In this document: one piece after another, positions 1 to 64,000 of the stretch
Position numbering within the stretch: position 1 is the stretch's first letter
Layout: each line of letters starts with the position of its first letter
Assembly (NCBI RefSeq): GCF_028369095.1
Contig: NZ_JAQNDN010000024.1
Coordinates: forward strand, 345,350-409,349
Direction: 5' to 3'
Origin: Nannocystis radixulma
GTDB lineage: Bacteria > Myxococcota_A > Polyangia > Nannocystales > Nannocystaceae
DNA length: 64,000 nucleotides
The notes under the pieces: generated by a model
Databases searched by the model: none
Seen by the model: the letters and a program-made list of their open reading frames with translations, nothing else
What the model was told of the DNA's origin: nothing
Made by a program: the position numbers and the translations under genes

Positions 1-1578
1 CCTGGATCATCGCCGCCTCGACCTTGCGCGCCTTGCCGAGGCCGGCGAGGTGCATGGCGCTGGCGGCGAGCAGCTGCACGGCCTTGCCGATGGCCTCGGC
101 GGGGCCGTTCAGGCCCGCCTCGGCGGCAGCGGCGAGCCGGCCCTGGGCCTCCTGCATCCAGTCGATGAACAGCGCGCCGCCGCCGACCCGCAGCTTGCGG
201 CCGACCAGGTCCATGGCCTGGATGCCGTTGGTGCCCTCGTAGATCGAGCAGATCTTGACGTCGCGCACGAGCTGCTCGACGGGGTACTCGCCGATGTAAC
301 CGTAGCCGCCGTAGACCTGGACCGCGTTGACGGCGACCTCGAAGCCGAGGTCGGTGCAGGTGGCCTTGAGGATCGGCGTGAGCAGGTCGATGCGGCCGCG
401 CAGGCGCTCGCGCTCGGCCGCGTCTTCGCTGCCGTGCTCGCGGTCGACGCTCAACGCCATGCGCAGCAGGAGCGACCGCATCGCCTCGGTGTAGACCTTC
501 TGGGTCATCAGCATGCGGCGCACGTCCGGGTGCTGGACGATCGCCACGCTGGGGGCATCCTGGGTGCGAGCCTCGCGGATCGACTGGCCCTGGACGCGGT
601 CGCGGGCGTAGCCGCGGGCGTAGTTGTAGGCGGCGGCGGCGACGGCGTGGCCCTGCACGGCGACGCCGATCCGCGCCTCGTTCATCATCAGGAACATCAG
701 CTCGATGCCCTGGTTCTCCTGGCCGATCAGCACGCCGCGACACGGAGCGTCGCCGCCGAGGCCGAGCACGCAGGTCGAGGAGCCGTGGATGCCCATCTTC
801 TCCTCGATGCGCAGCACCTTGGCGGCGTTGCGCGCCCCGAGCACACCGCCGTCGGTGAACTCGTACTTGGGGACCATGAACAGCGACAGGCCCTTGGTGC
901 CCTTGCCGGCGTTCGGGGTGCGCGCGAGCACCAGGTGGACGATGTTGTCGGTGAGGTCCTGGTCGCCGCCGCTGATGAAGATCTTCTCGCCCTCGAGCAG
1001 GTAGACCCCGGGCTCGTCGGTCGGCGTGGCCCGGCAGCGGTTGTCGCCGACCGAGCTGCCGGCGCCCGCCTCGGTGAGACACATCGTGCCGCCCCACTCG
1101 CCGGTGAACATCTTGCGGGCGATCATCTCCCGCGTGTCCGCCGGACCGTGGGCCAGGATCACCCGCGCGGCGCCGACGCTGAGGCCGGCGTACATCATGA
1201 ACGCCATGCAGGCGCCGCACATCATCTCGCTCAGGCTGACGTGCATGGTGAAGGGCAGGCCGCTGCCGCCGAGCTCGCTCGGCGCCGAGGCCGCCAGCCA
1301 GCCGCCCTCGCGCATGGTGTCCCACGCCTCGCGGTAGCCCTTCGGGGTCTTCACGTTGCCGTCGCCGTCGAGCGTGCATCCTTCGAGATCGCCCGGGGCG
1401 TTGATCGGCGCGAGCACCTCGGTCGCCAGGCGCTTGCCCTCGTCGAGGGTGGCCTCGTACACCTCACGGTCGAGCTCGGCGAAGCGCGGGATCGCGGCGA
1501 GCTGCTCGTGCGCGGCGAGCTGGTCGAAGAGGACGAAGTGGAGATCGCGGAGGTCGACGGAGAAGCTGGTGGTGCTCA
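1..1578 (-). CDS. acyl-CoA dehydrogenase, FadE-like with long N-terminal domain; 3' end lies beyond the window edge
   Basis: Reverse-complement translation from GTG at 1578 (GAGGA RBS upstream) reads [27 protein letters not shown]...[22 protein letters not shown]..., typical of acyl-CoA dehydrogenases. It is absent from the ORF track because it runs off the window. The listed ORF 50..2383 + is its antisense artefact. Confidence 0.8.
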
Positions 1579-1780
1579 CGATTCCTCGTTTCGAGCCGCG
1601 GCGCGCAGGCGCCGTCGCACTGTGGTACTTCCTCGAACCGAGGGCGTCCAGGCCACAGGCACGGCTGCGCGCGAAGATCCGGGGGATCTCACCCCCAGAG
1701 GCCGCCAGCGCGGCGAACACGAGGTTCGTGAGGATGCAAGCGTCGCTGCGGCGGCCGCGAAACCCGGGGCAGCGTCAGAA

Positions 1781-2383
1781 TTGAGCGGCGTGTCGCAGGT
1801 GCTCCTGTTCAACAAGCCCTACGGGGTGCTGACGCAATTCACCGACCGCGAGGGTCGGCCGACCCTGGCCGAATTCATCGACGTGCCGGGCGTGTACGCC
1901 GCCGGTCGCCTCGACTTCGACAGCGAGGGCCTGGTGGTGCTGACGGACGACGGGGCGCTGCAACACCGGCTCAGCGATCCACGACACAAGCTGCCCAAGC
2001 GCTATCTGGTGCAGGTCGAGGGCATCGCCACGGAGGCGGCGCTGGACCGCCTGCGCGCAGGCGTGGTCCTCCGCGACGGCCCGACCGCACCCGCCGAGGT
2101 GAGGCTCGTCGACCCACCAGAGTTGTGGGAGCGAACACCGCCGATTCGCACGCGCCTGACGATCCCGACCTGCTGGTTGGAACTCGTTCTGCGCGAGGGC
2201 CGAAACCGCCAGGTGCGTCGCATGACGGCCGCGGTGGGGTTGCCGACGTTGCGTTTGGTTCGCTGGGCGATCGGACCGTGGACGGTCGAGGGCCTCGCCC
2301 CCGGGCAGTGGCGGGCAGCGGCGGCCGAGACAGCGCGTTCCCGGGGTCGGCGCCAGCTTTTCCGCCCGCGCCGGCCGTGCTAG
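1781..2383 (+). CDS. rluE: RluE/RsuA-family rRNA pseudouridine synthase
   Basis: Same frame as ORF 50..2383; [16 protein letters not shown]...[23 protein letters not shown]...KRYLVQVEG matches the RluE core. TTG at 1781 or GTG at 1790 could be the start. Confidence 0.75.
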
Positions 2384-2398
2384 CGTCCTGCGAGCGCG

Positions 2399-4446
<2,048 letters not shown>

Positions 4447-4447
<1 letters not shown>

Positions 4448-5754
4448 TGCGCGTCGCGTTCGCCACGCACGGCTGTCGCCTCAACCAGTTCGAGTCCGAC
4501 GCCCTCGAACAGATGGCCCGCGCGGCCGGCCACACGGTCGTCGACGCCGAGGCCGCGCCGGAGCTGGTGGTCGTCAACACCTGCACGATCACCCACGAGG
4601 CCGACGCCGACGCGCGCCAGCACGTGCGTCGGGCCGCGCGCGCCGGCGCGAAGGTGGTGGTCACCGGCTGCTGGGCGACGGCCGCCCCCGAGGAGGCGGC
4701 GGCGCTGCCGGGGGTGACGCTGGTGGTCGGCAACCGCGAGAAGGAGCGGCTGGTGGAGCTGCTCTCGGGGACATGTGCAGATGGACATGTCCCGGAGATC
4801 CACGTGGCACCGGTCGACCTGGCCCGGCGGGTCCGCGTGGCCCGGCTGCGCCCCGCCGCCGATCCGCGGCGCAGCCGGGCGTACCTGAAGATCCAGGACG
4901 GCTGCGACTACCGTTGCAGCTTCTGCGTGGTGCCGCAGGTCCGCGGGCGCAGCGCGAGCGTGGCGCTCGACGAGGTGCGCGCGCAGCTGCAGGAGCTGGT
5001 GGCGGCGGGGGTGCCCGAGGTGGTGCTGACCGGGGTACACCTCGGGATCTACGGTCGCGATCTGCGGCCGCGGGCGTCGCTGTCGGGGCTGGTCGCCCAG
5101 TTGCTGCCGCACGTCGGGGCGGCGCGGCTGCGCCTCGGCTCGGTCGATCCGCACGAGGTCGACGACGACCTGGTGACGCTGTTGGCCAGCGAGCCGCGGC
5201 TGTGCCGGTATCTCCACCTGCCGGTGCAGAGCGGCGACGACGACACGCTGCGACGGATGCGTCGCGCCCACACGGCCGCCGACCTGCGCGCGCTGGTGCC
5301 TCGCCTCGCCGAGGTCGTGCCGGGGATCGGCGTCGGCACCGACGTGATCGTCGGCTTCCCTGGCGAGTCGGAGGCGGCCTTCGCGAACACCCATGCGCTG
5401 CTCGAGTCGCTGCCGCTGGCGTACCTGCATGTGTTCTCGTACTCGCCGCGGGCGGGCACGGATGCGGCCTGTCTTTCAGGGCAGGTCGATGCGGCGGTCA
5501 AGCAGCGCCGCGCGACGGCGCTGCGGGCGTTGTCGGCGGCGAAGCAGCAGGCGTTCGCGGCGGCGCAGGTGGGCCGGCGGGTGTCGGCGGTGATCCACCG
5601 CTCGCGTCACCGCCGGACGGGGCTGCTGGTCGGGCGCGCGGACAATGGATTGACGGTGCTGGCGGCCGGCGACGACGCGCTGCTGGGGCGGTCGGCGTGG
5701 ATCGAGGTCGAGCGGGCCGAGGGGCCGCTCGCGGTCGGGCGCCTGGTCGCCTGA
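4447..5754 (+). CDS. mtaB: MiaB/RimO-family radical-SAM methylthiotransferase (MtaB-like)
   Basis: ATG at 4447 overlaps the kinase stop (TGATG). MTTase N-domain VVNTCTIT..., radical-SAM motif CDYRCSFC, TRAM-like C-terminus. Confidence 0.85.
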
Positions 5755-5845
5755 GCGGCAGCGGCACGCGCGAGCGTCGAGCTCGCGTTGCCTCCACCAG
5801 CTAGCCTGGCCGCGAGGACATGTCCTGGCGGCCAGTGGCAAGCGG

Positions 5846-6661
5846 TCAGAGCGTCAGCTTCATGCCGTCGCGGGCGGCGACGGTGCTGGGGAAGTGCTCC
5901 TGCGCGGCCGCCTCGATCTTGCGCAGCATCTCGTCGTCGTGGGTCGGGTCGTGGCTGTAGAGCACGAGCTTGCGGACGTGAGCGGCGCGGGCCAGCTTGA
6001 CGGCCTCGGAGAAGGTGCTGTGGCCCCAGCCCTGCTTGCCGGCGCTGTACTCCTCGGAGGTGTACTGGGCGTCGTAGATCAGGACGTCTGCCCCTTCGGC
6101 CAGGTCACGCAGCGTCTCGTTGATGTGGTCGGGCGCGTGCTCGGTGTCGGTGGCGAACACGATCGACCTGCCGCGCTCGTCGATGCGGAAGGCGGTGCTC
6201 TCCTGCGGGTGCGGCAGCGGGATGTGGCGCAGCGTCGCCTCGGCGATGGTCGTGACCTCTTGCGGGAGCAGCTGGTGGAACAGCTTGGTCGAGCCCATCA
6301 CGTCGAGGCCGACGGGGAAGAACGGCGTCGACATCTGGCGGTCGAGGATCGTGCGCGCGTCCTTCGTGCAGTAGATGTGGAGCCGGAAGTCCGGCATGAA
6401 GGCCGGCGGGAAGAACGGGAAGCCCTGGATGTGATCCCAATGTGCGTGGGTCAAAAACAGGTGGATGACGCGCGAGTGCGCGGCTCGAGTCTGTACGAGT
6501 CGGATGCCGAGTTCGCGGATGCCCGAGCCCGAGTCGAAGATGATGGTGTCCGTCGTGCTCTCGAGCGCGATCTGAAGGCAGGGCGTGTTCCCGCCGAACT
6601 CCACGTACTTCGGCCCGGAAACTGGAATGCTGCCCCGGGTGCCCCAGAAAGTCACTTCCAT
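5846..6661 (-). CDS. MBL-fold metallo-hydrolase
   Basis: HLFLTHAHWDHIQG metallo-beta-lactamase motif; 271 aa; noticeably lower GC than its neighbours. Confidence 0.8.
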   Translation of the reverse strand: MEVTFWGTRGSIPVSGPKYVEFGGNTPCLQIALESTTDTIIFDSGSGIRELGIRLVQTRAAHSRVIHLFLTHAHWDHIQGFPFFPPAFMPDFRLHIYCTKDARTILDRQMSTPFFPVGLDVMGSTKLFHQLLPQEVTTIAEATLRHIPLPHPQESTAFRIDERGRSIVFATDTEHAPDHINETLRDLAEGADVLIYDAQYTSEEYSAGKQGWGHSTFSEAVKLARAAHVRKLVLYSHDPTHDDEMLRKIEAAAQEHFPSTVAARDGMKLTL

Positions 6662-7048
6662 GGGGCGCTATCCTTCGCTGGCTGCATGTTTCGCCGATGA
6701 TAGGGCAGAACAAATTCGGCTGGCAAGCACGGGCCCATGGCACCTCGGAGGTCGGACGGAGATGATATCGCAGTCCGGCCGCGAAGGGGCACGCGCACCA
6801 GGCGGTCGCAACCCGGTAAAGGCGCCTCGGCGGGGCCGCGGGGGAGTCGGGAAACGCCGGGGTTTTTCGCCGCCACCGGGCCGGAAGGCGCGGCTGGGCG
6901 CCCGCAGGCCACTTGCGACGGCTACCGAGGCGTGGGCGACCCGGGCCCACATGGCGCTTGGCGCGTGAGGCGGCGCCGCCGAATTCGCGCGTGGCCGATG
7001 GTTCATGGCGAAGCGCACCGGTTTATTCGGGGGGCCGATCCCGGCGAC

Positions 7049-8266
7049 TCAGCCGATGATCATGTCCTCGCGGCGGGCCACACCCCCGGCGGCGAAGCGA
7101 CCCGGGGACCAGCGCGCGAGCATCGGGTGGGCCTCGCCGTCGACGAGCCAGCGCGCCAACAGTCGGCCGACGGCCGGCGCCATCATGAAGCCGTGGCCGG
7201 TGAAGCCGCAGACCTGAATGAAATCGGGGTGTCCGGGGCTGGGGCCGACGATCGCGTCGCCGTCGGGCGAGACGTCGTAAGGACCGACCCACTGGCGCAG
7301 GACCTTCATCGCCGCGGTGATCGGCATCAGCCGCGTGAGCGTGCGGCTCAGGTGGGTGAGGAAGCGGAGGCTGGAGTGGAGGGTGAGGCTCTCGTCGCTG
7401 CCGTCGGGCGCGTCGGGCAGGCTGATGCCGGTGACGAGCTCGCCGCGGGTGCTCTGAGAGAAGTAGAGGCCGGTCGAGAGGTCGACGACCAGGGGGTCGA
7501 GGAACGGCTTGAGCGGCTCGGACGAGAGGATCTCGTGGCGGTGCGGCTTGTTGGGCAGGTCGATGCCGAGCTGCCGGTTGAGCGCGCCGGACCAGGCGCC
7601 GGTGGCGTTGACGACCCGGGCGGCGCGCACGACCTCGCCGGTCGACAGGTGCAGCGCGTAGCCGCGGGCCAGCGGCTCGACGCGGGTGACGCTGGTGTGG
7701 GTGCGCAGGAGGACGCCGCGCTCGACCGCCTTGGCGGCGTAACCCCACACGAAGGCCCACGGGAAGACGACCCCGTCCTCGGGGTTGAAGGTGGCGAGCC
7801 GGACCTCGGCGACGTCGAGCTGCGGGACGATCGCCTGCGCCTCGGCGGCGGTGAGCAGGCGAGTCGGCGCGCCGACCTCGGCGTGGAGGTGGACGTTGCG
7901 CTCGAGCCGACGCTCGCCGGCCTCGCTGCGGGCCAGGAACAAGTAGCCGCCCTGGCGGAACCACAGGTTGATGCCGAGTTGCTGCGCGAGGTCCTTGCAC
8001 AGCTCGATGCTGTCCATCATCAGGCGGACGTTGCCGGCGTCGCCCCACTGCATGCGCACGCCGCCGCCGTTGCGGCCGGAGGCGCCGCTGACGAGGTAGC
8101 TGCGCTCGATGACGGCGACCGACAGCGGCGGCTTGCCCTTCGCACCTGTCCCGGAGAGCAGGGCCAGGTGGTAGGCGAGCCCCAGGCCCATGATGCCGCC
8201 GCCGATCACGGCGACGTCGACGTCGGCCGGCAGGGCGGTGTCGGAACGGCCCATCGCTGCCGTCAT
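7049..8266 (-). CDS. FAD-dependent oxidoreductase, sarcosine oxidase beta / HcnC / OoxB-like subunit
   Basis: DVDVAVIGGGIMGLGLAYHLA...GRNGGGVRM... The ATG at 8266 overlaps the stop of the upstream small gene. The rest of ORF 7049..10048 is an Arg-rich artefact. Confidence 0.8.
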   Translation of the reverse strand: MTAAMGRSDTALPADVDVAVIGGGIMGLGLAYHLALLSGTGAKGKPPLSVAVIERSYLVSGASGRNGGGVRMQWGDAGNVRLMMDSIELCKDLAQQLGINLWFRQGGYLFLARSEAGERRLERNVHLHAEVGAPTRLLTAAEAQAIVPQLDVAEVRLATFNPEDGVVFPWAFVWGYAAKAVERGVLLRTHTSVTRVEPLARGYALHLSTGEVVRAARVVNATGAWSGALNRQLGIDLPNKPHRHEILSSEPLKPFLDPLVVDLSTGLYFSQSTRGELVTGISLPDAPDGSDESLTLHSSLRFLTHLSRTLTRLMPITAAMKVLRQWVGPYDVSPDGDAIVGPSPGHPDFIQVCGFTGHGFMMAPAVGRLLARWLVDGEAHPMLARWSPGRFAAGGVARREDMIIG

Positions 8267-8562
8267 GGCGAGGGATCCTCCGGGGTGTCGGGGCCGGTGG
8301 CGCCGGCCGCGAGGGCGCCGAAGGTGACCGGCTCGACCGGCGGGCGCGCGGTGAACGGCCGCAGCCCCGTCGCCGGCACGAGGCCGCGGGCGACCAACAG
8401 GCGGCCGAGGGCCGACAGGCACTCCTTGCCCTGGCACGGGCCGGTGCCGAGGCCGGTGTAGCGCTTGATCTCCTCGACGTCGGCGAGGCCGACGGCGATC
8501 GCCCGCTCGATCTCGCCGAGCGTGACGTCCTCGCAGCGACAGACGAAGGTGCGCGCGGTCAT
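8263..8562 (-). CDS. (2Fe-2S)-binding small subunit (HcnA / BFD-like)
   Basis: 99 aa; CRCEDVTLGEIERAI...GTGPCQGKEC cysteine pattern. Confidence 0.75.
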   Translation of the reverse strand: MTARTFVCRCEDVTLGEIERAIAVGLADVEEIKRYTGLGTGPCQGKECLSALGRLLVARGLVPATGLRPFTARPPVEPVTFGALAAGATGPDTPEDPSP

Positions 8563-8599
8563 GGTTGGCCTCGGAGCCGGGGGAAAGCAGAAGGGGAGG

Positions 8600-8765
8600 A
8601 TAGGGCTGTCCGCGGGGACATGTGCGAGCGCGGGGCGGACGACGGGGCCTGCCGGCGCGAGGGGGCTGTCCGCGGGGACATGTGGGAACGGGGGGCGGCT
8701 GTCCGCGGGGACAGGTGCGGGCGCGGCGACTCAGGCGCGGGCATGGCTGTCCTTCGGGGCAGGTG
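8600..8765. repeat. four copies of the hairpin repeat GGCTGTCC-GCGG-GGACA(T/G)GTG between the subunit genes of the HcnABC-like operon
   Basis: CTGTCC at about 8606, 8666, 8698 and 8747, each followed 3-5 nt later by GGACAKG. The last copy overlaps the C-terminus of the large-subunit gene. Confidence 0.8.
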
Positions 8766-10032
8766 ACTCGGCGAGCGCGCGCACGAGGGCGGCGGCGCAG
8801 CGGTCGACGCTGGCCTGGATCTCCGCGGGGGTGGTCGCGCCGGCCAGCTCGCCGACGGCCCACAGGGTCCACGGCGGCGGGGGGGCGGTTTGGGCGTCGG
8901 CGGCCTCGAGCGGGTGAGCGGCCGGGCCGGCGGCGATCCGGCCGTCGGCGTCGCACTCGGGGGCGAAGCCGGCCCCGGTGAAGCGGATCGGCGCGCCGGC
9001 CTGGGCGGCCAGCTCGAACGCGGGGGCCGGGTCGGGGGCGAGGGCGACGAGGTCGCAGCGGAGGATCTTGCCGTCGTCGAGCTGCACGCCCTTGACCCGG
9101 CGGGCGCCGAGCAGCTTGTGCACGCGCGCCGGGGCGACCCGCTCGGCGCCGAGGCCGGCGGCGAGCAGTTCGGCGCGGGGACCCTCGCCGATGACGACGA
9201 CGCGCGCGGCGAGGCGGCGGCCTGTCTGTTCGAGCATGTCCGTGAGGCCACGTGCCGAGACGACCCCGGGGAGGTCGTTGTTGGCCAGCGGGATGGTCGG
9301 CTCGTGGGCGCCGACGGCCAGCACGACGTGGCGCGGGCGCAGCCGGTGGAGCACGGGCGGGTGCTCGGAGGCGGCCGCCCACAGCCGCTCCTGCGGGTAG
9401 CAGGCGAACACGCCGACGCCGGCGAGCAGGTGGGCCGGGCGGTCGGCGGCGGGCAGGGCGGCGGCGGGCCGACGCTCGACGACCAGCGGCGGACGCCCGG
9501 CGGCGGCGAGGGCGGCCGCGAGCGCGCGGCCGGAGCGACCTGCCCCGATGACCAGGACCTCGGGGACATGGTCGAAGAGACCGGCGGCGTCGTCGGGCGG
9601 GGCGTCGGGCAGCTCGCCGAAGCCGGCCAGCTCGCGGGCGACGCCCTGCATCATCTGGTTGGCGAGCCGGGGGTAGACGACGAGGTGGTGGTGGTCGATG
9701 CCGCGGCGGAAGATCTGGTCGACGAGGGCGGTCGGGTCGAGGCCGCCGTAGGTGTTCTGCGGCTCGACGACCATGTCCTCGCGGACAGGCGTGAGGCAGG
9801 CGCGCTGGTTGGGCCGGCCGTCGACGCGCACCAGGCAGGTGCCGCAGCCGCCGTGGAGGCAGGCCGGGCCGCGCAGGCGGCGGTACTTGGCGCTGCGGCT
9901 GGTGGCGAGCTCGCCCGCGGCGATCAGCGCCGAGGCGACGGTGTCGCCGGGACAGGCGGCGACGGCGGCGCCGTCCCAGCGGAAGGTGAGCGTCGGCGGC
10001 CCGGGCGGAGCGAGCAGAGGTGCCTTGGGCAC
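8731..10032 (-). CDS. pyridine-nucleotide-disulfide oxidoreductase with N-terminal 2Fe-2S domain (HcnB / OoxA-like large subunit)
   Basis: 2Fe-2S-like N-terminus ...ACLHGGCGTCLVRVDG...; FAD/NAD Rossmann VLVIGAGRSGRALAAAL and VVVIGEGPRAELLA. GTG near 10032 is the preferred start; the ATG at 10227 adds an Arg-rich leader. Confidence 0.65.
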   Translation of the reverse strand: MPKAPLLAPPGPPTLTFRWDGAAVAACPGDTVASALIAAGELATSRSAKYRRLRGPACLHGGCGTCLVRVDGRPNQRACLTPVREDMVVEPQNTYGGLDPTALVDQIFRRGIDHHHLVVYPRLANQMMQGVARELAGFGELPDAPPDDAAGLFDHVPEVLVIGAGRSGRALAAALAAAGRPPLVVERRPAAALPAADRPAHLLAGVGVFACYPQERLWAAASEHPPVLHRLRPRHVVLAVGAHEPTIPLANNDLPGVVSARGLTDMLEQTGRRLAARVVVIGEGPRAELLAAGLGAERVAPARVHKLLGARRVKGVQLDDGKILRCDLVALAPDPAPAFELAAQAGAPIRFTGAGFAPECDADGRIAAGPAAHPLEAADAQTAPPPPWTLWAVGELAGATTPAEIQASVDRCAAALVRALAESPAPKDSHARA

Positions 10033-10251
10033 GGGCCTGCGATAGCACGCCGCGCCGCGCGAAGACACAGGCGCCGGCCGCCGCGCCGCTTGCCCTCGGT
10101 CACGAGCGCCGGCGTCCGTGACAAGGTGGTGGGCGGCGCGAGAATGGCGACGCGATCGGCGACGGTCCGCAGCGCGGAGCGGCCAGCGTTCACGGCGGTG
10201 GTCAGCGCGTCGCGGACCGGTGTGCAACCTGCTGCCGGGTTGCGTGCGGTC

Positions 10252-10983
10252 TCAGACGCGCGGCGGGCGGGGGCCGAAGATCGCGGTGCCGACGCGGACC
10301 ATGGTCGCGCCTTCCTCGATCGCTACCTCGAAGTCGGAGCTCATGCCCATCGACAAGTGGGTCAACTCGACGCCGGGGCGGGCCACGGCGGCTTCGCGGC
10401 GCGCCAGCTCGCGCAGGCGGGCGAAGTACGGCCGGGTCTGCTCCGGCTCGCCCTCGGGCGGGATCGCCATGAGGCCGACGCAGCGCAGCTCGGGGCGGGC
10501 GGCGACGAGGTCGAGCAGCGCGGGCAGCTCGGCCGCGCTGACGCCGGCCTTCTGCGCCTCGTCGCCGACGTTGACCTCGACCAGGATCTCGAGCGGGGTG
10601 GTGGCGCCGCGACCGGCCCGCAGACGGGCGACCTCGCGGGCGAGCTCGTCGACGAGGGCGGGCCGATCGACGGTGTGGACCAGGGCGCCGACGCCGACGA
10701 CCTTGCGGACCTTGTTGGTCTGCAGCGGGCCGATGAAGTGCCAGCGCGGGGGGACGACGGCGGCGGCGACGGCCTCGGCCTTGGCGACCAGCTCCTGGGC
10801 GTAGTTCTCGCCGAAGTCGCCGAGGCCGGCGCGGCGGGCCGCGATCACGGCCTCGGCGGGCTGCTTCTTGCCGACGCCGATCAGGATCGGCTCGAGGCCG
10901 GGGCCGCGGCGGGCCACGGCGGCGGCGATCCGCGCGCGCACGGCGGCGAGGTTGGCGGCGATGTCGTCTGGCTCCAAGGACAT
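10252..10983 (-). CDS. yggS: YggS-family PLP-binding homeostasis protein
   Basis: ILIGVGKKQP...HFIGPLQTNK... alanine-racemase-N fold, 243 aa. Confidence 0.85.
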   Translation of the reverse strand: MSLEPDDIAANLAAVRARIAAAVARRGPGLEPILIGVGKKQPAEAVIAARRAGLGDFGENYAQELVAKAEAVAAAVVPPRWHFIGPLQTNKVRKVVGVGALVHTVDRPALVDELAREVARLRAGRGATTPLEILVEVNVGDEAQKAGVSAAELPALLDLVAARPELRCVGLMAIPPEGEPEQTRPYFARLRELARREAAVARPGVELTHLSMGMSSDFEVAIEEGATMVRVGTAIFGPRPPRV

Positions 10984-11044
10984 GTGACTCGGGATAGGTG
11001 CGAAAGAGCAGGTTTAAAAATCGCTGGCCCGGAGCGGCCGGCGG

Positions 11045-11926
11045 CTACTGCGGCAGGCAGGTGGCCGGGGCGGCGGCGCCGGCGAAGGTCGGGCCCATGT
11101 CGCGGTAGGTGTGGGCGCGCCAGAAGTCGCGCGGGTCCTCGGCCAGGTGGAGCGTGCGGTCGTCGCCGGTGCCGGTGACGGTGATCGCGGTCTCGAGGCC
11201 GTCGTGGCGCAGCGGGAACGACAGCGCCAGCCGGTCGCCGCGCTGGCGGTAGGTGAGGGTCTCGGTGGTCCACTCGTCGTAGTCGCCGCGGTGGTGCCAG
11301 CCGACGCCGCGGCCGTCGATCGCCTGCGGCTGCAGCTGGTAGATCGAGAAGCCCATGCCGCCGGTGGCGTAGCGGACCTCCTCGCCCCACAGCCGCCCGC
11401 CGATCCGGTCTCTGGCCGTGAGGACAGGTCCTTCGGAGCCTGTCGCTCGGGGCATGTCCTCGGGGCCATCGAAGCAGGGGGCGTCGGTGGCCGCTGCCGG
11501 GGCTTTGAAGTAGCGGGCGCCGCCGGCCTCGCGCGGGTCGTCGTCGAGGACCAGCCAGGTGCGGCCGCCGCCTTCCTCGAGGCGGTAGGGGACGCGCCGG
11601 CGCTCGCCGGTCTTGCGGAAGGTCAGCTCGAGGACGCCGCCCTGGGCGCTGTAGTCGAAGCTGTGGGTGTTGGTCAGGCCGACCTTGCCGTAGCGGTAGA
11701 GGCCGAAGCCGCCCTCGTGGAAGAACCAGAAGCGCATGCGGTCGCCCTCGGCGAGGGCGTCGAAGCGGTGCCACACGCCCAGCAGCGCGGGGTCGACGGC
11801 CTCGATCGCACAGCTGTCCTCGGGGACAGGATCGGGGGGCGCGAGCGGCGAGGCGATGATGAACGGGGCCGACAGCGCGAGGACCGCGAGGAGGTAGACG
11901 CTCGAGAGACAGAAGGGGCGCCGCAT
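11045..11926 (-). CDS. hypothetical secreted protein
   Basis: Signal peptide MRRPFCLSSVYLLAVLALSAPFIIASP; ATG at 11926. The upstream part of ORF 11045..12607 is an artefact. Contains two repeat-core copies in-frame, encoding PEDM and PVPED. Confidence 0.5.
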   Translation of the reverse strand: MRRPFCLSSVYLLAVLALSAPFIIASPLAPPDPVPEDSCAIEAVDPALLGVWHRFDALAEGDRMRFWFFHEGGFGLYRYGKVGLTNTHSFDYSAQGGVLELTFRKTGERRRVPYRLEEGGGRTWLVLDDDPREAGGARYFKAPAAATDAPCFDGPEDMPRATGSEGPVLTARDRIGGRLWGEEVRYATGGMGFSIYQLQPQAIDGRGVGWHHRGDYDEWTTETLTYRQRGDRLALSFPLRHDGLETAITVTGTGDDRTLHLAEDPRDFWRAHTYRDMGPTFAGAAAPATCLPQ

Positions 11927-12281
11927 GACCGGGATGGTAGCACGCGCGAACGCACGGCCCGGAGGCGCGGACGCCTGGCCGGCGTGAACAGCCGCGCGTC
12001 GCGGCAGCGGCCGCTTGCGCGGAGGTCCGGCGTGCCGACGCGAAGGCTGCGCGGAGCATCGACCGGGCGGGTGCGCGGCGAGGTTGTGCGCGGCCGAGGC
12101 GAGCTGCCGCGTCGCTGGACGGCGGGCGAAGAGGCTTTGCCGTGACGGGGAGCGGAGCGCAGATGGCGGAGCTGCTCGTGGGCGTGCCAGGAGATGTTCG
12201 CGCCCGCGAGGCCGCATGACGTCGAGGTGCGGCTGCCGCGGCGGTTGCACCCGGGCCGCCGATCCGGCAGATCCGCGGGCC

Positions 12282-12878
12282 ATGTCCGGACAGCCGCAGC
12301 CCTCCTCGACCCTCGTCCTCGCGTCGGCGTCGCCGCGTCGCGCCGAGCTGCTCCGCTCGGCCGGGATCGCGTTCACGCGCGCGCCGGTCGACTGTGACGA
12401 GACGTGGTTCCCCGACGAGCCGCCGCCGAGGTACGTCGAGCGGGTGGCGCGGGCCAAGGCAGAGCTGGCCTTTCGGCCAGGTGTGGTGGTGCTGGCGGCC
12501 GACACGACGGTCTGGCTCGAAGGACAGATCGAGCCGCTGGCCAAGGCGGCCGACCGCGCGGAGGCGGCCGCGATGCTGACGCGCCTGGCCGGACGCTCGC
12601 ACTTCACGACGACGGCGGTGGCGGTCGCCGACGCCCGCGGGCCCGAGGTCCGCTGGCACCCGTTCGCAGTGACGACGACGGTGTGGTTCCGGCCGCTGAC
12701 GCCGGCGCAGATCGATCGCTACCTCGACACGGAGGAGTGGCGCGACAAGGCGGGGGCCTACGGGATCCAGGGCGCGGCGGCCGGCCTGGTGCGCCGGATC
12801 GAGGGCAGCTACACCAACGTGGTCGGGCTGCCGCTCGCGGAGGTGGTGGAGCTGGTGGAGACGCTGGCGCTCGGCTGA
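12282..12878 (+). CDS. maf: Maf-like nucleoside triphosphate pyrophosphatase
   Basis: LVLASASPRRAELL...GAYGIQG Maf motifs; ATG at 12282 is in frame with ORF 12015..12878. Confidence 0.85.
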   Translation: MSGQPQPSSTLVLASASPRRAELLRSAGIAFTRAPVDCDETWFPDEPPPRYVERVARAKAELAFRPGVVVLAADTTVWLEGQIEPLAKAADRAEAAAMLTRLAGRSHFTTTAVAVADARGPEVRWHPFAVTTTVWFRPLTPAQIDRYLDTEEWRDKAGAYGIQGAAAGLVRRIEGSYTNVVGLPLAEVVELVETLALG

Positions 12879-13144
12879 GCGGCCCGGGCGGCCCAACCTC
12901 GAGCTCGAGGCCCGCGAGCGCCAGGTCGCCGCGGCGCCGCGGCGCCGCGGCCGATGAACCGGCGATGGCGCCGCTGCGGATGCTGCGTGCGCTCATCATC
13001 TTCTCCAACTCGGGCGACGAGAACGCGCCCACGACGGCCTTCGTCGCTACCGTCAAGGCGTCGCACGCCTGATCTTCACGCGCCGAGTGGCGGGCTCGGC
13101 GAAGGCTGTTCGAGAGGACATGCTCGATCGGGCAGCCTCGGAGG

Positions 13145-14386
13145 TCAGCCCGGGGGGCCGAGCTTGTCGCCGAGCTCGCACAGGAAGTGCGCGCTGGTGG
13201 CGTTCTTGAGCGCCAAGTAGCCGGTGATGACGGGCGGCTGGGCGAGCTTGTTCCACTGGTAGTAGAGCGAGCAGTCGGCGCAGTTGTTGGTGCCGGGCTG
13301 ACCGGCGATGGGCGTGCCGCTGACCCAGTAGGGCAGCACGACGTCGGGTTGTAGAGGATCGGTCTTGATGGCCCACTCGGGGCAGGTCTCGCTGTTGAGG
13401 GCCTTGCCGACGCAGCTCGTGCCGGGAGTGATCGGATAGACGCCCATGATCGACAGGTAGCCCTCGACGTCGCTGTCGATCTCGGGATACGGCGGGAACA
13501 GGGTGTCTTTCTGGATCGGGGCGAACTGCTTGGCGTTGGCGGCCCCGATGGCGGCGGCGAGGTGCTCGGGGCTGCGCGGGGCGAACAGCCGCAGGCCCCA
13601 GTAGCCGCACTTCTGCTCGGCCTGCAGGGCCGAGAGGTAGATCGGACTGAACGGGTACTCGGGAGCGTTCTGGTCGTCGAGCACGGTGCCCGAGGCGTAC
13701 TTGATGAAGGTGTAGCCGCCGCCGTCGGCGTCCATGTCACACCAGACGGTCAAGAACTGGCTCATGCGGCGGATGAGGTAGAGGCCGGTGGTCGCCTCGT
13801 CGCCCCAGCTGGCCTTGATGTTGGTGCACGAGGTCGCCCACGTGCACTCCTTGAGGCAGGCGAAGTGCGGGTCGTTCTCGTCGCACAGCTCGCCCTCGTC
13901 GGCCTGCACCGAGAGGTCGCCGCAGCGCTCGGCGGGGCCGTCGCAGTTCATGTCGCAGTGGCCGTAATTTCCGTTGTCGGGGCCGTCGTCGCAGGCCTCG
14001 TCGCCGGCGTGGACGCGGCCGTCGCCGCACACGTTCCAGCGACAGGCGAGGGTGCACTCGCCCGCGTCGGAGTTGGCCTCGCCCTGGTCGCACAGCTCGG
14101 GCGGGTCGATCTTGCCGTTGCCGCACGGCTCGGGCGCGGGCTCGGCGGTGGTGCCGTCGCTGTCACTGCCGCCGTGCCCCGAGTCGACCGTGGTGGTCAT
14201 GATGCCGGGGACGGTGGTCGAGCCGCTGCTGCTGCTGCTGCTGTCTCCGGTCGAGGGCTCGACGACGGTCGGATCGTCCAGCCCGGCGTTGCGATCGAGG
14301 CAGCCTGCGAGCGCCACGGCCAGCATCCCGCCGCCCATACGCCCGGCGACCCCGACCCGGATGCGAGGAAGGATCCGTTCGTGCAT
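13145..14386 (-). CDS. lipoprotein with myxococcal Cys-rich DGxCD repeats and a fibrinogen-related C-terminal domain
   Basis: Lipobox LAGC; repeated CGDGRVHAGDEACDDG / CGNGKIDPPELCD motifs; WCDMDADGGGYTFIKY fibrinogen-C signature. Confidence 0.7.
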   Translation of the reverse strand: MHERILPRIRVGVAGRMGGGMLAVALAGCLDRNAGLDDPTVVEPSTGDSSSSSSGSTTVPGIMTTTVDSGHGGSDSDGTTAEPAPEPCGNGKIDPPELCDQGEANSDAGECTLACRWNVCGDGRVHAGDEACDDGPDNGNYGHCDMNCDGPAERCGDLSVQADEGELCDENDPHFACLKECTWATSCTNIKASWGDEATTGLYLIRRMSQFLTVWCDMDADGGGYTFIKYASGTVLDDQNAPEYPFSPIYLSALQAEQKCGYWGLRLFAPRSPEHLAAAIGAANAKQFAPIQKDTLFPPYPEIDSDVEGYLSIMGVYPITPGTSCVGKALNSETCPEWAIKTDPLQPDVVLPYWVSGTPIAGQPGTNNCADCSLYYQWNKLAQPPVITGYLALKNATSAHFLCELGDKLGPPG

Positions 14387-14527
14387 GCGACTCGTTCCCT
14401 GTGCGAGTCAGGGAACAATGGGAAGCGTGAAATTGCAATGATTGCACACGCAACCACCCTGGAGCCCGAGGCCGTTCAGAGGGGCGGCGTACTGCCAAAA
14501 TTGCGATCTAGCTTACAAGAGCTGCAG

Positions 14528-15757
14528 TCACTCGTCCGGCTTCGCCACCCGCTGCGGCTGGACGCGTGACCCGCGGAGCATGTCCTGGAACGGGTTGTCG
14601 TCGCGCCAGACGTCGCCGGCGAGCATGCTGATGAGGCCACGACGCAGCTGCGGGTCGGGTGTGCGGGCGAAGAACAGGTGGGAGACGAGACGCGTGTGGT
14701 AAAAGCGGCGGATCAGCTGTTCGAAGCTGTCGTAGGCGATCTGCATGGTGGCGTGGACGGGGGCCATGAGATCGGGGTCGGCCTCGCGTCCGGCGGCGAG
14801 GGCCGGGACGAGGAGGTCGACGGTCCGCTCGGCGCCCAACATCGCCAGCGAGACGCCCGACGAGAACACCGGGTCGAGGAAGGCGCAGGCGTCGCCGACG
14901 CAGGCCCAGCGCGGACCGGAGGGGCGGGTGTTCTTGTAGCTCCAGTTGCGGATCGTCCGCGAGGCGCTGCGCGTGGCCCCGGCGGTGAGCCGCCGACACA
15001 GCGGTGAGGCGGCGAGGGCGGCCTCGAAGGCGTCGTCGTCGAGCTTGCCGCGCCACTTGACGAGGCCGACGCTGAGCCGACCGCCGTGCATCGGGATCAG
15101 CCAGTGCCAGCCGTCCTCGACGATCAGGACCTTGATGTTGCCCTGCTCGCCGAGCTCGGCCTGCACGTCGGGCGCGAGGCCGTCGAAGTGACAGAACACG
15201 GCGGCGCGCCCGAGCTCGTGCAGCGGGGCGATCGTGCGGGCACCGCGACCGAGCATGGCGTCCTGACCGGTGCAGTCGAGGAGGAAGCGGGCCCGGTGCT
15301 CGCCGCGGTCGGTGACGACGCGGACGTGATCGTCGGCGAACTCGATGTCAGTGACGCGCTCGCCGAAGCGGATGTCGGCGCCGCGGGAGACCGCGAGGTC
15401 GGCGAGCATGGTGTCGAAGGCGGCGCGGTCGACCTGCCAGGCGTGCGGCGGGGTGCCGTCGAGGCCGTCGGCGAAGCTGAAGAAAGCGAACTCGCCGGTG
15501 CGCTCGTCGATGAACTCGGCGCCCTGCTTGTACTGCCAGCGCGAGCGATCCATGGCGACGCCGAGGCGGGCGAAGATCGGCAGGTCGATCGGCAGCAGCG
15601 ACTCGCCGATGTGAAATCGCGGGAAGACGTCCTTGTCGAGCGCGAGCGCGCGGACGCCGGCCTGGGCGAGCAAGTTGGCGGCGGTCGAACCGGCAGGGCC
15701 GGCGCCGACGATCACGACGTCGTGCATGACCGCGTCATACCATGCCGCCGTTGACAC
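14528..15757 (-). CDS. flavin-dependent halogenase
   Basis: VVIVGAGPAGS GxGxxG motif plus the diagnostic WxWxIP motif (DGWHWLIP). An alternative ATG start at 15727 overlaps the fabG stop. Confidence 0.75.
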   Translation of the reverse strand: MSTAAWYDAVMHDVVIVGAGPAGSTAANLLAQAGVRALALDKDVFPRFHIGESLLPIDLPIFARLGVAMDRSRWQYKQGAEFIDERTGEFAFFSFADGLDGTPPHAWQVDRAAFDTMLADLAVSRGADIRFGERVTDIEFADDHVRVVTDRGEHRARFLLDCTGQDAMLGRGARTIAPLHELGRAAVFCHFDGLAPDVQAELGEQGNIKVLIVEDGWHWLIPMHGGRLSVGLVKWRGKLDDDAFEAALAASPLCRRLTAGATRSASRTIRNWSYKNTRPSGPRWACVGDACAFLDPVFSSGVSLAMLGAERTVDLLVPALAAGREADPDLMAPVHATMQIAYDSFEQLIRRFYHTRLVSHLFFARTPDPQLRRGLISMLAGDVWRDDNPFQDMLRGSRVQPQRVAKPDE

Positions 15758-16457
15758 CGATCACCTGACCGGTGACGTACGCGGCTTCGTCCGTGGCGAG
15801 GAAGGCGACCAGCGCGGCGACCTCCCGGGCGGTGCCGAGCCGCTGGGCGGGGATCCGCGGCATGACGTGCTCGAGCGGGACGTCCTTGATCATGTCGGTG
15901 TCGATGAGGCCGGGGGCGACGGCGTTGACGGTGACGCCCTTGCGGGCGAGCTCGAGCGCAAGCGATTTCGTCGCGCCGATGACGCCGGCCTTGGCCGCGG
16001 CGTAGGCGACCTGCCCCCGGTTGCCGATCTGCGCCGAGACCGAACTCATGGTGATGATCCGGCCCCACTTGCGCCGCACCATCGGCATGATCACCGGCCG
16101 GGTGACGTTGTAGAAGCCGCCGAGGCTGGTCCGAAGGACAGCTTCCCAGTCGGCCCGCTCGAGCGCGGGGAACGGGGCGTCGCGGGCGATGCCGGCGTTG
16201 TTGACGACGACGCCGAGAGGCCGCGGATCGGCCAGGATCGCGGCAATGGCGGCGTCGGCGGCCGCGTCGTCGCCGACGTCGAAGCGGCTGAGGACGACCT
16301 CGCCTCCCGCCTGGCGGATCCTGGCGGCGACGGCCTCGGCGGCGGCGTCGTCGCTGCGGTAGTTGAGGACGATCGGGTGGCCGGCGGCCGCGAGGGCCTC
16401 GGCGATCGCGGCGCCGATCCCTCGACTGGCGCCGGTGACGAGGGCGCGCGGCTTCAT
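15735..16457 (-). CDS. fabG: 3-oxoacyl-ACP reductase (SDR)
   Basis: MKPRALVTGASRGIG...NNAG...YAAAKAG; 240 aa; ATG at 16457. Confidence 0.85.
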   Translation of the reverse strand: MKPRALVTGASRGIGAAIAEALAAAGHPIVLNYRSDDAAAEAVAARIRQAGGEVVLSRFDVGDDAAADAAIAAILADPRPLGVVVNNAGIARDAPFPALERADWEAVLRTSLGGFYNVTRPVIMPMVRRKWGRIITMSSVSAQIGNRGQVAYAAAKAGVIGATKSLALELARKGVTVNAVAPGLIDTDMIKDVPLEHVMPRIPAQRLGTAREVAALVAFLATDEAAYVTGQVIGVNGGMV

Positions 16458-16888
16458 GCGGGGCTCCCGGGGGCGGTGGTGACGACGTGGAGGACGGCCT
16501 CGGCGAGCGGCTCGCCGCGGCGGGTGACGACGGCCTGGTACTCGGCCATGGCGCCGGCGAACACGCGGGTGGCGACGATCTGCAGCGCGTCGCCGACGGC
16601 GAGGTGCTCGGCGTGCAGCTCGAGGCTGCGGCAGGCGGCGATCATGCCGAGCGCGGGCGGCTGACCGTCGGCGCGCGCGCGCAGGCCGGCGAACGCGGCG
16701 ATCGCCTGGGCCATGTACTCGAGCACGACGGAGGCGTGGACGCGGCCGGCGACAGCGAACAGGTTGTCGGGGCGGACGACGGCGGCGCAGGTGATCGCGT
16801 CGTCGCCGGCGGCGAGGACCTCGTCGACGAGCAGCATCGGCGGGCGCTGCGGGACCAACTCGGCCACCGGCGCGAACGCGGCGGTCAT
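16454..16888 (-). CDS. hotdog-fold 3-hydroxyacyl-ACP dehydratase (APE-cluster type)
   Basis: 144 aa from MTAAFAPVAELVPQRPPMLLVDEV...; the upstream Arg-rich extension of the ORF is ignored. Confidence 0.65.
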   Translation of the reverse strand: MTAAFAPVAELVPQRPPMLLVDEVLAAGDDAITCAAVVRPDNLFAVAGRVHASVVLEYMAQAIAAFAGLRARADGQPPALGMIAACRSLELHAEHLAVGDALQIVATRVFAGAMAEYQAVVTRRGEPLAEAVLHVVTTAPGSPA

Positions 16889-17676
16889 GCCCCGGCTCCC
16901 AGCGCGCACTGCCAGCCGGCGGCGAGGTGCGGCTCGAGGGCGACGCGGGCCGGAGCGCCGGCGGCGAGGGCGTCGACCAGCGCGAGCGCGGCGGCGCACG
17001 GGTTGTCGGCCAGCCATGCCGGCGCGGGGCGTGCTGGCGCGAGGGACATGTCGTTAGGGCCCTGTTCCAGGCGACATGTCGTGGCGGGCATGTCCGAGGG
17101 TGCAGGTGCGGACAGGGCGAAGGCGGCCGCGAACGGGCCCCAGCGGCGGCCGGCGGCCAGCGGCTCGGGCAGGGGCTCCTCGGCGATGACGAGCACGACG
17201 TCGCCCTCGCCGGCGGCGACGAGCGCGGCGCACTCGAGCAGGCCCATGGCGAGGGTGGAGCGGCCGGCCGAGAGGGCGGCGTTGCCGGCCCGGCTGCCGG
17301 TGGCGATCGAGACGTAGCCTGCGGCGGTGTTGTGGACGCTGTTGTGGAATTTGGTCGGCGACAGCGGCTCGCCGGCGACGAGCAGGGCGGCCAGGAGGTC
17401 GAGGGTGGTGCGGATCTCGCCGTAGACGGAGCCGTAGACGAGGGTGGCGCCGGTCGCATCGAGGCCGCCGGCGCGCAGGGCCTGGGCCGCGACCTCGGCG
17501 GCCATGCGGGTGAGCAGGCTGGTGCGCCGGCGCATCATCGGCGGCAAGAGCTCGGCCTTCGGCGTGGCACTCTGGTCTTCGGGACAGGCGTCGGGGCGGG
17601 CCTTCCAGGCGGCGAGGTCGGGGTAACCGGGGGCCCAGAAGCCGAGGCCACGGACGGTGAAGGCGAGCGCGCTCAT
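16885..17676 (-). CDS. beta-ketoacyl-synthase N-terminal-like (CLF-like) protein carrying an in-frame repeat insertion
   Basis: 263 aa; KS-N-like TLVYGSVYGE...FHNSVHNTAAGYVSIA. Residues ~190-215 (APSDMPATTCRLEQGPNDMSLAP) are encoded by a five-unit 14-bp repeat array at about 17042-17118. Confidence 0.6.
   Translation of the reverse strand: MSALAFTVRGLGFWAPGYPDLAAWKARPDACPEDQSATPKAELLPPMMRRRTSLLTRMAAEVAAQALRAGGLDATGATLVYGSVYGEIRTTLDLLAALLVAGEPLSPTKFHNSVHNTAAGYVSIATGSRAGNAALSAGRSTLAMGLLECAALVAAGEGDVVLVIAEEPLPEPLAAGRRWGPFAAAFALSAPAPSDMPATTCRLEQGPNDMSLAPARPAPAWLADNPCAAALALVDALAAGAPARVALEPHLAAGWQCALGAGA
17042..17118. repeat. 14-bp phased GACATGTC array (5 units) inside the KS-N-like coding sequence
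   Basis: ATGTC/CTGTT/ATGTC/ATGTC/AGGTG at about 17048, 17062, 17076, 17090 and 17104; exact 14-bp spacing. Confidence 0.8.
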
Positions 17677-18854
17677 GCCGGGCCTCCGACGAGGACGCTG
17701 CAGTTGCTGCCGCCGAACGCGAACGAGTTGCTGAGGGCGGCGCGGGTCCGCTGCTCGCGGCGGGCGGTGACGACGTCGACGCCGAGCGCCTCGTCGAGCG
17801 GGTCGGCGCCGACGCTGGCCGGGAGGTAACCGTGGGCGATGGCGTCGACGACGAAGGCGACCTCGGTGGCGCCGGCAGCCCCGAGCATGTGCCCGGTGTA
17901 GCCCTTGGTGGCGACCACGGCGGGCGCGGGCGCGCCGGCGAAGACGGACCGGATCGCCTGGCTCTCCATGCTGTCGTTCTGCTTGGTGCCGGTGCCGTGG
18001 GCGTTGACGTGATCGACGTCGGCGGCGAAAAGGCCGGCGAGCTTCAGCGCGCGCTCCATCGCCAGGCGAGCGCCGAGGCCCTCGGGGTGCGGGCTGGTCA
18101 TGTGGTAGGCGTCGCTGCTCTCGCCGACGCCGAGCAGGCGGGCCGGACCCTCACCTGTCCGTTCGACCAGGAGGAGGGCGGCGCCCTCGCCGATGTTGAT
18201 GCCGGCGCGCTCGCGCGAGAATGGACGACATGGCTTTGAGGACAGGACCTCAAGGCCAGCAAAGCCGCGCACGGTGAGGCGGCACAGGCTGTCGACGCCG
18301 CCGACGAGGACGGCGTCGCACAGGCCGGCGGCGAGCAGGCGCTGGGCCGAGGCGAACACCTTGGCGCTCGAGGAGCAGGCGGTCGAGACGACGTAGGCCG
18401 GGCCGGCGAGGCCGCCGCCGAGGACGCGCGCGAGGTGGAGGACGGCGTCGAGGGCGTGCGAGAGCTCGACGTCGTAGTGGGCCGGCAAAGCGCCGCCGTG
18501 GGCCTGGGCGTGGGCATAGGCGCCCTCGCTGGCCTCGATGCCGCCGGTGCTGGTGCCGAGGACCACGCCGACGCGATCGGCGCCCCAGCGGGCGCAGGCG
18601 CGGGCGAGCGGGGCCTGCAGCTCGGCGAGGGCGACGGCGGCGATCCGCGTCTGCCTCGTGTCGCGCACGGGCTCGAGGAAGCCGGGCAGCGGCGGCAGCG
18701 GGGTCGGGATGGCGCCGACGACGGCGTCGAGCTCGAACTCGGAAGGGCACGGGCCGAGGCCGGAGCGACCGGCGCGCAGAGCCGCGAGCACGGCGGCGGT
18801 GCTGTCGCCCATGCCGTTGCACAGGGCCATGGCGGTGATCGGGTACGGCTGCAT
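17673..18854 (-). CDS. beta-ketoacyl-ACP synthase (KAS I/II-like)
   Basis: VVSTACSSS active-site Cys, HMTSP, NAHGTGT, GHMLGAAG motifs; 393 aa; ATG at 18854. Confidence 0.85.
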   Translation of the reverse strand: MQPYPITAMALCNGMGDSTAAVLAALRAGRSGLGPCPSEFELDAVVGAIPTPLPPLPGFLEPVRDTRQTRIAAVALAELQAPLARACARWGADRVGVVLGTSTGGIEASEGAYAHAQAHGGALPAHYDVELSHALDAVLHLARVLGGGLAGPAYVVSTACSSSAKVFASAQRLLAAGLCDAVLVGGVDSLCRLTVRGFAGLEVLSSKPCRPFSRERAGINIGEGAALLLVERTGEGPARLLGVGESSDAYHMTSPHPEGLGARLAMERALKLAGLFAADVDHVNAHGTGTKQNDSMESQAIRSVFAGAPAPAVVATKGYTGHMLGAAGATEVAFVVDAIAHGYLPASVGADPLDEALGVDVVTARREQRTRAALSNSFAFGGSNCSVLVGGPA

Positions 18855-18865
18855 CGGCGTGGCGG

Positions 18866-20125
18866 TCACAGGCCGGGGGCCGGGAAGGCGCGCAGGAACT
18901 CGCGCACGCGGGCGCGGTGGGCCTCGCACTGGGCGTCGTCGGCGCTGGCGACGGCGAGGCCGATGCCGTCGGCGATGAGGTCGGCGACGTGCGGGATGTG
19001 ATGGGTCTGGATGCCGCGCGAGGTGATCGCGGCCAGGCCGATCCGCAGGCCCGAGGGGTCGAACGGCTTGCGCGGGTCGAACGGGATCGCGTTGGCGTTG
19101 AGCTCGATGCCGCAGCGGTTGAGCACCCGGGCGACGTGCCGACCGCCATGACCGGTGGGCGTGAGATCGACGAGCAGGAGATGGTTGTCGGTGCCGCCGG
19201 AGACGAGGGTGTGTCCGCGCGCGATCAGGGCCTCGGCGAGGGCGCGGGCGTTGGCGACGATCTGCTGCGCGTAGTCGCGGAAGCTCGGCTGCAGCGCCTC
19301 GCGGAAGGCGACCGCCTTGGCGGCGGTGGTGTGGCAGTGCGGGCCGCCCTGCAGGCCGGGGAACACGGCCTTGTCGATCGCGGCGGCGTGCTCCGCCTTG
19401 CAGAGGATGAGGCCGCCGCGCGGGCCGCGGAGGGTCTTGTGCGTGGTGGTGGTGACGACGTCGGCGTGCGGCACCGGGCTCGGGTGCGCGCCGCCGGCGA
19501 CGAGGCCGGCGATGTGCGCGATGTCGGCCGCGAGGTAAGCCCCGACCTCGCGCGCGATCGCGGCGAAGCCGGCGAAGTCGAGCTGGCGCGGGTAGGCCGA
19601 GTGACCGACCCAGATGAGCTTGGGGCGATGGGTCAGCGCGAGGGTGCGGACCTCGTCCAGGTCGATGCGGTGATCGTCGCGGCGGACGCCGTACTGGACG
19701 GCCTTGTAGTAGATGCCGGTGGCGCTGACCTTCCAACCGTGGGTGAGGTGACCGCCCGCGGGGAGGCTGAGCCCCATGATCGTGTCGCCGGTCTGGCACA
19801 GGGCGAGCAGCGCGGCCAGGTTGGCCGGCGAACCGCTGTAGGGCTGCACGTTGGCGTGGTCGGCCCCGAACAGCTCGCGCGCGCGGGCGACGGCGAGCGA
19901 CTCGATCGGGTCGACGAAGTCCATGCCCTCGTAGTAGCGCTTGCCCGGATAACCCTCGGCGTACTTGTTGGTGAGGCTGCTGCCGGTGGCCGCGAGCACG
20001 GCCTTGGACACGTAGTTCTCGCTGGCGATCAGGCGCAGGCTGTCGCGCTGGCGCGCGTCCTCCTGCTCGATCAGCGCGAAGATCTCGGGGTCGGCGGCGG
20101 AGAGCTCGGGATCGCGGGCGTGCAT
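18866..20125 (-). CDS. glyA: serine hydroxymethyltransferase
   Basis: LIASENYVS...[17 protein letters not shown]-lysine motif. Confidence 0.9.
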
Positions 20126-20341
20126 CGCCCGAGGTTTTCAGGCCCGGAGGGCCGCGGAGTCAAGCCTCCCGCGGCGCGGCGCCGACGGGCCGCGAAGGCG
20201 ACCGCACACCCCCGCGACGCACGGCGTGCGCCGCGAATCTCGTGCGCGTGGGCCCGGACGGCGGCGCAGCCGCTCGCCTGCAAACGGGGCTCCGCACCCA
20301 GCCCGGCCCACAACGGCGCCGGGCCTTGATACCATGCCGGT

Positions 20342-23314
<2,973 letters not shown>

Positions 23315-23321
23315 CGTGATC

Positions 23322-23372
23322 TTCAGGGCATGTCGAAACGGGCATGTCTTGAAGAGCATGTGACAGGCGGCG
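23322..23372. repeat. 14-bp phased array, 3 units
   Basis: GGGCATGTCGAAAC GGGCATGTCTTGAA GAGCATGTGACAGG. Confidence 0.75.
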
Positions 23373-23537
23373 CAATTGCGCGCGAGGCCCGGCGAGCGAT
23401 CGTGCGCCGCACCGGAGGCGCGTCGGCGCGCGTCGCCACGTAACGTGTTTGTATGTACGAGGGACTGATCCAGGAGGGGGTTGGGTTACGCTCATCGGCC
23501 GGGGGATCCGGGCAGCGATAGGTCCGGGATTGACAGC

Positions 23538-24173
23538 ATGCCGACACCGAAGATGAAGCGAGATGTGCTCACCAAGACGGGCATCACCGCGGGGCCCGTG
23601 AGCGACCTCGACCTCGAGATGAACGCGACGTTCACCACCAACCTGACGGGGACGGCGATCACGTTCGAGGACGAGAGCGCGAGCACGCCGGAGGAGAAGA
23701 CCAAATACAAGATGGCGTTCCGCAACTCGTTCGGCGCGACCATCGGCGTCCTGACCGTCAAGCTGGTCGGCAACCCGGAGCCCGACGTGCCGGCGACGGT
23801 GCAGAAGGTCGCCCGCGACGTGTTCGACCCGGCGGAGACCACCGGCAACGTGACGCTGCTCGACCCGGCCGACGACACCTACGAGCGGGTCTGGAAGCAG
23901 GCCGTCAACCAGGGCCGCACCCAGATCGTCGACAACATCGGCAAGATCGACATCCGCGTCAAGGCGGAGGCCGGCTACACGGTCGCCCAGTCGGTCGCCA
24001 CCGCCACCGACAACTCGCTCGTCGTCAATTACAGCTGGAACGACGCCAACGGGACCGCGATCGTGTCGGGTAGCGTCCGCTTCGACTCGGTCGTGCGCGC
24101 CTACACCGGCTACACCCTCGGCAACATCCGGATCATCGACACCGACTCGGGCGATCGCCGGCGGCGCCGCTAG
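23538..24173 (+). CDS. hypothetical protein (211 aa, beta-rich, lower GC, no signal peptide)
   Basis: ATG at 23538 inside ORF 23481..24173; Lys/Asn/Thr-rich composition atypical for this genome; no recognisable motif. Confidence 0.5.
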   Translation: MPTPKMKRDVLTKTGITAGPVSDLDLEMNATFTTNLTGTAITFEDESASTPEEKTKYKMAFRNSFGATIGVLTVKLVGNPEPDVPATVQKVARDVFDPAETTGNVTLLDPADDTYERVWKQAVNQGRTQIVDNIGKIDIRVKAEAGYTVAQSVATATDNSLVVNYSWNDANGTAIVSGSVRFDSVVRAYTGYTLGNIRIIDTDSGDRRRRR

Positions 24174-24325
24174 CGTCTGCGCCGCGGACCTCGGCAGCTG
24201 CGCGAGCGGAGGGGCCAAGGCGCGCGGCCGCGGCCGCGGCGTATCCGCGATCCGGCGCGTGTCCTACCTCGGCGCTCGAACTGCGCCGTCGATCGGGTCG
24301 GCCGACGCGGTGTATCCTGCGGCCC

Positions 24326-25939
24326 ATGATCGCGGGCCCGCCTTTGATCGAGCCGACGGCGCCGCGGCTGGTGCCGGTATGGCGCGAGCTGCTGTGCGAC
24401 GGCATCACTCCCGTCGAGGTCTACGCCCGGCTGCGGGCCTACGCGCGGGGCAGCAGCTCGGGGCCGCCGGACCTGCCCGGCGTCAGCTTCCTGCTCGAGA
24501 GCGCGGGCGGGACCGGCGAGCGGTGGGCCCGCTTCAGCGTGGTGGGCGTCGGCGCGCGGGCGCACGTGCGCGGGGTGTGGAACGGCTACGACCTCGACGT
24601 GACGATCACCCCGGGGCCGGGCTTCTCGCTGCCGCCGGGGGTCGAGGCCAAGAGCCGCGGGCTCGGCGGGATCGCGGCGCTGCAGCGGTCCTACGACAGC
24701 CCGCCGCGGGCCGAGCTGCCGCGCTTCTGGGGCGGCCTGGTCGGCGTGTGGGGCCATGACGCGGCGCGGGTGTTCGATCCGATCCCGCCCGTACCTGGCC
24801 TTTCGGTCATGTCGAGCGATCTGCCGGCGGTCGAGCTGGTGGCGACCGACACCCTGGTGGTGTTCGACAACTTCTCGCAGCGGGTGCGCGTGCTGGCGAC
24901 CGCGTGCGCGGAGAGCGAGGGCGGGCCGGAGGCGGCGGAGGCGGCGGCGCGGGCCCGCGTCGACGCGCTGGCGACGGCGCTGCTCGGGCCGGCGGTGCTG
25001 CGGCCGCGGCGGGTGCCGGAGGTGCAGCCGCCGGCGACCGAGGTGGCGGCGCCGTGGTCACGCACGGGCTACCGCGAGTCGGTGGCCAGCGCGCGCGAGC
25101 ACATCATGGCCGGCGACATCTTCCAGGTCGTGCTGTCGCAGCGGTTCGTGTCGCGGCGCGGCGACATCGATCTGCTCGACGTCTACCGCATGCTGCGGGT
25201 CGGCAACCCGGCGCCGTACATGTACCTGTTCGACCTGCCGGCCGCGGCGCTCACGGGCGCGTCGCCCGAGGTGCTGGTGCGGGTCGACCGCGACGCGCTG
25301 GCGCCGGCGGTGACCGGCGCGGCCAGCAGCGAGACGGCGCCGCAGTCGGGCCTGCGCGTGACGGTGCGGCCGATCGCGGGCACGCGGCCGCGCGGGCGCG
25401 ACGTGATCGAGGACGAGGCGCTGGCCAGCGAGCTGCTCGGCGATCCGAAGGAGCGCGCCGAGCACCTGATGCTGGTCGACCTCGGGCGCAACGACCTCGG
25501 GCGCGTCAGCGTGGCCGGCAGCGTGCGCGTGTCGGAGTCGTTCTCGGTCGAGCGCTACAGTCGGGTGATGCACATCGTCAGCGAGGTGCAGGGCGAGCTG
25601 CGGCCGGAGCTGACGGCGCTCGACGCCCTGCGCGCGACGTTCCCGGCCGGCACGCTGAGCGGGGCGCCGAAGATCCGCGCGCTGCAGATCATCGACGCGC
25701 TCGAGCCGGCGGCCCGCGGCTGGTACGGCGGGGCCGTCGGCTACCTCGGCTACGACGGCGCGGCCGACTTCGCCATCTGCATCCGCTCGCTGGTCGCCGT
25801 CGGCGACGAGTTCCGGGTCCAGGCCGGCGCGGGGGTCGTCTACGATTCGTCGCCCGAGGGCGAGGACAACGAGTGCCACGCCAAGGCGAGCGCGGTGCTG
25901 CGCGCGATCGCGGCGGCCACCGAGGGAGGTGCAGCGTGA
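24326..25939 (+). CDS. trpE: anthranilate synthase component I
   Basis: LESAGG...FSQRVRV...GDIFQVVLSQRF...PEVLVRV...LSGAPKIRA... Confidence 0.9.
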   Translation: MIAGPPLIEPTAPRLVPVWRELLCDGITPVEVYARLRAYARGSSSGPPDLPGVSFLLESAGGTGERWARFSVVGVGARAHVRGVWNGYDLDVTITPGPGFSLPPGVEAKSRGLGGIAALQRSYDSPPRAELPRFWGGLVGVWGHDAARVFDPIPPVPGLSVMSSDLPAVELVATDTLVVFDNFSQRVRVLATACAESEGGPEAAEAAARARVDALATALLGPAVLRPRRVPEVQPPATEVAAPWSRTGYRESVASAREHIMAGDIFQVVLSQRFVSRRGDIDLLDVYRMLRVGNPAPYMYLFDLPAAALTGASPEVLVRVDRDALAPAVTGAASSETAPQSGLRVTVRPIAGTRPRGRDVIEDEALASELLGDPKERAEHLMLVDLGRNDLGRVSVAGSVRVSESFSVERYSRVMHIVSEVQGELRPELTALDALRATFPAGTLSGAPKIRALQIIDALEPAARGWYGGAVGYLGYDGAADFAICIRSLVAVGDEFRVQAGAGVVYDSSPEGEDNECHAKASAVLRAIAAATEGGAA

Positions 25940-26625
25940 CCGAGACCGTCCACTCCGCGGCGCCGCCGTTGCCGGGCGGCCAGCGCCTGCGACCGAGCGG
26001 CGCGGCCCGCCCGGGCTGCCGCGTGCTGATGATCGACAACTACGACTCGTTCACCTTCAACCTGGTGCAGTACCTGCTGCAGCTGGGCGCGGTGGTCGAT
26101 GTCCACCGCAACGACGCGGTCACCTTGGAGCAGGTGCTGGCCGACGCGCCGAGCCACATCGTGCTGTCCCCGGGGCCAGGTACGCCGAGCGACAGCGGGG
26201 TGTGCCAGGACCTGTGCCGGCGGCTGGCCGAGGCCGACGCGCCGGCGATCCCGCTGCTCGGGGTCTGCCTCGGCCACCAGACGCTGTGCGAGGTGCTGGG
26301 CGCGCGGGTCGAGCGGGCCGGGCGGATCATGCACGGCAAGCTGTCGCCGATGCTGCACGACAGCACGGGGGTGTTCGCCGGCCTGCCGTCGCCGTTCATG
26401 GCCACCCGCTACCACAGCCTGGCCGCGGTCGAGAGCACGCTGCCGGCCGCGCTGGTGCCCAACGCGCGCACCGACGTCGGCGAGCTGATGGGCGTGCGGC
26501 ACGCCACGCGGCCGCTCCACGGGGTCCAGTTCCACCCGGAGTCGGTGCTCAGCGAGCACGGCCACGCGATGCTGCGCACCTTCCTCGAGATGCATGTCCC
26601 TTCGAACATGGCGGGATCGACATGA
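25936..26625 (+). CDS. trpG: anthranilate synthase component II (glutamine amidotransferase) with repeat-derived C-terminal tail
   Basis: MIDNYDSFTFNLVQYL...GVCLGHQ...HPES. GTG at 25936 overlaps the trpE stop; an alternative ATG is near 26029. The last ~11 aa (MHVPSNMAGST) are encoded by the repeat array. Confidence 0.85.
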   Translation: MTETVHSAAPPLPGGQRLRPSGAARPGCRVLMIDNYDSFTFNLVQYLLQLGAVVDVHRNDAVTLEQVLADAPSHIVLSPGPGTPSDSGVCQDLCRRLAEADAPAIPLLGVCLGHQTLCEVLGARVERAGRIMHGKLSPMLHDSTGVFAGLPSPFMATRYHSLAAVESTLPAALVPNARTDVGELMGVRHATRPLHGVQFHPESVLSEHGHAMLRTFLEMHVPSNMAGST

Positions 26626-27689
26626 CCGAAGGCACAGCTGACGGGGCGCTGCGGCGCGGGCTGGCGCGGCTGGTCCGCGGCGAGGCGGTCGGCGAGGACG
26701 AGGCGCTGGCGATCTTCCGCGAGATCGTGGCGGGCGCCGCCGACCCGGCGCAGATAGGCGGGCTGTTGGTCGGCCTTTCGATCCGCGGCGAGACGGCGGC
26801 GGTGATCGCCGGTGCGGTGCGGGCGATGCGGGAGGCGGTGGTCGCGGTGCCCCTGCGCGGGGCCGGGGCGATCGACACCTGCGGCACCGGCGGCAGCGGG
26901 GTGGCGCGGCGCAACGTGTCGACGGCGGTGGCGATCGCGGCGGCGGCCTGCGGGGCGCGGGTGGCCAAGCACGGCAACCGCGGGATCTCGAGCCCGTGCG
27001 GCTCGGCCGACGTGCTGGCCGCGCTCGGCGTCGACATCACGGCGCCGCCCGAGCGGGTCGGCAATTGCGTCGACGAGGTCGGCGTCGGCTTCATGTTCGC
27101 GCCCAACCTGCACCCGGCGATGCGCCACGCGGCCGGGCCGCGCAAGGCGCTGGGGCTGCGCACGCTGTTCAACCTGGTGGGGCCGATGTGCAACCCCGCG
27201 GGTGTGCGGCGCCAGGTGATCGGGGTGTTCGATCCGGGCAAGGTCGAGGCGATGGCGGCGGCGCTCGGGGCTCTCGGCAGCGAGCGCGTGTTCGTGGTCC
27301 ACGGCTTCTTCGCCGGCGCCGAGCGGCCCGGGATCGACGATCTCAGCCCGGAGGGCGCGAGCACGATCGCCGAGTGGCACCGGGGCGCGCTGCGCACGTA
27401 CACGCTGCGCCCGGGCGACGCCGGGCTGCCGGAGGTGCCGATCGCGGCGATCGCCGGCGACGACGCGGCCGGCAACGCGAACGCGCTGCGGGGCCTGCTG
27501 GCCGGCGAGCCGGGGGCGTACCGGACAAGTGTGCAGTACAGCGGCGCGCTGGCCCTGCTGGCCGCCGGCGACGACGGCCTGGAGACGCTCCCGGCCAAGG
27601 CGCGAGCGATCGGCGCGGCGCTCGACGACGGCCGCGCCGCGGCGGTGCTCGACCGGCTCGTCGCCGCCAGCCGCGCTGCGCTACCCTGA
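26622..27689 (+). CDS. trpD: anthranilate phosphoribosyltransferase
   Basis: GLLVGL...DTCGTGGSG...NLHPAM... Start overlaps the trpG stop (ATGA). Confidence 0.9.
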   Translation: MTEGTADGALRRGLARLVRGEAVGEDEALAIFREIVAGAADPAQIGGLLVGLSIRGETAAVIAGAVRAMREAVVAVPLRGAGAIDTCGTGGSGVARRNVSTAVAIAAAACGARVAKHGNRGISSPCGSADVLAALGVDITAPPERVGNCVDEVGVGFMFAPNLHPAMRHAAGPRKALGLRTLFNLVGPMCNPAGVRRQVIGVFDPGKVEAMAAALGALGSERVFVVHGFFAGAERPGIDDLSPEGASTIAEWHRGALRTYTLRPGDAGLPEVPIAAIAGDDAAGNANALRGLLAGEPGAYRTSVQYSGALALLAAGDDGLETLPAKARAIGAALDDGRAAAVLDRLVAASRAALP

Positions 27690-27697
27690 GGCGGGAC

Positions 27698-28504
27698 ATG
27701 AGCGACAAAGGCAGCACGTACCTCGACAAGATCCTCGCCGCCAAGCGGGCCGAGCTCGCCGCCCCGAGGGCGACGCGCTCGGGGGCGCTGACCGACCGCG
27801 AGCTGCTCGAGCTCGGGGCCCGACTGCCACGGCCGCGCGACTTCATCGGCGCCCTGCGCGAGGGGCCGCGGCCGGGGATCATCGCCGAGTTCAAGCGCGC
27901 CTCGCCGAGCGCCGGCGTGCTGCGCGAGGGGGCCGACGCGCGCCAGATCGCGATGCTCTACGCGGCCAACGGCGCGGCCTGCATGAGCGTGCTGTGCGAC
28001 AAGCACTTCCAGGGCTCGCTCGACGACCTCCGCTCGGTCCGCCAGAGCGTGGCGCTGCCGCTGCTGTGCAAGGACTTCATCCTCGAGAAGACGCAGATCG
28101 TCGAGGCCAAGCGGGTCGGGGCCGACTGCGTGCTGCTGATCGTCGCCGCCCTGCCGGTGCCGCAGCTGCGCAACCTGATCGAGTTCTCCCACTCGCTCGA
28201 GATGCAGGTGCTGTGCGAGACCCGCGACGAGGCGGAGATCGATCGGGCGATGGCGGCCGGCGGCAAGCTCATCGGCGTCAACTCGCGCGACCTCCAGACC
28301 TTCGAGCTCGACCCCGACCGCGCCGCCAAGCTGCGCAAATACGTGCCCAGCAGCTTCACGTACGTCGCCGAGAGCGGGGTCCGCACCATCGACGACGCGC
28401 TCCGCCTGCGCGACTCGGGCGCCGACGCGCTCCTGATCGGCAGCTACTTCATGACCGCCGAGCAGCCCGGCGAGACGCTGCGCGAGCTGGTGATGGCGCT
28501 CTGA
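27698..28504 (+). CDS. trpC: indole-3-glycerol-phosphate synthase
   Basis: IIAEFKRASPS...LLCKDFI...IGVNSRDL...; the start sits within a GGGACATG core. Confidence 0.9.
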   Translation: MSDKGSTYLDKILAAKRAELAAPRATRSGALTDRELLELGARLPRPRDFIGALREGPRPGIIAEFKRASPSAGVLREGADARQIAMLYAANGAACMSVLCDKHFQGSLDDLRSVRQSVALPLLCKDFILEKTQIVEAKRVGADCVLLIVAALPVPQLRNLIEFSHSLEMQVLCETRDEAEIDRAMAAGGKLIGVNSRDLQTFELDPDRAAKLRKYVPSSFTYVAESGVRTIDDALRLRDSGADALLIGSYFMTAEQPGETLRELVMAL

Positions 28505-28519
28505 ACGGGGCTGTTCGTG

Positions 28520-28578
28520 CGGGCATGTTCGCCGGGACAGGGTGATCGGGACAGGGTGTTTCGGACATGTCCGTAAAG
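28520..28578. repeat. 14-bp phased array (~4 units) in the trpC-trpF intergenic spacer
   Basis: GGGCATGTTCGCC GGGACAGGGTGATC GGGACAGGGTGTTTC GGACATGTCCG. Confidence 0.75.
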
Positions 28579-29193
28579 CTCAAGGTGTGCGGGGTGACCC
28601 GGCCGCAGGACCTCGCGGCCTGCGTCGAGCTCGGTGTCGACGCCGTCGGCATCAACCTGTGGAGCGGCTCGCGCCGCGGGCTGACGCTGGCCGAGGCCGA
28701 GGCGCTGCTGGCCGAGGTGCGGCCGCCGCCGGCGCTCGAGCGCGTGGGGGTGTTCGTCGAGCCGACGGCCGACGAGGTGCGACGCGCCGCCGAGGCGCTG
28801 CAGCTCGACCTCGTGCAGATCGTCGGCGCGCAGGAGGTGACGGGCTTCGGGCTGCCGTACCTGTGGGTGGTCCGCGGCACGCCGGCGCTGGCCGAACTGC
28901 GGGCCCCGACGCCCCGCCCGGCGCGCGCGCTGCTCGACGCCGCGGTGCCCGGCTACGGCGGCGCGGGCCAGACGACCGACTGGGGCTGGGCCGCGGCGGC
29001 GGTGCAGCGCCTGGCGCCGCTCGAGGTGTGGCTCGCCGGCGGCATCACAGCGAGGAACGCGGCGCTGGCGATCCAGCAGGTGCGGCCGGCCGGGCTCGAC
29101 GTCGCCAGCGGCACCGAGCTGGCCGGCGCCATTCGCGGCGAGAAGGACCGGGCGGCGATCGTGGAGTTGCTGGCGGCCTGCCGCGGCGGCTGA
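28567..29193 (+). CDS. trpF: phosphoribosylanthranilate isomerase
   Basis: LKVCGVTRPQD...VDAVGINLW...WLAGGI... Confidence 0.85.
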   Translation: MSVKLKVCGVTRPQDLAACVELGVDAVGINLWSGSRRGLTLAEAEALLAEVRPPPALERVGVFVEPTADEVRRAAEALQLDLVQIVGAQEVTGFGLPYLWVVRGTPALAELRAPTPRPARALLDAAVPGYGGAGQTTDWGWAAAAVQRLAPLEVWLAGGITARNAALAIQQVRPAGLDVASGTELAGAIRGEKDRAAIVELLAACRGG

Positions 29194-29199
29194 TCGTTC

Positions 29200-29256
29200 G
29201 GGCATGTCGTCAGGAGCATGTTTGATGAGACATGTTGAAAGGGGCATGTCGTGAGC
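29200..29256. repeat. 14-bp phased array (4 units) in the trpF - Mur-ligase spacer
   Basis: ATGT at about 29204, 29218, 29232 and 29246, exactly 14 bp apart. Confidence 0.85.
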
Positions 29257-30483
29257 GCCACGCGCCCGGCGGCGGCGCCGTGGGCCGAGTCGATGTTCAC
29301 GTTCGGGGTCACCGGCACGAACGGCAAGACGTCGACGACGTGGATGATCGCGGCGGCGGTGCGCACGGCGGCGCTGCACGTGCTGCAGGTGTCGACGCTC
29401 GGGGTGGCGTTCGACGACGAGGCGTGGCCGCGCGGCAAGCGGTTCCCCGACTTCGTGGCGACGCTCGAGCGGGCCCACGCGCGCGGCTGTCGCTACGCGG
29501 TGATCGAGACGACCAGCCACGCGCTGGCGCAGGGCTACGCGCGCAGTTGGCGGTTCGACCTGGGCGTGTTCACCAACCTCTCGAACGACCACTTCGGCAC
29601 GCACGGCAGCTGGGAGCACTACCTCGCGGCCAAGGCCCAGCTGTTCATGCACCTGGGCCCCGGGCGAGTGGCGGTGCTCAACGCGGCCGACAAGCACGCG
29701 CTGTACGTCGACCAGGCGATCCCCGGCGACGTGGAGCGGCGCTGGTTCGCGGCGCCGGGCCGCGGCCCGCGGCTGCGCGCGGCGGACCTCGAGGCGGCGG
29801 CGATCGAGGTCGGACCGACGGGGACGCGCGTGCTGCTGCAACCGTCGCCGGTAGCGACGGCGCTGGGCGGGGTGCTGACGACGCGGATGGTCGGCGAGGT
29901 GTTCGGCGAGAACGCGCTGGCGGCCGCGCTCGCGGGGCTGGCGGCCGGGTTGCCGGCGACCGCGGTGGTGCACGGGATCGCGGCCTGTCCGGTGGTGCCG
30001 GGCCGCTTCGAGGTGCTGACGCACGGGGCGGGCCGGCCGACGATCGCCGTCGACTACGCGCACTCGCCCGACGCGCTGGCCCACACGTGCGCGACGGCGC
30101 GGCGGCTGGCCGGGGCGGAGGGGCGCGTGATCGTGGTGTTCGGCGCGGGCGGCAACTCGACGCCCGAGAAGCGCGCGCCGATGGGCGAGGCCGTGGGCGC
30201 GCACGCCGACGTCGCGGTGGTGACGAGCGACAACCCGCGCGACGAGGACCCGGCCGCGATCGCGGCGGCGGTGATCGAAGGCCTGCAGGGGCGGCGGGCG
30301 ACGTGGACGATCGAGCTCGATCGGGCGCAGGCGATCGCGGGGGCGCTCGCGGAGGCCGGCGCGGGCGACGTGGTCGTCATCGCCGGCAAGGGCCACGAGG
30401 AGGGCCAGGTCGTCCGCGGGCAGACGCGGCCGTTCTCCGACGTGGCCGAGGTGCGGCGGATCCTCGGCGAGAGCGCCGGCTGA
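29251..30483 (+). CDS. Mur-ligase-family protein (MurE-like central and C-terminal domains, no N-terminal domain)
   Basis: FGVTGTNGKTSTT P-loop, DYAHSPDAL, VVTSDNPRDEDP, IAGKGHE motifs; 410 aa; lies directly after trpF. Confidence 0.7.
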   Translation: MSATRPAAAPWAESMFTFGVTGTNGKTSTTWMIAAAVRTAALHVLQVSTLGVAFDDEAWPRGKRFPDFVATLERAHARGCRYAVIETTSHALAQGYARSWRFDLGVFTNLSNDHFGTHGSWEHYLAAKAQLFMHLGPGRVAVLNAADKHALYVDQAIPGDVERRWFAAPGRGPRLRAADLEAAAIEVGPTGTRVLLQPSPVATALGGVLTTRMVGEVFGENALAAALAGLAAGLPATAVVHGIAACPVVPGRFEVLTHGAGRPTIAVDYAHSPDALAHTCATARRLAGAEGRVIVVFGAGGNSTPEKRAPMGEAVGAHADVAVVTSDNPRDEDPAAIAAAVIEGLQGRRATWTIELDRAQAIAGALAEAGAGDVVVIAGKGHEEGQVVRGQTRPFSDVAEVRRILGESAG

Positions 30484-30526
30484 CGGTGCGCATGCGCGGC
30501 CGCGTGGTCGGCGTGGGACACTGATG

Positions 30527-30568
30527 TCTTTCAGGGCATGTCGTGAAGGACATGTCCTTGAATGCAAC
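30527..30568. repeat. 14-bp phased array, 3 units
   Basis: TGATGTCTTTCAG GGCATGTCGTGAA GGACATGTCCTTG. Confidence 0.75.
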
Positions 30569-31186
30569 TCAGCAGTCGGCCTCGTCGGAGCCGTCGGCGC
30601 AGTCCTGGGCCGTGTCGCACTTCCAGGTCGCCGGGATCTCGATGCCGTCGGCGCAGGTGAAGGCCTCCTGGCCGCAGCCGGTGACCTCGTCGGAGTTGTC
30701 CACGCAGTCGGCGACCTCGTCGCAGGCCCAGGTCGCGGGGATCTCCTTCTTGTCGCCGCTGCAGGTGAAGGCCTCGAGGCCGCAGCCGGTGACCTCGTCG
30801 GAGCCGTCGGGGCAGTCGGGGTTCTCGTCGCAGACCCAGGCGGGGTCCTCGAGCGCGGTGCCGTCGCTGCAGACGAAGCCCTCGCCGGTGGTGGCGTCGG
30901 TGGCGGTGCCGGCGGTCGCGTCGGTGGTGCCGGCGGTCGCCTCGGTGGTGGTCGGCGCCTCGGTGGTGGTCGGCACGCTCGAGTCCGTGCCGGTCGCGGT
31001 GCCCTCGGTCCCGCCGTCGGTGGTGGTCGTATCGTCGGTGGTGCCGGTCGTGCTCGTCGTCGAGGTTTCGGGGCCGATGTTGGTGTCGGTCAGGCCGTTG
31101 CCGAGATTGATCGTGCAGGCGGCTGTGCCGAGGCCCTGGCTCATGAGCGCGGCCACGGTCAAAAACTTCGAGAGGTCGATGTTCAT
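30569..31186 (-). CDS. secreted Thr-rich protein with three LDL-receptor class A (LDLa) modules
   Basis: Signal peptide MNIDLSKFLTVAALMSQGLGTAAC; Thr/Gly/Asp-rich linker; FVCSDG..WVCDENPDCPDGSDE, FTCSGD..WACDEVADCVDNSDE and FTCADG..WKCDTAQDCADGSDE. Confidence 0.65.
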   Translation of the reverse strand: MNIDLSKFLTVAALMSQGLGTAACTINLGNGLTDTNIGPETSTTSTTGTTDDTTTTDGGTEGTATGTDSSVPTTTEAPTTTEATAGTTDATAGTATDATTGEGFVCSDGTALEDPAWVCDENPDCPDGSDEVTGCGLEAFTCSGDKKEIPATWACDEVADCVDNSDEVTGCGQEAFTCADGIEIPATWKCDTAQDCADGSDEADC

Positions 31187-31254
31187 CGTGCCGGCGAATG
31201 TGCCACGGGGACGCGCGCAGGGGCGCGCGCGACCCCGTGGACAGCAGGCGCGAT

Positions 31255-31755
31255 TCAGGTCGGTGCGAGGCGGACGGTGACCTCTGCGCTCGGATCGAAC
31301 GGCGAGCCCTTGACGTCGGCGATGCATTTGACGACCAGCCGCACTCGCGGATCACGGGTGGCGGCGTTGGGATCGGAGAAGCCGTTCTTCGCCAGGATGC
31401 CGGCGAGGTCGACGTCGCTCACCATCCACGGCTGGGTGATGACCTGCCCGGGCTTGAGGTCGCACGGCATCTTGAGGCAGCTGTCCGAGTAGCTGACGTT
31501 GGGATCGGGATCCTTCTCGGCGACGGCGAGGAACGGCGACTCGATGTCGTCCTTCTTGATGTACAGCCACACCTCGTATTTGGTCGCCAGCAGGGTGCAG
31601 TCCTGCTGAGCGGTGATTACCATCGTGCCCTTGAGCACCGAGTCGGTGACCGGAAAGGTGGCGGTCTCCGCCGGTTGACGCTCGATGACGGTGATGGCGA
31701 CGCTCGCCATGTTCTTGCCGCCGAGGAACTGCTTGGCCTTGTCGAAGAATCCCAT
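31255..31755 (-). CDS. SpoOM-family (arrestin-like) protein, lower GC
   Basis: MGFFDKAKQFLGG...VAITVIERQP...GTMVITAQQDCTL...EVWLYIKKDD resembles the Spo0M family N-terminus. Family assignment is from memory. Confidence 0.5.
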   Translation of the reverse strand: MGFFDKAKQFLGGKNMASVAITVIERQPAETATFPVTDSVLKGTMVITAQQDCTLLATKYEVWLYIKKDDIESPFLAVAEKDPDPNVSYSDSCLKMPCDLKPGQVITQPWMVSDVDLAGILAKNGFSDPNAATRDPRVRLVVKCIADVKGSPFDPSAEVTVRLAPT

Positions 31756-31798
31756 GCCTCGCAGAGGTACCACGTCGCGGACCGATTCCGCGCGAGGT

Positions 31799-32884
31799 TC
31801 AGCGGGCGGCCACGCGGATCGGCGGCGCGTGGGTGGGGTGGCGATCGCTGACGGCGGCGCCGTGCACCATCGGTTGATAGCCGTCGCTGAACATCGTGTA
31901 GGGGGTCGTGGCAGGCGGCGCGCTGGCCTCGTCGAGGCGGCGCTGCAGCTCGGGCGGCAGGCTGAATTCGAGGGCGGCGAGGTTGTCCTCGAGCTGCTCC
32001 GGGCGGGTGGCGCCGAGGATCACCGATGTGACACCCGGACGCGAAAGCACCCACTGCAACGCGACCTGGGCCATGCTGCGGCCGAGCTCGCGGGCGACTC
32101 CGTCGAGCGCGGCGACGATGTTCCAGTTGCGTTCGGTGAGGACGCCGAGCGCCCGACCCATCTCGGTGTCGAGCCGCCCGCCACTGCCCTCGCCGGAGGG
32201 GCGGTACTTGCCGGAGAGCAGGCCGCCGGCGAGCGGACTCCAGGCGGTGATGCCCATGCCGAGGCCCGTGGCCAGCGAGCTGAACTCGGCCTCGATGCCG
32301 CGCTCGACCAGCGAGTATTGCAGCTGCAGATTGACGATCGGAGTGAGTGCGTGCGCCTCGGCCCAGGTCTGCGCGCGCGCGGCGTACCACGCGGGGACGT
32401 CGGAGAGGCCGGCGTGGCGGATCTTGCCGGCGCGCACGAGGTCGTCGAAGGCGCGCACGACCTCCTCGGCGGGGGTGATCCGATCCCAGGTGTGCAGCAG
32501 GTAGAGGTCGACGTAGTCGGTCTTGAGCCGCCGCAGCGAGGCCTCGAGCGCGCGGATCATGTTCTTGCGCCCGTTGCCGCCGGCGTTCGGATCGCCGCCG
32601 CTCAGGTTGTAGCTGTACTTGGTGGTGAGCACGAGGCGGTCGCGGTCGACGTCGGCGATGAACTCACCGAGCATCGACTCGCTGGTGCCGCGGGTGTAGA
32701 GGTCGGCGGTGTCGATGAAGTTGCCGCCGGCGGCGAGGTAGCGGTCGAACACGGCGCGCGCGGTCTGCTTGCTCGAGCCCCACGTGCCGTACGGGCCGTC
32801 GGTGCCGAAGGTCATGGTGCCGAGCGCGAACGGACTGACGCGCAAACCCGAACGACCGAGCAGGTAGTACTGATCGAGAGACAT
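31799..32884 (-). CDS. aldo/keto reductase
   Basis: GTMTFG...FIDTADLY...LVLTTKY...LLHTWD... AKR signature; 361 aa. Confidence 0.85.
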   Translation of the reverse strand: MSLDQYYLLGRSGLRVSPFALGTMTFGTDGPYGTWGSSKQTARAVFDRYLAAGGNFIDTADLYTRGTSESMLGEFIADVDRDRLVLTTKYSYNLSGGDPNAGGNGRKNMIRALEASLRRLKTDYVDLYLLHTWDRITPAEEVVRAFDDLVRAGKIRHAGLSDVPAWYAARAQTWAEAHALTPIVNLQLQYSLVERGIEAEFSSLATGLGMGITAWSPLAGGLLSGKYRPSGEGSGGRLDTEMGRALGVLTERNWNIVAALDGVARELGRSMAQVALQWVLSRPGVTSVILGATRPEQLEDNLAALEFSLPPELQRRLDEASAPPATTPYTMFSDGYQPMVHGAAVSDRHPTHAPPIRVAAR

Positions 32885-32951
32885 GACAACACTCCTGATG
32901 GTGAAGGACCGCGACTGCGCGGGCCTTCACGGCGAAGGTGACACTGGTTGT

Positions 32952-32975
32952 GGACTATGCAGTCAAGAACTTGAG
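32952..32975. promoter_or_regulatory. candidate TetR operator copy between tetR and the AKR gene (shared motif GTTCTTGACTG)
   Basis: An 11-bp motif shared with the site upstream of tetR: GTTCTTGACTG on the minus strand (AGTCAAGAAC on +) in the 78-bp tetR-AKR intergenic region. Confidence 0.4.
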
Positions 32976-33565
32976 GCCGAGGCCGGCGCCTTGAGGGCGG
33001 CCACGGCGAAGCCGGCGACGGCGCGCAGGGCCTCGGGGGTGGCGCCCGTGCGGGCGCTGATCCGCAGGCCCTGCAGGGTGGTGAGGAGGAAGCGGCCGGC
33101 GCTGCGCTCGTCGACGTGGGGCCCGAGCTCGCCGCGGCACTTGGCCTCGGCGACCATGCGCTCGAAGGCGGCCTCGCACAGGGAGGTGGCGCTGCGCGCC
33201 AGCAGGACGACGTCGGGGTCGCGCTGGGCCAGCTCGACGATCGACTGGATGCCCATGCAGCCGCGCGCGCGGGCCTCCGGGGCCTCGCCGGCGACGCCCA
33301 GCAGGATGTCCTCGATCGCGCCGAGCGGCGAGGCGACGGCCCGCAGCCGCTCGAGCAGCGCCGCGGCTTGGCGCGCCTGGTAGCGCTCGAGCGCGGCGAG
33401 GTAGAGGCCGTGCTTGTCGCCGAAGGCGGCGTACATGCTCTGGCGGCCGATGCCCATGGCCTGCAGCAGCTGCTCGGTGGAGGTGGCCTCGTAGCCGTGC
33501 TCCCAGAACACGGCCATGGCGCGCTCCACCGCCTCGTCTCGATCGAACTCGCGTGGGCGGGGCAC
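32963..33565 (-). CDS. TetR/AcrR-family transcriptional regulator
   Basis: N-terminal HTH FWEHGYEATSTEQLLQAMGIGRQSMYAAFGDKHGLY; 200 aa. Confidence 0.85.
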   Translation of the reverse strand: MPRPREFDRDEAVERAMAVFWEHGYEATSTEQLLQAMGIGRQSMYAAFGDKHGLYLAALERYQARQAAALLERLRAVASPLGAIEDILLGVAGEAPEARARGCMGIQSIVELAQRDPDVVLLARSATSLCEAAFERMVAEAKCRGELGPHVDERSAGRFLLTTLQGLRISARTGATPEALRAVAGFAVAALKAPASASSS

Positions 33566-33569
33566 GACT

Positions 33570-33600
33570 AGAACCTAAGTGTTCTTGACTGAGCTGTCAA
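33570..33600. promoter_or_regulatory. candidate TetR operator / tetR promoter (GAAC-N6-GTTC and TTGACT-N4-TGTCAA palindromes)
   Basis: GAACCTAAGTGTTCTTGACTGAGCTGTCAAAATTAAATCG lies immediately upstream of the tetR start, with nested inverted repeats and an AT-rich tract. Confidence 0.4.
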
Positions 33601-33636
33601 AATTAAATCGACATGATGCGCGCGTTGCGCGGTGGC

Positions 33637-34986
33637 TCATTCGCGGAAGCCGGCGAGGCGGAACGAGTCGACGAAGCGCCGCATCTCGCCCTCGAGTTCG
33701 CGCGCGAGCTCCTTCGGGACGTCGATGCTGACGATGCAGGAGGTTTTGTCGGACAGGCCGACGACGCGGATGAGGCCGTGGGCGGTGTCGGTGGTGAGCC
33801 TGCCCTCGAGGCCGGCGGCGCCCTCGACGGTGATCGGGCGCAGCCCCTCGAGGTGCATCATCGCGGTGATGCTCTTGACGTCGTCGTCGCGGGTGCGGCC
33901 GGCGATCGGCTGGGCGCGGGTGATGCAGCTGGCGAGCCGCGAGATCCGTCCGGCCTGCTTCAGCCCGAGCATGCGGGTCGTCATCGCCACGCCGTCGGTC
34001 GCGGTGTGGCTCTGCTTCTGCGCGTTCGGCTTGAGCGGGAAGGCGGCCGAGAAGCCGGCCTCGGGGAAGGCCCAGCGCGTCCACTCGCCCTCCCGGCCGA
34101 GGTCGACCGGCGCGAGGTCGCCGGCCGCGACGGCGGCGAGCAGGGCCTCCTTCTTGTCGAGGAACTCGCGGTGCTCCTCGGCGAAGGCGTCGACGATCGG
34201 GTGGGCCTCGCGATCGGGGGCGAAGGCGGTGCGCAAGGTGGCGAGGTCGGGGTCGGGGACGGCGGCGGCGGCGAGGCGATCGGCGAGGTCGAGGATCCGG
34301 TCGCGCTCCTCGGGGAGAAACCACGGGGCGACGTCGGCGGCGATCGGGGTGAGGGTGGCTGCGGTGTACGCCGGGTCGATGACGCGAGGCAGGGCGAGCG
34401 CGCTGGCGAGGACGTCGTGGACGCCGCGCGCGAGCTGGAAGCGCACCTCGACGAAGGCCTCGCGGCGGACGTCGTTGGCCCGCAAGGCGGCCTCGTCGAG
34501 CTTCTCGGCGGCGAGGATGGCCTCGAACTGGAGGACGCCGAGCTTGAAGTAGGCGACGGCGACGGCGACGTACTCGCGGCCGTACTCGCCGCGGGTCAGC
34601 GCGCGGGCGCTGTAGATGTGGAGGATGTCGGCGCCGGCCTGGCTGAAGGCGAGCAGCTCGTCGGTGTCGGCGACGCCGCCCGCGGCGGCCTCGATGTCGG
34701 CGAGCCCGGTGAGCCGGGCCATGAGCGCGGCGTCAGGACCGTCGAGCCGCGGGAGCAATTCGGGGCGCTCGCGCTCGAGGCGGACGAGGACGTCGCGGGC
34801 CTTGATGTAGTCGCGGGCGGTCCAGGCGACGTCGGTGCGCGGGAGGTCGTAGGCGCGCTGCAGGTCGCTCGCGGGCCCGGGGGTCTCGACCGGGGGGACG
34901 ACCTCGCGGGCGGGGCGGCAGGCGCCGAGGAGAGGCAGGAGGAGGAGAAGGCCTCGAGCGACGGCGAGAGAGCGCGGGACGAACAT
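33637..34986 (-). CDS. hypothetical lipoprotein
   Basis: MFVPRSLAVARGLLLLLPLLGAC lipobox; 449 aa; ATG at 34986; the upstream ORF extension is an artefact. Confidence 0.6.
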   Translation of the reverse strand: MFVPRSLAVARGLLLLLPLLGACRPAREVVPPVETPGPASDLQRAYDLPRTDVAWTARDYIKARDVLVRLERERPELLPRLDGPDAALMARLTGLADIEAAAGGVADTDELLAFSQAGADILHIYSARALTRGEYGREYVAVAVAYFKLGVLQFEAILAAEKLDEAALRANDVRREAFVEVRFQLARGVHDVLASALALPRVIDPAYTAATLTPIAADVAPWFLPEERDRILDLADRLAAAAVPDPDLATLRTAFAPDREAHPIVDAFAEEHREFLDKKEALLAAVAAGDLAPVDLGREGEWTRWAFPEAGFSAAFPLKPNAQKQSHTATDGVAMTTRMLGLKQAGRISRLASCITRAQPIAGRTRDDDVKSITAMMHLEGLRPITVEGAAGLEGRLTTDTAHGLIRVVGLSDKTSCIVSIDVPKELARELEGEMRRFVDSFRLAGFRE

Positions 34987-35308
34987 CCGCACACGACGAT
35001 ACACCCGGCGGCGCGAGAGGTGCGGGGGCCCGGAAAGGGCTCGCTGCGGGTCCCAGGGGAGCTCTCCCGCTCCGGGGGCGGACGCTGCAGCCTGGGCGTG
35101 CGAGCACGCCGTGGCGAGGCGGTGGTGCGCCGCGGCGACGCACAGGCGCGAGCCGGCGACGCACCTCCTGCAGCGGCTGCGAGCTGGTGGCACGCGGCGC
35201 TCGTCATGGGACGGGCGCGCCGGGAGCAAAAACGGCCGCGCGCGGCGAGGAGGGCTCGTCGCGCGCGGGAGGTTCACGAGGGTCGCGGCGAGGCGCGACG
35301 AATGCGGG

Positions 35309-37171
<1,863 letters not shown>

Positions 37172-37273
37172 AGACGCCGTTTTGGGCGGCGGCGGGAAGT
37201 AAACCCGGCGGCGATGCGCTGGCAAGTCGGGCCGATGTGAGCGGCACGGGCGTTCGCGCTGGTGCCAGGACGG

Positions 37274-37594
37274 TCACAGGAGCGAGTCGGAGACGAAGAC
37301 GGGCCGGCTCGGGCGGCGCGCGGCCAGGAAAGCGGCCTTCCGCCGGTGATCCGCGTCGAGCTGTGCGCGAATCGCGGCCCACAGGTGCGGCTCGCTCCAG
37401 GTCGCGCCGAGACAATCTCGGGGATCGCGCGGCGGCACCGGGGCGGGCAGATCCGGTCCCTCCGGCTCCGGCTCGGGCGGCGTCCGCGGCTCGGGCTCCG
37501 GCCGCGGCGCCACGTCCGGCAGACCGGGGTCGTCCGGAGCGGGGATTTCACGGATCGGAGTGGGTGTGATCCGCAGTCGGCGACGGCGTTGCAT
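37274..37594 (-). CDS. hypothetical small Pro-rich protein
   Basis: ORF only; the C-terminal part DCLGATWSEPHLWAAIRAQL looks protein-like, the N-terminus is PE-rich. Confidence 0.3.
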   Translation of the reverse strand: MQRRRRLRITPTPIREIPAPDDPGLPDVAPRPEPEPRTPPEPEPEGPDLPAPVPPRDPRDCLGATWSEPHLWAAIRAQLDADHRRKAAFLAARRPSRPVFVSDSLL

Positions 37595-38104
37595 GGGTTG
37601 GGATCTGCACTGAACACATAATCAGTGTCCAGCGATCACCCATGCTGCCCTGAACTCTTGATCAGGAGTGGACCAACCAAATCGCGCGGCGCAAAACTGC
37701 GCCGAGCGGCGAATTGGCCGCAATAGCGGCCCGGGGGCCGTTTCACGGCCGGGGCGGAGACGCGCGCAAAGCGGCGGCAAAAGCGGCGAGCGGCAGCGCG
37801 CCGAGCTGGCCTTCAGGACAGGGAGATCGCGTCGCGGGCGAGGCTGGCGCCTGCTTTCGCAGAGCTGGCATTTTCGCGCGGCGAGCGGTCTGCGCTTTCG
37901 AGGCAGGGGCGAAATCGCGCCGGAGCGGGGCGAGCGGGAAAATGAGAGAGGGAGCAAGAACGCGTATAGCGTCCAGACGGCATTCGTCAGCGCCCCGACG
38001 AGCGGCCGGTGGGACGGGCGTGGCTGGAGGTGCTGCCAGGCGTCCCCGGGTCGGGTGGCGGAGGCGGGGCCGCGAAGGCGACCGATGGCCGCTCGTCTGT
38101 CGAG

Positions 38105-38335
38105 GCGGCTGGTCGAAAGGACAGCGGACGCCGGCTCGGCGCGCTCGTCGTCGGGCTGGTCGCAAGGACAGCTGACGCCGGCTCGGCGCGCTCGTCGTCG
38201 AGGCGGCGCTGGTCGCAAGGACAGCCGACAGCGGCGGGCTCGACGTCGAACGGCGCGGAGCACGAGGACAGGTCGTGTCGCTCGGTCGTCGACCCATCGG
38301 GTGGCCGAAAGGACAGACGAGGCCGGTGGGGACAC
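38105..38335. repeat. tandem ~55-bp repeats (3-4 copies) carrying a GGTCGMAAGGACAG core
   Basis: GCTGGTCG(A/C)AAGGACAGC(G/T/C)GACGCCGGCTCGGCGCGCTCGTCGTCG repeated at about 38108, 38162 and 38217, with a degenerate copy at about 38300. It sits in a ~780-bp non-coding gap downstream of rlmE. Confidence 0.7.
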
Positions 38336-38375
38336 GCGGCGGGCGGAGGGCTCGTCCGCGGAGTCGTGTCGCGGC

Positions 38376-38996
38376 TCAGGGCCGGCGAGCGGTGGCGCTG
38401 GCCTTGAGGCCGCGGCCGACGAGGTACTGCTCGGTGCTCGAGGCGCGCGAGTTCTTGGCGTGGTACGGGCGGGCTTCCTGGAAGCTGGCCCGGAAGCGCT
38501 TGAGCAGCTCGCCGAAGCCGCCGCCCTGGAACACCTTGGCGACGAGGTGGCCGCCTGGCCGAAGGACCATGCAGGCGATGTCGAGGGCGCGCTCGGCGAG
38601 GCCCTCGCTGCGGACGACGTCGGTGTGGCGGTCGCCGGTGGTATGCGGGGCCATGTCACTGAGGACGACGTCGAACGGGGCGAGGTCGGGCGCGGGGGCC
38701 CACTCGAACACGTCGGCGATCCGGTGCTCGACGTACGCGGGGAAGCTGAGGACGACGGGCTTGAGGTCGAGGCCGAGGACGTAGCCGGTGTCGGTCACGC
38801 GGTCGCCGGCGTACTGCATCCACGAGCCGGGCCAGCAGCCGAGGTCGAGCACGCGCGCGCCCTGGCGCAGGATGTGGAACCGCTTGTCGATCTCCTCGAG
38901 CTTGTAGACCGCGCGCGCGGCGTAGTTCTCCTGCTTGGCGCGCTGGTAGGCGGCGTCGTGGCGGGTGGCCTTGTCGCTGAGGCGGGGGCGAGGCAT
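38376..38996 (-). CDS. rlmE: 23S rRNA (uridine2552-2'-O)-methyltransferase RlmE/FtsJ
   Basis: VLDLGCWPGSWMQY...VVLSDMAP...K..D FtsJ motifs. Confidence 0.85.
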   Translation of the reverse strand: MPRPRLSDKATRHDAAYQRAKQENYAARAVYKLEEIDKRFHILRQGARVLDLGCWPGSWMQYAGDRVTDTGYVLGLDLKPVVLSFPAYVEHRIADVFEWAPAPDLAPFDVVLSDMAPHTTGDRHTDVVRSEGLAERALDIACMVLRPGGHLVAKVFQGGGFGELLKRFRASFQEARPYHAKNSRASSTEQYLVGRGLKASATARRP

Positions 38997-39069
38997 GACG
39001 GTGTCTTAAGCAGCCGAGCCGGCTCTCGGCCGGCTCGAACTTGGGGACATGTCCCGAAGGACAGGGCCT

Positions 39070-39741
<672 letters not shown>

Positions 39742-39915
39742 TTTTCTCCGAGAGACTCAGGCCCGAAGGGCCGTGAGGTGGTTCCTGGCGGTCGCGGCTT
39801 CCTTCACGTTGGAACGGGCGAAGAGCGAGGCGCCGCAGGGACGGGGAAGGTGCCCGCGATCGCGCCGGGCGTCAACCACAGGGCCGAGGCGGGCCGCCTC
39901 GGCGGCGGATTTGCC

Positions 39916-40737
39916 TCACGGGCTCGCGGCGGCGGCCGGGGCCGGCAGGCGGAAGAAGGCGCGGGCGTTGGTGCCGGCCTGGACGGCCAGGCCGGCCGGA
40001 TCCTCGCCGCGCACGCCGGCGAGGTGCGCGCAGGTGAAGGCGACGTTGGCCGGCTCGTTCTTGCGGCCGCGCACGGGCACGGGGGCGAGGTAGGGCGCGT
40101 CGGTCTCGAGCAGGAGCCGGTCGGCGGGGCACAGGCGGGCCGCGTCGCGCAGGCCGTCGGCCTGAGGAAAGGTGGCGATGCCGGAGAAGGAGAGGAGGTA
40201 GCCGCGCGCGAGCCACTGCTCGGCCTCGGCGGGGGTGCCGGTGAAGCAGTGGACGACGCCGCCGCGCGGCAGCGGTGGGGCGTCGCCGAGGATCGCCAGG
40301 GCGTCGGCGTGGGCGTCGCGGATGTGCAGGACCAGCGGCTTGCCGAGCTCGCGGGCGATCTCGCGGTGAGCGGCCAGGGCGCGTTTTTGCGCGTCGGGCG
40401 GGCTGCGGTTGTAGTGGTAGTCGAGGCCGGTCTCGCCGACGGCGACGACCTTGGCGTCCTGGGCGAGGGCGGCGATCTCGGCGAGCGCGGCGTCGTCGGC
40501 CTCGCTGGCGTCGTGCGGGTGGATGCCGACGGCCGCGAACAGGTGCGGGTACGGGGCGACGAGGGCGACGGCCCGCGGGGCGCTGGCCCGCGAGCAACCG
40601 ATGTGGATCATCTGCTCGACACCGGCGTCGGCGGCCCGCTGAAGGGTGGCGCCGAGGTCGTCGATCATCGGCGGGTAGTCGAGGTGGCAGTGGGTGTCGA
40701 CGAGGCCGGGAAAACGGGGCGGGCGCGACGGGGGCAT
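39916..40737 (-). CDS. tatD: TatD-family metal-dependent hydrolase
   Basis: LVDTHCHLD...GETGLDYHY...LVLHIRDA...VVHCFTG...ETDAPYL. Confidence 0.85.
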   Translation of the reverse strand: MPPSRPPRFPGLVDTHCHLDYPPMIDDLGATLQRAADAGVEQMIHIGCSRASAPRAVALVAPYPHLFAAVGIHPHDASEADDAALAEIAALAQDAKVVAVGETGLDYHYNRSPPDAQKRALAAHREIARELGKPLVLHIRDAHADALAILGDAPPLPRGGVVHCFTGTPAEAEQWLARGYLLSFSGIATFPQADGLRDAARLCPADRLLLETDAPYLAPVPVRGRKNEPANVAFTCAHLAGVRGEDPAGLAVQAGTNARAFFRLPAPAAAASP

Positions 40738-40739
40738 GG

Positions 40740-41402
40740 CTAGGGATTGCGGGCGAAGATCAAGTAGTACTGGTGCGGGAGGAAATCTTCCTCACGCTCG
40801 AGGACGAAGCCGGCCTGGGCGAGCTCGCCGACGATGGCGTCGCGCGAGAGGCGGTACTTCGGATCGGGGGCGAACTTCTCCGGCGGGGTGGCCTCGGGCC
40901 GGAAGTCGACGATGACGAGGCGACCGCCGGGCTTGAGCGCGTTGTGAACCTTCTTGAAGTAGTTCACGCGGGCGCGCAGATAGGCGTAGGTGTTGGCGAC
41001 GAACACGAGGTCGATCGACTTCTCGGGCAGCGCGGGGTCGTCGTAGAAGGCGAGGTGCGGCTGGATGTTGGGCGTGCCCCAGTCCTCGCGGTTGTTCTCG
41101 ATGTACGAGCGGAACTCGTCGTCGATGTCGACGGCGTAGACGGTGCCGGCCGGGACCTCGGCGGCGAGCCGACGCGAGAAGTAGCCGGCGCCGGCGCCGA
41201 TGTCGGCGATCACGGCGTCCTTGCCGGGGATCGGGAGGCTGCGGACGATCCGGTCGGGCATCTCCCACGACTCGCGCTCCTGGCTCTCCATGGCGGCGAT
41301 CGCCGCCTTCGGATCGTCGTAGTCCATGTCGGCGACGACCTCGCGCTTGCGACAGCCCGCGGCGGGCAGCACGAGCGCGGCAGCGAGGAGGAGGCGATAC
41401 AT
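40740..41402 (-). CDS. class I SAM-dependent methyltransferase, lipoprotein
   Basis: MYRLLLAAALVLPAAGC lipobox; DIGAGAGYFS SAM motif; ATG at 41402. Confidence 0.7.
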   Translation of the reverse strand: MYRLLLAAALVLPAAGCRKREVVADMDYDDPKAAIAAMESQERESWEMPDRIVRSLPIPGKDAVIADIGAGAGYFSRRLAAEVPAGTVYAVDIDDEFRSYIENNREDWGTPNIQPHLAFYDDPALPEKSIDLVFVANTYAYLRARVNYFKKVHNALKPGGRLVIVDFRPEATPPEKFAPDPKYRLSRDAIVGELAQAGFVLEREEDFLPHQYYLIFARNP

Positions 41403-41490
41403 GCCCGTCAGCTTACGCGCGAGCCCGGGCTTACGGGAAGGGCCCGATGCGAGTTCGCGCCGGCCGGAGTCGGTTACACTCTCGCCACGA

Positions 41491-42294
41491 ATGGCTGAGT
41501 CTGGAATTGCGAGCGCGGCGCGCGTCCGCCAGGACGCGAAAGGTCGCGAGCTGCTGGCCGACACCGGGGCCCTGTGGAGCGCACTGCCGGTGGAGTGGCC
41601 GCGCGAGGCCGAGGGCGGCTCGGCCGCGGCGCTGCCCGGCTGGGGCTGGCGAGTGCGGCGCTCGCTGGCGGCCCTGCTGGTCCGCCCGCGCCGCAGCTTT
41701 CAATACGTACACGAACCGGTCGACCACGGGGCGGCGCTGCGCTTGCTGCTGACGGTGCGACTGCCGTTGTGGGCGCCGCTGCTGGTGGCGCTGGCGGTGT
41801 TGGGCCCGCCAGCCCCCGCCGGCCAGGGGATCCCGCTGTTCGAGCCGAGCCTGGTCGAGGCGCTGGCGCTGTGGCTGCTGCTCATGGCGCCGGTCGGGGT
41901 GCCGCTGCTCTACGCGGGGCTGGGGATCGCCACCCACGTCGCGCTGACGCTGACCGGCGGGGCGCCGCGCTCGATCGCGGCGACGATGCGGGCGGTCGGC
42001 TACGCGCTGGCGCCGGCGCTGCTCGGGGTGGCGCTGCTCGACGTGCCGCTGTACCTCGGCGCCCTGTCGCTCGAGGTCTACCTCGGCGGGTTGGGAGCGC
42101 TGACGCTGCTGACGTTCGTGGTCGCCGGCAACGCGCTCACGGGGACGCATCAGCTGCCGCCGATCCGCGGCTTCGTGGTCGCGCTGGTGCCGGCGGCGAT
42201 GTTCGCGGCGACGCAGCTGCTGCGCGCCGTGCTGGCCCTCGGCGCGCTGCCGGGCTACACGCCGCCGCCGGGGCTGCCGTACCTGGTGCCGTGA
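41491..42294 (+). CDS. hypothetical polytopic membrane protein (Yip1-like)
   Basis: Multiple hydrophobic helices; start at MAESGIAS inside ORF 41326..42294; the Arg-rich leader is discounted. Confidence 0.5.
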   Translation: MAESGIASAARVRQDAKGRELLADTGALWSALPVEWPREAEGGSAAALPGWGWRVRRSLAALLVRPRRSFQYVHEPVDHGAALRLLLTVRLPLWAPLLVALAVLGPPAPAGQGIPLFEPSLVEALALWLLLMAPVGVPLLYAGLGIATHVALTLTGGAPRSIAATMRAVGYALAPALLGVALLDVPLYLGALSLEVYLGGLGALTLLTFVVAGNALTGTHQLPPIRGFVVALVPAAMFAATQLLRAVLALGALPGYTPPPGLPYLVP

Positions 42295-42306
42295 GGCGTC
42301 CAGGGC

Positions 42307-42386
42307 GGATGTCTTTTCGGGCATGTCGCCCGGGGCATGTCCTTTAAAAAATGTCGCCAGGGACAGGGCCCTGGCGACAGGTGCGA
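42307..42386. repeat. 14-bp phased array, 6 units
   Basis: Core starts at about 42309, 42323, 42337 and 42351, with degenerate copies at about 42365 and 42379; exact phase. Confidence 0.85.
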
Positions 42387-42390
42387 AAGG

Positions 42391-43095
42391 TCAGCCGGCC
42401 TTGGGCGGCTCGGCGGCGCCGGCGGGGACGCCGAGGACCTCCTGGATGGCGGTGTTGAGGCCGGACAGGTCGGCCGGGGCGACGCCGGAGTACTTCACGG
42501 CGTTGCGGCCGTCGGCGAACATGACGGTGCGGCTCTTGGTGATGTTGTACCAGCCGTCGAAGGCGTCGTTCTTGCCGCCCTCGTCGGCCGGGACGACCAG
42601 CGGGATGGCGACGCCGAGCTCGGTGCGCAGGTCCTTGACCTTGGCCTCGAGCGCGGCGCGGTCGCCCGTCGGGGTGGTGGCCTTGCCGTCCTTGATGTCG
42701 GTGATGACGGCGAACGCCTTGATCTTGTCCTCGCCGTACTTCTTGACCAGGGCGTCGAGGTTCTTGATGTCGTCCTTGAAGGCCGGGTCGTCGAGGGTGC
42801 CGACGGCCATGATCTTCGGGCTGCCGCCGAACTTGCAGACCTGGCAGTACTTCTCGCCGCTGTCGCAGTTGACGATCTCGAACGGCTTGAACTTGCCGCC
42901 GACCCCGAGGCCGCTGTCGGCGAGGACGGGCTGCTCGGCGGGCTTGGCCGGGGCCGCCTCCGCTGGCTTGTCGGCCGGCGCAGGTGCAGGCGCTGCTGCC
43001 TTGGCGGCTTCGACGGGGGCGGGCTTGGTGGCCGACTCGCCGCCGCAGGCGGCGAGGATCACGGCGAGGACGAGGCTCGTGCGGTTGGTGAGCAT
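42391..43095 (-). CDS. lipoprotein with Ala/Pro-rich linker and a CxxC motif (CQVC)
   Basis: LAVILAACGG lipobox; PAPA/PAKPAE linker; lower-GC, Lys-rich C-terminal domain. Confidence 0.6.
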   Translation of the reverse strand: MLTNRTSLVLAVILAACGGESATKPAPVEAAKAAAPAPAPADKPAEAAPAKPAEQPVLADSGLGVGGKFKPFEIVNCDSGEKYCQVCKFGGSPKIMAVGTLDDPAFKDDIKNLDALVKKYGEDKIKAFAVITDIKDGKATTPTGDRAALEAKVKDLRTELGVAIPLVVPADEGGKNDAFDGWYNITKSRTVMFADGRNAVKYSGVAPADLSGLNTAIQEVLGVPAGAAEPPKAG

Positions 43096-43424
43096 GGACT
43101 GTTCCTCCGAGTGGCGGCCAGTGTGGCCGGGCGAGCGTCCTGGCGCCAGGGACTTGCAGGCACTTTCAGCGCCAGGCGCCGCGCACGCGCGGGGGCGTCG
43201 GGCCCCGCTTTGCGAGGAAACGCAGCGAGATTCGTGAGTTGCGGCCGGAGGCGGGGTTCACGAGCGCCCAGCGTCGGTGGGGTCCCCGGCGGACGGCGCA
43301 GCCAGTCCTCGGGCGTGACCCTTCGTGGGTGACCGCAGGCACGGCGAGATCCACGGGTCGGCGGGCGCGAGGAGGTGGTTGTTCGGGCATGCTTGAAAGG
43401 ACATGTCTGAATAGACATGACCGA

Positions 43425-44516
43425 TCACGGGCACAGCGGACGCGACGGGGTGGCGCAGGCGAGGCCGGCGACGAGCTCGACGCGGTAGTTGTCGCGGCGG
43501 GCCTCGGCGTCGGCGGCGATCGGGCTGTCGGCGCCGCGCGAGGTGGGCACGAGCATGACGTGGACGAAGCCGCGGTCGACCAGGGTGTCGCGCACCTTTT
43601 CGGCCATCGTCAGGCCGAGCCGGCGGGCCTGGTCGGGCGGGAGGTCGTCGCCGGTGTGGCCCTCGAGCGAGAAGTTGCCGCCGGTGCGGTAGCGCGGGGC
43701 GAGCTGCTTGCGCCGGGCGTCGAGCTCGAGGAAGGCATGCTCGTCGAGCTCGAGGGTGTCGGGGTCGTAGGGGATCCGGACGACGAAGCGGCCGCAACCG
43801 GCGACGAAGGCCTCGGGACAGCCGTCGTCGTCCTCCTCGCCGTCGACGGTCTCGGGCTGGTTGCGGCAGTCGTGGCGGCCCTTGCCGGGCTCGAGCCGGC
43901 CGTCACAGTTGACCCACTCGCTGCCGGTCCAGCGGGCAGCGTCGAGGACGCCGTCGCCGTCGTTGTCGCGATCGGGGCAGCCGTCGTGGTCCTGGTGGCG
44001 ATCGTAATCTTCGGGGAGGTCGGGGCAGGGATCGTCGGGGTCGGCGACGCCGTCGCGGTCGTGATCGGGGGCGTAGGGCGGGCACAGGCCGCGCAGCTGC
44101 AGCCAGCTTCCAGCCAGCGGATCGTCGGGCGGCCCGCCGGGGACGCCGTGGACCACGAGGGTGACGCGATCGGCGGGATGGACCGCGGCGCGGAAGCGGG
44201 CCAGGACGTCGTCGCCGAGGGCCTGCAGGCCGGCGTCGCGTCGCGTGGGATCGGCGAGCTCGCGGGCGGCCGCGGCCATGTGCACGGCCAGCTCGACGCG
44301 CAGCTCGGGGTCGGCGCGCAGGCGATCGATCCAGTCGCCGAGCTCGGAGGCGCCGCTCTCGTCGAGCGCGGGCGCGGCGGGGCCGGCGTCGAGGTACGGG
44401 ATGGTCGCGAGGATCGCGGCGCACTCGGAGACAGGGGGACGGCGGGCCGGCTCGGAGTGCTGGGAAGCGCAGGCCAGGCAGAGAGTCAGCAACCCGAGTC
44501 GCACGGCGCTTCGCAT
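43425..44516 (-). CDS. OmpA-family lipoprotein with thrombospondin type-3 (TSP3) repeats
   Basis: LCLAC lipobox; DHDRDGVADPDDPCPD...DHDGCPDRDNDGDGVLD calcium-binding repeats; C-terminal OmpA-like domain. Confidence 0.75.
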   Translation of the reverse strand: MRSAVRLGLLTLCLACASQHSEPARRPPVSECAAILATIPYLDAGPAAPALDESGASELGDWIDRLRADPELRVELAVHMAAAARELADPTRRDAGLQALGDDVLARFRAAVHPADRVTLVVHGVPGGPPDDPLAGSWLQLRGLCPPYAPDHDRDGVADPDDPCPDLPEDYDRHQDHDGCPDRDNDGDGVLDAARWTGSEWVNCDGRLEPGKGRHDCRNQPETVDGEEDDDGCPEAFVAGCGRFVVRIPYDPDTLELDEHAFLELDARRKQLAPRYRTGGNFSLEGHTGDDLPPDQARRLGLTMAEKVRDTLVDRGFVHVMLVPTSRGADSPIAADAEARRDNYRVELVAGLACATPSRPLCP

Positions 44517-44741
44517 CGGTTCTCGTCTGCAGCATACGTGCGACGGCTCGGGGCGGCGTGGATCTGGTGCGCCAGGGCAGCGAAACGCCCGCGGGCGCGG
44601 GGGCGCCGGTTGTGGCGGGCTGGAGCCGCCTCTCGGGGGACGCGGCGGGTCGGGATTCCGCGCGATCTCGGGGGTCGGCGGACGCGGGGGGCGGCGCCCG
44701 GCGCGTGGGGGACGGCGCTCGCCCCGGGCGCTGCGGCGGTT

Positions 44742-44836
44742 CTCAGGATGTCTGAAAGGACATGTGAGTCGGGCGGGCCTTTGCCCGCGGCGCCGCTGCG
44801 CCGTCAGGATGTCTGAAAGGACATGTGACTCGGGCG
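44742..44836. repeat. two copies of a ~35-bp element CAGGATGTCTGAAAGGACATGTGA(G/C)TCGGGCGGGC, 60 bp apart
   Basis: Perfect duplicate apart from 1 nt; contains the ATGTC-N6-GACAT hairpin. Confidence 0.8.
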
Positions 44837-44862
44837 GGCTCGCGTGTGCGAGGACGAGGGGG

Positions 44863-47907
<3,045 letters not shown>

Positions 47908-48111
47908 CAGCTCCGCAAAGTCCGCCGGGAGCAGCACGACGCCAAGGATACGTGAGTCCAGGCCGGTGGCCGGGCGCGGCCGGCGAGAACGGTGTTGCCG
48001 CCGAGCCAGGCGGGCGCGGACGGCCCGCCGGCCGCCGGGCGGGCCCGCCTCCGAGGGCCAAGCGGGCGGCGAGGAGGCAGGCGGACGTCGGCGCTGGACG
48101 GGGTCCACACC

Positions 48112-48190
48112 GACATGTCATGAACGACATGTCGAGAAAGACATGTTTGTCGAGATATGTCCTCCGGGACATGCCCCGAAGGTCATGGCT
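48112..48190. repeat. 14-bp phased array, 6 units
   Basis: ATGTC/ATGTT/ATGCC at about 48115, 48129, 48143, 48157, 48171 and 48185. Confidence 0.85.
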
Positions 48191-48197
48191 CGGAGGG

Positions 48198-49637
48198 CTA
48201 GGCCGGCGGCGGGGTGACGCTCTTGAGCTGGCCGCCGGTCATGTCGGAGTAGACGTAGTGGTCGCCGGCGACGGGGATGTTCTGCATCGCCCCGACGTTC
48301 ATCGGGTCGATCTTCCACGCCCAGCCGGCCTGGTCGACCAGCCACACGAAGCCGTCGATGTCGACGCTGACGCCGATCGGGGTCGAGCACTGGGCGAGGT
48401 TGTGGAAGGCGACGAGGGTGCGGGTGGCGACGTCGATCTCGACGAGGCCGCACGGGCCGTTGGCGGCGACCCAGGCGTGGTCGTTGTGATCGATGGCCAT
48501 GCCGCGGTGGCAGGCGTTGGTGCCGGCGACCGAGATCCACTGGGCGGTGGGGACGTCGTAGGTGGAGACCGGGCCGGAGCAGCCGGCCATCCACGGGTTG
48601 CCGTTGCGGTCGACGGTCATGCCGTAGGTCTGGATGTTGGACGGCTGGGGGATCCGCGTGATCGAGATCGGGTTCTCGGAGGTGTTGACGCGCGCGAGCT
48701 CGCCGCGCAGGCCGGTGAACCAGGCGTTGCCCTGCGGGTCGAGGGCGCCGCCGTACGGCGCGTAGCCGCTGCCGTTCCAGGCCGTGGCCTCGATCGACTG
48801 CTCGAGCACGCCGGTGGCGCCGTCGAGGCGGACCATGTTGGCCGAGCCGGCCTGCATGGCGCCGAAGCCGAGCCAGACCTTCTGGTTCTTGTAGGTGCAG
48901 GTGGCCTTGTCGTAGTCGCCGATCGTCCACGTGATCCCGCGCGGACCCTCGACGTACTGGCCCGACCAGTTGGCGTGCAGGATGGTCCACACGACGCACT
49001 CGTCGGTGCCCCAGGGCTTGATGTCGGCGACGCCGGTCGAGGTGGTGATCTGGCCGTCGCCGTTGAAGTCGATGCAGTCGGCGATGTTGGCGGCGACGGC
49101 GGTCGAACGCCCGGTGCCGCGGGCGTTGACGACGACGAAGCGACCGTCGCCGGCGACTGCCGTACGCGAGACGCTCTCGGTGGAGCCGCTCGGACCGGTG
49201 AGGTAGCGCGCCTCCTCGACGAGGGTGCGGGTGTTGATCTTGGAGACGAGGCCGTCGCTGGTGGCGGGGATCCAGATGAAGCTCTCGTCGATGTCCATGT
49301 TGCCGGCACAGCTGGTGCCGCCGTCGGGAGTGACGCCGAGGTCGAACTTCGGGCCGCCCTGGGTGGTCATGCTCGTCATCGAGCCGTTGCTGGTGGTCGG
49401 GGGAGAATCGGTCGTGCCCTGGGTGTCGCCACCCGAGGCGGTCCCCTCGGTCGGACCCGTGCCCTGGGTGGCTCCCTCGGTCATCGGGTTGCCCGTGGCG
49501 GTGATGGTGCCGATGGTGATGGTCGCGGTCACAGTGGCCGTGGCAGGCCCGACGCTGGTGTCGGCGCGGTTGTCGTCGCCGCAGGCGACGAGGAGACACA
49601 CGGCCATGCTGGCGACCGATAAACGAGGGGAGACCAT
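48198..49637 (-). CDS. lipoprotein, putative beta-propeller fold
   Basis: LLVACGDD lipobox; Thr/Gly-rich linker; repeated hydrophobic/Gly-rich blades; 479 aa. Confidence 0.6.
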   Translation of the reverse strand: MVSPRLSVASMAVCLLVACGDDNRADTSVGPATATVTATITIGTITATGNPMTEGATQGTGPTEGTASGGDTQGTTDSPPTTSNGSMTSMTTQGGPKFDLGVTPDGGTSCAGNMDIDESFIWIPATSDGLVSKINTRTLVEEARYLTGPSGSTESVSRTAVAGDGRFVVVNARGTGRSTAVAANIADCIDFNGDGQITTSTGVADIKPWGTDECVVWTILHANWSGQYVEGPRGITWTIGDYDKATCTYKNQKVWLGFGAMQAGSANMVRLDGATGVLEQSIEATAWNGSGYAPYGGALDPQGNAWFTGLRGELARVNTSENPISITRIPQPSNIQTYGMTVDRNGNPWMAGCSGPVSTYDVPTAQWISVAGTNACHRGMAIDHNDHAWVAANGPCGLVEIDVATRTLVAFHNLAQCSTPIGVSVDIDGFVWLVDQAGWAWKIDPMNVGAMQNIPVAGDHYVYSDMTGGQLKSVTPPPA

Positions 49638-50190
49638 GGGCCGATGAACGCACGATCCCCCTCATGAGGGCAAGTCCCCGACGTGGGCCCCTTGCCCGGG
49701 GATGTGCGGATGCATCGTCGGGGAGGACAGAGGGCCTCGCTTGCGGGGGGCGGACACGTGCACGCGCAGGGCCGTGGTAGCGAGGTGACTGTGCTGTCAC
49801 GCAGCGGCGATGCGATGCCCCGAGCGGGGTCGGCCGGCGACGCAGCGCGAGTGAGGGAGTGACGAAACGGCGCGGGGATGTCGCGAGCTGCGATTCGGAT
49901 CGAGCGCGGCGAATGTGATTGGGGAGTCAGCGGGTCCGCGACAGGACCGGCGCAGGTCGAGCGGCCGGCGTCGAAGGCGCTCGAGGTGCCCGGGGATCTC
50001 CGCGGGTGGGGCCGGCGTCGAGGGTCGTGCGGGGGGCGTGTGTCCGCGGATCGATCGGGGGCCAGACGCCAAGTCGGTCGGGGAAGCGCGGCGCACTGCG
50101 AGATCCGGCGGGGCGGAGGACCCGCGGGGAGCGGCAGGGCGGGTGATTTTCACGCGCGGCGGCGCAGGCGGGATGGGTATCATCGCGCCG

Positions 50191-51822
50191 ATGTCGAGCT
50201 CTCGCCGCTCCTTCCTCGCGCTCACGGGGCTCTGTGGCGCCGAGGCGCTGCTCCACGGTTCACGCGCGGCGTGGGCCGGGCCGGCACCGAGCCGGATCCC
50301 GGCGCCGAAGTCGGCGCCCGCGAGCGCGGACGCGGGCATGGCCTTGCTGGCTGCGAGCCGGCTCCTGGCCGACGAGAACCTGTTGCGCGTGGCGATCGAG
50401 TCGGCGAAGAAGGCGGGGGCGAGCTACGCGGACGCGCGGCTGGTGCTGATGCGGCGCGAGCGGGTCTCGGTGCGCGACGATCACGTGAGCGGGATCGGTC
50501 GCAGCGAGGACTACGGCGTCGGCCTCCGGGTGATCGCCGACGGAGGCTGGGGCTTCGCGGCGACGGCGGAGCGCACCGCGAAGGCGGTTGAGGGGATCGC
50601 CAAGGCGGCGGTGGCGATGGCCCGCCAGAGCTCGCTGCTGATGCCGCAGCCGGTGACGCTGGCGGCCGCGCCGGTGCTGCAGGGCGGGTGGGTGTCGCCG
50701 TTCACGGTCGACCCGTTCTCGATCGCGCCGGCCGAGAAGGCGGAGCTGCTGCTGGCGGCCGCGCGGGCGGCGTTGGCGGTGCCCGGGGTGGCGCACGTCG
50801 ACGCGAACGTGGCGTGCGTGCGCGAGGAGAAGCTGGTGATGACGAGCGAGGGCTCGCGGGTGCACCAGATCTTCTTCCGCGTGGTCCCGGGGCTGACGGC
50901 GACGGCGATCGATCGCCGGCGCGGCCGCTTCGCGGGGCGCGATCACGAGGTGGCGCCGATGCTCGCCGGCTGGGAGCACGTGACGGCGGCCGACCTGGTG
51001 GGCACGGCGCCGAAGATCGCCGAGGAGGCGCTGCAGAAGCTGCACGCGGCGCCGGTCCAGCCGGGCAAGAAGCACGCGATCCTGGCGCCGTCGAACTTGT
51101 GGCTGACGATCCACGAGAGCATCGGCCACTCGACGGAGCTCGACCGGGCGCTCGGCTACGAGGCGAACTACGCCGGGACGAGCTTCCTGACCGCGGACAA
51201 GGCGGGCAAGTTCAAGATCGGCAGCGACATCGTCCACCTCGCGGCCGACCGCACGCAGCCGGGCGGGCTGGCGACGACGGCGTGGGACGACGAGGCGGTG
51301 GCGAGCCAGCGCTGGGACCTGGTGAAGAAGGGGACCTTCGTCGGCTGGCAGACGACGCGCGACCTGGCGGCTGCCGCCGGCGAGCAGGCCAGCCGCGGCT
51401 GCAGCTACGCCGACAGCTACGCCAGCGTGCCGTTCCAGCGCATGCCGAACGTGAGCCTGCAGCCGGGCCGCGAGGGCTACACCACCGAGGACCTGATCGG
51501 GGCGACCGACGACGGGGTGCTGATCACGGGCCGCGGCAGCTGGTCGATCGACCAGCAGCGCTACAACTTCCAGTTCTCGGGCCAGTTCTTCTGGGAGATC
51601 AAAAACGGACGGTTGACGCGGCCGCTGCGCGACGTGGCATACCAGGCCAACACGGTCGAATTCTGGAGCTCGTGTGACATGCTCGGAGGGACAGACACGT
51701 ACCGCCTCGGCGGCAGCATGAGCGACGGCAAGGGTGAGCCGTCGCAGAGCAACGCGGTCAGCCACGGCTGTCCGCCGGCGCGCTTCGTGGTCAACATCCT
51801 CAACACCGGAGGTGGCGCGTGA
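50191..51822 (+). CDS. tldD: TldD-family metalloprotease with Tat signal peptide
   Basis: MSSSRRSFLALTGLCGAEALLHGSRAAWA twin-arginine signal; HESIGHSTELD HExxxH motif. Confidence 0.85.
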   Translation: MSSSRRSFLALTGLCGAEALLHGSRAAWAGPAPSRIPAPKSAPASADAGMALLAASRLLADENLLRVAIESAKKAGASYADARLVLMRRERVSVRDDHVSGIGRSEDYGVGLRVIADGGWGFAATAERTAKAVEGIAKAAVAMARQSSLLMPQPVTLAAAPVLQGGWVSPFTVDPFSIAPAEKAELLLAAARAALAVPGVAHVDANVACVREEKLVMTSEGSRVHQIFFRVVPGLTATAIDRRRGRFAGRDHEVAPMLAGWEHVTAADLVGTAPKIAEEALQKLHAAPVQPGKKHAILAPSNLWLTIHESIGHSTELDRALGYEANYAGTSFLTADKAGKFKIGSDIVHLAADRTQPGGLATTAWDDEAVASQRWDLVKKGTFVGWQTTRDLAAAAGEQASRGCSYADSYASVPFQRMPNVSLQPGREGYTTEDLIGATDDGVLITGRGSWSIDQQRYNFQFSGQFFWEIKNGRLTRPLRDVAYQANTVEFWSSCDMLGGTDTYRLGGSMSDGKGEPSQSNAVSHGCPPARFVVNILNTGGGA

Positions 51823-53168
51823 GCGCGGCGTCTCCGCTGAGCCCGGCCGAGGCGCGGGCGATCACGAAGTCGGCGCTGGCAGCGGCGACGTTCGACGACG
51901 TCAGCGTGCGCGTGTCGGCCAGGCGCACGGCGTACCTGCGGTTCGCCGCGGGGGCGCCGACGACGTCGGGCGAGGCGGCGCGCTTCGAGGTGTCGGTGAC
52001 GGCGGCGCGCGAGGGCCGGGTGGCGACGGTGTCCGGTACGGGCCGCGACACGGCGTCGCTGCAGGCGCTGGTGCGCGAGGCCGAGGCGCTGGCCAAGCTG
52101 GCGCCCAAGGATCCGGAGCACGAGCCGCCGCTGGGGCCGCAGCAGTACGCGAAGGTGGCGGCGCGCGACGCCAAGACGGCGGAGGTCGGGCCGGAGGGGC
52201 GCACGGAGGTGGTGGCCCGCGTGCTCAAGGTGGCGCGCGAGGCCAAGCTGGTGGCGTCGGGGCTGGTCGAGCACGAGGACGGGGTGACGGTCCTGGCCAA
52301 TCGGACAGGTCTGTTCGCGCTCCACGCGGCGACCGAGGCGTCGCTGACGACGACGATGCGCACGGCCGACGGCAAGGGCAGCGGCTGGGCCGGGGCGGCG
52401 TCGCACCGCCTGGCCGACCTCGACGCGATGGGGCTGGCCCGCCGCGCGGCCGACAAGGCGACGATGTCGAGCCAGGGCGCGGACACGCTGGCGCCGGGGG
52501 CCTACACGGTGGTGCTCGAGGCGCAGGCGGTGGCCGACCTGCTCGGGTTCCTGGTGTCGGCGCTGCAGGCCCGCGCGGCCGACGAGGGGCGCAGCTTCTT
52601 CAGCCGCCCGGGCGGCAACGCGATCGGCGAGGCGCTGTTCGACCCGCGGGTGTCGCTGCGCTCCGATCCGGCCGATCCGCGCTACCCGTCGATCCCGTTC
52701 GCCGGCGACGGCCTGCCGCTGCCGGCGACGACGTGGATCGACCGCGGGATGCTGAAGGCGCTGGCCTACAGCCGCTTCTGGGCGCACAAGCAGAGCAAGC
52801 CGCCGCTGCCGGCGCCGCGCTCGATCTTCCTCGCAGCGGCCGACCCGGGCGAGGGCAAGGACCTGAACGAGCTGGTCCGCGGGGTCGAACGCGGGGTGCT
52901 GGTGACGCGCTTCTTCTACAACCGCATGCTCGACCCGCGGCAGATCCTGGCGACGGGGCTGACCCGCGACGGCACGTTCCTCATCGAGCAGGGGAAGATC
53001 GCGCGGCCGGTCAAGAACATGCGCTACAACGAGAGCCCGGCGGCGCTGCTCAAGAACCTGGTGGCGATCGGCAAGCCCGAGCGGACTGCCGGCGAGGGGA
53101 TGCTGGCGGTGGTGCCGCCGCTGGTGGCCAAGGAGTTCCACTTCGCCAGCGTGAGCGACGCGGTCTGA
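51819..53168 (+). CDS. pmbA: PmbA/TldE-family protein (TldD partner)
   Basis: GTG start overlaps the tldD stop; PmbA/TldD-family fold; 449 aa. Confidence 0.8.
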   Translation: MSAASPLSPAEARAITKSALAAATFDDVSVRVSARRTAYLRFAAGAPTTSGEAARFEVSVTAAREGRVATVSGTGRDTASLQALVREAEALAKLAPKDPEHEPPLGPQQYAKVAARDAKTAEVGPEGRTEVVARVLKVAREAKLVASGLVEHEDGVTVLANRTGLFALHAATEASLTTTMRTADGKGSGWAGAASHRLADLDAMGLARRAADKATMSSQGADTLAPGAYTVVLEAQAVADLLGFLVSALQARAADEGRSFFSRPGGNAIGEALFDPRVSLRSDPADPRYPSIPFAGDGLPLPATTWIDRGMLKALAYSRFWAHKQSKPPLPAPRSIFLAAADPGEGKDLNELVRGVERGVLVTRFFYNRMLDPRQILATGLTRDGTFLIEQGKIARPVKNMRYNESPAALLKNLVAIGKPERTAGEGMLAVVPPLVAKEFHFASVSDAV

Positions 53169-53175
53169 GGTGGGA

Positions 53176-53282
53176 ACGGGACATGTCCTGAGGGCATGTC
53201 CATGCGTCGCCGGGACATGTCGATGAGGACATGTCTGAGAGAGAATGTCATGAAGGACATGTCACATGGGATATGTCCGGAC
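53176..53282. repeat. 14-bp phased array, 7-8 units (the longest in the window)
   Basis: ATGTC at about 53183, 53196, 53217, 53231, 53245, 53259 and 53273. Confidence 0.85.
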
Positions 53283-53495
53283 GGCAGGCAGGGCGGGGCC
53301 TGGGCTGGTTCGCGGCGACCGCGAGCTCGCGGCGAGGACGAGGGCGCCGCTGAGCGCGCGAGCGGGCGGCGGCGGTCGCGGCCGCTGGGCCGGGGATCCG
53401 CGGACTTTGCGCGGAAGGGTTGAAATGGGCCGTGGAGGGCCCGCGGGCGGCAAAAATGGCGCGACGAGTCGGTCGGAGCTTGCGTCGATCGCCGC

Positions 53496-53918
53496 GTGCA
53501 ACACGGTGCACACATGATGACCGCGACGAACCAGGAGCGTGACCAGGAGGTCGACGCGTTCTTCACGATCCTCGGCCACGCACTGGTGGAGGGGGACTCG
53601 CTGACGGTGGCGACGCTGTACGAGACGCCGGCGCTGCTGCTCGCCGATGCGGGGGTCCAGGCGATTGCCCGCCGCGAGGAGGTCGAGCGCTTCTTCGCCG
53701 GGGGGCGCGCGCAGTACACCGACCGCGGGGTGACGTCGACCCGTGCCGACGTCGAGCAGCGCGAGTGGCTCGGCGAGCGCGTGGTCCTGGTGCGCGTGCG
53801 CTGGCCGTACCACGACTCGAGCGGGCGCGAGGTCGGCAACGAGCGCTCGACCTACGCGCTGCGCCGCGACGACGAAGGGGCGCTGCGGATCCGCGCCGTG
53901 TTGGCGCACAACGAGTGA
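53496..53918 (+). CDS. NTF2/SnoaL-like fold hypothetical protein
   Basis: ~135 aa; the likely start is ATG at about 53514 rather than the GTG at 53496. Confidence 0.45.
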   Translation: MQHGAHMMTATNQERDQEVDAFFTILGHALVEGDSLTVATLYETPALLLADAGVQAIARREEVERFFAGGRAQYTDRGVTSTRADVEQREWLGERVVLVRVRWPYHDSSGREVGNERSTYALRRDDEGALRIRAVLAHNE

Positions 53919-53985
53919 GCCCGCGGCGGGGGCATCTCGGTGAGGGTGGTCCGCTGCTCGACGCCGTCGGCGAGCGGCAAGGTGT

Positions 53986-55329
53986 CTACCTCCACCCGGA
54001 CTCGTCCCCCGCGGCGCCGGTTTCCGTCGGCGCCGGGGCGTCGGGGCAGACGAAGCGCTCGAAGCGGCGGGCGAGCACCGAGTCGGGCAGCCGCGCGGCC
54101 AGGCGCTGGGCGGCGGCGGCCGCGTCGGCGGGGCGACCCTGCAGGCACAGGACCTCGACCGCCGCGGCCTCGCGGGCGTCGACGAGGGCGCCGCGCGGGA
54201 ACTCGCGCGCGTGGGTGGCCAGCAGCTGGGCGGCGGCCGCCGGATCGCGGGCGTCGAGGCGGGCGCGGGCGCGATCGAGGAGGGCGACCTCGGCGGCGAG
54301 GGCGTCGCTGGCGTTGCGAGCTGTCCCTTGCGACAGGTTGGCTCGGGCGCCGTCGACCTCGCCGGCGAAGGGGTAGCCGGCGCTGCGAGCTGGCCCTTGC
54401 GACAGGTGACCAGCGGGCCCGGATGTCTCGCGGGACAGGTCGGGCACAGCGGGCGCCGGTGGGGCGCCGGCGGATTCGGATGTCTCCGGGGACAGGCCCG
54501 ACGCGAGCGGGGGCGCAGCGGTCGCGGGGCGAGCCGAATCAGATGTCTCTGGGGACAGGGCGGTCTCGGCGGCGCGGTCGCGGGCCTGGCGGGGCGGGGC
54601 CGCGGCGACCACGGCGGTGGCGCCGGCGAGGAGGAGGGTGGTCATGACGCCGGTGCGGGCGGTGGCCCAGGCGGCGGCGACGGTGGCGAATTTGGCGGGC
54701 GTGAGCAGCGGGAGCATCACGGCCCAGGTGCGCTCGGCGGCGGCGGGCGGCGGATCGTCGCGCCGGCGCGCGGCGGCCAGCAGCTCGGGGCTGGCGGCCA
54801 GCTCGTGGAGCTGGGCGCGGGCGAGGCGGAGGCGCGAGTAGACGGTGTTGAGCGGCAGGTCGAGCTCGGCGGCGATCTCGGGGCCGCTCATGCCGAGCAG
54901 CTCGGTCAGCTCCCACACGTCGCGGGCGCCGCGAGGCAGGCGGGCGAGCAGGCGCTCGAGCACGCGGGCGGAGTCGTGGCGCTCGTGCGGGGCCTCGCCG
55001 GGGCTGCCGGTGAACTCGCCGAACGCGGCGATCCGGCGCGAGTGGCGGGCGGCGCCGCGGTGGTAATGCGAGGCGATCCTTCGCGTGACGCCGTACAGCC
55101 AGGCACGCGCCGAGACCTGGTAGTGGATCTGGTCGAAGCGGCGGAAGGCGGTGAGAAAGACGTCCTGGACGACGTCGTCGCGGGCGGCCGCGGGAATGCC
55201 GAAGTACCTGGCGGCGGCCCACACGAAGGGGAATTCGCGGTCGTAGATGGCGCGAAAGCGCGCTTCTCGGTCGGTGAGTTGCACGGGTCCAGGAGTGCTG
55301 TCCCCGGGCCGCGAGGATTCCGTCACCAT
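53986..55329 (-). CDS. ECF sigma-70 factor fused to a transmembrane anti-sigma-like C-terminal extension
   Basis: Sigma-2 (VQDVFLTAFRRFDQ) and sigma-4 (ELTELLGMSGPEIAAELDLPLNTVYSRLRLAR) regions; TM helix VMTTLLLAGATAVVAAA; the linker carries five repeat-derived ~20-aa units LSPETSDSA / LSPETSESA / LSRETSGPA / LSQGPARSA / LSQGTARNA; TPR-like C-terminal domain. Confidence 0.7.
   Translation of the reverse strand: MVTESSRPGDSTPGPVQLTDREARFRAIYDREFPFVWAAARYFGIPAAARDDVVQDVFLTAFRRFDQIHYQVSARAWLYGVTRRIASHYHRGAARHSRRIAAFGEFTGSPGEAPHERHDSARVLERLLARLPRGARDVWELTELLGMSGPEIAAELDLPLNTVYSRLRLARAQLHELAASPELLAAARRRDDPPPAAAERTWAVMLPLLTPAKFATVAAAWATARTGVMTTLLLAGATAVVAAAPPRQARDRAAETALSPETSDSARPATAAPPLASGLSPETSESAGAPPAPAVPDLSRETSGPAGHLSQGPARSAGYPFAGEVDGARANLSQGTARNASDALAAEVALLDRARARLDARDPAAAAQLLATHAREFPRGALVDAREAAAVEVLCLQGRPADAAAAAQRLAARLPDSVLARRFERFVCPDAPAPTETGAAGDESGWR
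54300..54560. repeat. five ~60-bp units each carrying a CTGTCC-N3-5-GGACAG hairpin, inside the anti-sigma linker coding sequence
   Basis: GCTGTCCCTTGCGACAGG, CTGGCCCTTGCGACAGG, ATGTCTCGCGGGACAGG, ATGTCTCCGGGGACAGG, ATGTCTCTGGGGACAGG. Confidence 0.8.
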
Positions 55330-56393
55330 GGGTCTCCGAGGCGCACTTCGAGGCCGAGGAGCAGGCGCAGCGACACCGGGGACGGCTCGAACAGGCGGAC
55401 GGGGGCGTCGGGGTCGCTGAGGTCGAAGCGGGCGGCGGCCAGGCGGAGGAGGCCCTGGACGGCGAAATTGAGGCTCAGCAGGCGGTGGAAATGCCAGGCG
55501 ACGCCGGCCGAGACGCGGGCGGCCGTCCAGAAGCCGGTGCCGGTGCGGGCCCCGGGGCCGCGGCCCTCGCCGCGCAGGCCGCCCATCTCGAAGCCGCCGC
55601 ACAGCGGGAACTCGAGGCGCGCACGACCGAGCCGGGCGCAGCCCTGGACGCCGGCGGCGAACAACGAGACGGTCACCGAGTTGACGCCGCGGGCCTCGGT
55701 CTGCGGGCCGAGGTAGACGCCGTGGAACTCGAGCCGGGCGCGGCGCCAGAGCACGCCGGTGGCGAAATCGAGGCCGGCGGTGGGGCGCGGGAGGGCGCCG
55801 ACCTCGAAGCCGCCGGAGAGGCGCAGGAAGCCGCCGGGGCGGCGGCGGGGCGGGGGTGGCGACGGGGTGAGCTCGGCGAGGTCGACGACGACGGCCGGGG
55901 GAGGAGGTTCGGGGGCGTCGACGGGCTCGGGGCGCGCGGGCGGGGTGGGTTCGACGGGGGGCGCGGTCTGGGCGGCTGGCGGGTCGGGCTCGATGGGCTC
56001 GTCGGGGAGCGGCGGCTCGGGCGAGGGCTCGAGCTCGACCGGCAAGGCCGGATCGACGGCAGCGGCGGAGGGGTCGAGGGCGAGGGCGCTGAGCAGGGCG
56101 GCGGCGTCGACGAGGGCGGCGCACTGGCGGGTCGTGAGCGCGCGCGTCTGCGTGTGGCCGGCGACGGTGAGGCGCAGGTCGAGGTGGTAGCGCCCGGCAG
56201 AGGTGCGCCCGATCTGGCCGACGAGCGCGAGCTCCTGGGCCGTCGGCACGCGACCGAGCCGGCCGGCGATCGCCCGCTCGAGGGCGGCGCGGTCGGGGCA
56301 GCCGGGCGGGGCCTGCCAGACGATCGCTCCCTCGGCCGGAGGTTCAGGCACCTGGGTGACAAGCAGCGCGGCGAGGAGCGGCGCGAACGGCAT
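55323..56393 (-). CDS. hypothetical Pro-rich secreted protein, upstream and overlapping the ECF gene
   Basis: N-terminal hydrophobic MPFAPLLAALLV; PEPP/PPA-rich; 356 aa; coding status is moderately uncertain given the GC bias. Confidence 0.45.
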   Translation of the reverse strand: MPFAPLLAALLVTQVPEPPAEGAIVWQAPPGCPDRAALERAIAGRLGRVPTAQELALVGQIGRTSAGRYHLDLRLTVAGHTQTRALTTRQCAALVDAAALLSALALDPSAAAVDPALPVELEPSPEPPLPDEPIEPDPPAAQTAPPVEPTPPARPEPVDAPEPPPPAVVVDLAELTPSPPPPRRRPGGFLRLSGGFEVGALPRPTAGLDFATGVLWRRARLEFHGVYLGPQTEARGVNSVTVSLFAAGVQGCARLGRARLEFPLCGGFEMGGLRGEGRGPGARTGTGFWTAARVSAGVAWHFHRLLSLNFAVQGLLRLAAARFDLSDPDAPVRLFEPSPVSLRLLLGLEVRLGDPW

Positions 56394-56577
56394 CGGCGAC
56401 GGTGCATCCTACCGCAAGCTCGAGCCGCCGGCCGGCCCGCTTCGCGCGGACGCTGCCGCGCGCGGCGGAGGCGAGGTCGAGGTCCGGAGCGCGTCCGGGC
56501 GGTGCGAGATTGTCGCAGGCGGGCCGGCGGGCCGAGGATCGAGAGAGGCGCGGAGCCGGGGATGGACGGGTGATAGT

Positions 56578-56642
56578 GAGGACATGTCGATACGAACATG
56601 TCTAAATGGGCATGTTGATGAGGACATGCCACGTCGGACAGC
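56578..56642. repeat. 14-bp phased array, 4 units
   Basis: Core starts at about 56584, 56598, 56612 and 56626. Confidence 0.8.
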
Positions 56643-56739
56643 CGGACTGCCGATGCGCAGGGGCGGTCCGCAGGGCCAGTAGACCGGCAGCCGGCGGACG
56701 ATCGGCCTGCCGTTCCGTAAGCGTCGCGCGCACGCGGTC

Positions 56740-57123
56740 GTGGAGAGGGACGGCGAGGCAGATCCGTGGTACGACGACGGGATGGACTGGTGGTTCGTAC
56801 TCGGCGCGATCGCGGGGGTTGGTCTCTTCGAAATGACGAGGGTAGGGTACGCGCGGTGGCGACGGCGACGCGAGTACGACGACCGCGTGGGCCGGGATCT
56901 CGCCGGACTGGTGGTGCTGCTGCCTCCGGCGCTGCAGCAGCGGGTCTACACCGAGATCGTGATGGCGCCTCCGTACACGGGCGAGCGGATCCGCGTCGCC
57001 ATGGTCTACGACGACGGGCGGCCGTTCCGCGGCAACCCGCCCAATGTCGGGCTCGAGTTCGACGCGAACACAGGGGAACTGCTCAGCGTCATCGCCGAGG
57101 GGGTCGGCGTCGGACGCAAGTGA
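56740..57123 (+). CDS. hypothetical small membrane protein
   Basis: DWWFVLGAIAGVGLF TM helix; flanked on both sides by 14-bp repeat arrays. Confidence 0.35.
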   Translation: MERDGEADPWYDDGMDWWFVLGAIAGVGLFEMTRVGYARWRRRREYDDRVGRDLAGLVVLLPPALQQRVYTEIVMAPPYTGERIRVAMVYDDGRPFRGNPPNVGLEFDANTGELLSVIAEGVGVGRK

Positions 57124-57126
57124 CGG

Positions 57127-57178
57127 CATGTCGAGGAGGACATGTCGGTGAGGGCATGTCAACAAGGACATGCGCGAA
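57127..57178. repeat. 14-bp phased array, 4 units
   Basis: GGCATGTCGAGGAG GACATGTCGGTGAG GGCATGTCAACAAG GACATGCGCG. Confidence 0.8.
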
Positions 57179-57181
57179 CGG

Positions 57182-57502
57182 TCAGCGGCGCCGGGCGGGG
57201 CGCGGCCGCCACTGGTAGGTGCCGAGGTCGATGCGGCCGCTGTCGCCGAACTCGACGCCCTCCGCGATCAGGAGGGCGCGCTGGCGGGCGCCGGAGGCCC
57301 CGGGCAGGCTGATCTCGCCGCGGGCGTTGAGGACGCGCTGCCACGGGACAGGGCTCCCGCCGGGTAGGGCGTGGAGGGCGTAGCCGACCTGGCGGGCACG
57401 ACCGGGCAAGCCGGCGAGCTCGGCGATCTGGCCGTAGGTGGCCACGCGGCCGCGGGGGATCCGCTGAATGGTGGCGTAGATGCGGGCGTAGTCGGGGTGC
57501 AT
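57182..57502 (-). CDS. atl: alkyltransferase-like protein (MGMT DNA-binding domain, active-site Cys replaced by Trp)
   Basis: IPRGRVATYGQIA...PWQRV in place of the PCHRV methyl-acceptor motif. Confidence 0.7.
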   Translation of the reverse strand: MHPDYARIYATIQRIPRGRVATYGQIAELAGLPGRARQVGYALHALPGGSPVPWQRVLNARGEISLPGASGARQRALLIAEGVEFGDSGRIDLGTYQWRPRPARRR

Positions 57503-57536
57503 GACGGGCGCTCAGGCGCGAGGTGGCGGGAGAGCT

Positions 57537-57720
57537 GGCGAGAATGGCCGATGCAGAGGCGCGGGGCTGCGGGAAACTGGGTGGGGCGGGCCGGACGCGG
57601 CGAGAATGGCCGATGCAGAGGCGCGGGGCTGCGGGAAACTGGGTGGGGCGGGCCGGACGCGGCGAGAATGGCCGATGCAGAGGCGCGGGGCTGCGGGAAA
57701 CTGGGTGGGGCGGGCCGGAC
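57537..57720. repeat. three tandem 61-bp direct repeats
   Basis: GGCGAGAATGGCCGATGCAGAGGCGCGGGGCTGCGGGAAACTGGGTGGGGCGGGCCGGACGC repeated three times at about 57537, 57598 and 57659. The unit shares GGCGAGAATGG and GGGCGGGCCGGACG with the adjacent inverted-repeat element. Confidence 0.85.
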
Positions 57721-57722
57721 GC

Positions 57723-57860
57723 GGCGAGAATGGGTCCCTCGCGACGCGAGACCTGCCATGCCAGATGCTCGACGCCGATGTGGTGCTTGGGACATGTCCG
57801 ACGATTGGCCCGGCGGCTGCGCGTCAGGCATGGGGCCCCTCGCTGCGTCCCATTCTCGCC
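57723..57860. mobile_element. MITE-like 138-bp element, copy A, with 12-bp TIRs GGCGAGAATGGG / CCCATTCTCGCC and a central GGGACATGTCC core
   Basis: A near-identical copy lies in inverted orientation at 58576-58713; terminal inverted repeats are visible; no transposase-sized ORF is associated. Confidence 0.55.
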
Positions 57861-57899
57861 GCGTCCGGCCCGCCCCGCGGGGATTGTCTCGGGCCCCGC

Positions 57900-58450
57900 T
57901 CGTCGTGTGGCAACGAATGTCGTGCCGGCGAATCGGCCGTGCGGGGCGGCGTGTGTCTCGGTGTGGCTCGTCGTGACGAAGGTGTGAGAGCGAATCGACG
58001 GTGCGGGACGGCGAGAGTCTCGGGTGCGGCTCGGTGAGACGAATGTCGTGGGGGCGAAGCGGCTGTGCGGGACGGCGAGCGTCTCGGGTGTGGCTCGTCG
58101 AGACGAACGTCCTGGGGGGCGAAGCGGCTGTGCGGGACGGCGAGAGTCTCGGATGCGGCTCGGTGAGACGAATGTCGTGGGGGCGAAGCGGCTGTGCGGG
58201 ACGGCGAGAGTCTCGGGTGTGGCTCGTCGAGATGAATGTCGTCGGACGAATCGACGTGGGGGCAGGGCGAGAGTCTCGGGTGCGGCTCGTCGAGATGAAT
58301 GTCGTGGGGGCGAAGCGGTTATGCGGGACGGCGAGCGTCTCGGGGGCCGAAAGCCGCGCGGGAACGAAAATCGTGCGAGTGAATCGCGTAGGGACGGGGC
58401 GAGTATCTCGGGCCCGGCTCGTCGTGTGACGAGGAACGTCGCGCTGGCGA
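57900..58450. repeat. about eight tandem ~64-bp GC-rich repeats
   Basis: Unit GAATGTCGTGGGGGCGAAGCGGCTGTGCGGGACGGCGAGAGTCTCGGGTG(C/T)GGCTCG(G/T)(T/C)GAGA(C/T). The CGGGACG landmark recurs at about 58004, 58068, 58133, 58197, 58261 and 58324. Each unit contains a GTCTC...GAGAC inverted repeat. Overlapping ORFs here are treated as artefacts. Confidence 0.8.
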
Positions 58451-58575
58451 TTCGGGTGCTGCGGGCGTGGGAAGAGAACCGGGAGAAGCAGCAGTACCAC
58501 CATTCCAGCGGCACGACGGTCCTCGCGTCTCGTCGAGCGGGGCCCGAGACGATCGTCGCGGGGCGGGCCGGACGT

Positions 58576-58713
58576 GGCGAGAATGGGACGCAGCGAGGGG
58601 CCCCATGCCTGACGCGCAGCCGCCGGGCCAATCGTCGGACATGTCCCAAGAACCACATCGGCGGCGAGCATCTGGCATGGCAGGTCTCGCGTCGCGAGGG
58701 ACCCATTCTCGCC
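58576..58713. mobile_element. MITE-like 138-bp element, copy B (inverted relative to copy A)
   Basis: Its reverse complement matches 57723-57860 with only about 3 mismatches. Confidence 0.55.
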
Positions 58714-58866
58714 ACGCCCGGCCCGCCCCACCCAGTTCTCCCGCAGCCCCGCGCCCTCGAATCGGCCCGGCTCCTCGGGCTGATGCGTCCGGTCGGCTCC
58801 CCGCGCCTCGCATCGGCCCGCGTCCGGTCCCCGTGCCTCGCATCGGCGCCCGGCTGCTCCGACGAG

Positions 58867-60036
58867 TCACGCGCGGCCGGCGAGGGCGACGATGCGGTCC
58901 ATCATGCTCTCGACCTCGGCCTCCGTGTTGTAGAAGTGGGGCCCGAGGCGGAGGCCGCAGTTGGGGCGCCAGTCGAGCTTGTAGCGCTCGTCGATGAGGA
59001 CCTTGCTGGCCTCCTCGCTGCCCGCGAAGTCGACGGCGACGAAGCCGGTGCGGCGCTCGTGCTCGAGCGGCGAGTGGACGACGAGGCCGGCGGCCTGGGC
59101 CCGGTCGATGATCCGCTGGCACAGCGCGAGGTTGTGGGCGCGGATCCGCGGCACGCCGATCTCGTGCAGGTTCTCGTAGGCGGCGCGGGCGACGTAGTAG
59201 GCGGGGATCGAGGGCGTGCCGGCGAGGAAGTGGCGGTGGTCGTCGGCGAAGCGGATCGGCGGCGCCTCGAAGGCGAACGGGTCCTGGTGGCCCATCCAGC
59301 CGACGAGGCGCGGCCTGAGGCGCTCGCGCACCTCGGGCTTCATCCACATGAAGGCGGTGCCGGGGCCGCCGCACAGCCACTTGTGGCTGCCGCCGACGAC
59401 GATGTCGGCGTCCCACTCGGCGACGTCGATCGGGACGGCGCCGGCGGTCTGGTAGACGTCGACCATGACGAGCGCGCCGACCTCGTGGGCCCGGCGGGTG
59501 ATCGCGGTGATGTCCTGCAGGGCGCCCGAGACGTAGATGCCGTGCGACAGCGGGACGATCGCGGTCCGCTCGTCGATCGCCTCGAGCATGCGCTCGGTCG
59601 GGATCGTCATGCCGTCGTCGGAGGGCACGAGCGCGAGCTCGGCGCCGAGGTCGGTGAAGCGGTCCCACACGTAGAGGACGTTGGGGAACTGCAGCGCCTC
59701 GACGACGACGCGGTTCTTGCCGCGGGAGTACTCGAGACAGCTGGCGATCGCGGCCTGGAAGTAGGCGACGTTCTGGTTGAGGATCGTCTGTCCGGGCGGG
59801 GCATTGAGGAAGCGCGCGGCGCTGTCGGCGGTGTCGCGCATGACGTCGAGCCAGTGCGGCCACACCTCGACGCCCTCGCCGGCCCAGTCGTCGGTGTACT
59901 TCTGCAGGGCGTCGGCGGCCTGCCGCGGCATCGCGCCCATGCTGTTGCTGTTCATGTAGACCGAGTGGGCGAGGATCGGGTAGTCGCTGCGGTAGCGGGC
60001 CAGCTCGGGCTGCAGTTCGGGGCGGATCGGAGTCAC
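58867..60036 (-). CDS. kynureninase-like class-V aminotransferase (PLP enzyme)
   Basis: GTG at 60036 with AAGAGGA RBS; VVGGSHKWLCGGPG PLP-lysine region; 389 aa. Confidence 0.75.
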   Translation of the reverse strand: MTPIRPELQPELARYRSDYPILAHSVYMNSNSMGAMPRQAADALQKYTDDWAGEGVEVWPHWLDVMRDTADSAARFLNAPPGQTILNQNVAYFQAAIASCLEYSRGKNRVVVEALQFPNVLYVWDRFTDLGAELALVPSDDGMTIPTERMLEAIDERTAIVPLSHGIYVSGALQDITAITRRAHEVGALVMVDVYQTAGAVPIDVAEWDADIVVGGSHKWLCGGPGTAFMWMKPEVRERLRPRLVGWMGHQDPFAFEAPPIRFADDHRHFLAGTPSIPAYYVARAAYENLHEIGVPRIRAHNLALCQRIIDRAQAAGLVVHSPLEHERRTGFVAVDFAGSEEASKVLIDERYKLDWRPNCGLRLGPHFYNTEAEVESMMDRIVALAGRA

Positions 60037-61034
60037 GGGGCGGTCCTCTTGTTCGCTTGCAGGTCGTAGGGGCGGAACTCTTGCCGGCTGGTGCGGCGGC
60101 GGTTGAGCTCGGTCAGCTCGCTGCGGCTGTAGGCGTTCGGGCCGGTGCGAGGCAGCTGGCGGCGCACGAACTGCTCGATGATCCGGCGCGCCTCGTCGGC
60201 GGTGTCGGTGCGCACGCGATCGAGCTCCGAGACGGCCTCTTCGGGCAGCTCGCCCTCGATCGTGACGCGGTAGGCCTCGTCGCACTCGTCCCAGCGCTGG
60301 AAGATCAGCTCGCGCTTGGCCGCGGGGTCGCCGGCGCCGCTCCACAGCTCGAACAGCTCGCGCTCGAGGGTGCCGAGGCGGTAGGTCAAGATCCGCATGG
60401 TCCACTCGATCGCCATCTGCGTGCGGAGCTCGCGGGTGCGATCGAGGAACTCGCGCTTGGCGCTGGCGTCGACCTCGGGGCCGCCCATGAGGTCCTGCAG
60501 CTTGACCAGCCACTCCGAGGGGCCCGAGACGCCGAGGCCCGCCATGTTGATCTGGCGCAGGGCGGCGCGCGAGCCCTTCATCTTGTTGCCGTGCTGGTCG
60601 CGGTTCCAGCGGTCGCCGAAGCGGACGGTGCCGTCGGCGTTGAACTCGGCGGTGAAGCGCTTGCCAGGGTCGACGTACATCAGCCTGCCGTCGCGCTGGC
60701 GTGTCAGGCCGACAGCGCCGAGGGTCTCCTCGGTGACACGTTTGACCGGGCCCTTGCCGTAGGTGGCGAGCGAGCGCGGCGACGGGATCTTCGGCACGCC
60801 GGCGGGCGGTATCCCGCCCGGCGGCTCGGCGCGGGCGTTGCCCTCGGCCTCGACGGGAGGACGAGCGGCGGGGCCCGGCGCGGCCGGGCTCCACGGCACG
60901 GTCGCAGGGCCCTCGGGGGCGGGCGCGGGGGTGTTTGGGCTCGCGGGCGGCGCCGCCGGGCCCTCGGGGGCGGGCGTCGAGGCCGTGGCCGGCGCGAGGC
61001 CGAGTGCCGCGGCGAGCGCGAGCCAAACAGTCAT
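60033..61034 (-). CDS. hypothetical secreted protein
   Basis: Signal peptide MTVWLALAAALGLAPATA; PAPEGPA repeats; lower-GC, charged C-terminal domain. Confidence 0.55.
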   Translation of the reverse strand: MTVWLALAAALGLAPATASTPAPEGPAAPPASPNTPAPAPEGPATVPWSPAAPGPAARPPVEAEGNARAEPPGGIPPAGVPKIPSPRSLATYGKGPVKRVTEETLGAVGLTRQRDGRLMYVDPGKRFTAEFNADGTVRFGDRWNRDQHGNKMKGSRAALRQINMAGLGVSGPSEWLVKLQDLMGGPEVDASAKREFLDRTRELRTQMAIEWTMRILTYRLGTLERELFELWSGAGDPAAKRELIFQRWDECDEAYRVTIEGELPEEAVSELDRVRTDTADEARRIIEQFVRRQLPRTGPNAYSRSELTELNRRRTSRQEFRPYDLQANKRTAP

Positions 61035-61044
61035 GCCGATCGCG

Positions 61045-61434
61045 TCACTCGCTCTTGAGGTGGGCCTCGTACTGATCGGCGTCGAGCAGGCCGTCCAGCG
61101 CGCGCGGGTCGGCGGGACGGATCTGGATCATCCAGCCGTCGCCGTAGCAGCTGGTGTTGACCAGCTCGGGGGTGTCGTTGAGCCGCTCGTTGATCGCGAC
61201 CACCTCGCCGTCGAGCGGCGCGTACAGCTCGCTCACGGCCTTGACCGAGTCGACGGTGCCGAACGAATCACCGGCGCTGAAGCGGGCGCCGACGGTCGGC
61301 AGGCCGACGACGGTGACGTCGCCGAGGTTGTCGACCGCGTGGGCGGTGATGCCGACGACGACGGTGCCGTCGGCCTCGAGGCGGGCCCACTCGTGATCCT
61401 TGGTGTAGCGGAGGTTGCGCGGGATGTCGGACAT
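61045..61434 (-). CDS. gcvH: glycine cleavage system H protein
   Basis: YTKDHEWAR...FGTVDSVKAVSELYAPLDGEV lipoyl-lysine motif. Confidence 0.9.
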   Translation of the reverse strand: MSDIPRNLRYTKDHEWARLEADGTVVVGITAHAVDNLGDVTVVGLPTVGARFSAGDSFGTVDSVKAVSELYAPLDGEVVAINERLNDTPELVNTSCYGDGWMIQIRPADPRALDGLLDADQYEAHLKSE

Positions 61435-61446
61435 GATGAAGGCTTC

Positions 61447-61532
61447 GGGGTGGTCGGGGACAGGTCCTTGCGGACAGGTACTTGCGAACAGGGTTCTTGG
61501 AGCAGGCCCGATCGGTCAGGTGCGCGCGCAGG
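61447..61532. repeat. 14-bp phased degenerate array (~6 units) between gcvH and gcvT
   Basis: GGACAGGTCCTTGC GGACAGGTACTTGC GAACAGGGTTCTTG GAGCAGGCCCGATC GGTCAGGTGCGCGC. Confidence 0.75.
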
Positions 61533-61545
61533 GAGCGGCGGGCGC

Positions 61546-62667
<1,122 letters not shown>

Positions 62668-62720
62668 GATGGTTCCCCGTTCCCATAGCCAACTTCGGCC
62701 CCCGCGGGAAGGGCCGCGGC

Positions 62721-63890
62721 GTGCTACACCCCCGGTCGATGCGCTCCGAGAGTGAACCCGGAAGCAAGCCTCGCGGCGCCTCCGCGAGCGTTCGCGCGCG
62801 ATTTGCGCCCGCGGCCGCGCTGGCGTCGTGCGTCGTCCTCCTCGCAGCGGGCTGCGCGGCGCGCAAGGGCGTGCCCCCGACCGGCCACAACTCGTTCGGC
62901 CAGGGCACGCGCTACATCCAAAAGGCGGTCCGCAGCAGCAACGAGGGCGTGATCATCCTGCCGTCGAAGCGGGCCGAGAACCTGTTCGACCTGCAGCGCC
63001 TGAACGAGATCGCCCAGGCCCTGCGCCCGCCCGCCGCGGCGTGCTTCGTCAACCGCGCCATCGAGACGATGAAGCGGGGCAAGCGCGACGGCGAGGAGAC
63101 GTACGTCGACGTGCCCGAGGGCCAGGTCAAGATCCGCACGCGCCTGTCGCCCGACGGCGAGGTGCTGCGCACCGAGGTGCTCGACACCGGCTTCAAGGAC
63201 CCGGAGATCGAGCCCTGCATCATGGAGGCGATCCAGGGCCGCAAGTGGATCAAGAACCGCAGCGGGGTGGTGCAGTATCTCGACGTGATCTACTGGGTCA
63301 GCCTCGGAGATGGCGCGGAGGACAGGTCGCCGCAGGCCCAGGCCGAGCTGCGCCGGCAACAGGCGGTCGCCGCCATCCGCGGCAAGGGCTGCCTCGAGCG
63401 CCGCGTCGGCGCCGGGACGTACCCGGTCGAGGGCCTCAACCTGGTCGACCGCGAGGGCAACACGCTGGTCAGCCGCGTCGAGCCCAATTCGCTGCCGCAG
63501 AAGGTCCAGGATTGCCTGTCGGTGGTGCTGCGCGACATCCAGATGCCGCGCGCGCCCAACTCGTTCGTCCGCCCGGTGTCGCCCAGGGTCGAGTACACGG
63601 TCGCGACCGACGGCACGGTCTCGTTCGCCGACGAGCGCTGGATCAACCTGGTCCTGATGGAAGAGAAGGCGGCCCGCGAAGACCGCCTGGCGGAGGTCGA
63701 TCGCGGGCTCGGGATCGCCAAGCCCGAGGAGGCGCCAGAGACCACGACGCCGGAGCCGGAAGGCGAGCCGGCCGCGGCCGGCACGGCGAGCGAGCCGGCG
63801 AGCGAGCCGAGCGAGCCGGCGCAGGACCCGGGGCAGGCGGGCATCAAGCTCAAGCTCGGCGGGCACCGCCGCAGCGAAGCGCCGCGCTGA
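62721..63890 (+). CDS. hypothetical lipoprotein
   Basis: [12 protein letters not shown] lipobox; the start is probably at about 62739 (MRSESEPG); acidic PE-rich C-terminus. Confidence 0.55.
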
Positions 63891-63902
63891 ACCTGACGTC
63901 AG

Positions 63903-63950
63903 GGACATGTCGAATAGGGCATGTCCGGGCGGGCATGTCGTGATGGCCAG
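63903..63950. repeat. 14-bp phased array, 3 units
   Basis: GGGACATGTCGAAT AGGGCATGTCCGGGC GGGCATGTCGTGAT. Confidence 0.75.
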
Positions 63951-64000
63951 GTAGGCGAACGACGTCAGCGGGCCGGGCCGCGGACCATGACGCGGCCGCG

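Follow-up and report, generated by a model that had tools for sequence, protein, structure and literature searches.

A high-copy family of short palindromic modules occurs throughout the window, by which we mean the whole 64-kb stretch of Nannocystis radixulma DNA that was analysed, and one of its arrays lies in frame inside a gene for a chain length factor (CLF). Our preferred reading, to which we assign a probability of roughly 0.6, is that this is a REP-like family of after-stop repeats, that the copy in the CLF gene was overlaid on an existing protein segment, and that the central pair of modules in this copy is under a constraint acting at the level of DNA or RNA.

A phased palindrome family and its habitat

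Each module consists of a 10-nt palindrome, consensus GGACATGTCC, plus a 4-nt spacer, and modules are joined head-to-tail at 14 nt. The palindrome, as found in the window, is the most over-represented 10-mer of the genome; the 64-kb window contains 20 exact copies of the 8-mer GACATGTC against 0.65 expected, and modules with at most two mismatches number 93 against approximately 28 expected, with spacings of 14 bp (17 times), 28 bp (9 times) and 42 bp (9 times). Exact 8-mers reach 3.1 per 10 kb in the window versus 0.05 across 870 kb of distant CLF loci, which were taken as a motif-free control from among the matches listed in a contig search; no Nannocystis genome is among these matches, and the loci all have at most 48% identity in the CLF alignment. 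In metagenomes, 68 of 80 hits of the family have a GC content of 67-78%. On sequence comparison, the repeats appear to be specific to Nannocystis and the family to which it belongs.

Searches of the literature for the motif, and for repeats in Nannocystis and myxobacteria, returned nothing specific, and Rfam 15 gave no match in the whole window at the gathering threshold, nor did Rfam at E≤1 in positions 16900-17250. Viral contigs contributed only two matches, and a phage-borne origin of the family was rejected. A CRISPR array was likewise dismissed, as the cores of 10 nt and spacers of 4 nt differ from CRISPR repeats of 24-48 nt separated by unique spacers of similar length, with cas genes nearby. 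The spacers of the window are A-rich on the plus strand regardless of the direction of the neighbouring gene; this polarity, seemingly linked to replication, is absent from metagenome arrays and was discarded as a general feature. Among the ORFs of the window that are flanked by arrays, Pfam detected no Y1 transposase (RAYT, Y1_Tnp); these ORFs are as follows.

53496..53918, NTF2-like protein
56740..57123, unknown protein
57182..57502, MGMT-like protein

Modules of the family are about 16-fold enriched outside genes in the window. Of the 29 with at most one mismatch, 21 fall outside the coding signature, and for most of these a stop codon is 11-65 nt away. The intergenic copies are listed here with the z-score of their fold where it was obtained.

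23326..23349 (+), copy 12 nt after the kinase stop codon; hairpin with a 15-bp stem, z -6.3
28521..28572 (+), array with a plus-strand gene on either side; some of its modules are of the GGACAGGG variant
30534..30557, two-module hairpin downstream of the plus-strand stop codon at 30483; z -4.1
39045..39068 (-), copy 16 nt after a minus-strand stop codon; weak fold, z -1.2
42319..42370, array between convergent genes
43399..43422 (-), copy 17 nt after a minus-strand stop codon
48111..48176 (-), four- to six-module array, 22 nt past a minus-strand stop codon; z -2.5
53179..53278 (+), largest intergenic array, six to seven modules, 11 nt after the PmbA/TldD stop codon; z -4.65
56580..56631, array in a divergent spacer, the sole clear exception to the after-stop rule
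57138..57175, array in a convergent spacer, with the two stop codons at distances of 15 and 35 nt; z -5.5
63903..63940 (+), array 13 nt after a stop codon; z -3.7

The position of the copy at 23326..23349 is conserved in N. pusilla. In an independent metagenome sample, two-module arrays are intergenic in 39 of 45 classifiable cases and within coding sequence in six (about 13%); of the 39 intergenic arrays, 30 have a stop codon no more than 150 nt before them (median approximately 15 nt).

Apart from the copy at 39045, the intergenic arrays of the window fold with z-scores of -2.5 to -6.3, and the stems of several reach past the modules. In post-stop arrays read in the sense of the upstream gene, G.U-compatible variants (A3 to G) number 17 and the mirror A.C variants 3, an asymmetry that points to selection acting on the transcript. 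The location after stop codons and the hairpin pairing of modules constitute REP-like behaviour. A scan of 20 kb with a terminator consensus found no hairpin-plus-T-tract terminators; therefore the arrays are not classical terminators of this kind. The usual place of the family is a few tens of nucleotides at most downstream of stop codons, where adjacent modules can pair with each other to form hairpins of 8-15 bp. We infer that the family acts as RNA hairpins, most likely at transcript 3' ends (in termination or in protection from exonucleases), where they would serve a genome that has no hairpin-plus-T-tract terminators. If this reading holds, the lineage-specific and easily searched module, about 15 nt after stop codons, would offer a practical means of locating the ends of transcripts and the limits of operons in Nannocystis, a genus in which natural products are sought; myxobacterial genomes above 70% GC have no recognisable terminators.

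The array in the chain length factor gene

The host gene of the focal array (16885..17676, minus strand) encodes an aryl-polyene-type CLF of 263 aa and is the third gene of an operon with the order SHMT-KS-CLF-ApeP dehydratase-KR-halogenase. Its product has 100% identity to an N. radixulma protein and matches PF13723 (Ketoacyl-synt_2) in Pfam with an E value of 2.5e-40. A 187-aa ORF with an ATG at 17017 lies in another frame of the same region. The array itself, at 17044-17109, spans 66 bp and contains five modules at an exact 14-bp period that keep the reading frame, as had been claimed for a five-unit array in what the original prediction called a KS-N-like gene. It is translated in the ORF 16885-17676 (-) as ...APSDMPATTCRLEQGPNDMSLAP..., approximately residues 190-211. 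The modules, given in plus-strand order with their mismatches to GGACATGTCC, and two related features are listed below.

17044, GGACATGTCG, 1 mismatch
17058, GGCCCTGTTC, 3 mismatches
17072, CGACATGTCG, 2 mismatches
17086, GGGCATGTCC, 1 mismatch
17100, GTGCAGGTGC, 4 mismatches
17110..17119, degenerate module GGACAGGGCG, 3 mismatches, out of phase with the focal array
17072..17095, central module pair, GGACATGCCC-gcca-CGACATGTCG on the sense strand, conserved in Nannocystaceae

Because at most two mismatches to the consensus are found at 0.15% of window positions, at most three at 0.5% and at most four at 2.6%, three of the focal modules are strong, one is supportive and one is marginal. The RNA of the array is not notably stable (z -0.46). 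A further copy had been placed at about 17570 in the same protein; the best match there has four mismatches and is unsupported in N. radixulma. At the equivalent of position 17570 or so, the CLF loop of one orthologue (L083) contains two good modules.

The AF2 model of CLF is one confident fold (pLDDT 90), with predicted strands at residues 182-189 and 199-207 and a turn between them (190-198); the array-encoded residues would cover this turn and the second strand. The alignment to the PDB homologue 6qsp_B ends one residue ahead of the array, and the AF2 model was used for the segment. A secondary insertion of the array had been predicted, and the protein alignment of 34 homologues has no gap at the array position. 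The distance from EEPLPEPL to NPCA is 51 aa in the CLF of N. radixulma versus 45-50 aa in motif-free homologues; the segment is of equal length in the motif-free set that was compared (L087, L085 and homologues of 40-50% identity), and the array-encoded 'TCRLEQG' aligns with 'xxRLxxG' of distant homologues. In L086, L083 and L088, the same loop is enlarged by lineage-specific insertions (9-21 aa). Since motif-free homologues have a segment of equal length and this segment is a modelled beta-hairpin, the insertion reading fails for CLF, by the very outcome that the original prediction had named as refuting it, and the array appears to overlie protein sequence that already existed at the same length.

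Two modules 14 nt apart occupy the same codons in 9 of 11 Nannocystaceae CLF orthologue loci, and the CLF proteins of module-carrying lineages are only about 60% identical. The central pair encodes D-M-P and T-C-R, with Thr as ACA and Cys as TGT. Among orthologues, ACA is used in six of the eight that have Thr at this position and TGT in 10 of 10 that have Cys, except L087 (TGC), while in neighbouring genes, taken as background, Thr is encoded by ACA in 1.8% of cases and Cys by TGT in 15-22%; the orthologues are non-independent samples, and the codon argument is weaker than these raw counts suggest. The dip in codon usage is local to CLF codons 186-220, and the conserved M and T-C are missing from homologues outside the repeat-carrying clade. 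Because the central pair is kept with otherwise rare ACA and TGT codons in 9 of 11 orthologues, and because the central modules predate the split of CLF lineages that are about 60% identical, a constraint at the DNA or RNA level, beyond that on the protein, seems to be overprinted on CLF at these modules. Between N. radixulma and N. pusilla, identity is 91.5% in the array region and 95.8% in the surrounding block, and the module at 17044 is broken in N. pusilla. Phase variation by 14-bp slippage was considered and rejected, since slippage would need modules more alike than these and the array has remained stable from one species to the other.

Inside CLF, the conserved entity is the motif and not the pairing. 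The central pair folds strongly in one orthologue only (L089, z -6.0), with weak or absent folds in the others, and the covariation test on its arms found no compensatory changes (75% of cells paired versus 71% in shuffles), giving no support to a conserved base-paired helix inside CLF. For a motif conserved in this way without its pairing, a protein-binding site or a copying drive is an explanation equal or superior to an RNA hairpin. According to the reading we prefer, the CLF modules would be laid over a segment of normal length (beta-strand, turn, beta-strand, loop) and realised through the otherwise rare codons ACA, TGT, CCT, GAA and GCA and through residues whose conservation is restricted to this lineage (Met, encoded by ATG, and Thr-Cys, encoded by ACA-TGT). 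The central modules would predate the divergence of Nannocystaceae lineages, and the outer modules would be young and already decaying, one having been lost in N. pusilla. We infer that the intragenic pair has been retained through use rather than through a copying or repair drive.

Copies of the family are also present in three other genes of the window.

4769..4792 (+), two-module copy in mtaB, 0-1 mismatch, in the MTTase/radical-SAM linker; peptide GTCADGHVP
11422..11459 (-), three-module copy in a gene for an uncharacterised protein; peptide PEDMPRATGSEGPV; fold z -3.5
21004..21013 (+), one exact GGACATGTCC in a Ser/Thr kinase (STPK) gene, where it falls in a variable linker; peptide RDMSE

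These copies bear out the earlier view of a dispersed palindromic family tolerated in frame in several genes. The two modules of mtaB, anticipated at 4767-4795, form a strong hairpin (z -5.8), and sister Nannocystaceae have an MtaB linker that is shorter by 3-5 aa. The uncharacterised protein has a signal-peptide-like N-terminus and had been described as secreted, with a copy at about 11440; good modules are located at 11422 and 11450, with a degenerate one in between. Its ARYFKA-to-IGGRLWG distance is 32 aa in N. radixulma and N. pusilla versus 24 in L086 and 18 in L087, and the difference of 14 aa corresponds to 42 bp, or three modules; from these alignments, the copy is a true in-frame length gain (+14 and +8 aa), as is that in MtaB (+3-5 aa). 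The STPK copy, expected at about 21003, is one exact 10-mer at 21004 that leaves the length of the protein unchanged. Two further copies were not borne out: a second one in the 'secreted protein', at about 11806, amounts to no more than a CTGTCC-N4-GGACAG half-hairpin (three mismatches remain at the best-matching site, 11824), and that in trpE, at about 24795, is one two-mismatch match at 24805 with no indel, compatible with chance. The RPE-like behaviour and the insertion-shaped gaps that had been foreseen thus apply to the uncharacterised protein (14 and 8 aa) and to MtaB (3-5 aa), and not to the CLF locus.

Alternative explanations

The length gains in these two proteins (+14/+8 and +3-5 aa) are a precedent for a mobile palindromic array that was inserted in frame into CLF and added a new peptide, a scenario that would also suit the tolerance of the CLF loop for lineage-specific insertions of 9-21 aa (L086, L083, L088) and the anomalous codon usage of the array, as in foreign DNA. 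We regard it as unlikely, given the ungapped alignment, the loop length (51 aa, compared with 45-50 aa where the motif is missing), the equal-length segment of the motif-free L087 and L085, and the match of 'TCRLEQG', modelled as a beta-strand, to the distant 'xxRLxxG'; an equal-sized compensating deletion would be required. The original prediction had also allowed for two genes separated by an intergenic array, in keeping with the normally intergenic position of the family's arrays and with the 187-aa ORF starting at the ATG at 17017 in the other frame. This has a negligible probability: no in-frame stop codon occurs across the array, the GC3 (third-codon-position GC) frame in the frame plot runs unbroken across CLF to 16885, an ATGA at 16885-16888 overlaps the CLF stop with the ApeP start, the C-terminal 40 residues are kept among 34 homologues, CLF is annotated as a single protein in two genomes, and the model is one fold. 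That D-M-S/P-x-R-T-C-R-L is conserved for protein reasons and only resembles the repeat by coincidence would accord with the position of these residues in a structured beta-hairpin and with their conservation in many Nannocystaceae homologues; it is very improbable in view of the rare synonymous codons needed in most orthologues (ACA, 1.8%; TGT, 15-22%), the two to five modules in exact 14-nt register that match the top over-represented 10-mer, and the absence of M and T-C in homologues outside the repeat-family clade.

Two further explanations carry more weight. The modules could be selfish or neutral, spread and refreshed by copying (a RAYT-type transposase, slippage or short-patch conversion) and merely tolerated by CLF without function, as the fast turnover of the outer modules (91.5% versus 95.8% identity with N. 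pusilla, 17044 broken), the location of every in-CDS copy in a variable linker or loop, and array sizes that differ by whole modules (e.g., 42 bp) would lead one to expect. The central pair, however, is at the same codons across lineages of about 60% identity, where neutral synonymous sites should be randomised; array-flanked ORFs of the window include no Y1 transposase, and the approximately 10 nt shared between modules are short for homologous conversion, so that we consider this option doubtful. A little less probable still is a DNA-level array in which a nucleoid-associated or regulatory protein would sit as a dimer on each palindrome, with cooperative binding as the reason for the 14-bp phasing, an intragenic site in CLF, and hairpins as a by-product of tandem palindromes. 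The E. coli REPs, which bind IHF and gyrase, are a precedent, and the strict phasing, the drift of modules around one consensus without compensatory changes, the conservation of motif but not pairing within CLF, and the A-rich plus-strand spacers of the window in either gene direction all agree with such binding. Against it, clustering after stop codons and between convergent genes is unlike that of operators, the 17:3 sense-strand G.U asymmetry favours an RNA role, the spacer polarity is missing in the metagenome set, and several intergenic stems run beyond the modules.

More tentatively than the preferred reading, we suggest that the GGACATGTCC/14-nt module may be the recognition unit of an undescribed, Nannocystaceae-wide gene-end system, either a U-tract-independent terminator or 3'-end signal or a phased protein-binding array, with the CLF pair as a functional intragenic site. 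If so, a nucleic-acid signal would dictate the Met and Thr-Cys of a beta-hairpin in a polyketide-synthase subunit, and the CLF segment would be a case of true dual coding, possibly tuning the expression of KS/CLF relative to the downstream dehydratase and reductase. If the preferred reading of a REP-like family overlaid on CLF holds, CLF contains an in-frame repeat that is no insertion, and the repeat seems to constrain the protein. This would bear on how conserved alignment columns are interpreted and on the codon optimisation of such biosynthetic genes for heterologous hosts, since a recoded gene would lose the motif.

Comparison with known repeat systems

HIP1 of cyanobacteria (GCGATCGC) is a short, perfect palindrome, heavily over-represented within a single lineage, that occurs in coding sequences, where it is kept at orthologous positions; its copies are distributed over coding as well as non-coding DNA and are not known to make up phased tandem arrays. 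The CLF and STPK copies resemble it in being retained in coding sequence without a change in length, whereas the Nannocystis motif is about 16-fold enriched outside genes and phased at 14, 28 and 42 bp. The uptake sequences DUS (Neisseria) and USS (Pasteurellaceae) are over-represented 9-12-mers tied to natural competence, often paired in inverted orientation, with the resulting hairpins directly downstream of genes, and also found in coding regions at tolerant positions without insertion. The Nannocystis family shares with them the after-gene hairpins and the in-CDS copies without insertion, and differs in its tandem phasing; we know of no such phasing for DUS or USS.

RPEs are elements of approximately 100-150 bp that are inserted as units and, to our knowledge, always add a peptide. 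The likeness to them lies in the tolerance of in-frame palindromes in coding sequence and in the extra residues of two other genes of the window. The Nannocystis modules are 14 nt long, their arrays measure 24-100 bp, and the family is mainly extragenic; in addition, the focal CLF array adds nothing, and part of it lies, according to the model, in a predicted beta-strand of the thiolase-like fold, whereas an RPE peptide would be expected on the protein surface, outside the core. Membership among the RPEs fails on element size and architecture.

A further comparison is with the REPs (repetitive extragenic palindromes) and BIMEs of Proteobacteria. REPs mostly occupy the spaces between unidirectional or convergent ORFs, at no more than about 20 nt from the stop codon upstream; they tend to occur in clusters and form hairpins, and a role in the transcript has been proposed for them (Di Nocera et al. 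2013, PMC3733652). A minority lie inside ORFs, where dimers or groups encode 20-30 aa, and most REP superfamilies carry a terminal GTAG or CGTC tetranucleotide; the same paper mentions RPE-1, RPE-4 and RPE-6 (PMC3733652). In-frame palindromes in a high-GC genome of this kind, which the original prediction took to be unusual, are less so given these intragenic REPs documented outside Rickettsia. Like REPs, the Nannocystis repeats are high-copy short palindromes able to form stem-loops, and they are mainly extragenic, near the 3' end of the upstream ORF, with a minority in coding sequence. They differ in the unit (14 nt with a symmetric 10-nt core, as opposed to an imperfect palindrome of 20-40 nt), in the hairpin (between neighbouring direct-repeat modules rather than within one palindrome) and in the arrangement (head-to-tail, whereas REP clusters alternate in orientation). 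The GGACATGTCC-NNNN consensus has no GTAG or CGTC tag, the array-flanked ORFs of the window include no RAYT gene, and the focal CLF copy adds no residues and is conserved at the family level. The Nannocystis repeat is neither a new kind of mobile element nor a Rickettsia-like case; if the preferred reading holds, REP-like biology reaches into the Myxococcota, in a form whose modular architecture is unusual.

A repeat array within a chain length factor gene

The array-bearing gene encodes a protein that is 100% identical to an N. radixulma protein annotated as 'beta-ketoacyl synthase chain length factor' (CLF), shares 96% identity with the CLF of N. pusilla, and is assigned to Pfam family PF13723 (Ketoacyl-synt_2, E 2.5e-40). 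The operon around it, originally described as a 'FAS-like cluster', is an aryl-polyene-type type II PKS and not a FAS:

14528-15757, flavin halogenase
15735-16457, ketoreductase
16454-16888, ApeP-like dehydratase
16885-17676 (-), CLF, with the focal array at 17044-17109
17673-18869, KS
upstream in the operon, SHMT

Third-codon-position GC (GC3), plotted by frame, follows a single frame across 17676-16885, dipping over the array, and the CLF stop codon (TGA, 16885-16887) shares ATGA with the ATG of the dehydratase gene. Given the one GC3 frame, a structure of two genes split by the array is poorly supported or refuted.

The 14-bp array is real, and its translation is as first reported. Each module consists of a 10-nt palindromic core and a 4-nt spacer. 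The window has 20 copies of the exact 8-mer GACATGTC (0.65 expected from shuffles) and 93 of the core consensus GGACATGTCC at ≤2 mismatches (~28 expected), the latter spaced mostly by 14 bp (17 cases), 28 bp (9) or 42 bp (9). The five focal modules lie in exact register at 17044, 17058, 17072, 17086 and 17100, with 1, 3, 2, 1 and 4 mismatches, respectively; compared with background match frequencies (0.15%, 0.5% and 2.6% at up to 2, 3 and 4 mismatches), three are strong and two weak. A sixth module, at 17110, is out of phase with them.

Insertion test and probable constraint in the CLF gene

The original prediction was that the array had been inserted secondarily and would appear as a gap in alignments. 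Among 34 homologues, ranging in identity from 96% to 34%, no gap coincides with the array-encoded residues, and motif-free homologues encode a segment of similar length, the result named in advance as refuting insertion. The interval from the conserved EEPLPEPL to NPCA spans 51 aa in N. radixulma; close Nannocystis relatives have 47-53 aa here, and distant motif-free homologues, in which 'xxRLxxG' lines up with the 'TCRLEQG' of N. radixulma, have 45-50 aa. An AlphaFold model of CLF (pLDDT 90) places strands at residues 182-189 and 199-207, joined by a turn (190-198) of the lowest confidence (~75), so the modules are predicted to cover part of the fold and not an added loop; the alignment to a solved homologue, 6qsp_B, stops at the residue preceding the array segment. 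Judged from alignment and model, the focal array is not inserted, and simple insertion is poorly supported or refuted by the missing gap, the similar lengths and the modelled strands.

The same loop is an indel hot spot in three CLF orthologues (L086 5908-6789, L083 10001-10846 and L088 10001-10879), which carry lineage-specific insertions of 9-21 aa directly upstream of the conserved module pair described below. Part of the L088 insertion is a direct duplication rich in AT, ATCTATACA ATCTATACA; the gene itself has ~75% GC.

Orthologue DNA from ten further loci gave 11 CLF genes for comparison, nine of which have two modules 14 nt apart at the same codons, in the pattern GG(A/G)CATG(T/C)CC, four bases, (C/G)GAC(A/C)TGTCG. 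The pair, which encodes [D/G/N]-M-[S/P] and R/T-T-C-R, persists even in lineages with ~62% protein identity. Its Thr codon is ACA in 6/8 orthologues, and its Cys codon is TGT in all orthologues with Cys there except that of locus L087; in neighbouring genes at these loci ACA accounts for 9/490 Thr codons and TGT for 29/132 Cys codons (1.8% and 15% in the window), and codon typicality falls sharply across codons 186-220 of the CLF gene. The cores' ATG and ACATGT encode precisely the residues, Met and Thr-Cys, whose conservation is confined to the motif-bearing clade. Together, the same-codon pair, the rare codons and these clade-specific residues indicate nucleic-acid-level constraint overlaid on the protein; coincidence of the peptide with the repeat is poorly supported or refuted.

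What this constraint preserves would be the motif, not base pairing, because there is no covariation between the two arms of the central pair (17072-17095), the pair folds strongly solely in orthologue L089 (z -6.0; weak or nil in the others), and the whole focal array folds with z -0.46. In L089 (10001-10807) the pair lies inside a 19-bp extended stem in coding sequence (dG -34.7 kcal/mol). N. radixulma and N. pusilla share 91.5% identity in the array region and 95.8% in the surrounding block, and the module at 17044 is broken in N. pusilla (Met to Lys); on such sequence comparison, the outer focal modules are young.

Distribution of the repeat family

In-frame copies had also been proposed in other genes, where the following matches were found:

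4769-4792, MtaB: two near-perfect modules in an inter-domain linker, strong hairpin (z -5.8)
11422-11459, uncharacterised protein with a signal-peptide-like N-terminus (the proposed 'secreted protein'): real in-frame gain
21004, Ser/Thr kinase: a single exact GGACATGTCC within a variable linker
24805, trpE: lone match with 2 mismatches

Two proposals are borne out. Compared with sister lineages, Nannocystis has 3-5 extra aa in the MtaB linker, with T-C and H-V residues conserved within the genus. In the protein with the signal-peptide-like N-terminus, two conserved anchors are separated by 32 aa in N. radixulma and N. pusilla vs 24 and 18 aa in two further Nannocystis-like orthologues; the gap of 14 aa (32 vs 18) corresponds to 42 bp, or exactly three modules. 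The kinase copy exists but brings no length gain against five orthologues. Neither the trpE copy, with no indel, nor a second CLF copy near 17570, where the best match has 4 mismatches, is supported. The kinase linker carries a (GEKS)x5 peptide repeat in orthologue L083 (16170-19292), and is thus freely expandable.

Most copies are intergenic. Of the modules with ≤1 mismatch in the window, 21/29 lie outside coding signature, mostly 11-65 nt from a stop codon, between same-direction or convergent genes; a match at 8616 is likewise intergenic by the N. pusilla annotation. Because every core is its own reverse complement, adjacent modules can base-pair with one another, and intergenic arrays give hairpin z-scores of -2.5 to -6.3, the copy at 39045 being the weak exception (z -1.2); a 15-bp stem lies 12 nt past the kinase stop codon. 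In an independent sample, a metagenome search for pairs of exact modules spaced 14 nt apart gave matches in 80 contigs, of which 68 have a GC content of 67-78%. Among 45 classifiable arrays, six were in coding signature and 39 intergenic, 30 of the latter following a stop codon within 150 nt (median ~15 nt). In post-stop arrays turned to the sense strand of their single upstream gene, A3->G, which keeps a G.U pair in RNA, outnumbers the mirror change T8->C (an A.C mismatch) 17 to 3, as expected if selection acts on the transcript.

No hairpin-plus-T-tract terminators or sigma-70-like promoters were found in 44001-64000 (20 kb), where both were fewer than in shuffled sequence. The motif is nearly missing near distant CLF homologues (0.05 per 10 kb over 870 kb vs 3.1 in the window) and close to absent in viral contigs; the family has no Rfam match, and no description of it was found in the literature.

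Several other repeat features were observed. Across all phased arrays in the window, the spacers, read on the + strand, are rich in A (25 A and 13 T among 68 bases), G is frequent at position 10 and C rare at position 1, independently of neighbouring gene direction; this bias, not reproduced in the metagenome arrays, may be a local peculiarity or be linked to the replication strand. Variant half-modules, CTGTCC-N4-GGACAG (6-bp hairpins, 4-nt loop), occur at 8600-8740 and 11800-11825, where full modules are degenerate, and N. radixulma/N. pusilla indels fall between them. About 1.3 kb without coding signature (57537-58737) contains two tandem repeats, one of 62 bp x3.2 (perfect, 57537-57733) and one of 64 bp x6.8 (57913-58344), the latter enclosed by a 229-nt inverted repeat (57699-57927/58509-58737, 93% complementary) with one exact GGACATGTCC in each arm (57790, 58637). 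A further tandem repeat (38090-38271, period 47/100 bp, ~80% matches) lies within 37513-38376, also without coding signature. At 30580-30974, a 108-bp x2.9 repeat followed by 21-bp and 18-bp repeats has ORFs on both strands and is probably inside a gene for a repeat-containing protein.

Proposed role and comparison with REPs

We propose, with a probability of roughly 60%, that the family is REP-like and would serve mainly to form hairpins at the 3' ends of transcripts, with the CLF copy an old, overprinted member kept by DNA- or RNA-level constraint. The main rivals are a phased array bound by a protein and a copying drive with no function within the CLF gene; motif-level conservation in that gene is compatible with either.

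Some REPs, a minority, occur within ORFs and there encode 20-30 aa as dimers or groups; such intragenic REPs are known from several bacteria (PMC3733652), so coding sequence that tolerates a repeat is no novelty in itself. The behaviour of the Nannocystis family matches that described for REPs. The architecture is different, with 14-nt modules arranged head to tail, each around a symmetric 10-nt core, and without the GTAG/CGTC tag; no RAYT gene was seen adjoining the arrays. What appears to be new is the 14-nt modular family in the Nannocystaceae, an intragenic copy without added residues, and the family-level retention of that copy with rare codons.

Follow-up and report, generated by a model that had tools for sequence, protein, structure and literature searches.

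IutY of Pseudomonas putida, an ECF243 hybrid, combines an N-terminal ECF sigma factor, a transmembrane (TM) segment and a periplasmic domain, and its sigma domain is reportedly freed by regulated proteolysis, by Prc and then by RseP (PMC8999054). Fused membrane extensions are also found in the groups ECF48, ECF52 and ECF53, e.g. in SCO4117 of Streptomyces coelicolor (ECF52), and proteolytic activation has been proposed for them (PMC8999054). In the 2021 classification, the myxobacterial groups ECF220 and ECF276 (both from Sorangium) and ECF270 (from Anaeromyxobacter) carry C-terminal extensions, and membrane proteins have been noted in genes neighbouring ECF220 (PMC7826278, PMC8999054).

The gene of Nannocystis radixulma studied here lies in a 64,000-nucleotide stretch of DNA (the window) and resembles each of these systems in part. 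With IutY it shares the order of sigma factor, TM segment and periplasmic domain in one polypeptide. However, IutY has an anti-sigma part of the FecR type and a TonB-dependent receptor as partner, whereas the fusion described here carries a TPR-like domain, lacks FecR and neighbours a gene for a 356-aa protein outside Pfam; it is therefore not a member of the IutY type (ECF243). ECF48, ECF52 and ECF53 likewise place a sensor domain at the C-terminus, behind a sigma domain, one or more TM helices and a proline-rich spacer in the periplasm. ECF52, however, is actinobacterial and bears a zinc-finger (ZAS) anti-sigma domain and a carbohydrate-binding domain, whereas the present fusion is TPR-like and comes from Myxococcota. 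ECF220, ECF276 and ECF270 resemble it as ECF sigma factors of Proteobacteria and Myxococcota that are regulated by a C-terminal extension, and the fused Nannocystis family may already be one of these groups. The original prediction for this locus regarded a sigma/anti-sigma fusion as uncommon. This is true across ECF sigma factors as a whole, but such fusions have been described (IutY, ECF48/52/53; PMC8999054) and Nannocystis genomes each carry several paralogues. The sigma/TM/TPR-like fusion is a curiosity within a known regulator type and no new system.

Palindromic repeats may also contribute to proteins. Rickettsia palindromic elements (RPEs) are located between genes and, in frame, within protein-coding genes (PMC10969869). 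In this study, we describe a clean bacterial case beyond Rickettsia in which a genome-wide non-coding repeat is translated. We consider it likely that the gene encodes a fusion of an ECF sigma factor with a putative anti-sigma factor, acting as a tethered sensor, and that its spacer linker was seeded and then resized by the repeat. Current ideas stay standing, and the points made here are modest.

The fused gene and its domains

The gene is a single uninterrupted ORF of 447 aa on the minus strand (53986-55329), in which an ECF sigma factor is followed by a TM segment, then by a disordered linker and lastly by a TPR-like domain. The NCBI annotation starts 15 codons later and gives 432 aa (P0001, 100% identity). 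The ATG overlaps the stop codon of the upstream gene (ATGGTGA). This layout had been predicted from the letters, and ORF, Pfam, AF2 and Foldseek agree on it.

Sigma-70 region 2 (aa 29-95; 55045..55245, minus strand) matches Pfam PF04542 (Sigma70_r2) at E 9.6e-8 and is modelled by AF2 with pLDDT >90, and Sigma-70 region 4 (aa 123-174; 54808..54963, minus strand) matches PF08281 (Sigma70_r4_2) at E 1.5e-11. The NCBIfam model TIGR02937 matches at E 5.7e-18 and exceeds its score cutoff. Regions 2 and 4 are separated by only about 27 aa. With regions sigma-2 and sigma-4 and neither region 3 nor region 1.1, the protein belongs to the ECF (group 4) sigma-70 factors.

Region 4 is followed by a short cytoplasmic juxtamembrane segment (aa 181-205; 54715..54789, minus strand) with the conserved columns RR..PP..A..R.W and two AF2 helices, 181-191 and 195-205. 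The TM helix comprises aa 215-244 (54598..54687, minus strand; AF2 helix 215-242) and is strongly conserved; its core, aa 226-244, is the single hydrophobic segment of the protein (Kyte-Doolittle 1.74). The periplasmic linker (aa 245-339, about 95 aa; 54313..54597, minus strand) is predicted to be disordered (pLDDT ~40), consists almost wholly of five repeated segments (repeat families D1 and D2) and is hypervariable across orthologues. Its GC3 is 0.78 as compared to 0.93 and 0.96 for the flanking domains.

The C-terminal domain (CTD, aa 340-430; 54040..54312, minus strand) is modelled as five helices (AF2 pLDDT 90-97) and has two invariant cysteines, C395 and C428. Its best Foldseek matches are TPR domains of YbgF/CpoB (2xev), BamD and LpoP, with a TM score of 0.6 and an rmsd of 1.6-1.9 A at an E value of only ~0.1. 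The sequence scores 17.9 bits against TPR_14, under the cutoff of 23.5, and profile search against BamD gives E 0.006. Judged by its predicted fold, the CTD is a TPR-like domain of five helices, and its sequence match to TPR stays below threshold.

The fusion is old, and the same architecture is found in Nannocystis sp. SCPEA4, N. pusilla, N. punicea, N. bainbridge, N. exedens and RBIL2, and in many paralogues (350-550 aa). All orthologues and paralogues examined are fused, with sigma, TM and CTD parts conserved, and at least seven Nannocystis genomes, assembled independently, as well as several metagenome contigs retain the intact frame. This conservation rejects a hidden stop or frameshift in the N. 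radixulma ORF. It also effectively refutes the idea that separate sigma and anti-sigma genes were joined into one long ORF by an error of assembly or sequencing, or in a pseudogene, even though split sigma/partner pairs with genes overlapping by a few bases exist in other taxa and the CTD of one orthologue, from N. pusilla Na p29 (L005), is frameshifted.

The extension and its stand-alone relatives

Searching with a CTD profile retrieved 23,422 cluster representatives, 5,340 of them at E<=1e-10. The top matches are mostly stand-alone proteins of 220-330 aa in which a short N-terminus leads into a TM helix and a linker connects this helix to the CTD, and their source names all read 'hypothetical protein'. 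The CTD of the fusion is homologous to these proteins (hhalign E 2.5e-28). In three of three loci checked, the stand-alone gene lies directly downstream of an ECF sigma gene and overlaps it. The stand-alone proteins P0224, P0156 and P0196 resemble the extension in their CTD (42% identity) with its two invariant Cys, in the single TM helix, the Pro/Ala-rich linker and the short cytoplasmic N-terminus, and in their position downstream of an ECF sigma factor. They differ in being encoded by separate genes and in having linkers without units derived from TGTC-N6-GACA (see below). At locus L050, the split pair consists of a sigma factor 38% identical and a CTD 42% identical to the fusion. The juxtamembrane segment gives a weak collinear hhalign match to the N-termini of the stand-alone partners (E 0.0017, probability 15%) and is possibly a remnant of that N-terminus.

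The cytoplasmic domain of class I anti-sigma factors has four helices in about 80 aa and frequently contains an HxxxCxxC zinc motif. In the fusion, sigma region 4 and the TM helix are only ~35 aa apart, a distance spanned by two short helices with neither Cys nor His. Neither zf-HC2, RskA, FecR nor any other anti-sigma domain of Pfam or NCBIfam is present in aa 177-447, even at E<=10; the extension matches only TPR and BamD in these databases, below threshold. The extension is not a class I anti-sigma factor (ASD, zf-HC2, RskA or FecR). In the operational sense of a membrane protein that is encoded beside an ECF sigma gene and transcribed together with it, the extension nevertheless qualifies as a putative anti-sigma factor, by the position of its homologues directly downstream of ECF sigma genes at three loci. 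The sequence comparisons suggest that the fusion is an ECF sigma factor joined to a single-pass protein that is normally encoded just downstream, a putative anti-sigma factor. The original prediction of a sigma factor fused to an anti-sigma-like membrane part is borne out to this extent, by CTD homologues adjoining ECF sigma genes and not by a recognised anti-sigma domain. A large unannotated family of single-pass TPR-like proteins, with thousands of cluster representatives, is hereby tied to ECF signalling.

Upstream of the fusion lies a co-oriented partner gene for a protein of 356 aa (55323..56393, minus strand), traced by tblastn and alignment. Its place beside this sigma family is conserved, both among orthologues and paralogues and in other genera. 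At L050, the gene upstream of the split pair shares its N-domain with the 356-aa partner. Profile searches of the partner against Pfam, NCBIfam and PDB gave zero matches, and the protein has no convincing signal peptide. Nannocystales, having fused the single-pass TPR-like protein to its sigma factor, with the conserved partner gene as a third component alongside, offer a tractable one-polypeptide model of such sensors.

We propose the following mechanism. The sigma domain would be cytoplasmic and tethered to the inner membrane by the juxtamembrane segment and one TM helix. The disordered Pro/Ala/Ser-rich linker would span the periplasm and bear the small TPR-like domain, which is probably disulfide-bonded and probably binds a partner; the conserved protein encoded directly upstream is the best candidate. 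While tethered, the sigma factor would be inactive, until a periplasmic signal leads to proteolysis in the linker or CTD and subsequently within the membrane. These cleavages would free the sigma domain, in the way reported for IutY and suggested for ECF52. Such activation by site-1/site-2 proteolysis appears most likely because of the architecture, with one TM helix and a disordered periplasmic linker. Inhibition of the sigma domain is itself an assumption, since there is no recognised anti-sigma domain and the cytoplasmic segment is only ~35 aa long.

Repeat units of the linker

The linker contains five units matching LS-x-[EG]-[TP], all on the minus strand: unit 1 (LSPET, CTG TCC CCA GAG ACA; aa 258, 54544..54558), unit 2 (LSPET, CTG TCC CCG GAG ACA; aa 279, 54481..54495), unit 3 (LSRET, CTG TCC CGC GAG ACA; aa 298, 54424..54438), unit 4 (LSQGP, CTG TCG CAA GGG CCA, with a degenerate right half-site; aa 309, 54391..54405) and unit 5 (LSQGT, CTG TCG CAA GGG ACA; aa 332, 54322..54336). 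Units 1, 2, 3 and 5 are exact copies of TGTC-N6-GACA, and unit 4 has one mismatch (GCCA). Unit 3 is preceded by GAC and reads GACCTGTC, one mismatch from the GACATGTC core; linkers of orthologues carry the exact GACATGTCC core with GAC ATG TCC.

Five units of about 60 bp (20 aa) had been predicted. The number is correct, but the array is irregular, with spacings of 63, 57, 33 and 69 bp, and falls into two sets. The first comprises three copies of a 43-nt segment with 67-74% identity. The second is a 69-bp tandem duplication in two copies (54286..54423; TRF 78% matches, 87% in family D2), which gave rise to units 4 and 5 and also doubled the beginning of CTD helix 1; of the two copies, the older one now reads YPFAGEVDGARA after decay.

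The prediction that each unit forms a CTGTCC-N-GGACAG hairpin did not hold. A 6-bp stem occurs in none of the units: four have the 4-bp half-sites TGTC/GACA, and in one of these they extend to 5 bp (CTGTC/GACAG). RNA hairpin z-scores of units 1 to 5 against shuffled sequence are -1.1, -0.1, -2.4, +0.9 and -1.1, i.e. folding energies are no better than shuffled, and the RNA hairpin reading was dropped. Since the hairpins are weak, a palindrome of double-stranded DNA is more plausible than an RNA structure.

A genus-wide 14-bp repeat

The linker units belong to a family defined here by two inverted half-sites of 4 nt with a spacing of exactly 6 nt; the match often extends to GACATGTCC. In the window, TGTCNNNNNNGACA occurs 23 times as compared to 0.60 expected, a number reached in 0 of 100 shuffles, and 4 of these 23 copies fall in the linker. 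The most enriched 8-mer of the window is GACATGTC (20 sites, 0.39 expected). Of 66 spacings between neighbouring cores, 42 measure exactly 14 bp, and the intergenic copies in Nannocystis form head-to-tail arrays with this period. We counted 104 TGTC-N6-GACA units in 202 kb of Nannocystis DNA and, for other taxa, 5 units in 429 kb; the repeat is nearly absent from related genera. Extrapolated from this sample, each Nannocystis genome would hold thousands of copies. An Rfam scan of the whole window gave zero families, and the literature searched for palindromic or intergenic repeats of Nannocystis or myxobacteria, or for GACATGTC, returned p53 sites only and no description of this genus-specific 14-bp-period family, to which we draw attention here.

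That the linker repeat and the intergenic repeat are the same family, as first suggested, is supported by common half-sites, the 6-nt spacing and rare codons, with the reservation that the likeness covers 14-17 nt and that the linker units are a subtype of their own. Of 30 linker units, 12 have CCGAGA as N6, as against 0 of 74 other units, and the right half of linker units is usually AGACA, not GGACA. The linker units are thus members of the TGTC-N6-GACA/GACATGTC family with a private N6 subtype. When the linker was compared with the rest of the window by blastn, shared sequence ended at 14-17 nt, which rules out a larger element common to linker and intergenic DNA.

Other coding DNA contains about 3 further intragenic units in ~91 kb; a kinase-like ORF reads the unit in another frame, as AVPRDMS. 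Because units are so rare elsewhere in coding DNA, the linkers of the sigma family are a hotspot, which a pure 'tolerated junk' model fails to explain. The disorder of the linker region would account for the tolerance of the protein towards peptide repeats.

REP/REPIN sequences, imperfect palindromes of 20-40 nt, carry a conserved tetranucleotide at the 5' end and are associated with a RAYT transposase, and the 14-bp-period Nannocystis arrays are unlike a REP doublet. The uptake sequences USS and DUS of Pasteurellaceae and Neisseriaceae are lineage-specific, short, over-represented motifs that also lie inside genes and impose peptides in weakly constrained segments. The Nannocystis unit is likewise over-represented and found in weakly constrained protein segments, but USS and DUS are not palindromic 14-bp tandem units, and competence is not known to us for Nannocystis. 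With RPEs the unit shares the character of a lineage-specific palindromic family that adds peptide where the protein tolerates it, in frame and variably present among orthologues. RPEs, however, are ~100-150 bp long, each encode a conserved peptide and enter many unrelated genes, whereas the Nannocystis unit of 14-17 nt is concentrated in linkers of a single protein family, where local tandem duplication multiplies it, and forms intergenic arrays with a strict 14-bp period.

These comparisons bear on the idea that the linker units arose one by one, each through in-frame insertion of a small mobile element (MITE-, REP- or RPE-like). A genome-wide palindromic family present between and within genes, units that are present or absent depending on the strain, and the precedent of in-frame RPEs in Rickettsia genes (PMC10969869) would fit such insertions. 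Yet only 14-17 nt are shared, with neither terminal repeats nor target-site duplications, and the clearest cases of growth are tandem duplications which copied neighbouring coding sequence (the 69 bp with the start of CTD helix 1, and a run with 36-bp spacing in RBIL2). Moreover, the private N6 subtype points to intragenic descent, and the strict period of the intergenic arrays is minisatellite-like rather than that of transposed copies. We therefore regard independent insertion as very unlikely.

Codon usage in the units

The units carry a rare-codon signature. For threonine, 29 of 31 codons are the rare ACA, as compared to a background of 1.5%, and CGA, CCA, CAA and TCC are also over-used. 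Serine is always TCN and never AGC, although AGC makes up 38% of Ser codons, and leucine is always CTG or CTA, at a genome GC3 of 93-96%. Amino acid replacements leave the DNA half-site largely in place (CCA, ATA, GCA). This signature implies that the DNA motif dictates the peptide, and the codon comparisons argue for a linker-unit motif that is kept at the DNA level.

Selection could instead act on the L/M-S-x-E-T peptide, as a site-1 cleavage, recognition or modification motif, with the likeness to the DNA repeat being secondary. All sigma linkers use one shared frame, with Glu (GAG) preferred where intergenic copies have G-GACA; one paralogue group has a single motif at a conserved position; and the motif occurs in ~40% of scored family linkers, as compared to a few per cent by chance according to our own rough estimate. 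The codon choice described above is opposite to the expectation from selection on the peptide, however, and half-site DNA is largely retained when the amino acid changes. The identical unit is also abundant in untranslated arrays and in other frames of other genes, and the peptide motif is absent from the named homologues outside Nannocystis. A selected peptide appears quite improbable on this evidence.

A further alternative is that the units are functional nucleotide elements under selection inside the coding sequence, and the linker a dual-use sequence. They might be sites for an abundant genus-specific DNA-binding protein whose targets would include the intergenic arrays, clusters of CATG methylation sites or rare-codon pauses shortly after the TM helix. 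In one paralogue group, three species share the same 14-mer, TGTCCCGAGAGACA, which includes the rare codons CGA and ACA, at one linker position flanked by unconserved residues; this 14-mer recurs in the other paralogue group. Its identity amid an unconserved linker hints at selection on the unit, at the nucleotide or peptide level, more than at passive tolerance. On the other hand, in 71% of conserved columns these three species also agree at the third position, and shared ancestry alone could account for TGTCCCGAGAGACA. Palindromes with fixed half-site spacing are typical of binding sites for protein dimers, and the weak hairpins favour a site in double-stranded DNA over an RNA structure. In addition, GACATGTC cores form an intergenic array (56581..56625) upstream of the two-gene operon; the array keeps its position across species, with 2-6 copies, amid intergenic DNA that is otherwise unalignable. 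Against such elements, some units have decayed, e.g. LAPET in N. punicea and unit 4 of N. radixulma, closely related strains differ in the presence of units, and no binding protein for the unit is known. Taken together, functional nucleotide elements within the linker are an unlikely explanation. In its broadest form, the unit would be a selected cis-element of a genus-wide Nannocystis system, read by an abundant DNA-binding or DNA-modifying protein, with dual-coding linkers; this we likewise hold to be doubtful. If it were true, the number of units would tune expression of the regulator or the reach of the periplasmic sensor.

Turnover of unit number

According to the explanation we prefer, the linker would be a mere spacer which in Nannocystis was seeded with the genus-wide TGTC-N6-GACA unit and then resized repeatedly, by slippage-type tandem duplication and deletion of unit-bearing segments of 30-70 bp. 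Seeding followed by duplication would make the L/M-S-x-E-T peptide repeats a translated DNA motif. The number of linker units per orthologue ranges from 2 to 10. Strain SCPEA4 lacks unit 5 through a clean 30-bp in-frame indel (strains 94-96% identical), and the length of the disordered linker thus differs even between strains of ~95% identity. These copy numbers and indels agree with the early suggestion that the repeat had expanded a protein linker. The linker of RBIL2 has five MSRET units in a run, 36 bp (12 aa) apart, and N. pusilla has a perfect 36-bp direct repeat where N. radixulma has the 69-bp duplication. Growth of the linker appears to be mostly by local tandem duplication. Loss of the motif by decay is seen in N. 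punicea, where LAPET is encoded by CTG GCG CCA GAG ACC. Between close strains, half-sites counted by eye show 0 changes in 32 nt, with ~2 expected, in a very small sample.

An uninterrupted ECF sigma factor with a membrane-spanning extension

The sigma fusion gene (53986-55329, minus strand; window G+C 72.6%) is an uninterrupted ORF of 447 aa, and its product matches an NCBI protein of Nannocystis radixulma at 100% identity. The ATG overlaps the upstream gene's stop codon, as the sequence ATGGTGA itself shows. The NCBI start lies 15 codons downstream of the ORF start; since residues 1-15 (MxTES..GD..GP) are conserved among orthologues, the longer 447-aa form appears plausible. Searches of Pfam and NCBIfam assign aa 29-95 to Sigma70_r2 and aa 123-174 to Sigma70_r4_2; taken as a whole, the N-terminal part scores as an ECF sigma factor. 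In an AlphaFold2 model built on 32 family members the sigma domain is confidently modelled and is followed by two short helices (aa 181-205), a long helix (aa 215-242), a disordered linker (aa 243-336, pLDDT about 40) and a C-terminal domain (CTD) of five helices (pLDDT about 97 in the full model, 90 when modelled on its own). The sole strongly hydrophobic stretch, aa 226-244, lies inside the long helix (Kyte-Doolittle 1.74). The closest structural matches of the CTD are the periplasmic TPR domains of YbgF/CpoB (2xev), BamD and LpoP (TM about 0.6, rmsd 1.6-1.9 A over 77 residues); sequence searches support the TPR likeness weakly (BamD E 0.006; TPR_14 below cutoff). Profile searches, hydropathy and structure model thus agree with the original prediction of sigma-2, sigma-4, a TM helix and a TPR-like domain in a single ORF. 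Two CTD cysteines are invariant throughout the family, which fits an extracytoplasmic, disulfide-bonded domain.

The same fused architecture is found in orthologues from Nannocystis sp. SCPEA4, N. pusilla, N. punicea, N. bainbridge, N. exedens and N. sp. RBIL2 and in metagenomic contigs. Many paralogues, several to a genome and 350-550 aa long, share it, as do other Myxococcota, among them Paraliomyxa and Nannocystales MAGs. A hidden stop codon or frameshift behind the long ORF, raised as a concern in the original prediction, is therefore ruled out.

One orthologue, at locus L005 of N. pusilla Na p29 (6001-7404), is frameshifted inside the CTD (...ARDPAGAARPRRPRAP...) and represents either a pseudogene or a sequencing error in that assembly. 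The database protein P0014 carries the shifted reading.

Homologues of the extension and the partner gene

The extension had been called anti-sigma-like. No classical anti-sigma domain is detectable in the sigma fusion, with no match to zf-HC2, RskA or FecR, but the genomic position of three stand-alone homologues agrees with the designation. Only about 35 residues separate sigma region 4 from the membrane. A CTD profile search of 1.84 billion proteins returned 23,422 cluster representatives, including 5,340 at E<=1e-10, and most top matches measure 220-330 aa and share one layout: a short cytoplasmic segment at the N-terminus, then a single TM helix, a Pro/Ala-rich linker and the CTD. The CTD occurs outside the fusion too and is not peculiar to fused proteins; fused and stand-alone CTDs align with an hhalign E of 2.5e-28. 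In all three stand-alone loci looked up, an ECF sigma gene lies immediately upstream with its end overlapped. The position immediately downstream of an ECF sigma gene is the canonical one of anti-sigma factors. At one of the three loci (L050), the sigma factor shares 38% identity with the sigma domain of the N. radixulma fusion, the CTD shares 42% identity with the CTD of the fusion, and the gene upstream of the sigma gene has its N-terminal domain in common with the 356-aa partner gene upstream of the fusion. The juxtamembrane segment of the fusion aligns weakly, though collinearly, with the stand-alone N-terminus (E 0.0017, probability 15%). CTD homology, the sigma-adjacent loci, L050 and this collinear match make the joining of a sigma gene to the partner gene downstream of it the most plausible origin of the Nannocystis gene. 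The stand-alone proteins are named 'hypothetical' in databases, and no curated family covers them.

Directly upstream of the fusion, and co-oriented with it, lies a partner gene of 356 aa (55323-56393, minus strand), for whose product we found no relatives in Pfam, NCBIfam or PDB. The gene holds this position in orthologues, paralogues and other genera, with homologues at loci L001-L015 and L050. Two conserved Cys lie in the N-terminal domain of the protein and two more in its Gly/Arg-rich C-terminal domain, with a Pro/Glu-rich spacer between the domains; the protein also carries a W-x-AP-x-GCP motif, and its N-terminal domain is found upstream of a split sigma/partner pair as well. Given the weak hydrophobicity of the N-terminus, the location of the protein is uncertain. 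All species aligned (window 56430-56400 region; L001-L004, L048, L049) have a conserved TGCGnTAGGATG about 15 nt before the partner ATG, possibly a -10-like element or a short-leader signal.

The data support the order of the domains, a single hydrophobic helix followed by a disordered linker and a folded TPR-like domain, the conservation of the partner gene, and homology to membrane proteins encoded next to sigma genes. In the mechanism that we consider most likely, the sigma domain would be cytoplasmic and tethered, the linker would span the periplasm, and the TPR-like domain would bind either a ligand or another protein, for which the product of the upstream gene is a candidate. Activation would proceed by proteolysis of the extension and then intramembrane cleavage, by analogy to IutY, for which activation by proteolysis was reported, and to ECF48/52/53, for which it was proposed (PMC8999054). 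The linker would act as a spacer whose exact sequence is of little importance, which would explain the tolerance of repeats and the variation in linker length (about 55 to 170 residues).

Expansion of the linker

The linker had been described as five tandem units of ~20 aa (~60 bp), each with a CTGTCC-N-GGACAG hairpin. Five units are indeed present (aa 258, 279, 298, 309 and 332), but their spacing is irregular at 63, 57, 33 and 69 bp. Each contains one copy of the 14-bp palindrome TGTC-N6-GACA, with the right half mutated in unit 4. The supposed hairpin comes down to two inverted half-sites of 4-5 nt; as RNA or single strand the units fold weakly and no more stably than shuffled sequence (z from -2.4 to +0.9). 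At DNA level the units form two sets, one of three 43-nt segments (67-74% identity), the other a 69-bp tandem duplication (78-87% identity) in which the first turns of CTD helix 1 have been copied too. The N. pusilla counterpart of this duplication remains a perfect 36-bp direct repeat, with AAEVALLDRARA encoded on either side of a unit.

That the repeat expanded the protein linker, as originally suggested, is borne out by this duplication and by the orthologues: against 5 units in N. radixulma, the seven others compared carry 4, 4, 10, 6, 3, 2 and 4. Strain SCPEA4 (94-96% identical) is without exactly unit 5 through a 30-bp in-frame indel, unit 5 of a metagenomic relative lacks 12 bp, and the RBIL2 linker contains five MSRET units in a run, 36 bp apart.

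In a Nannocystis paralogue group (P0088, P0097, P0107, P0113) the linkers are much longer (130-230 aa) and are built from a different Ser/His/Asp/Glu-rich repeat (...SHDSxS..., ...GESHDSGRPAG...SHESSLPP...), so linker expansion in the family is not limited to TGTC-N6-GACA.

A genus-wide DNA motif, translated in the linker

The most over-represented 8-mer of the window is GACATGTC, with 20 sites against 0.39 expected. Of 66 pairs of neighbouring cores (<=1 mismatch), 42 have a spacing of exactly 14 bp and 10 more one of 28 bp, which identifies the intergenic arrays as head-to-tail runs of TGTC-N6-GACA, the core arising at the junction of two units. Likewise, TGTCNNNNNNGACA occurs 23 times in the window against 0.60 expected, a count reached in 0 of 100 shuffles. 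Fourteen Nannocystis stretches (202 kb) contain 104 units, and 429 kb from 43 loci of other taxa contain 5 units and 2 GACATGTC cores. Arrays sit in intergenic regions of every orientation class, and the one preceding the partner-sigma operon is found at the same place in different species, with anything from 2 to 6 cores. The family has no Rfam match, and no description of it was found in the literature searched.

The linker units are this genus-wide motif in translated form. GC3 is 0.93-0.96 in window genes versus 0.78 in the linker. ACA makes up 1.5% of Thr codons in window genes; in eight orthologous linkers it encodes the position-5 Thr of the unit in 29 of 31 cases, and where position 5 is not Thr the codon is CCA, ATA or GCA (6 of 7). 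The unit Ser is always TCN, never AGC, the Leu is CTG or CTA, and the full GAC ATG TCC core is frequent in orthologous linkers. Two other window genes read the unit in a different frame (AVPRDMS, PVREDM), and the linkers of the named non-Nannocystis homologues are without the motif.

The proposed identity of linker units and intergenic repeats thus holds for the palindrome and its rare ACA codons, but the similarity extends no further than 14-17 nt and the linker units form a subtype of their own: 12 of 30 have CCGAGA as N6 versus 0 of 74 units elsewhere, and the right half is usually AGACA (Glu-Thr), not GGACA. Coding DNA otherwise contains few units (about 3 in 91 kb). Three species share, in a second paralogue group, an identical unit containing the rare codons CGA and ACA; it occupies the same linker position in each, amid unconserved flanking residues. 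The short similarity, the private subtype, the rarity in coding DNA and this identical unit suggest that ancient seeding, once or a few times, was followed by duplication and decay of units within the gene. It is conceivable that the unit itself is under some selection, either as nucleotide sequence or as peptide.

Units also lie in other coding contexts. A 995-aa ORF resembling a Ser/Thr kinase (20330-23314, plus strand) has one TGTC-N6-GACA unit and a GACATGTC core at 20995-21013, directly after the VDFGIARG (DFG) motif in an unusually long Ser/Pro-rich insertion, and reads the unit in another frame than the sigma linkers (AVPRDMSE). At 11815-11828 the unit CTGTCCTCGGGGACAG lies within an apparent minus-strand coding region (translation read directly from the sequence), just after a hydrophobic N-terminal segment (...LAVLALSAPFIIASPLAPPDPVPEDSCAIE...); here too the linker holding the unit directly follows a membrane or signal segment.

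Relation to known systems

Fused regulatory extensions that span the membrane are well established among ECF sigma factors (PMC7826278, PMC8999054), and the present family may belong to an existing myxobacterial extension group such as ECF220 or ECF276. Lineage-specific palindromic repeats translated in frame are known as the RPEs of Rickettsia (PMC10969869). Whereas RPEs measure 100-150 bp, the Nannocystis unit has 14-17 nt; two further differences are that it multiplies by tandem duplication and that it is concentrated in a single protein family. What looks truly undescribed is the genus-wide repeat family with its 14-bp period and, to a lesser degree, the large unannotated family of TM-TPR-like proteins encoded next to sigma genes; these are leads, not yet results.

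Other repeats in the window

A complex, apparently non-coding repeat region lies at 57500-58800. It contains inverted-repeat arms of 229 nt (57699-57927 and 58509-58737; 93% complementary, 581 nt apart), each with one GGACATGTCC core, three 62-bp direct repeats starting at 57575, 57637 and 57699, and internal tandem repeats of about 45 bp at 58000-58450. Near the junction of the minus-strand ORFs 44863-48117 and 43425-45011 (the latter uncertain), a direct repeat occurs twice at 44735-44835, about 61 bp apart, with GGATGTCTGAAAGGACATGTGA in each copy. Intergenic positions 8600-8715 hold three nearly identical units GGCTGTCCGCGGGGACA[T/G]GTG at spacings of 60 and 33 bp, which resemble the 63, 57 and 33 bp of the sigma linker; blastn similarity ends at the unit.

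Follow-up and report, generated by a model that had tools for sequence, protein, structure and literature searches.

Kynureninase and atl genes lie 5 bp apart in N. exedens (L005) and in two other relatives (L011 and L014), but in the window (the whole stretch of 64,000 nucleotides of Nannocystis radixulma DNA that was analysed) their spacer measures 1364 bp and is entirely taken up by a repeat locus. What kind of element has filled this spacer, and how is it built?

The kynureninase-atl insertion and its boundaries

The original prediction, made from the letters of the window, placed a structured repeat region between atl and a kynureninase-like gene, and all four of its repeat classes are indeed present, far above chance. 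The flanking gene order otherwise matches that of N. exedens on both sides. Given the 5-bp spacer of N. exedens and the two other relatives, the locus is a lineage-specific insertion; in L012 and L013, the kynureninase gene and atl are separated by 94 bp. Neither a transposase nor an integrase or reverse transcriptase (RT) gene was found near the locus, and the neighbouring genes are housekeeping genes.

The insertion meets a gene on either side. The atl-side junction (57503-57536) extends from the start codon of atl (57502) to the first repeat unit and reads ...CCTCGCGCCTGAGCGCCCGTC-ATG on the minus strand. It is common to the related locus L007 (CCGCGCCTGAGCCCGTC-ATG) and is missing from N. 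exedens, L011 and L014, whose sites are empty. This junction resembles the stop region of the kynureninase gene (CGCGCGTGA followed by GCGCC), of which an imperfect copy, CGCGCcTGA-GCGCC, adjoins the ATG of atl, and on the strength of this likeness the copy may be a target duplication. A clean target-site duplication is not definable, with an empty spacer of just 5 nt. The kynureninase-side end (58768-58866) comprises the terminal unit in two copies, each shortened to 30 nt (58792-58851; CCCCG.GCCTCGCATCGGC.), together with the junction, and the kynureninase stop codon lies at 58867-58869.

Arms, hairpins and tandem arrays

Two arms in inverted orientation make up the conserved part of the locus. 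The left arm (M-L; 57670-57935, plus strand) consists of an outer flank, a 170-nt hairpin and an inner flank, and this is the unit that is conserved between loci. The right arm (M-R; 58509-58767, minus strand) is its inverted copy, as 57670-57927 matches 58767-58509 over 259 nt with an identity of 92%. Hairpin H1 of the left arm (57707-57876, plus strand) is closed by terminal stems that form a perfect 28-nt inverted repeat (57707-57734 and 57849-57876) and carries the apex GGGACATGTCC at 57789-57799. It is predicted to fold into one long hairpin with a minimum free energy (MFE) of -123.4 kcal/mol (z -6.15 against shuffles). Hairpin H2 of the right arm (58560-58729, minus strand), with its apex motif at 58636-58647, reaches -128.4 kcal/mol (z -9.23). 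When the full-length element is folded as a single strand, 220-242 base pairs are predicted between the two arms.

A 138-bp element with 12-bp inverted ends had been proposed here. The ends (GGCGAGAATGGG/CCCATTCTCGCC) are present, but they are only the inner part of the 28-nt inverted repeat, so the element measures 170 nt and not 138. The proposed second copy, inverted and with about 3 mismatches, is there as described: three differences fall inside the 138-bp core, and the likeness continues over 259 nt. In all of the full copies (4 of 4), the flanks are co-conserved with the hairpin, which gives an arm of about 260 nt that runs from GGCCGAT... to ...GTCGTGCCG. No direct repeat flanking the 170-nt hairpin was detected in the arm alignments, and self-comparison revealed no further copy of any part of the locus elsewhere in the 64-kb window.

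Two pairs distinguish the stem of H2 from that of H1: one C-G has become U-A, which is a compensatory change, and one A-U has become G-U. Among the four arms, 5 of the 89 consensus hairpin pairs carry double (compensatory) changes, and the apex motif CATGTCC is present even in the most diverged arm. The hairpin is thus apparently maintained, though compensatory changes in a DNA palindrome can also come about through intrastrand templated repair without selection. As a side observation, the hairpin apex contains one copy of the palindromic motif GGACATGTCC, which fills Nannocystis intergenic spacers in 14-bp-phased arrays. Because of this apex copy, the element may help to identify the factor that reads these arrays.

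The outer end of the left arm is reiterated in a tandem array (57537-57733, plus strand) with a period of 62 bp and 3.2 copies, which are 100% identical. The array had been described as three perfect 61-bp direct repeats, and the copies are perfect, while the size needs correction to 62 bp. Each unit combines the outer flank of the arm (CCGATGCAGAGGCGCGGGGCTGCGGGAAACTGGGT) with the left hairpin stem. An 11-nt direct repeat, GGCGAGAATGG, can be read at the boundary of every unit, and this repeat is a candidate slippage substrate.

The core minisatellite (57877-58470, plus strand) is composed of 64-bp units with a higher-order period of 129 bp, and its units are degenerate at both ends. Clear copies number 6.8 (57913-58344; 82% matches), and with the degenerate ones included the array reaches from about 57878 to 58465 and comes to roughly 9 units, where about eight had been predicted. 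The GTCTC...GAGAC inverted repeat was found in the 64-bp units as expected. In folding, lone 62-nt and 64-nt units do no better than shuffles (z -1.2 to +0.9), and since the single folds are not significant, the units were rejected as structured RNAs in their own right. A CRISPR array was considered and rejected too, as the units stand head-to-tail with no unique spacers and no cas-like neighbours. The minisatellite is a tandem expansion of the arm's own inner flank and not foreign DNA caught between two elements. Between this array and the right arm lies a unique spacer (58471-58508), which has no match in the self-comparison or in the related loci.

Relatives and a second insertion site

At the atl site, L017 (kynureninase identity 99%) has the same junction as the window, with the terminal unit arranged differently: after the kynureninase stop codon it shares the first 12 nt and then diverges in the arrangement of the terminal unit. 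In L007 and L008 (92% related), only the atl-side end of the element is kept. With the altered terminal arrangement in the one and the reduction to the atl-side end in the others, structural change of the locus is, as judged by these alignments, rapid. An ORF downstream of the kynureninase gene in L015 and L016 was tried as a further insertion and turned out to be an ordinary membrane-protein gene. One related contig ends inside the element.

A second site was found in another lineage of Nannocystis, between hsp33 and a pseudouridine synthase (PseudoU_synth_2) gene, where L010 (JGI) and L018 (ENA), two independent assemblies with 99.8% identity, contain an arm, tandem repeats and an inverted arm. 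N. punicea and N. pusilla lack an arm in the same spacer, which is 85 bp long in the former and 221 bp in the latter. The left arm of the window is 90.6% identical to one of the L010/L018 arms and 80% identical to the other. Conservation between the loci is limited to the arms (80-91%). The core sequences are unrelated, yet at both loci the core repeats the inner flank in tandem. At the second site, the insertion reaches about 100-130 nt past the conserved arm termini, and its boundaries are not sharp. The original prediction had compared the locus to a pair of MITEs bracketing a minisatellite. In that form the comparison is not supported: the 138-bp unit does not stand alone as a MITE, since the flanks are conserved together with the hairpin, the hairpin has no flanking direct repeat and the arms are paired at both loci, where each pair forms one composite.

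L007 and L018 both come from the metagenome assembly ERZ27246275. In L007, the fragment has the diagnostic GGGCCCCGTTCTC in common with one L018 arm, to which it is 90% identical, compared with 85-87% to the window arms. The presence of both in one assembly, with L007 closest to an L018 arm, suggests that a genome has two or more such loci and that they turn over inside it.

In total, three loci of the family are known. A search of species-representative genomes (one per species) for GGCGAGAATGG-N100-130-CCATTCTCGCC gave four matches, all in unrelated taxa, and these are chance matches only, as they do not align with the element. The pattern was probably too strict, since the diverged L018 arm and the L007 fragment would fail it too, and the negative result is accordingly weak. 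The metagenome scan with a conserved 20-mer returned one true locus (L010) and one chance match inside a coding sequence (L009). No copies were found in a scan of viral contigs or by distant blastn against plasmids and phages, and the six-frame translation of the arm matched only the sister locus (P0121) among 5.8 billion predicted proteins. Judged by the exact-termini and protein scans, the repeat family is either rare or diverges quickly at its ends. A literature search on Nannocystis repeats or MITEs found nothing specific.

Competing explanations and comparison with known systems

On balance, and with some reserve, we favour the explanation that the locus is a non-coding, non-autonomous, foldback-like composite repeat which is mobile now or was so recently. 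The two inverted arms of about 260 bp would be its ends, each with a 170-nt near-palindromic hairpin, and the variable core between them would have arisen as tandem copies of the arm inner flanks, the outer termini being reiterated as well. On this explanation, the 5-bp gap between kynureninase and atl genes received the element in a recent Nannocystis lineage. Its movement would depend on a trans-acting protein that recognises the conserved arms, and the 62-bp and 64-bp arrays would be by-products of replication slippage or template switching beside very stable hairpins, with a copy number that changes fast. The element would have no product of its own; for the host, atl would be uncoupled from the kynureninase gene, and read-through transcripts would gain long double-stranded segments. 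Neither an autonomous partner nor an enzyme that could mobilise the element turned up in the window, viral contigs, plasmids or phages, and it is possible that the two insertion sites reflect a duplication by recombination instead of transposition. If the foldback-like explanation holds, Nannocystis has a low-copy family with long-hairpin ends and a fast-evolving minisatellite core, an architecture that we do not know from other bacteria. Such an element splits tightly coupled gene pairs, breaks short-read assemblies and could serve as a strain marker.

Other explanations differ in how well they cope with the same evidence. It is improbable that the arms encode a functional small RNA or an mRNA processing or stability element that selection keeps at each site for the control of atl or of the gene downstream. 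The hairpins are very stable and conserved and show some compensatory changes, both loci lie between co-directional genes with an arm end toward the start of the downstream gene, exactly the atl-side end is kept in L007, and the apex CATGTCC survives in the most diverged arm, all of which would suit such a function. However, the locus has no meaningful Rfam match (E <= 1 and E <= 10), and the promoter and terminator scan found no sigma-70-like promoter or intrinsic terminator. In most relatives the same spacers do not contain the element, which is therefore dispensable, and the gene pairs at the two sites are functionally unrelated. Copy number and core sequence are also unconstrained, and the units fold no better than shuffles. 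The suggestion of a structured RNA locus in the original prediction thus receives no positive support. An invertible DNA switch, in which the 259-bp arms would let the 581-bp core flip and alter atl expression, is very improbable. The core is flanked by long inverted repeats of 92% identity and is arranged likewise in L010/L018, but the neighbouring genes encode no recombinase domain, and the core has no promoter-like site and is not conserved between loci. As far as is known, phase-variation switches work with short inverted repeats and have a dedicated recombinase, and RecA-driven inversion at this locus would be a mere by-product. That the locus is a mis-assembled collapsed repeat or the gene of a repetitive low-complexity protein is hardly credible. 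Three perfect 62-bp copies could in principle stem from assembler behaviour; yet independent assemblies reproduce the junction (L017) and the architecture (L010 and L018), and the arms differ at 8% of their positions, unlike a product of collapse. The locus is indeed spanned by overlapping ORFs, 487-518 aa long, but they have a flat GC content across codon positions (0.68-0.74), compared with a GC3 of 0.94-0.98 in the two flanking genes, atl and kynureninase. The Pfam search of these ORFs gave no match, and their sole homologue, among the 5.8 billion predicted proteins, is an equally spurious ORF on the sister locus. The region is non-coding and the ORFs are artefacts, in agreement with the original prediction.

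N. exedens itself brings in a further candidate, as msDNA-like repeats of this species, Retron-Nex1/Ne160 (Lampson & Rice 1997), are described in the summary given in PMC6868368. The arms could be orphan msr-msd-like modules of this type, with the hairpin as msd and the inner flank as msr, copied and inserted via a reverse transcriptase encoded elsewhere, and the 62-bp and 64-bp units would then be duplicated pieces of msr/msd. We regard this as rather unlikely. As far as the summary describes these repeats, there is agreement in the genus, in the size class of the hairpin (170 nt here, 160 nt for the msDNA), in the duplication of flanking units and in the lack of an RT. The 170-nt hairpin (z -6 to -9) is a long stable stem-loop of msd type, and the arm fold, with an outer stem (GGCCGAU/AUCGGCC), a side stem-loop and a long hairpin, follows the same order as the general layout of retron ncRNAs (PMC7736814). 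In 3 of the 4 arms, the fold of the G-rich "sense" strand is more stable than that of the complementary strand by 10-20 kcal/mol (16 versus 8 G-U pairs), and strand-biased folding would suit a single-stranded product; however, this asymmetry is a trivial result of G-richness. Moreover, no RT-like ORF (YxDD motif, >=200 aa) exists anywhere in the 64-kb window, and Rfam, which presumably contains the retron msr family, gave no retron match at E <= 10 but only two chance matches to unrelated families. The putative a1/a2 stem has merely about 7 bp. The priming-G contexts at the inner end of a2 are TAGC, CAGC and GAGC (PMC6868368), while the letters after the outer stem are UCGC when the arm is read in the msr-like orientation and GCAGA when it is read the other way, neither of which is a canonical myxobacterial context. 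Retrotransposed msDNA copies are expected as single hairpins, not as inverted pairs with conserved flanks, and the exact-termini scan found no copy in the species-representative genomes, among which we assume N. exedens to be. Only enterobacterial and other retron RTs, and no myxobacterial one, were found in PDB, and a retron review with the classification supplements listed no ncRNA sequence from Nannocystis.

More doubtful still is the proposal that the arms are orphan retron templates or products, that is, RT-copied msDNA-like hairpins re-inserted in intergenic spacers, with the 62-bp and 64-bp units as scars of repeated initiation or termination. If it were true, the locus would be a sequence-level case of retron-mediated retrotransposition in bacteria, an idea that was reportedly raised for Nannocystis in 1997 and, to our knowledge, never settled. 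If the arms do derive from a retron, the locus would make it possible to test concretely whether msDNA retrotransposes in bacteria.

Several known systems can be set beside the foldback-like composite that we favour. By its description in PMC6868368, Ne160 of N. exedens belongs to the same genus, has a hairpin in the same range (about 160-170 nt) and duplicated pieces at its flanks, and likewise lacks a nearby RT, while an inverted-pair architecture is unmentioned in what that summary says of the Ne160 locus. With bacterial MITEs and palindromic intergenic repeats, the locus has in common the lack of coding capacity (flat codon-position GC, no Pfam match, no true homologues), perfect terminal inverted repeats (28-nt hairpin ends, within 259-nt arms of 92% identity), folding into a single imperfect hairpin, a place in short co-directional spacers, insertion polymorphism among close relatives and the absence of a transposase of its own. 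Correia elements of Neisseria and ERIC sequences of enterobacteria are whole-element palindromic repeats with tens to hundreds of copies. In contrast to these and to MITEs, the unit here is an arm of about 260 bp with conserved flanks, it occurs in inverted pairs 0.6-0.8 kb apart, its copy number is apparently very low and it has no known parent insertion sequence. In Streptococcus pneumoniae, the BOX elements (boxA - boxB(n) - boxC) are about 100-400 bp long, contain boxB units of 45 nt and occur many times in a genome. They likewise have conserved end modules that surround variable tandem subunits and ends that are able to pair, but the Nannocystis element is larger (1.2-1.4 kb), its arms are themselves 170-nt hairpins, and its core units, which originate in the arm flank, vary from locus to locus. 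Eukaryotic foldback (FB) transposons possess long inverted arms with tandem sub-repeats and a mostly non-coding, variable middle. They belong to another domain of life, and no associated transposase is known for the Nannocystis element. The likeness is an architectural one, which comprises the inverted arms with sub-repeats, the non-coding middle and the snap-back of the whole element.

Anatomy and folding of the locus

The repeat locus fills the entire 1364-bp gap between the kynureninase stop codon (58867) and the atl start (57502), with both genes on the minus strand. The kynureninase-like protein shares 90% identity with its Nannocystis exedens counterpart, and its close matches all come from Nannocystaceae, so the window (GC 72.6%) belongs to a Nannocystis-like myxobacterium. 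The gene order is also that of N. exedens (GCV_T, GCV_H, unknown gene, kynureninase, atl, unknown gene, ECF sigma factor), and no transposase, integrase or reverse transcriptase was found in the neighbourhood of the locus.

All repeat classes named in the original prediction are present, but several of their sizes had to be revised. The three 61-bp direct repeats are perfect copies, but with a period of 62 bp (57537-57733; 3.2 copies, 100% identity). The 12-bp inverted ends of the 138-bp element exist, but they form the inner portion of a perfect 28-nt inverted repeat (57707-57734 / 57849-57876), which makes the hairpin element 170 nt long. Its second copy is inverted as described (58560-58729). 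The 64-bp array is real, with 6.8 clear copies (57913-58344) instead of about eight, a 129-bp higher-order period, and an extent of about 57878-58465 when degenerate units are included. Similarity of the two copies reaches far past the hairpins (57670-57927 versus 58767-58509; 259 nt, 92%), and self-comparison found no part of the locus elsewhere in the 64-kb window.

As a whole, the locus forms a single large, imperfect palindrome. Starting at atl, a 34-nt junction is followed by three tandem 62-bp units, each made of the arm's outer flank plus the left hairpin stem and bounded by an 11-nt direct repeat GGCGAGAATGG. Then come the left arm with its hairpin H1 (57707-57876), the minisatellite, its 64-bp unit derived from the inner flank of the arm, a unique spacer of 38 nt, and the right arm in inverted orientation with hairpin H2 (58560-58729). 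One full and two shortened 30-nt terminal units lead up to the kynureninase stop codon, and thus both ends of the locus are reiterated about three times.

H1 is predicted to form one long hairpin (-123 kcal/mol; z = -6.2 against dinucleotide shuffles), and the fold of H2 is equally good (z = -9.2). For the four full arms, the RNAalifold consensus contains 89 pairs, five of which are changed on both sides with pairing kept (four of the five in the terminal stem). Within an arm, the outer and inner flanks pair with each other (GGCCGAU/AUCGGCC and GCGGGGC/GCCCCGC), so that one small stem-loop is left at the side. The G-rich strand, taken inward from the outer flank, has a fold 10-20 kcal/mol more stable than that of its complement in three of the four arms (16 versus 8 G-U pairs); this difference is expected from G-richness alone and identifies no functional strand. 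Single 62-nt and 64-nt units, the latter originally proposed for a folding check, are no more structured than shuffles. For the full-length single strand, the predicted minimum-energy fold has arm-arm pairing (220-242 pairs) instead of local hairpins. Whichever fold forms, long duplexes would arise in a read-through transcript or an exposed single strand.

Insertion sites of the repeat family

The distance from kynureninase stop to atl ATG is 5 nt in N. exedens and two further relatives (L011, L014), and 94 nt in L012/L013. The locus is a non-coding, lineage-specific insertion. L017, from an independent sequencing run (99% kynureninase identity), matches the window over the 12 nt that follow the stop codon and then has a differently arranged terminal unit. 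This 1291-bp contig stops 69 nt past the stop codon, inside the repeat locus, which suggests that the locus routinely breaks short-read assemblies; the family may consequently be under-represented in public contigs.

L007 is the closest metagenomic relative with a sufficiently long contig. This contig and L008 (92% identity) keep only the atl-side end, namely the outer flank, the left stem and some 30 nt of hairpin sequence. Beside this truncated arm (L007 2113-3877), the rest of the kynureninase-atl gap is taken by a Cys_Met_Meta_PP (PLP enzyme) gene, and the GC of this gene looks lower on reading the sequence. Foreign DNA has thus entered this one spacer in more than one form. The sequence CGCGCCTGAGCGCCCGTC lies directly before the atl ATG in both the window and L007. 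Its likeness to the kynureninase stop region plus the ancestral spacer would fit a target duplication, but in sequence this rich in GC such a duplication is no more than a possibility.

Scanning metagenome contigs with a 20-mer that is conserved in both the window and L007 recovered L010. Its 99.8% identical counterpart L018 stems from a different data source. This sister locus lies between hsp33 and a PseudoU_synth_2 gene and consists of an arm, tandem inner-flank copies, a unique middle, tandem copies and an inverted arm, with the terminus reiterated three times. Identity to the window arms is 90-91% for one of its arms and about 80% for the other; the cores have no sequence in common. In N. 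punicea and N. pusilla this spacer measures 85 bp and 221 bp, respectively, with no arm in either, so the sister locus represents an independent second insertion. One assembly (ERZ27246275) contains both L018 and L007, and the L007 fragment has diagnostic substitutions in common with an L018 arm (90% identity, versus 85-87% to the window arms); on these grounds one genome probably carries at least two loci, with exchange or recent copying between them. The repeat family occupies at least two insertion sites that arose independently, its structure turns over fast, and what it conserves as a unit is the arm (about 260 nt). The proposed likeness to a pair of MITEs around a minisatellite holds in part: the family would be MITE-like, but its conserved unit is the arm rather than the 138-bp element, and the minisatellite derives from the arm's own inner flank.

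Apex motif and phased spacer arrays

Each hairpin tip carries one copy of GGGACATGTCC, a motif far more frequent in the window than expected (31 sites versus 1.2, allowing up to one mismatch) and almost confined to intergenic spacers. CATGTCC is still found at the apex of the most diverged arm. Short intergenic spacers are filled with (G)GACATGTC(C) arrays in strict 14-bp phase, and a histogram of the distances between ATGTC sites has its peaks at 14, 28 and 42. Such arrays lie at 53180-53275, 48112-48178, 57127-57172, 56581-56628, 29203-29255, 63904-63944 and 17045-17100 in the window, and in relatives at 7520-7780 of the N. exedens contig (L005), 4970-5054 of L019 and 3970-4110 of L020. In N. 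punicea and N. pusilla they occupy the empty hsp33 spacer, in N. exedens the one downstream of atl, and their positions are conserved in these three species.

Other repeats were also seen in the window. A duplicated segment of about 61 bp at 44740-44860, of the form caggatgtctgaaaggACATGTga[c/g]tcgggcggg, has related single copies at 10980 and 22422 that overlap predicted gene starts, and could form a small repeat family of its own with the same ACATGT core. A tandem repeat at 38090-38271 (47/100-bp period, about 2-3 copies, 76-82% matches) sits in a gap of about 1.1 kb between the predicted genes 35309-37273 and 38376-39005. The sequence ggctgtccgcggggaca[t/g]gtg occurs three times in close succession (8600-8730) immediately downstream of the stop of gene 8731-10251 (minus strand).

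Origin of the locus and comparison with known elements

On balance, we favour a non-autonomous composite repeat insertion mobilised in trans, with arrays formed by slippage next to the hairpins. The composite would be comparable to a MITE or foldback element stripped of its former cargo, and the 62-bp and 64-bp arrays could stem from slippage or template switching beside the hairpins. The 62-bp unit was probably amplified recently, because an 11-nt direct repeat bounds it and its copies are 100% identical. The insertion would have parted atl from its former upstream partner.

That the arms are orphan retron msr-msd-like modules, copied by a reverse transcriptase encoded elsewhere, is a less likely explanation. 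Msr-msd-like modules would fit the msDNA-like repeats reported in N. exedens, which resemble the locus as described in the summary in PMC6868368. However, no reverse transcriptase is encoded in the 64-kb window, the locus has no Rfam match except two chance matches to unrelated families (E <= 10), a canonical priming-G context is not apparent, the outer stem appears to have just 7 bp, and retrotransposed msDNA would not give an inverted pair. A functional RNA or regulator is improbable, since most relatives lack the element in the same spacers and the locus has no promoter, terminator or family match. Even less can be said for an invertible switch, as neither a recombinase gene nearby nor a promoter-like site was found.

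We give almost no credence to an artefact or a gene. Independent assemblies (L017; L010/L018) contradict a mis-assembly, and codon statistics contradict coding. In the ORFs of 143-518 aa across the locus, GC stays flat at all three codon positions (0.62-0.76), while GC3 is 0.94 in atl and 0.98 in the kynureninase gene. No Pfam match was obtained for these ORFs, and the six-frame translation of one arm, searched against 5.8 billion predicted proteins, matched only P0121, the product of an equally spurious ORF in the sister locus. These results bear out the original view that the locus is non-coding and its ORFs artefacts; no conserved repetitive protein with homologues emerged.

The element matched nothing in plasmids, phages or viral contigs. 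There is no doubt that it is real, and its build is unusual. Bacterial palindromic intergenic repeats include MITEs, Correia and ERIC. The element would work like these, its modular build is similar to that of pneumococcal BOX elements, and its overall shape is close to that of eukaryotic foldback transposons. Unlike all of them, it has long hairpin-containing arms that are paired and inverted, cores that derive from the arm's own flank, and an apparently very low copy number.
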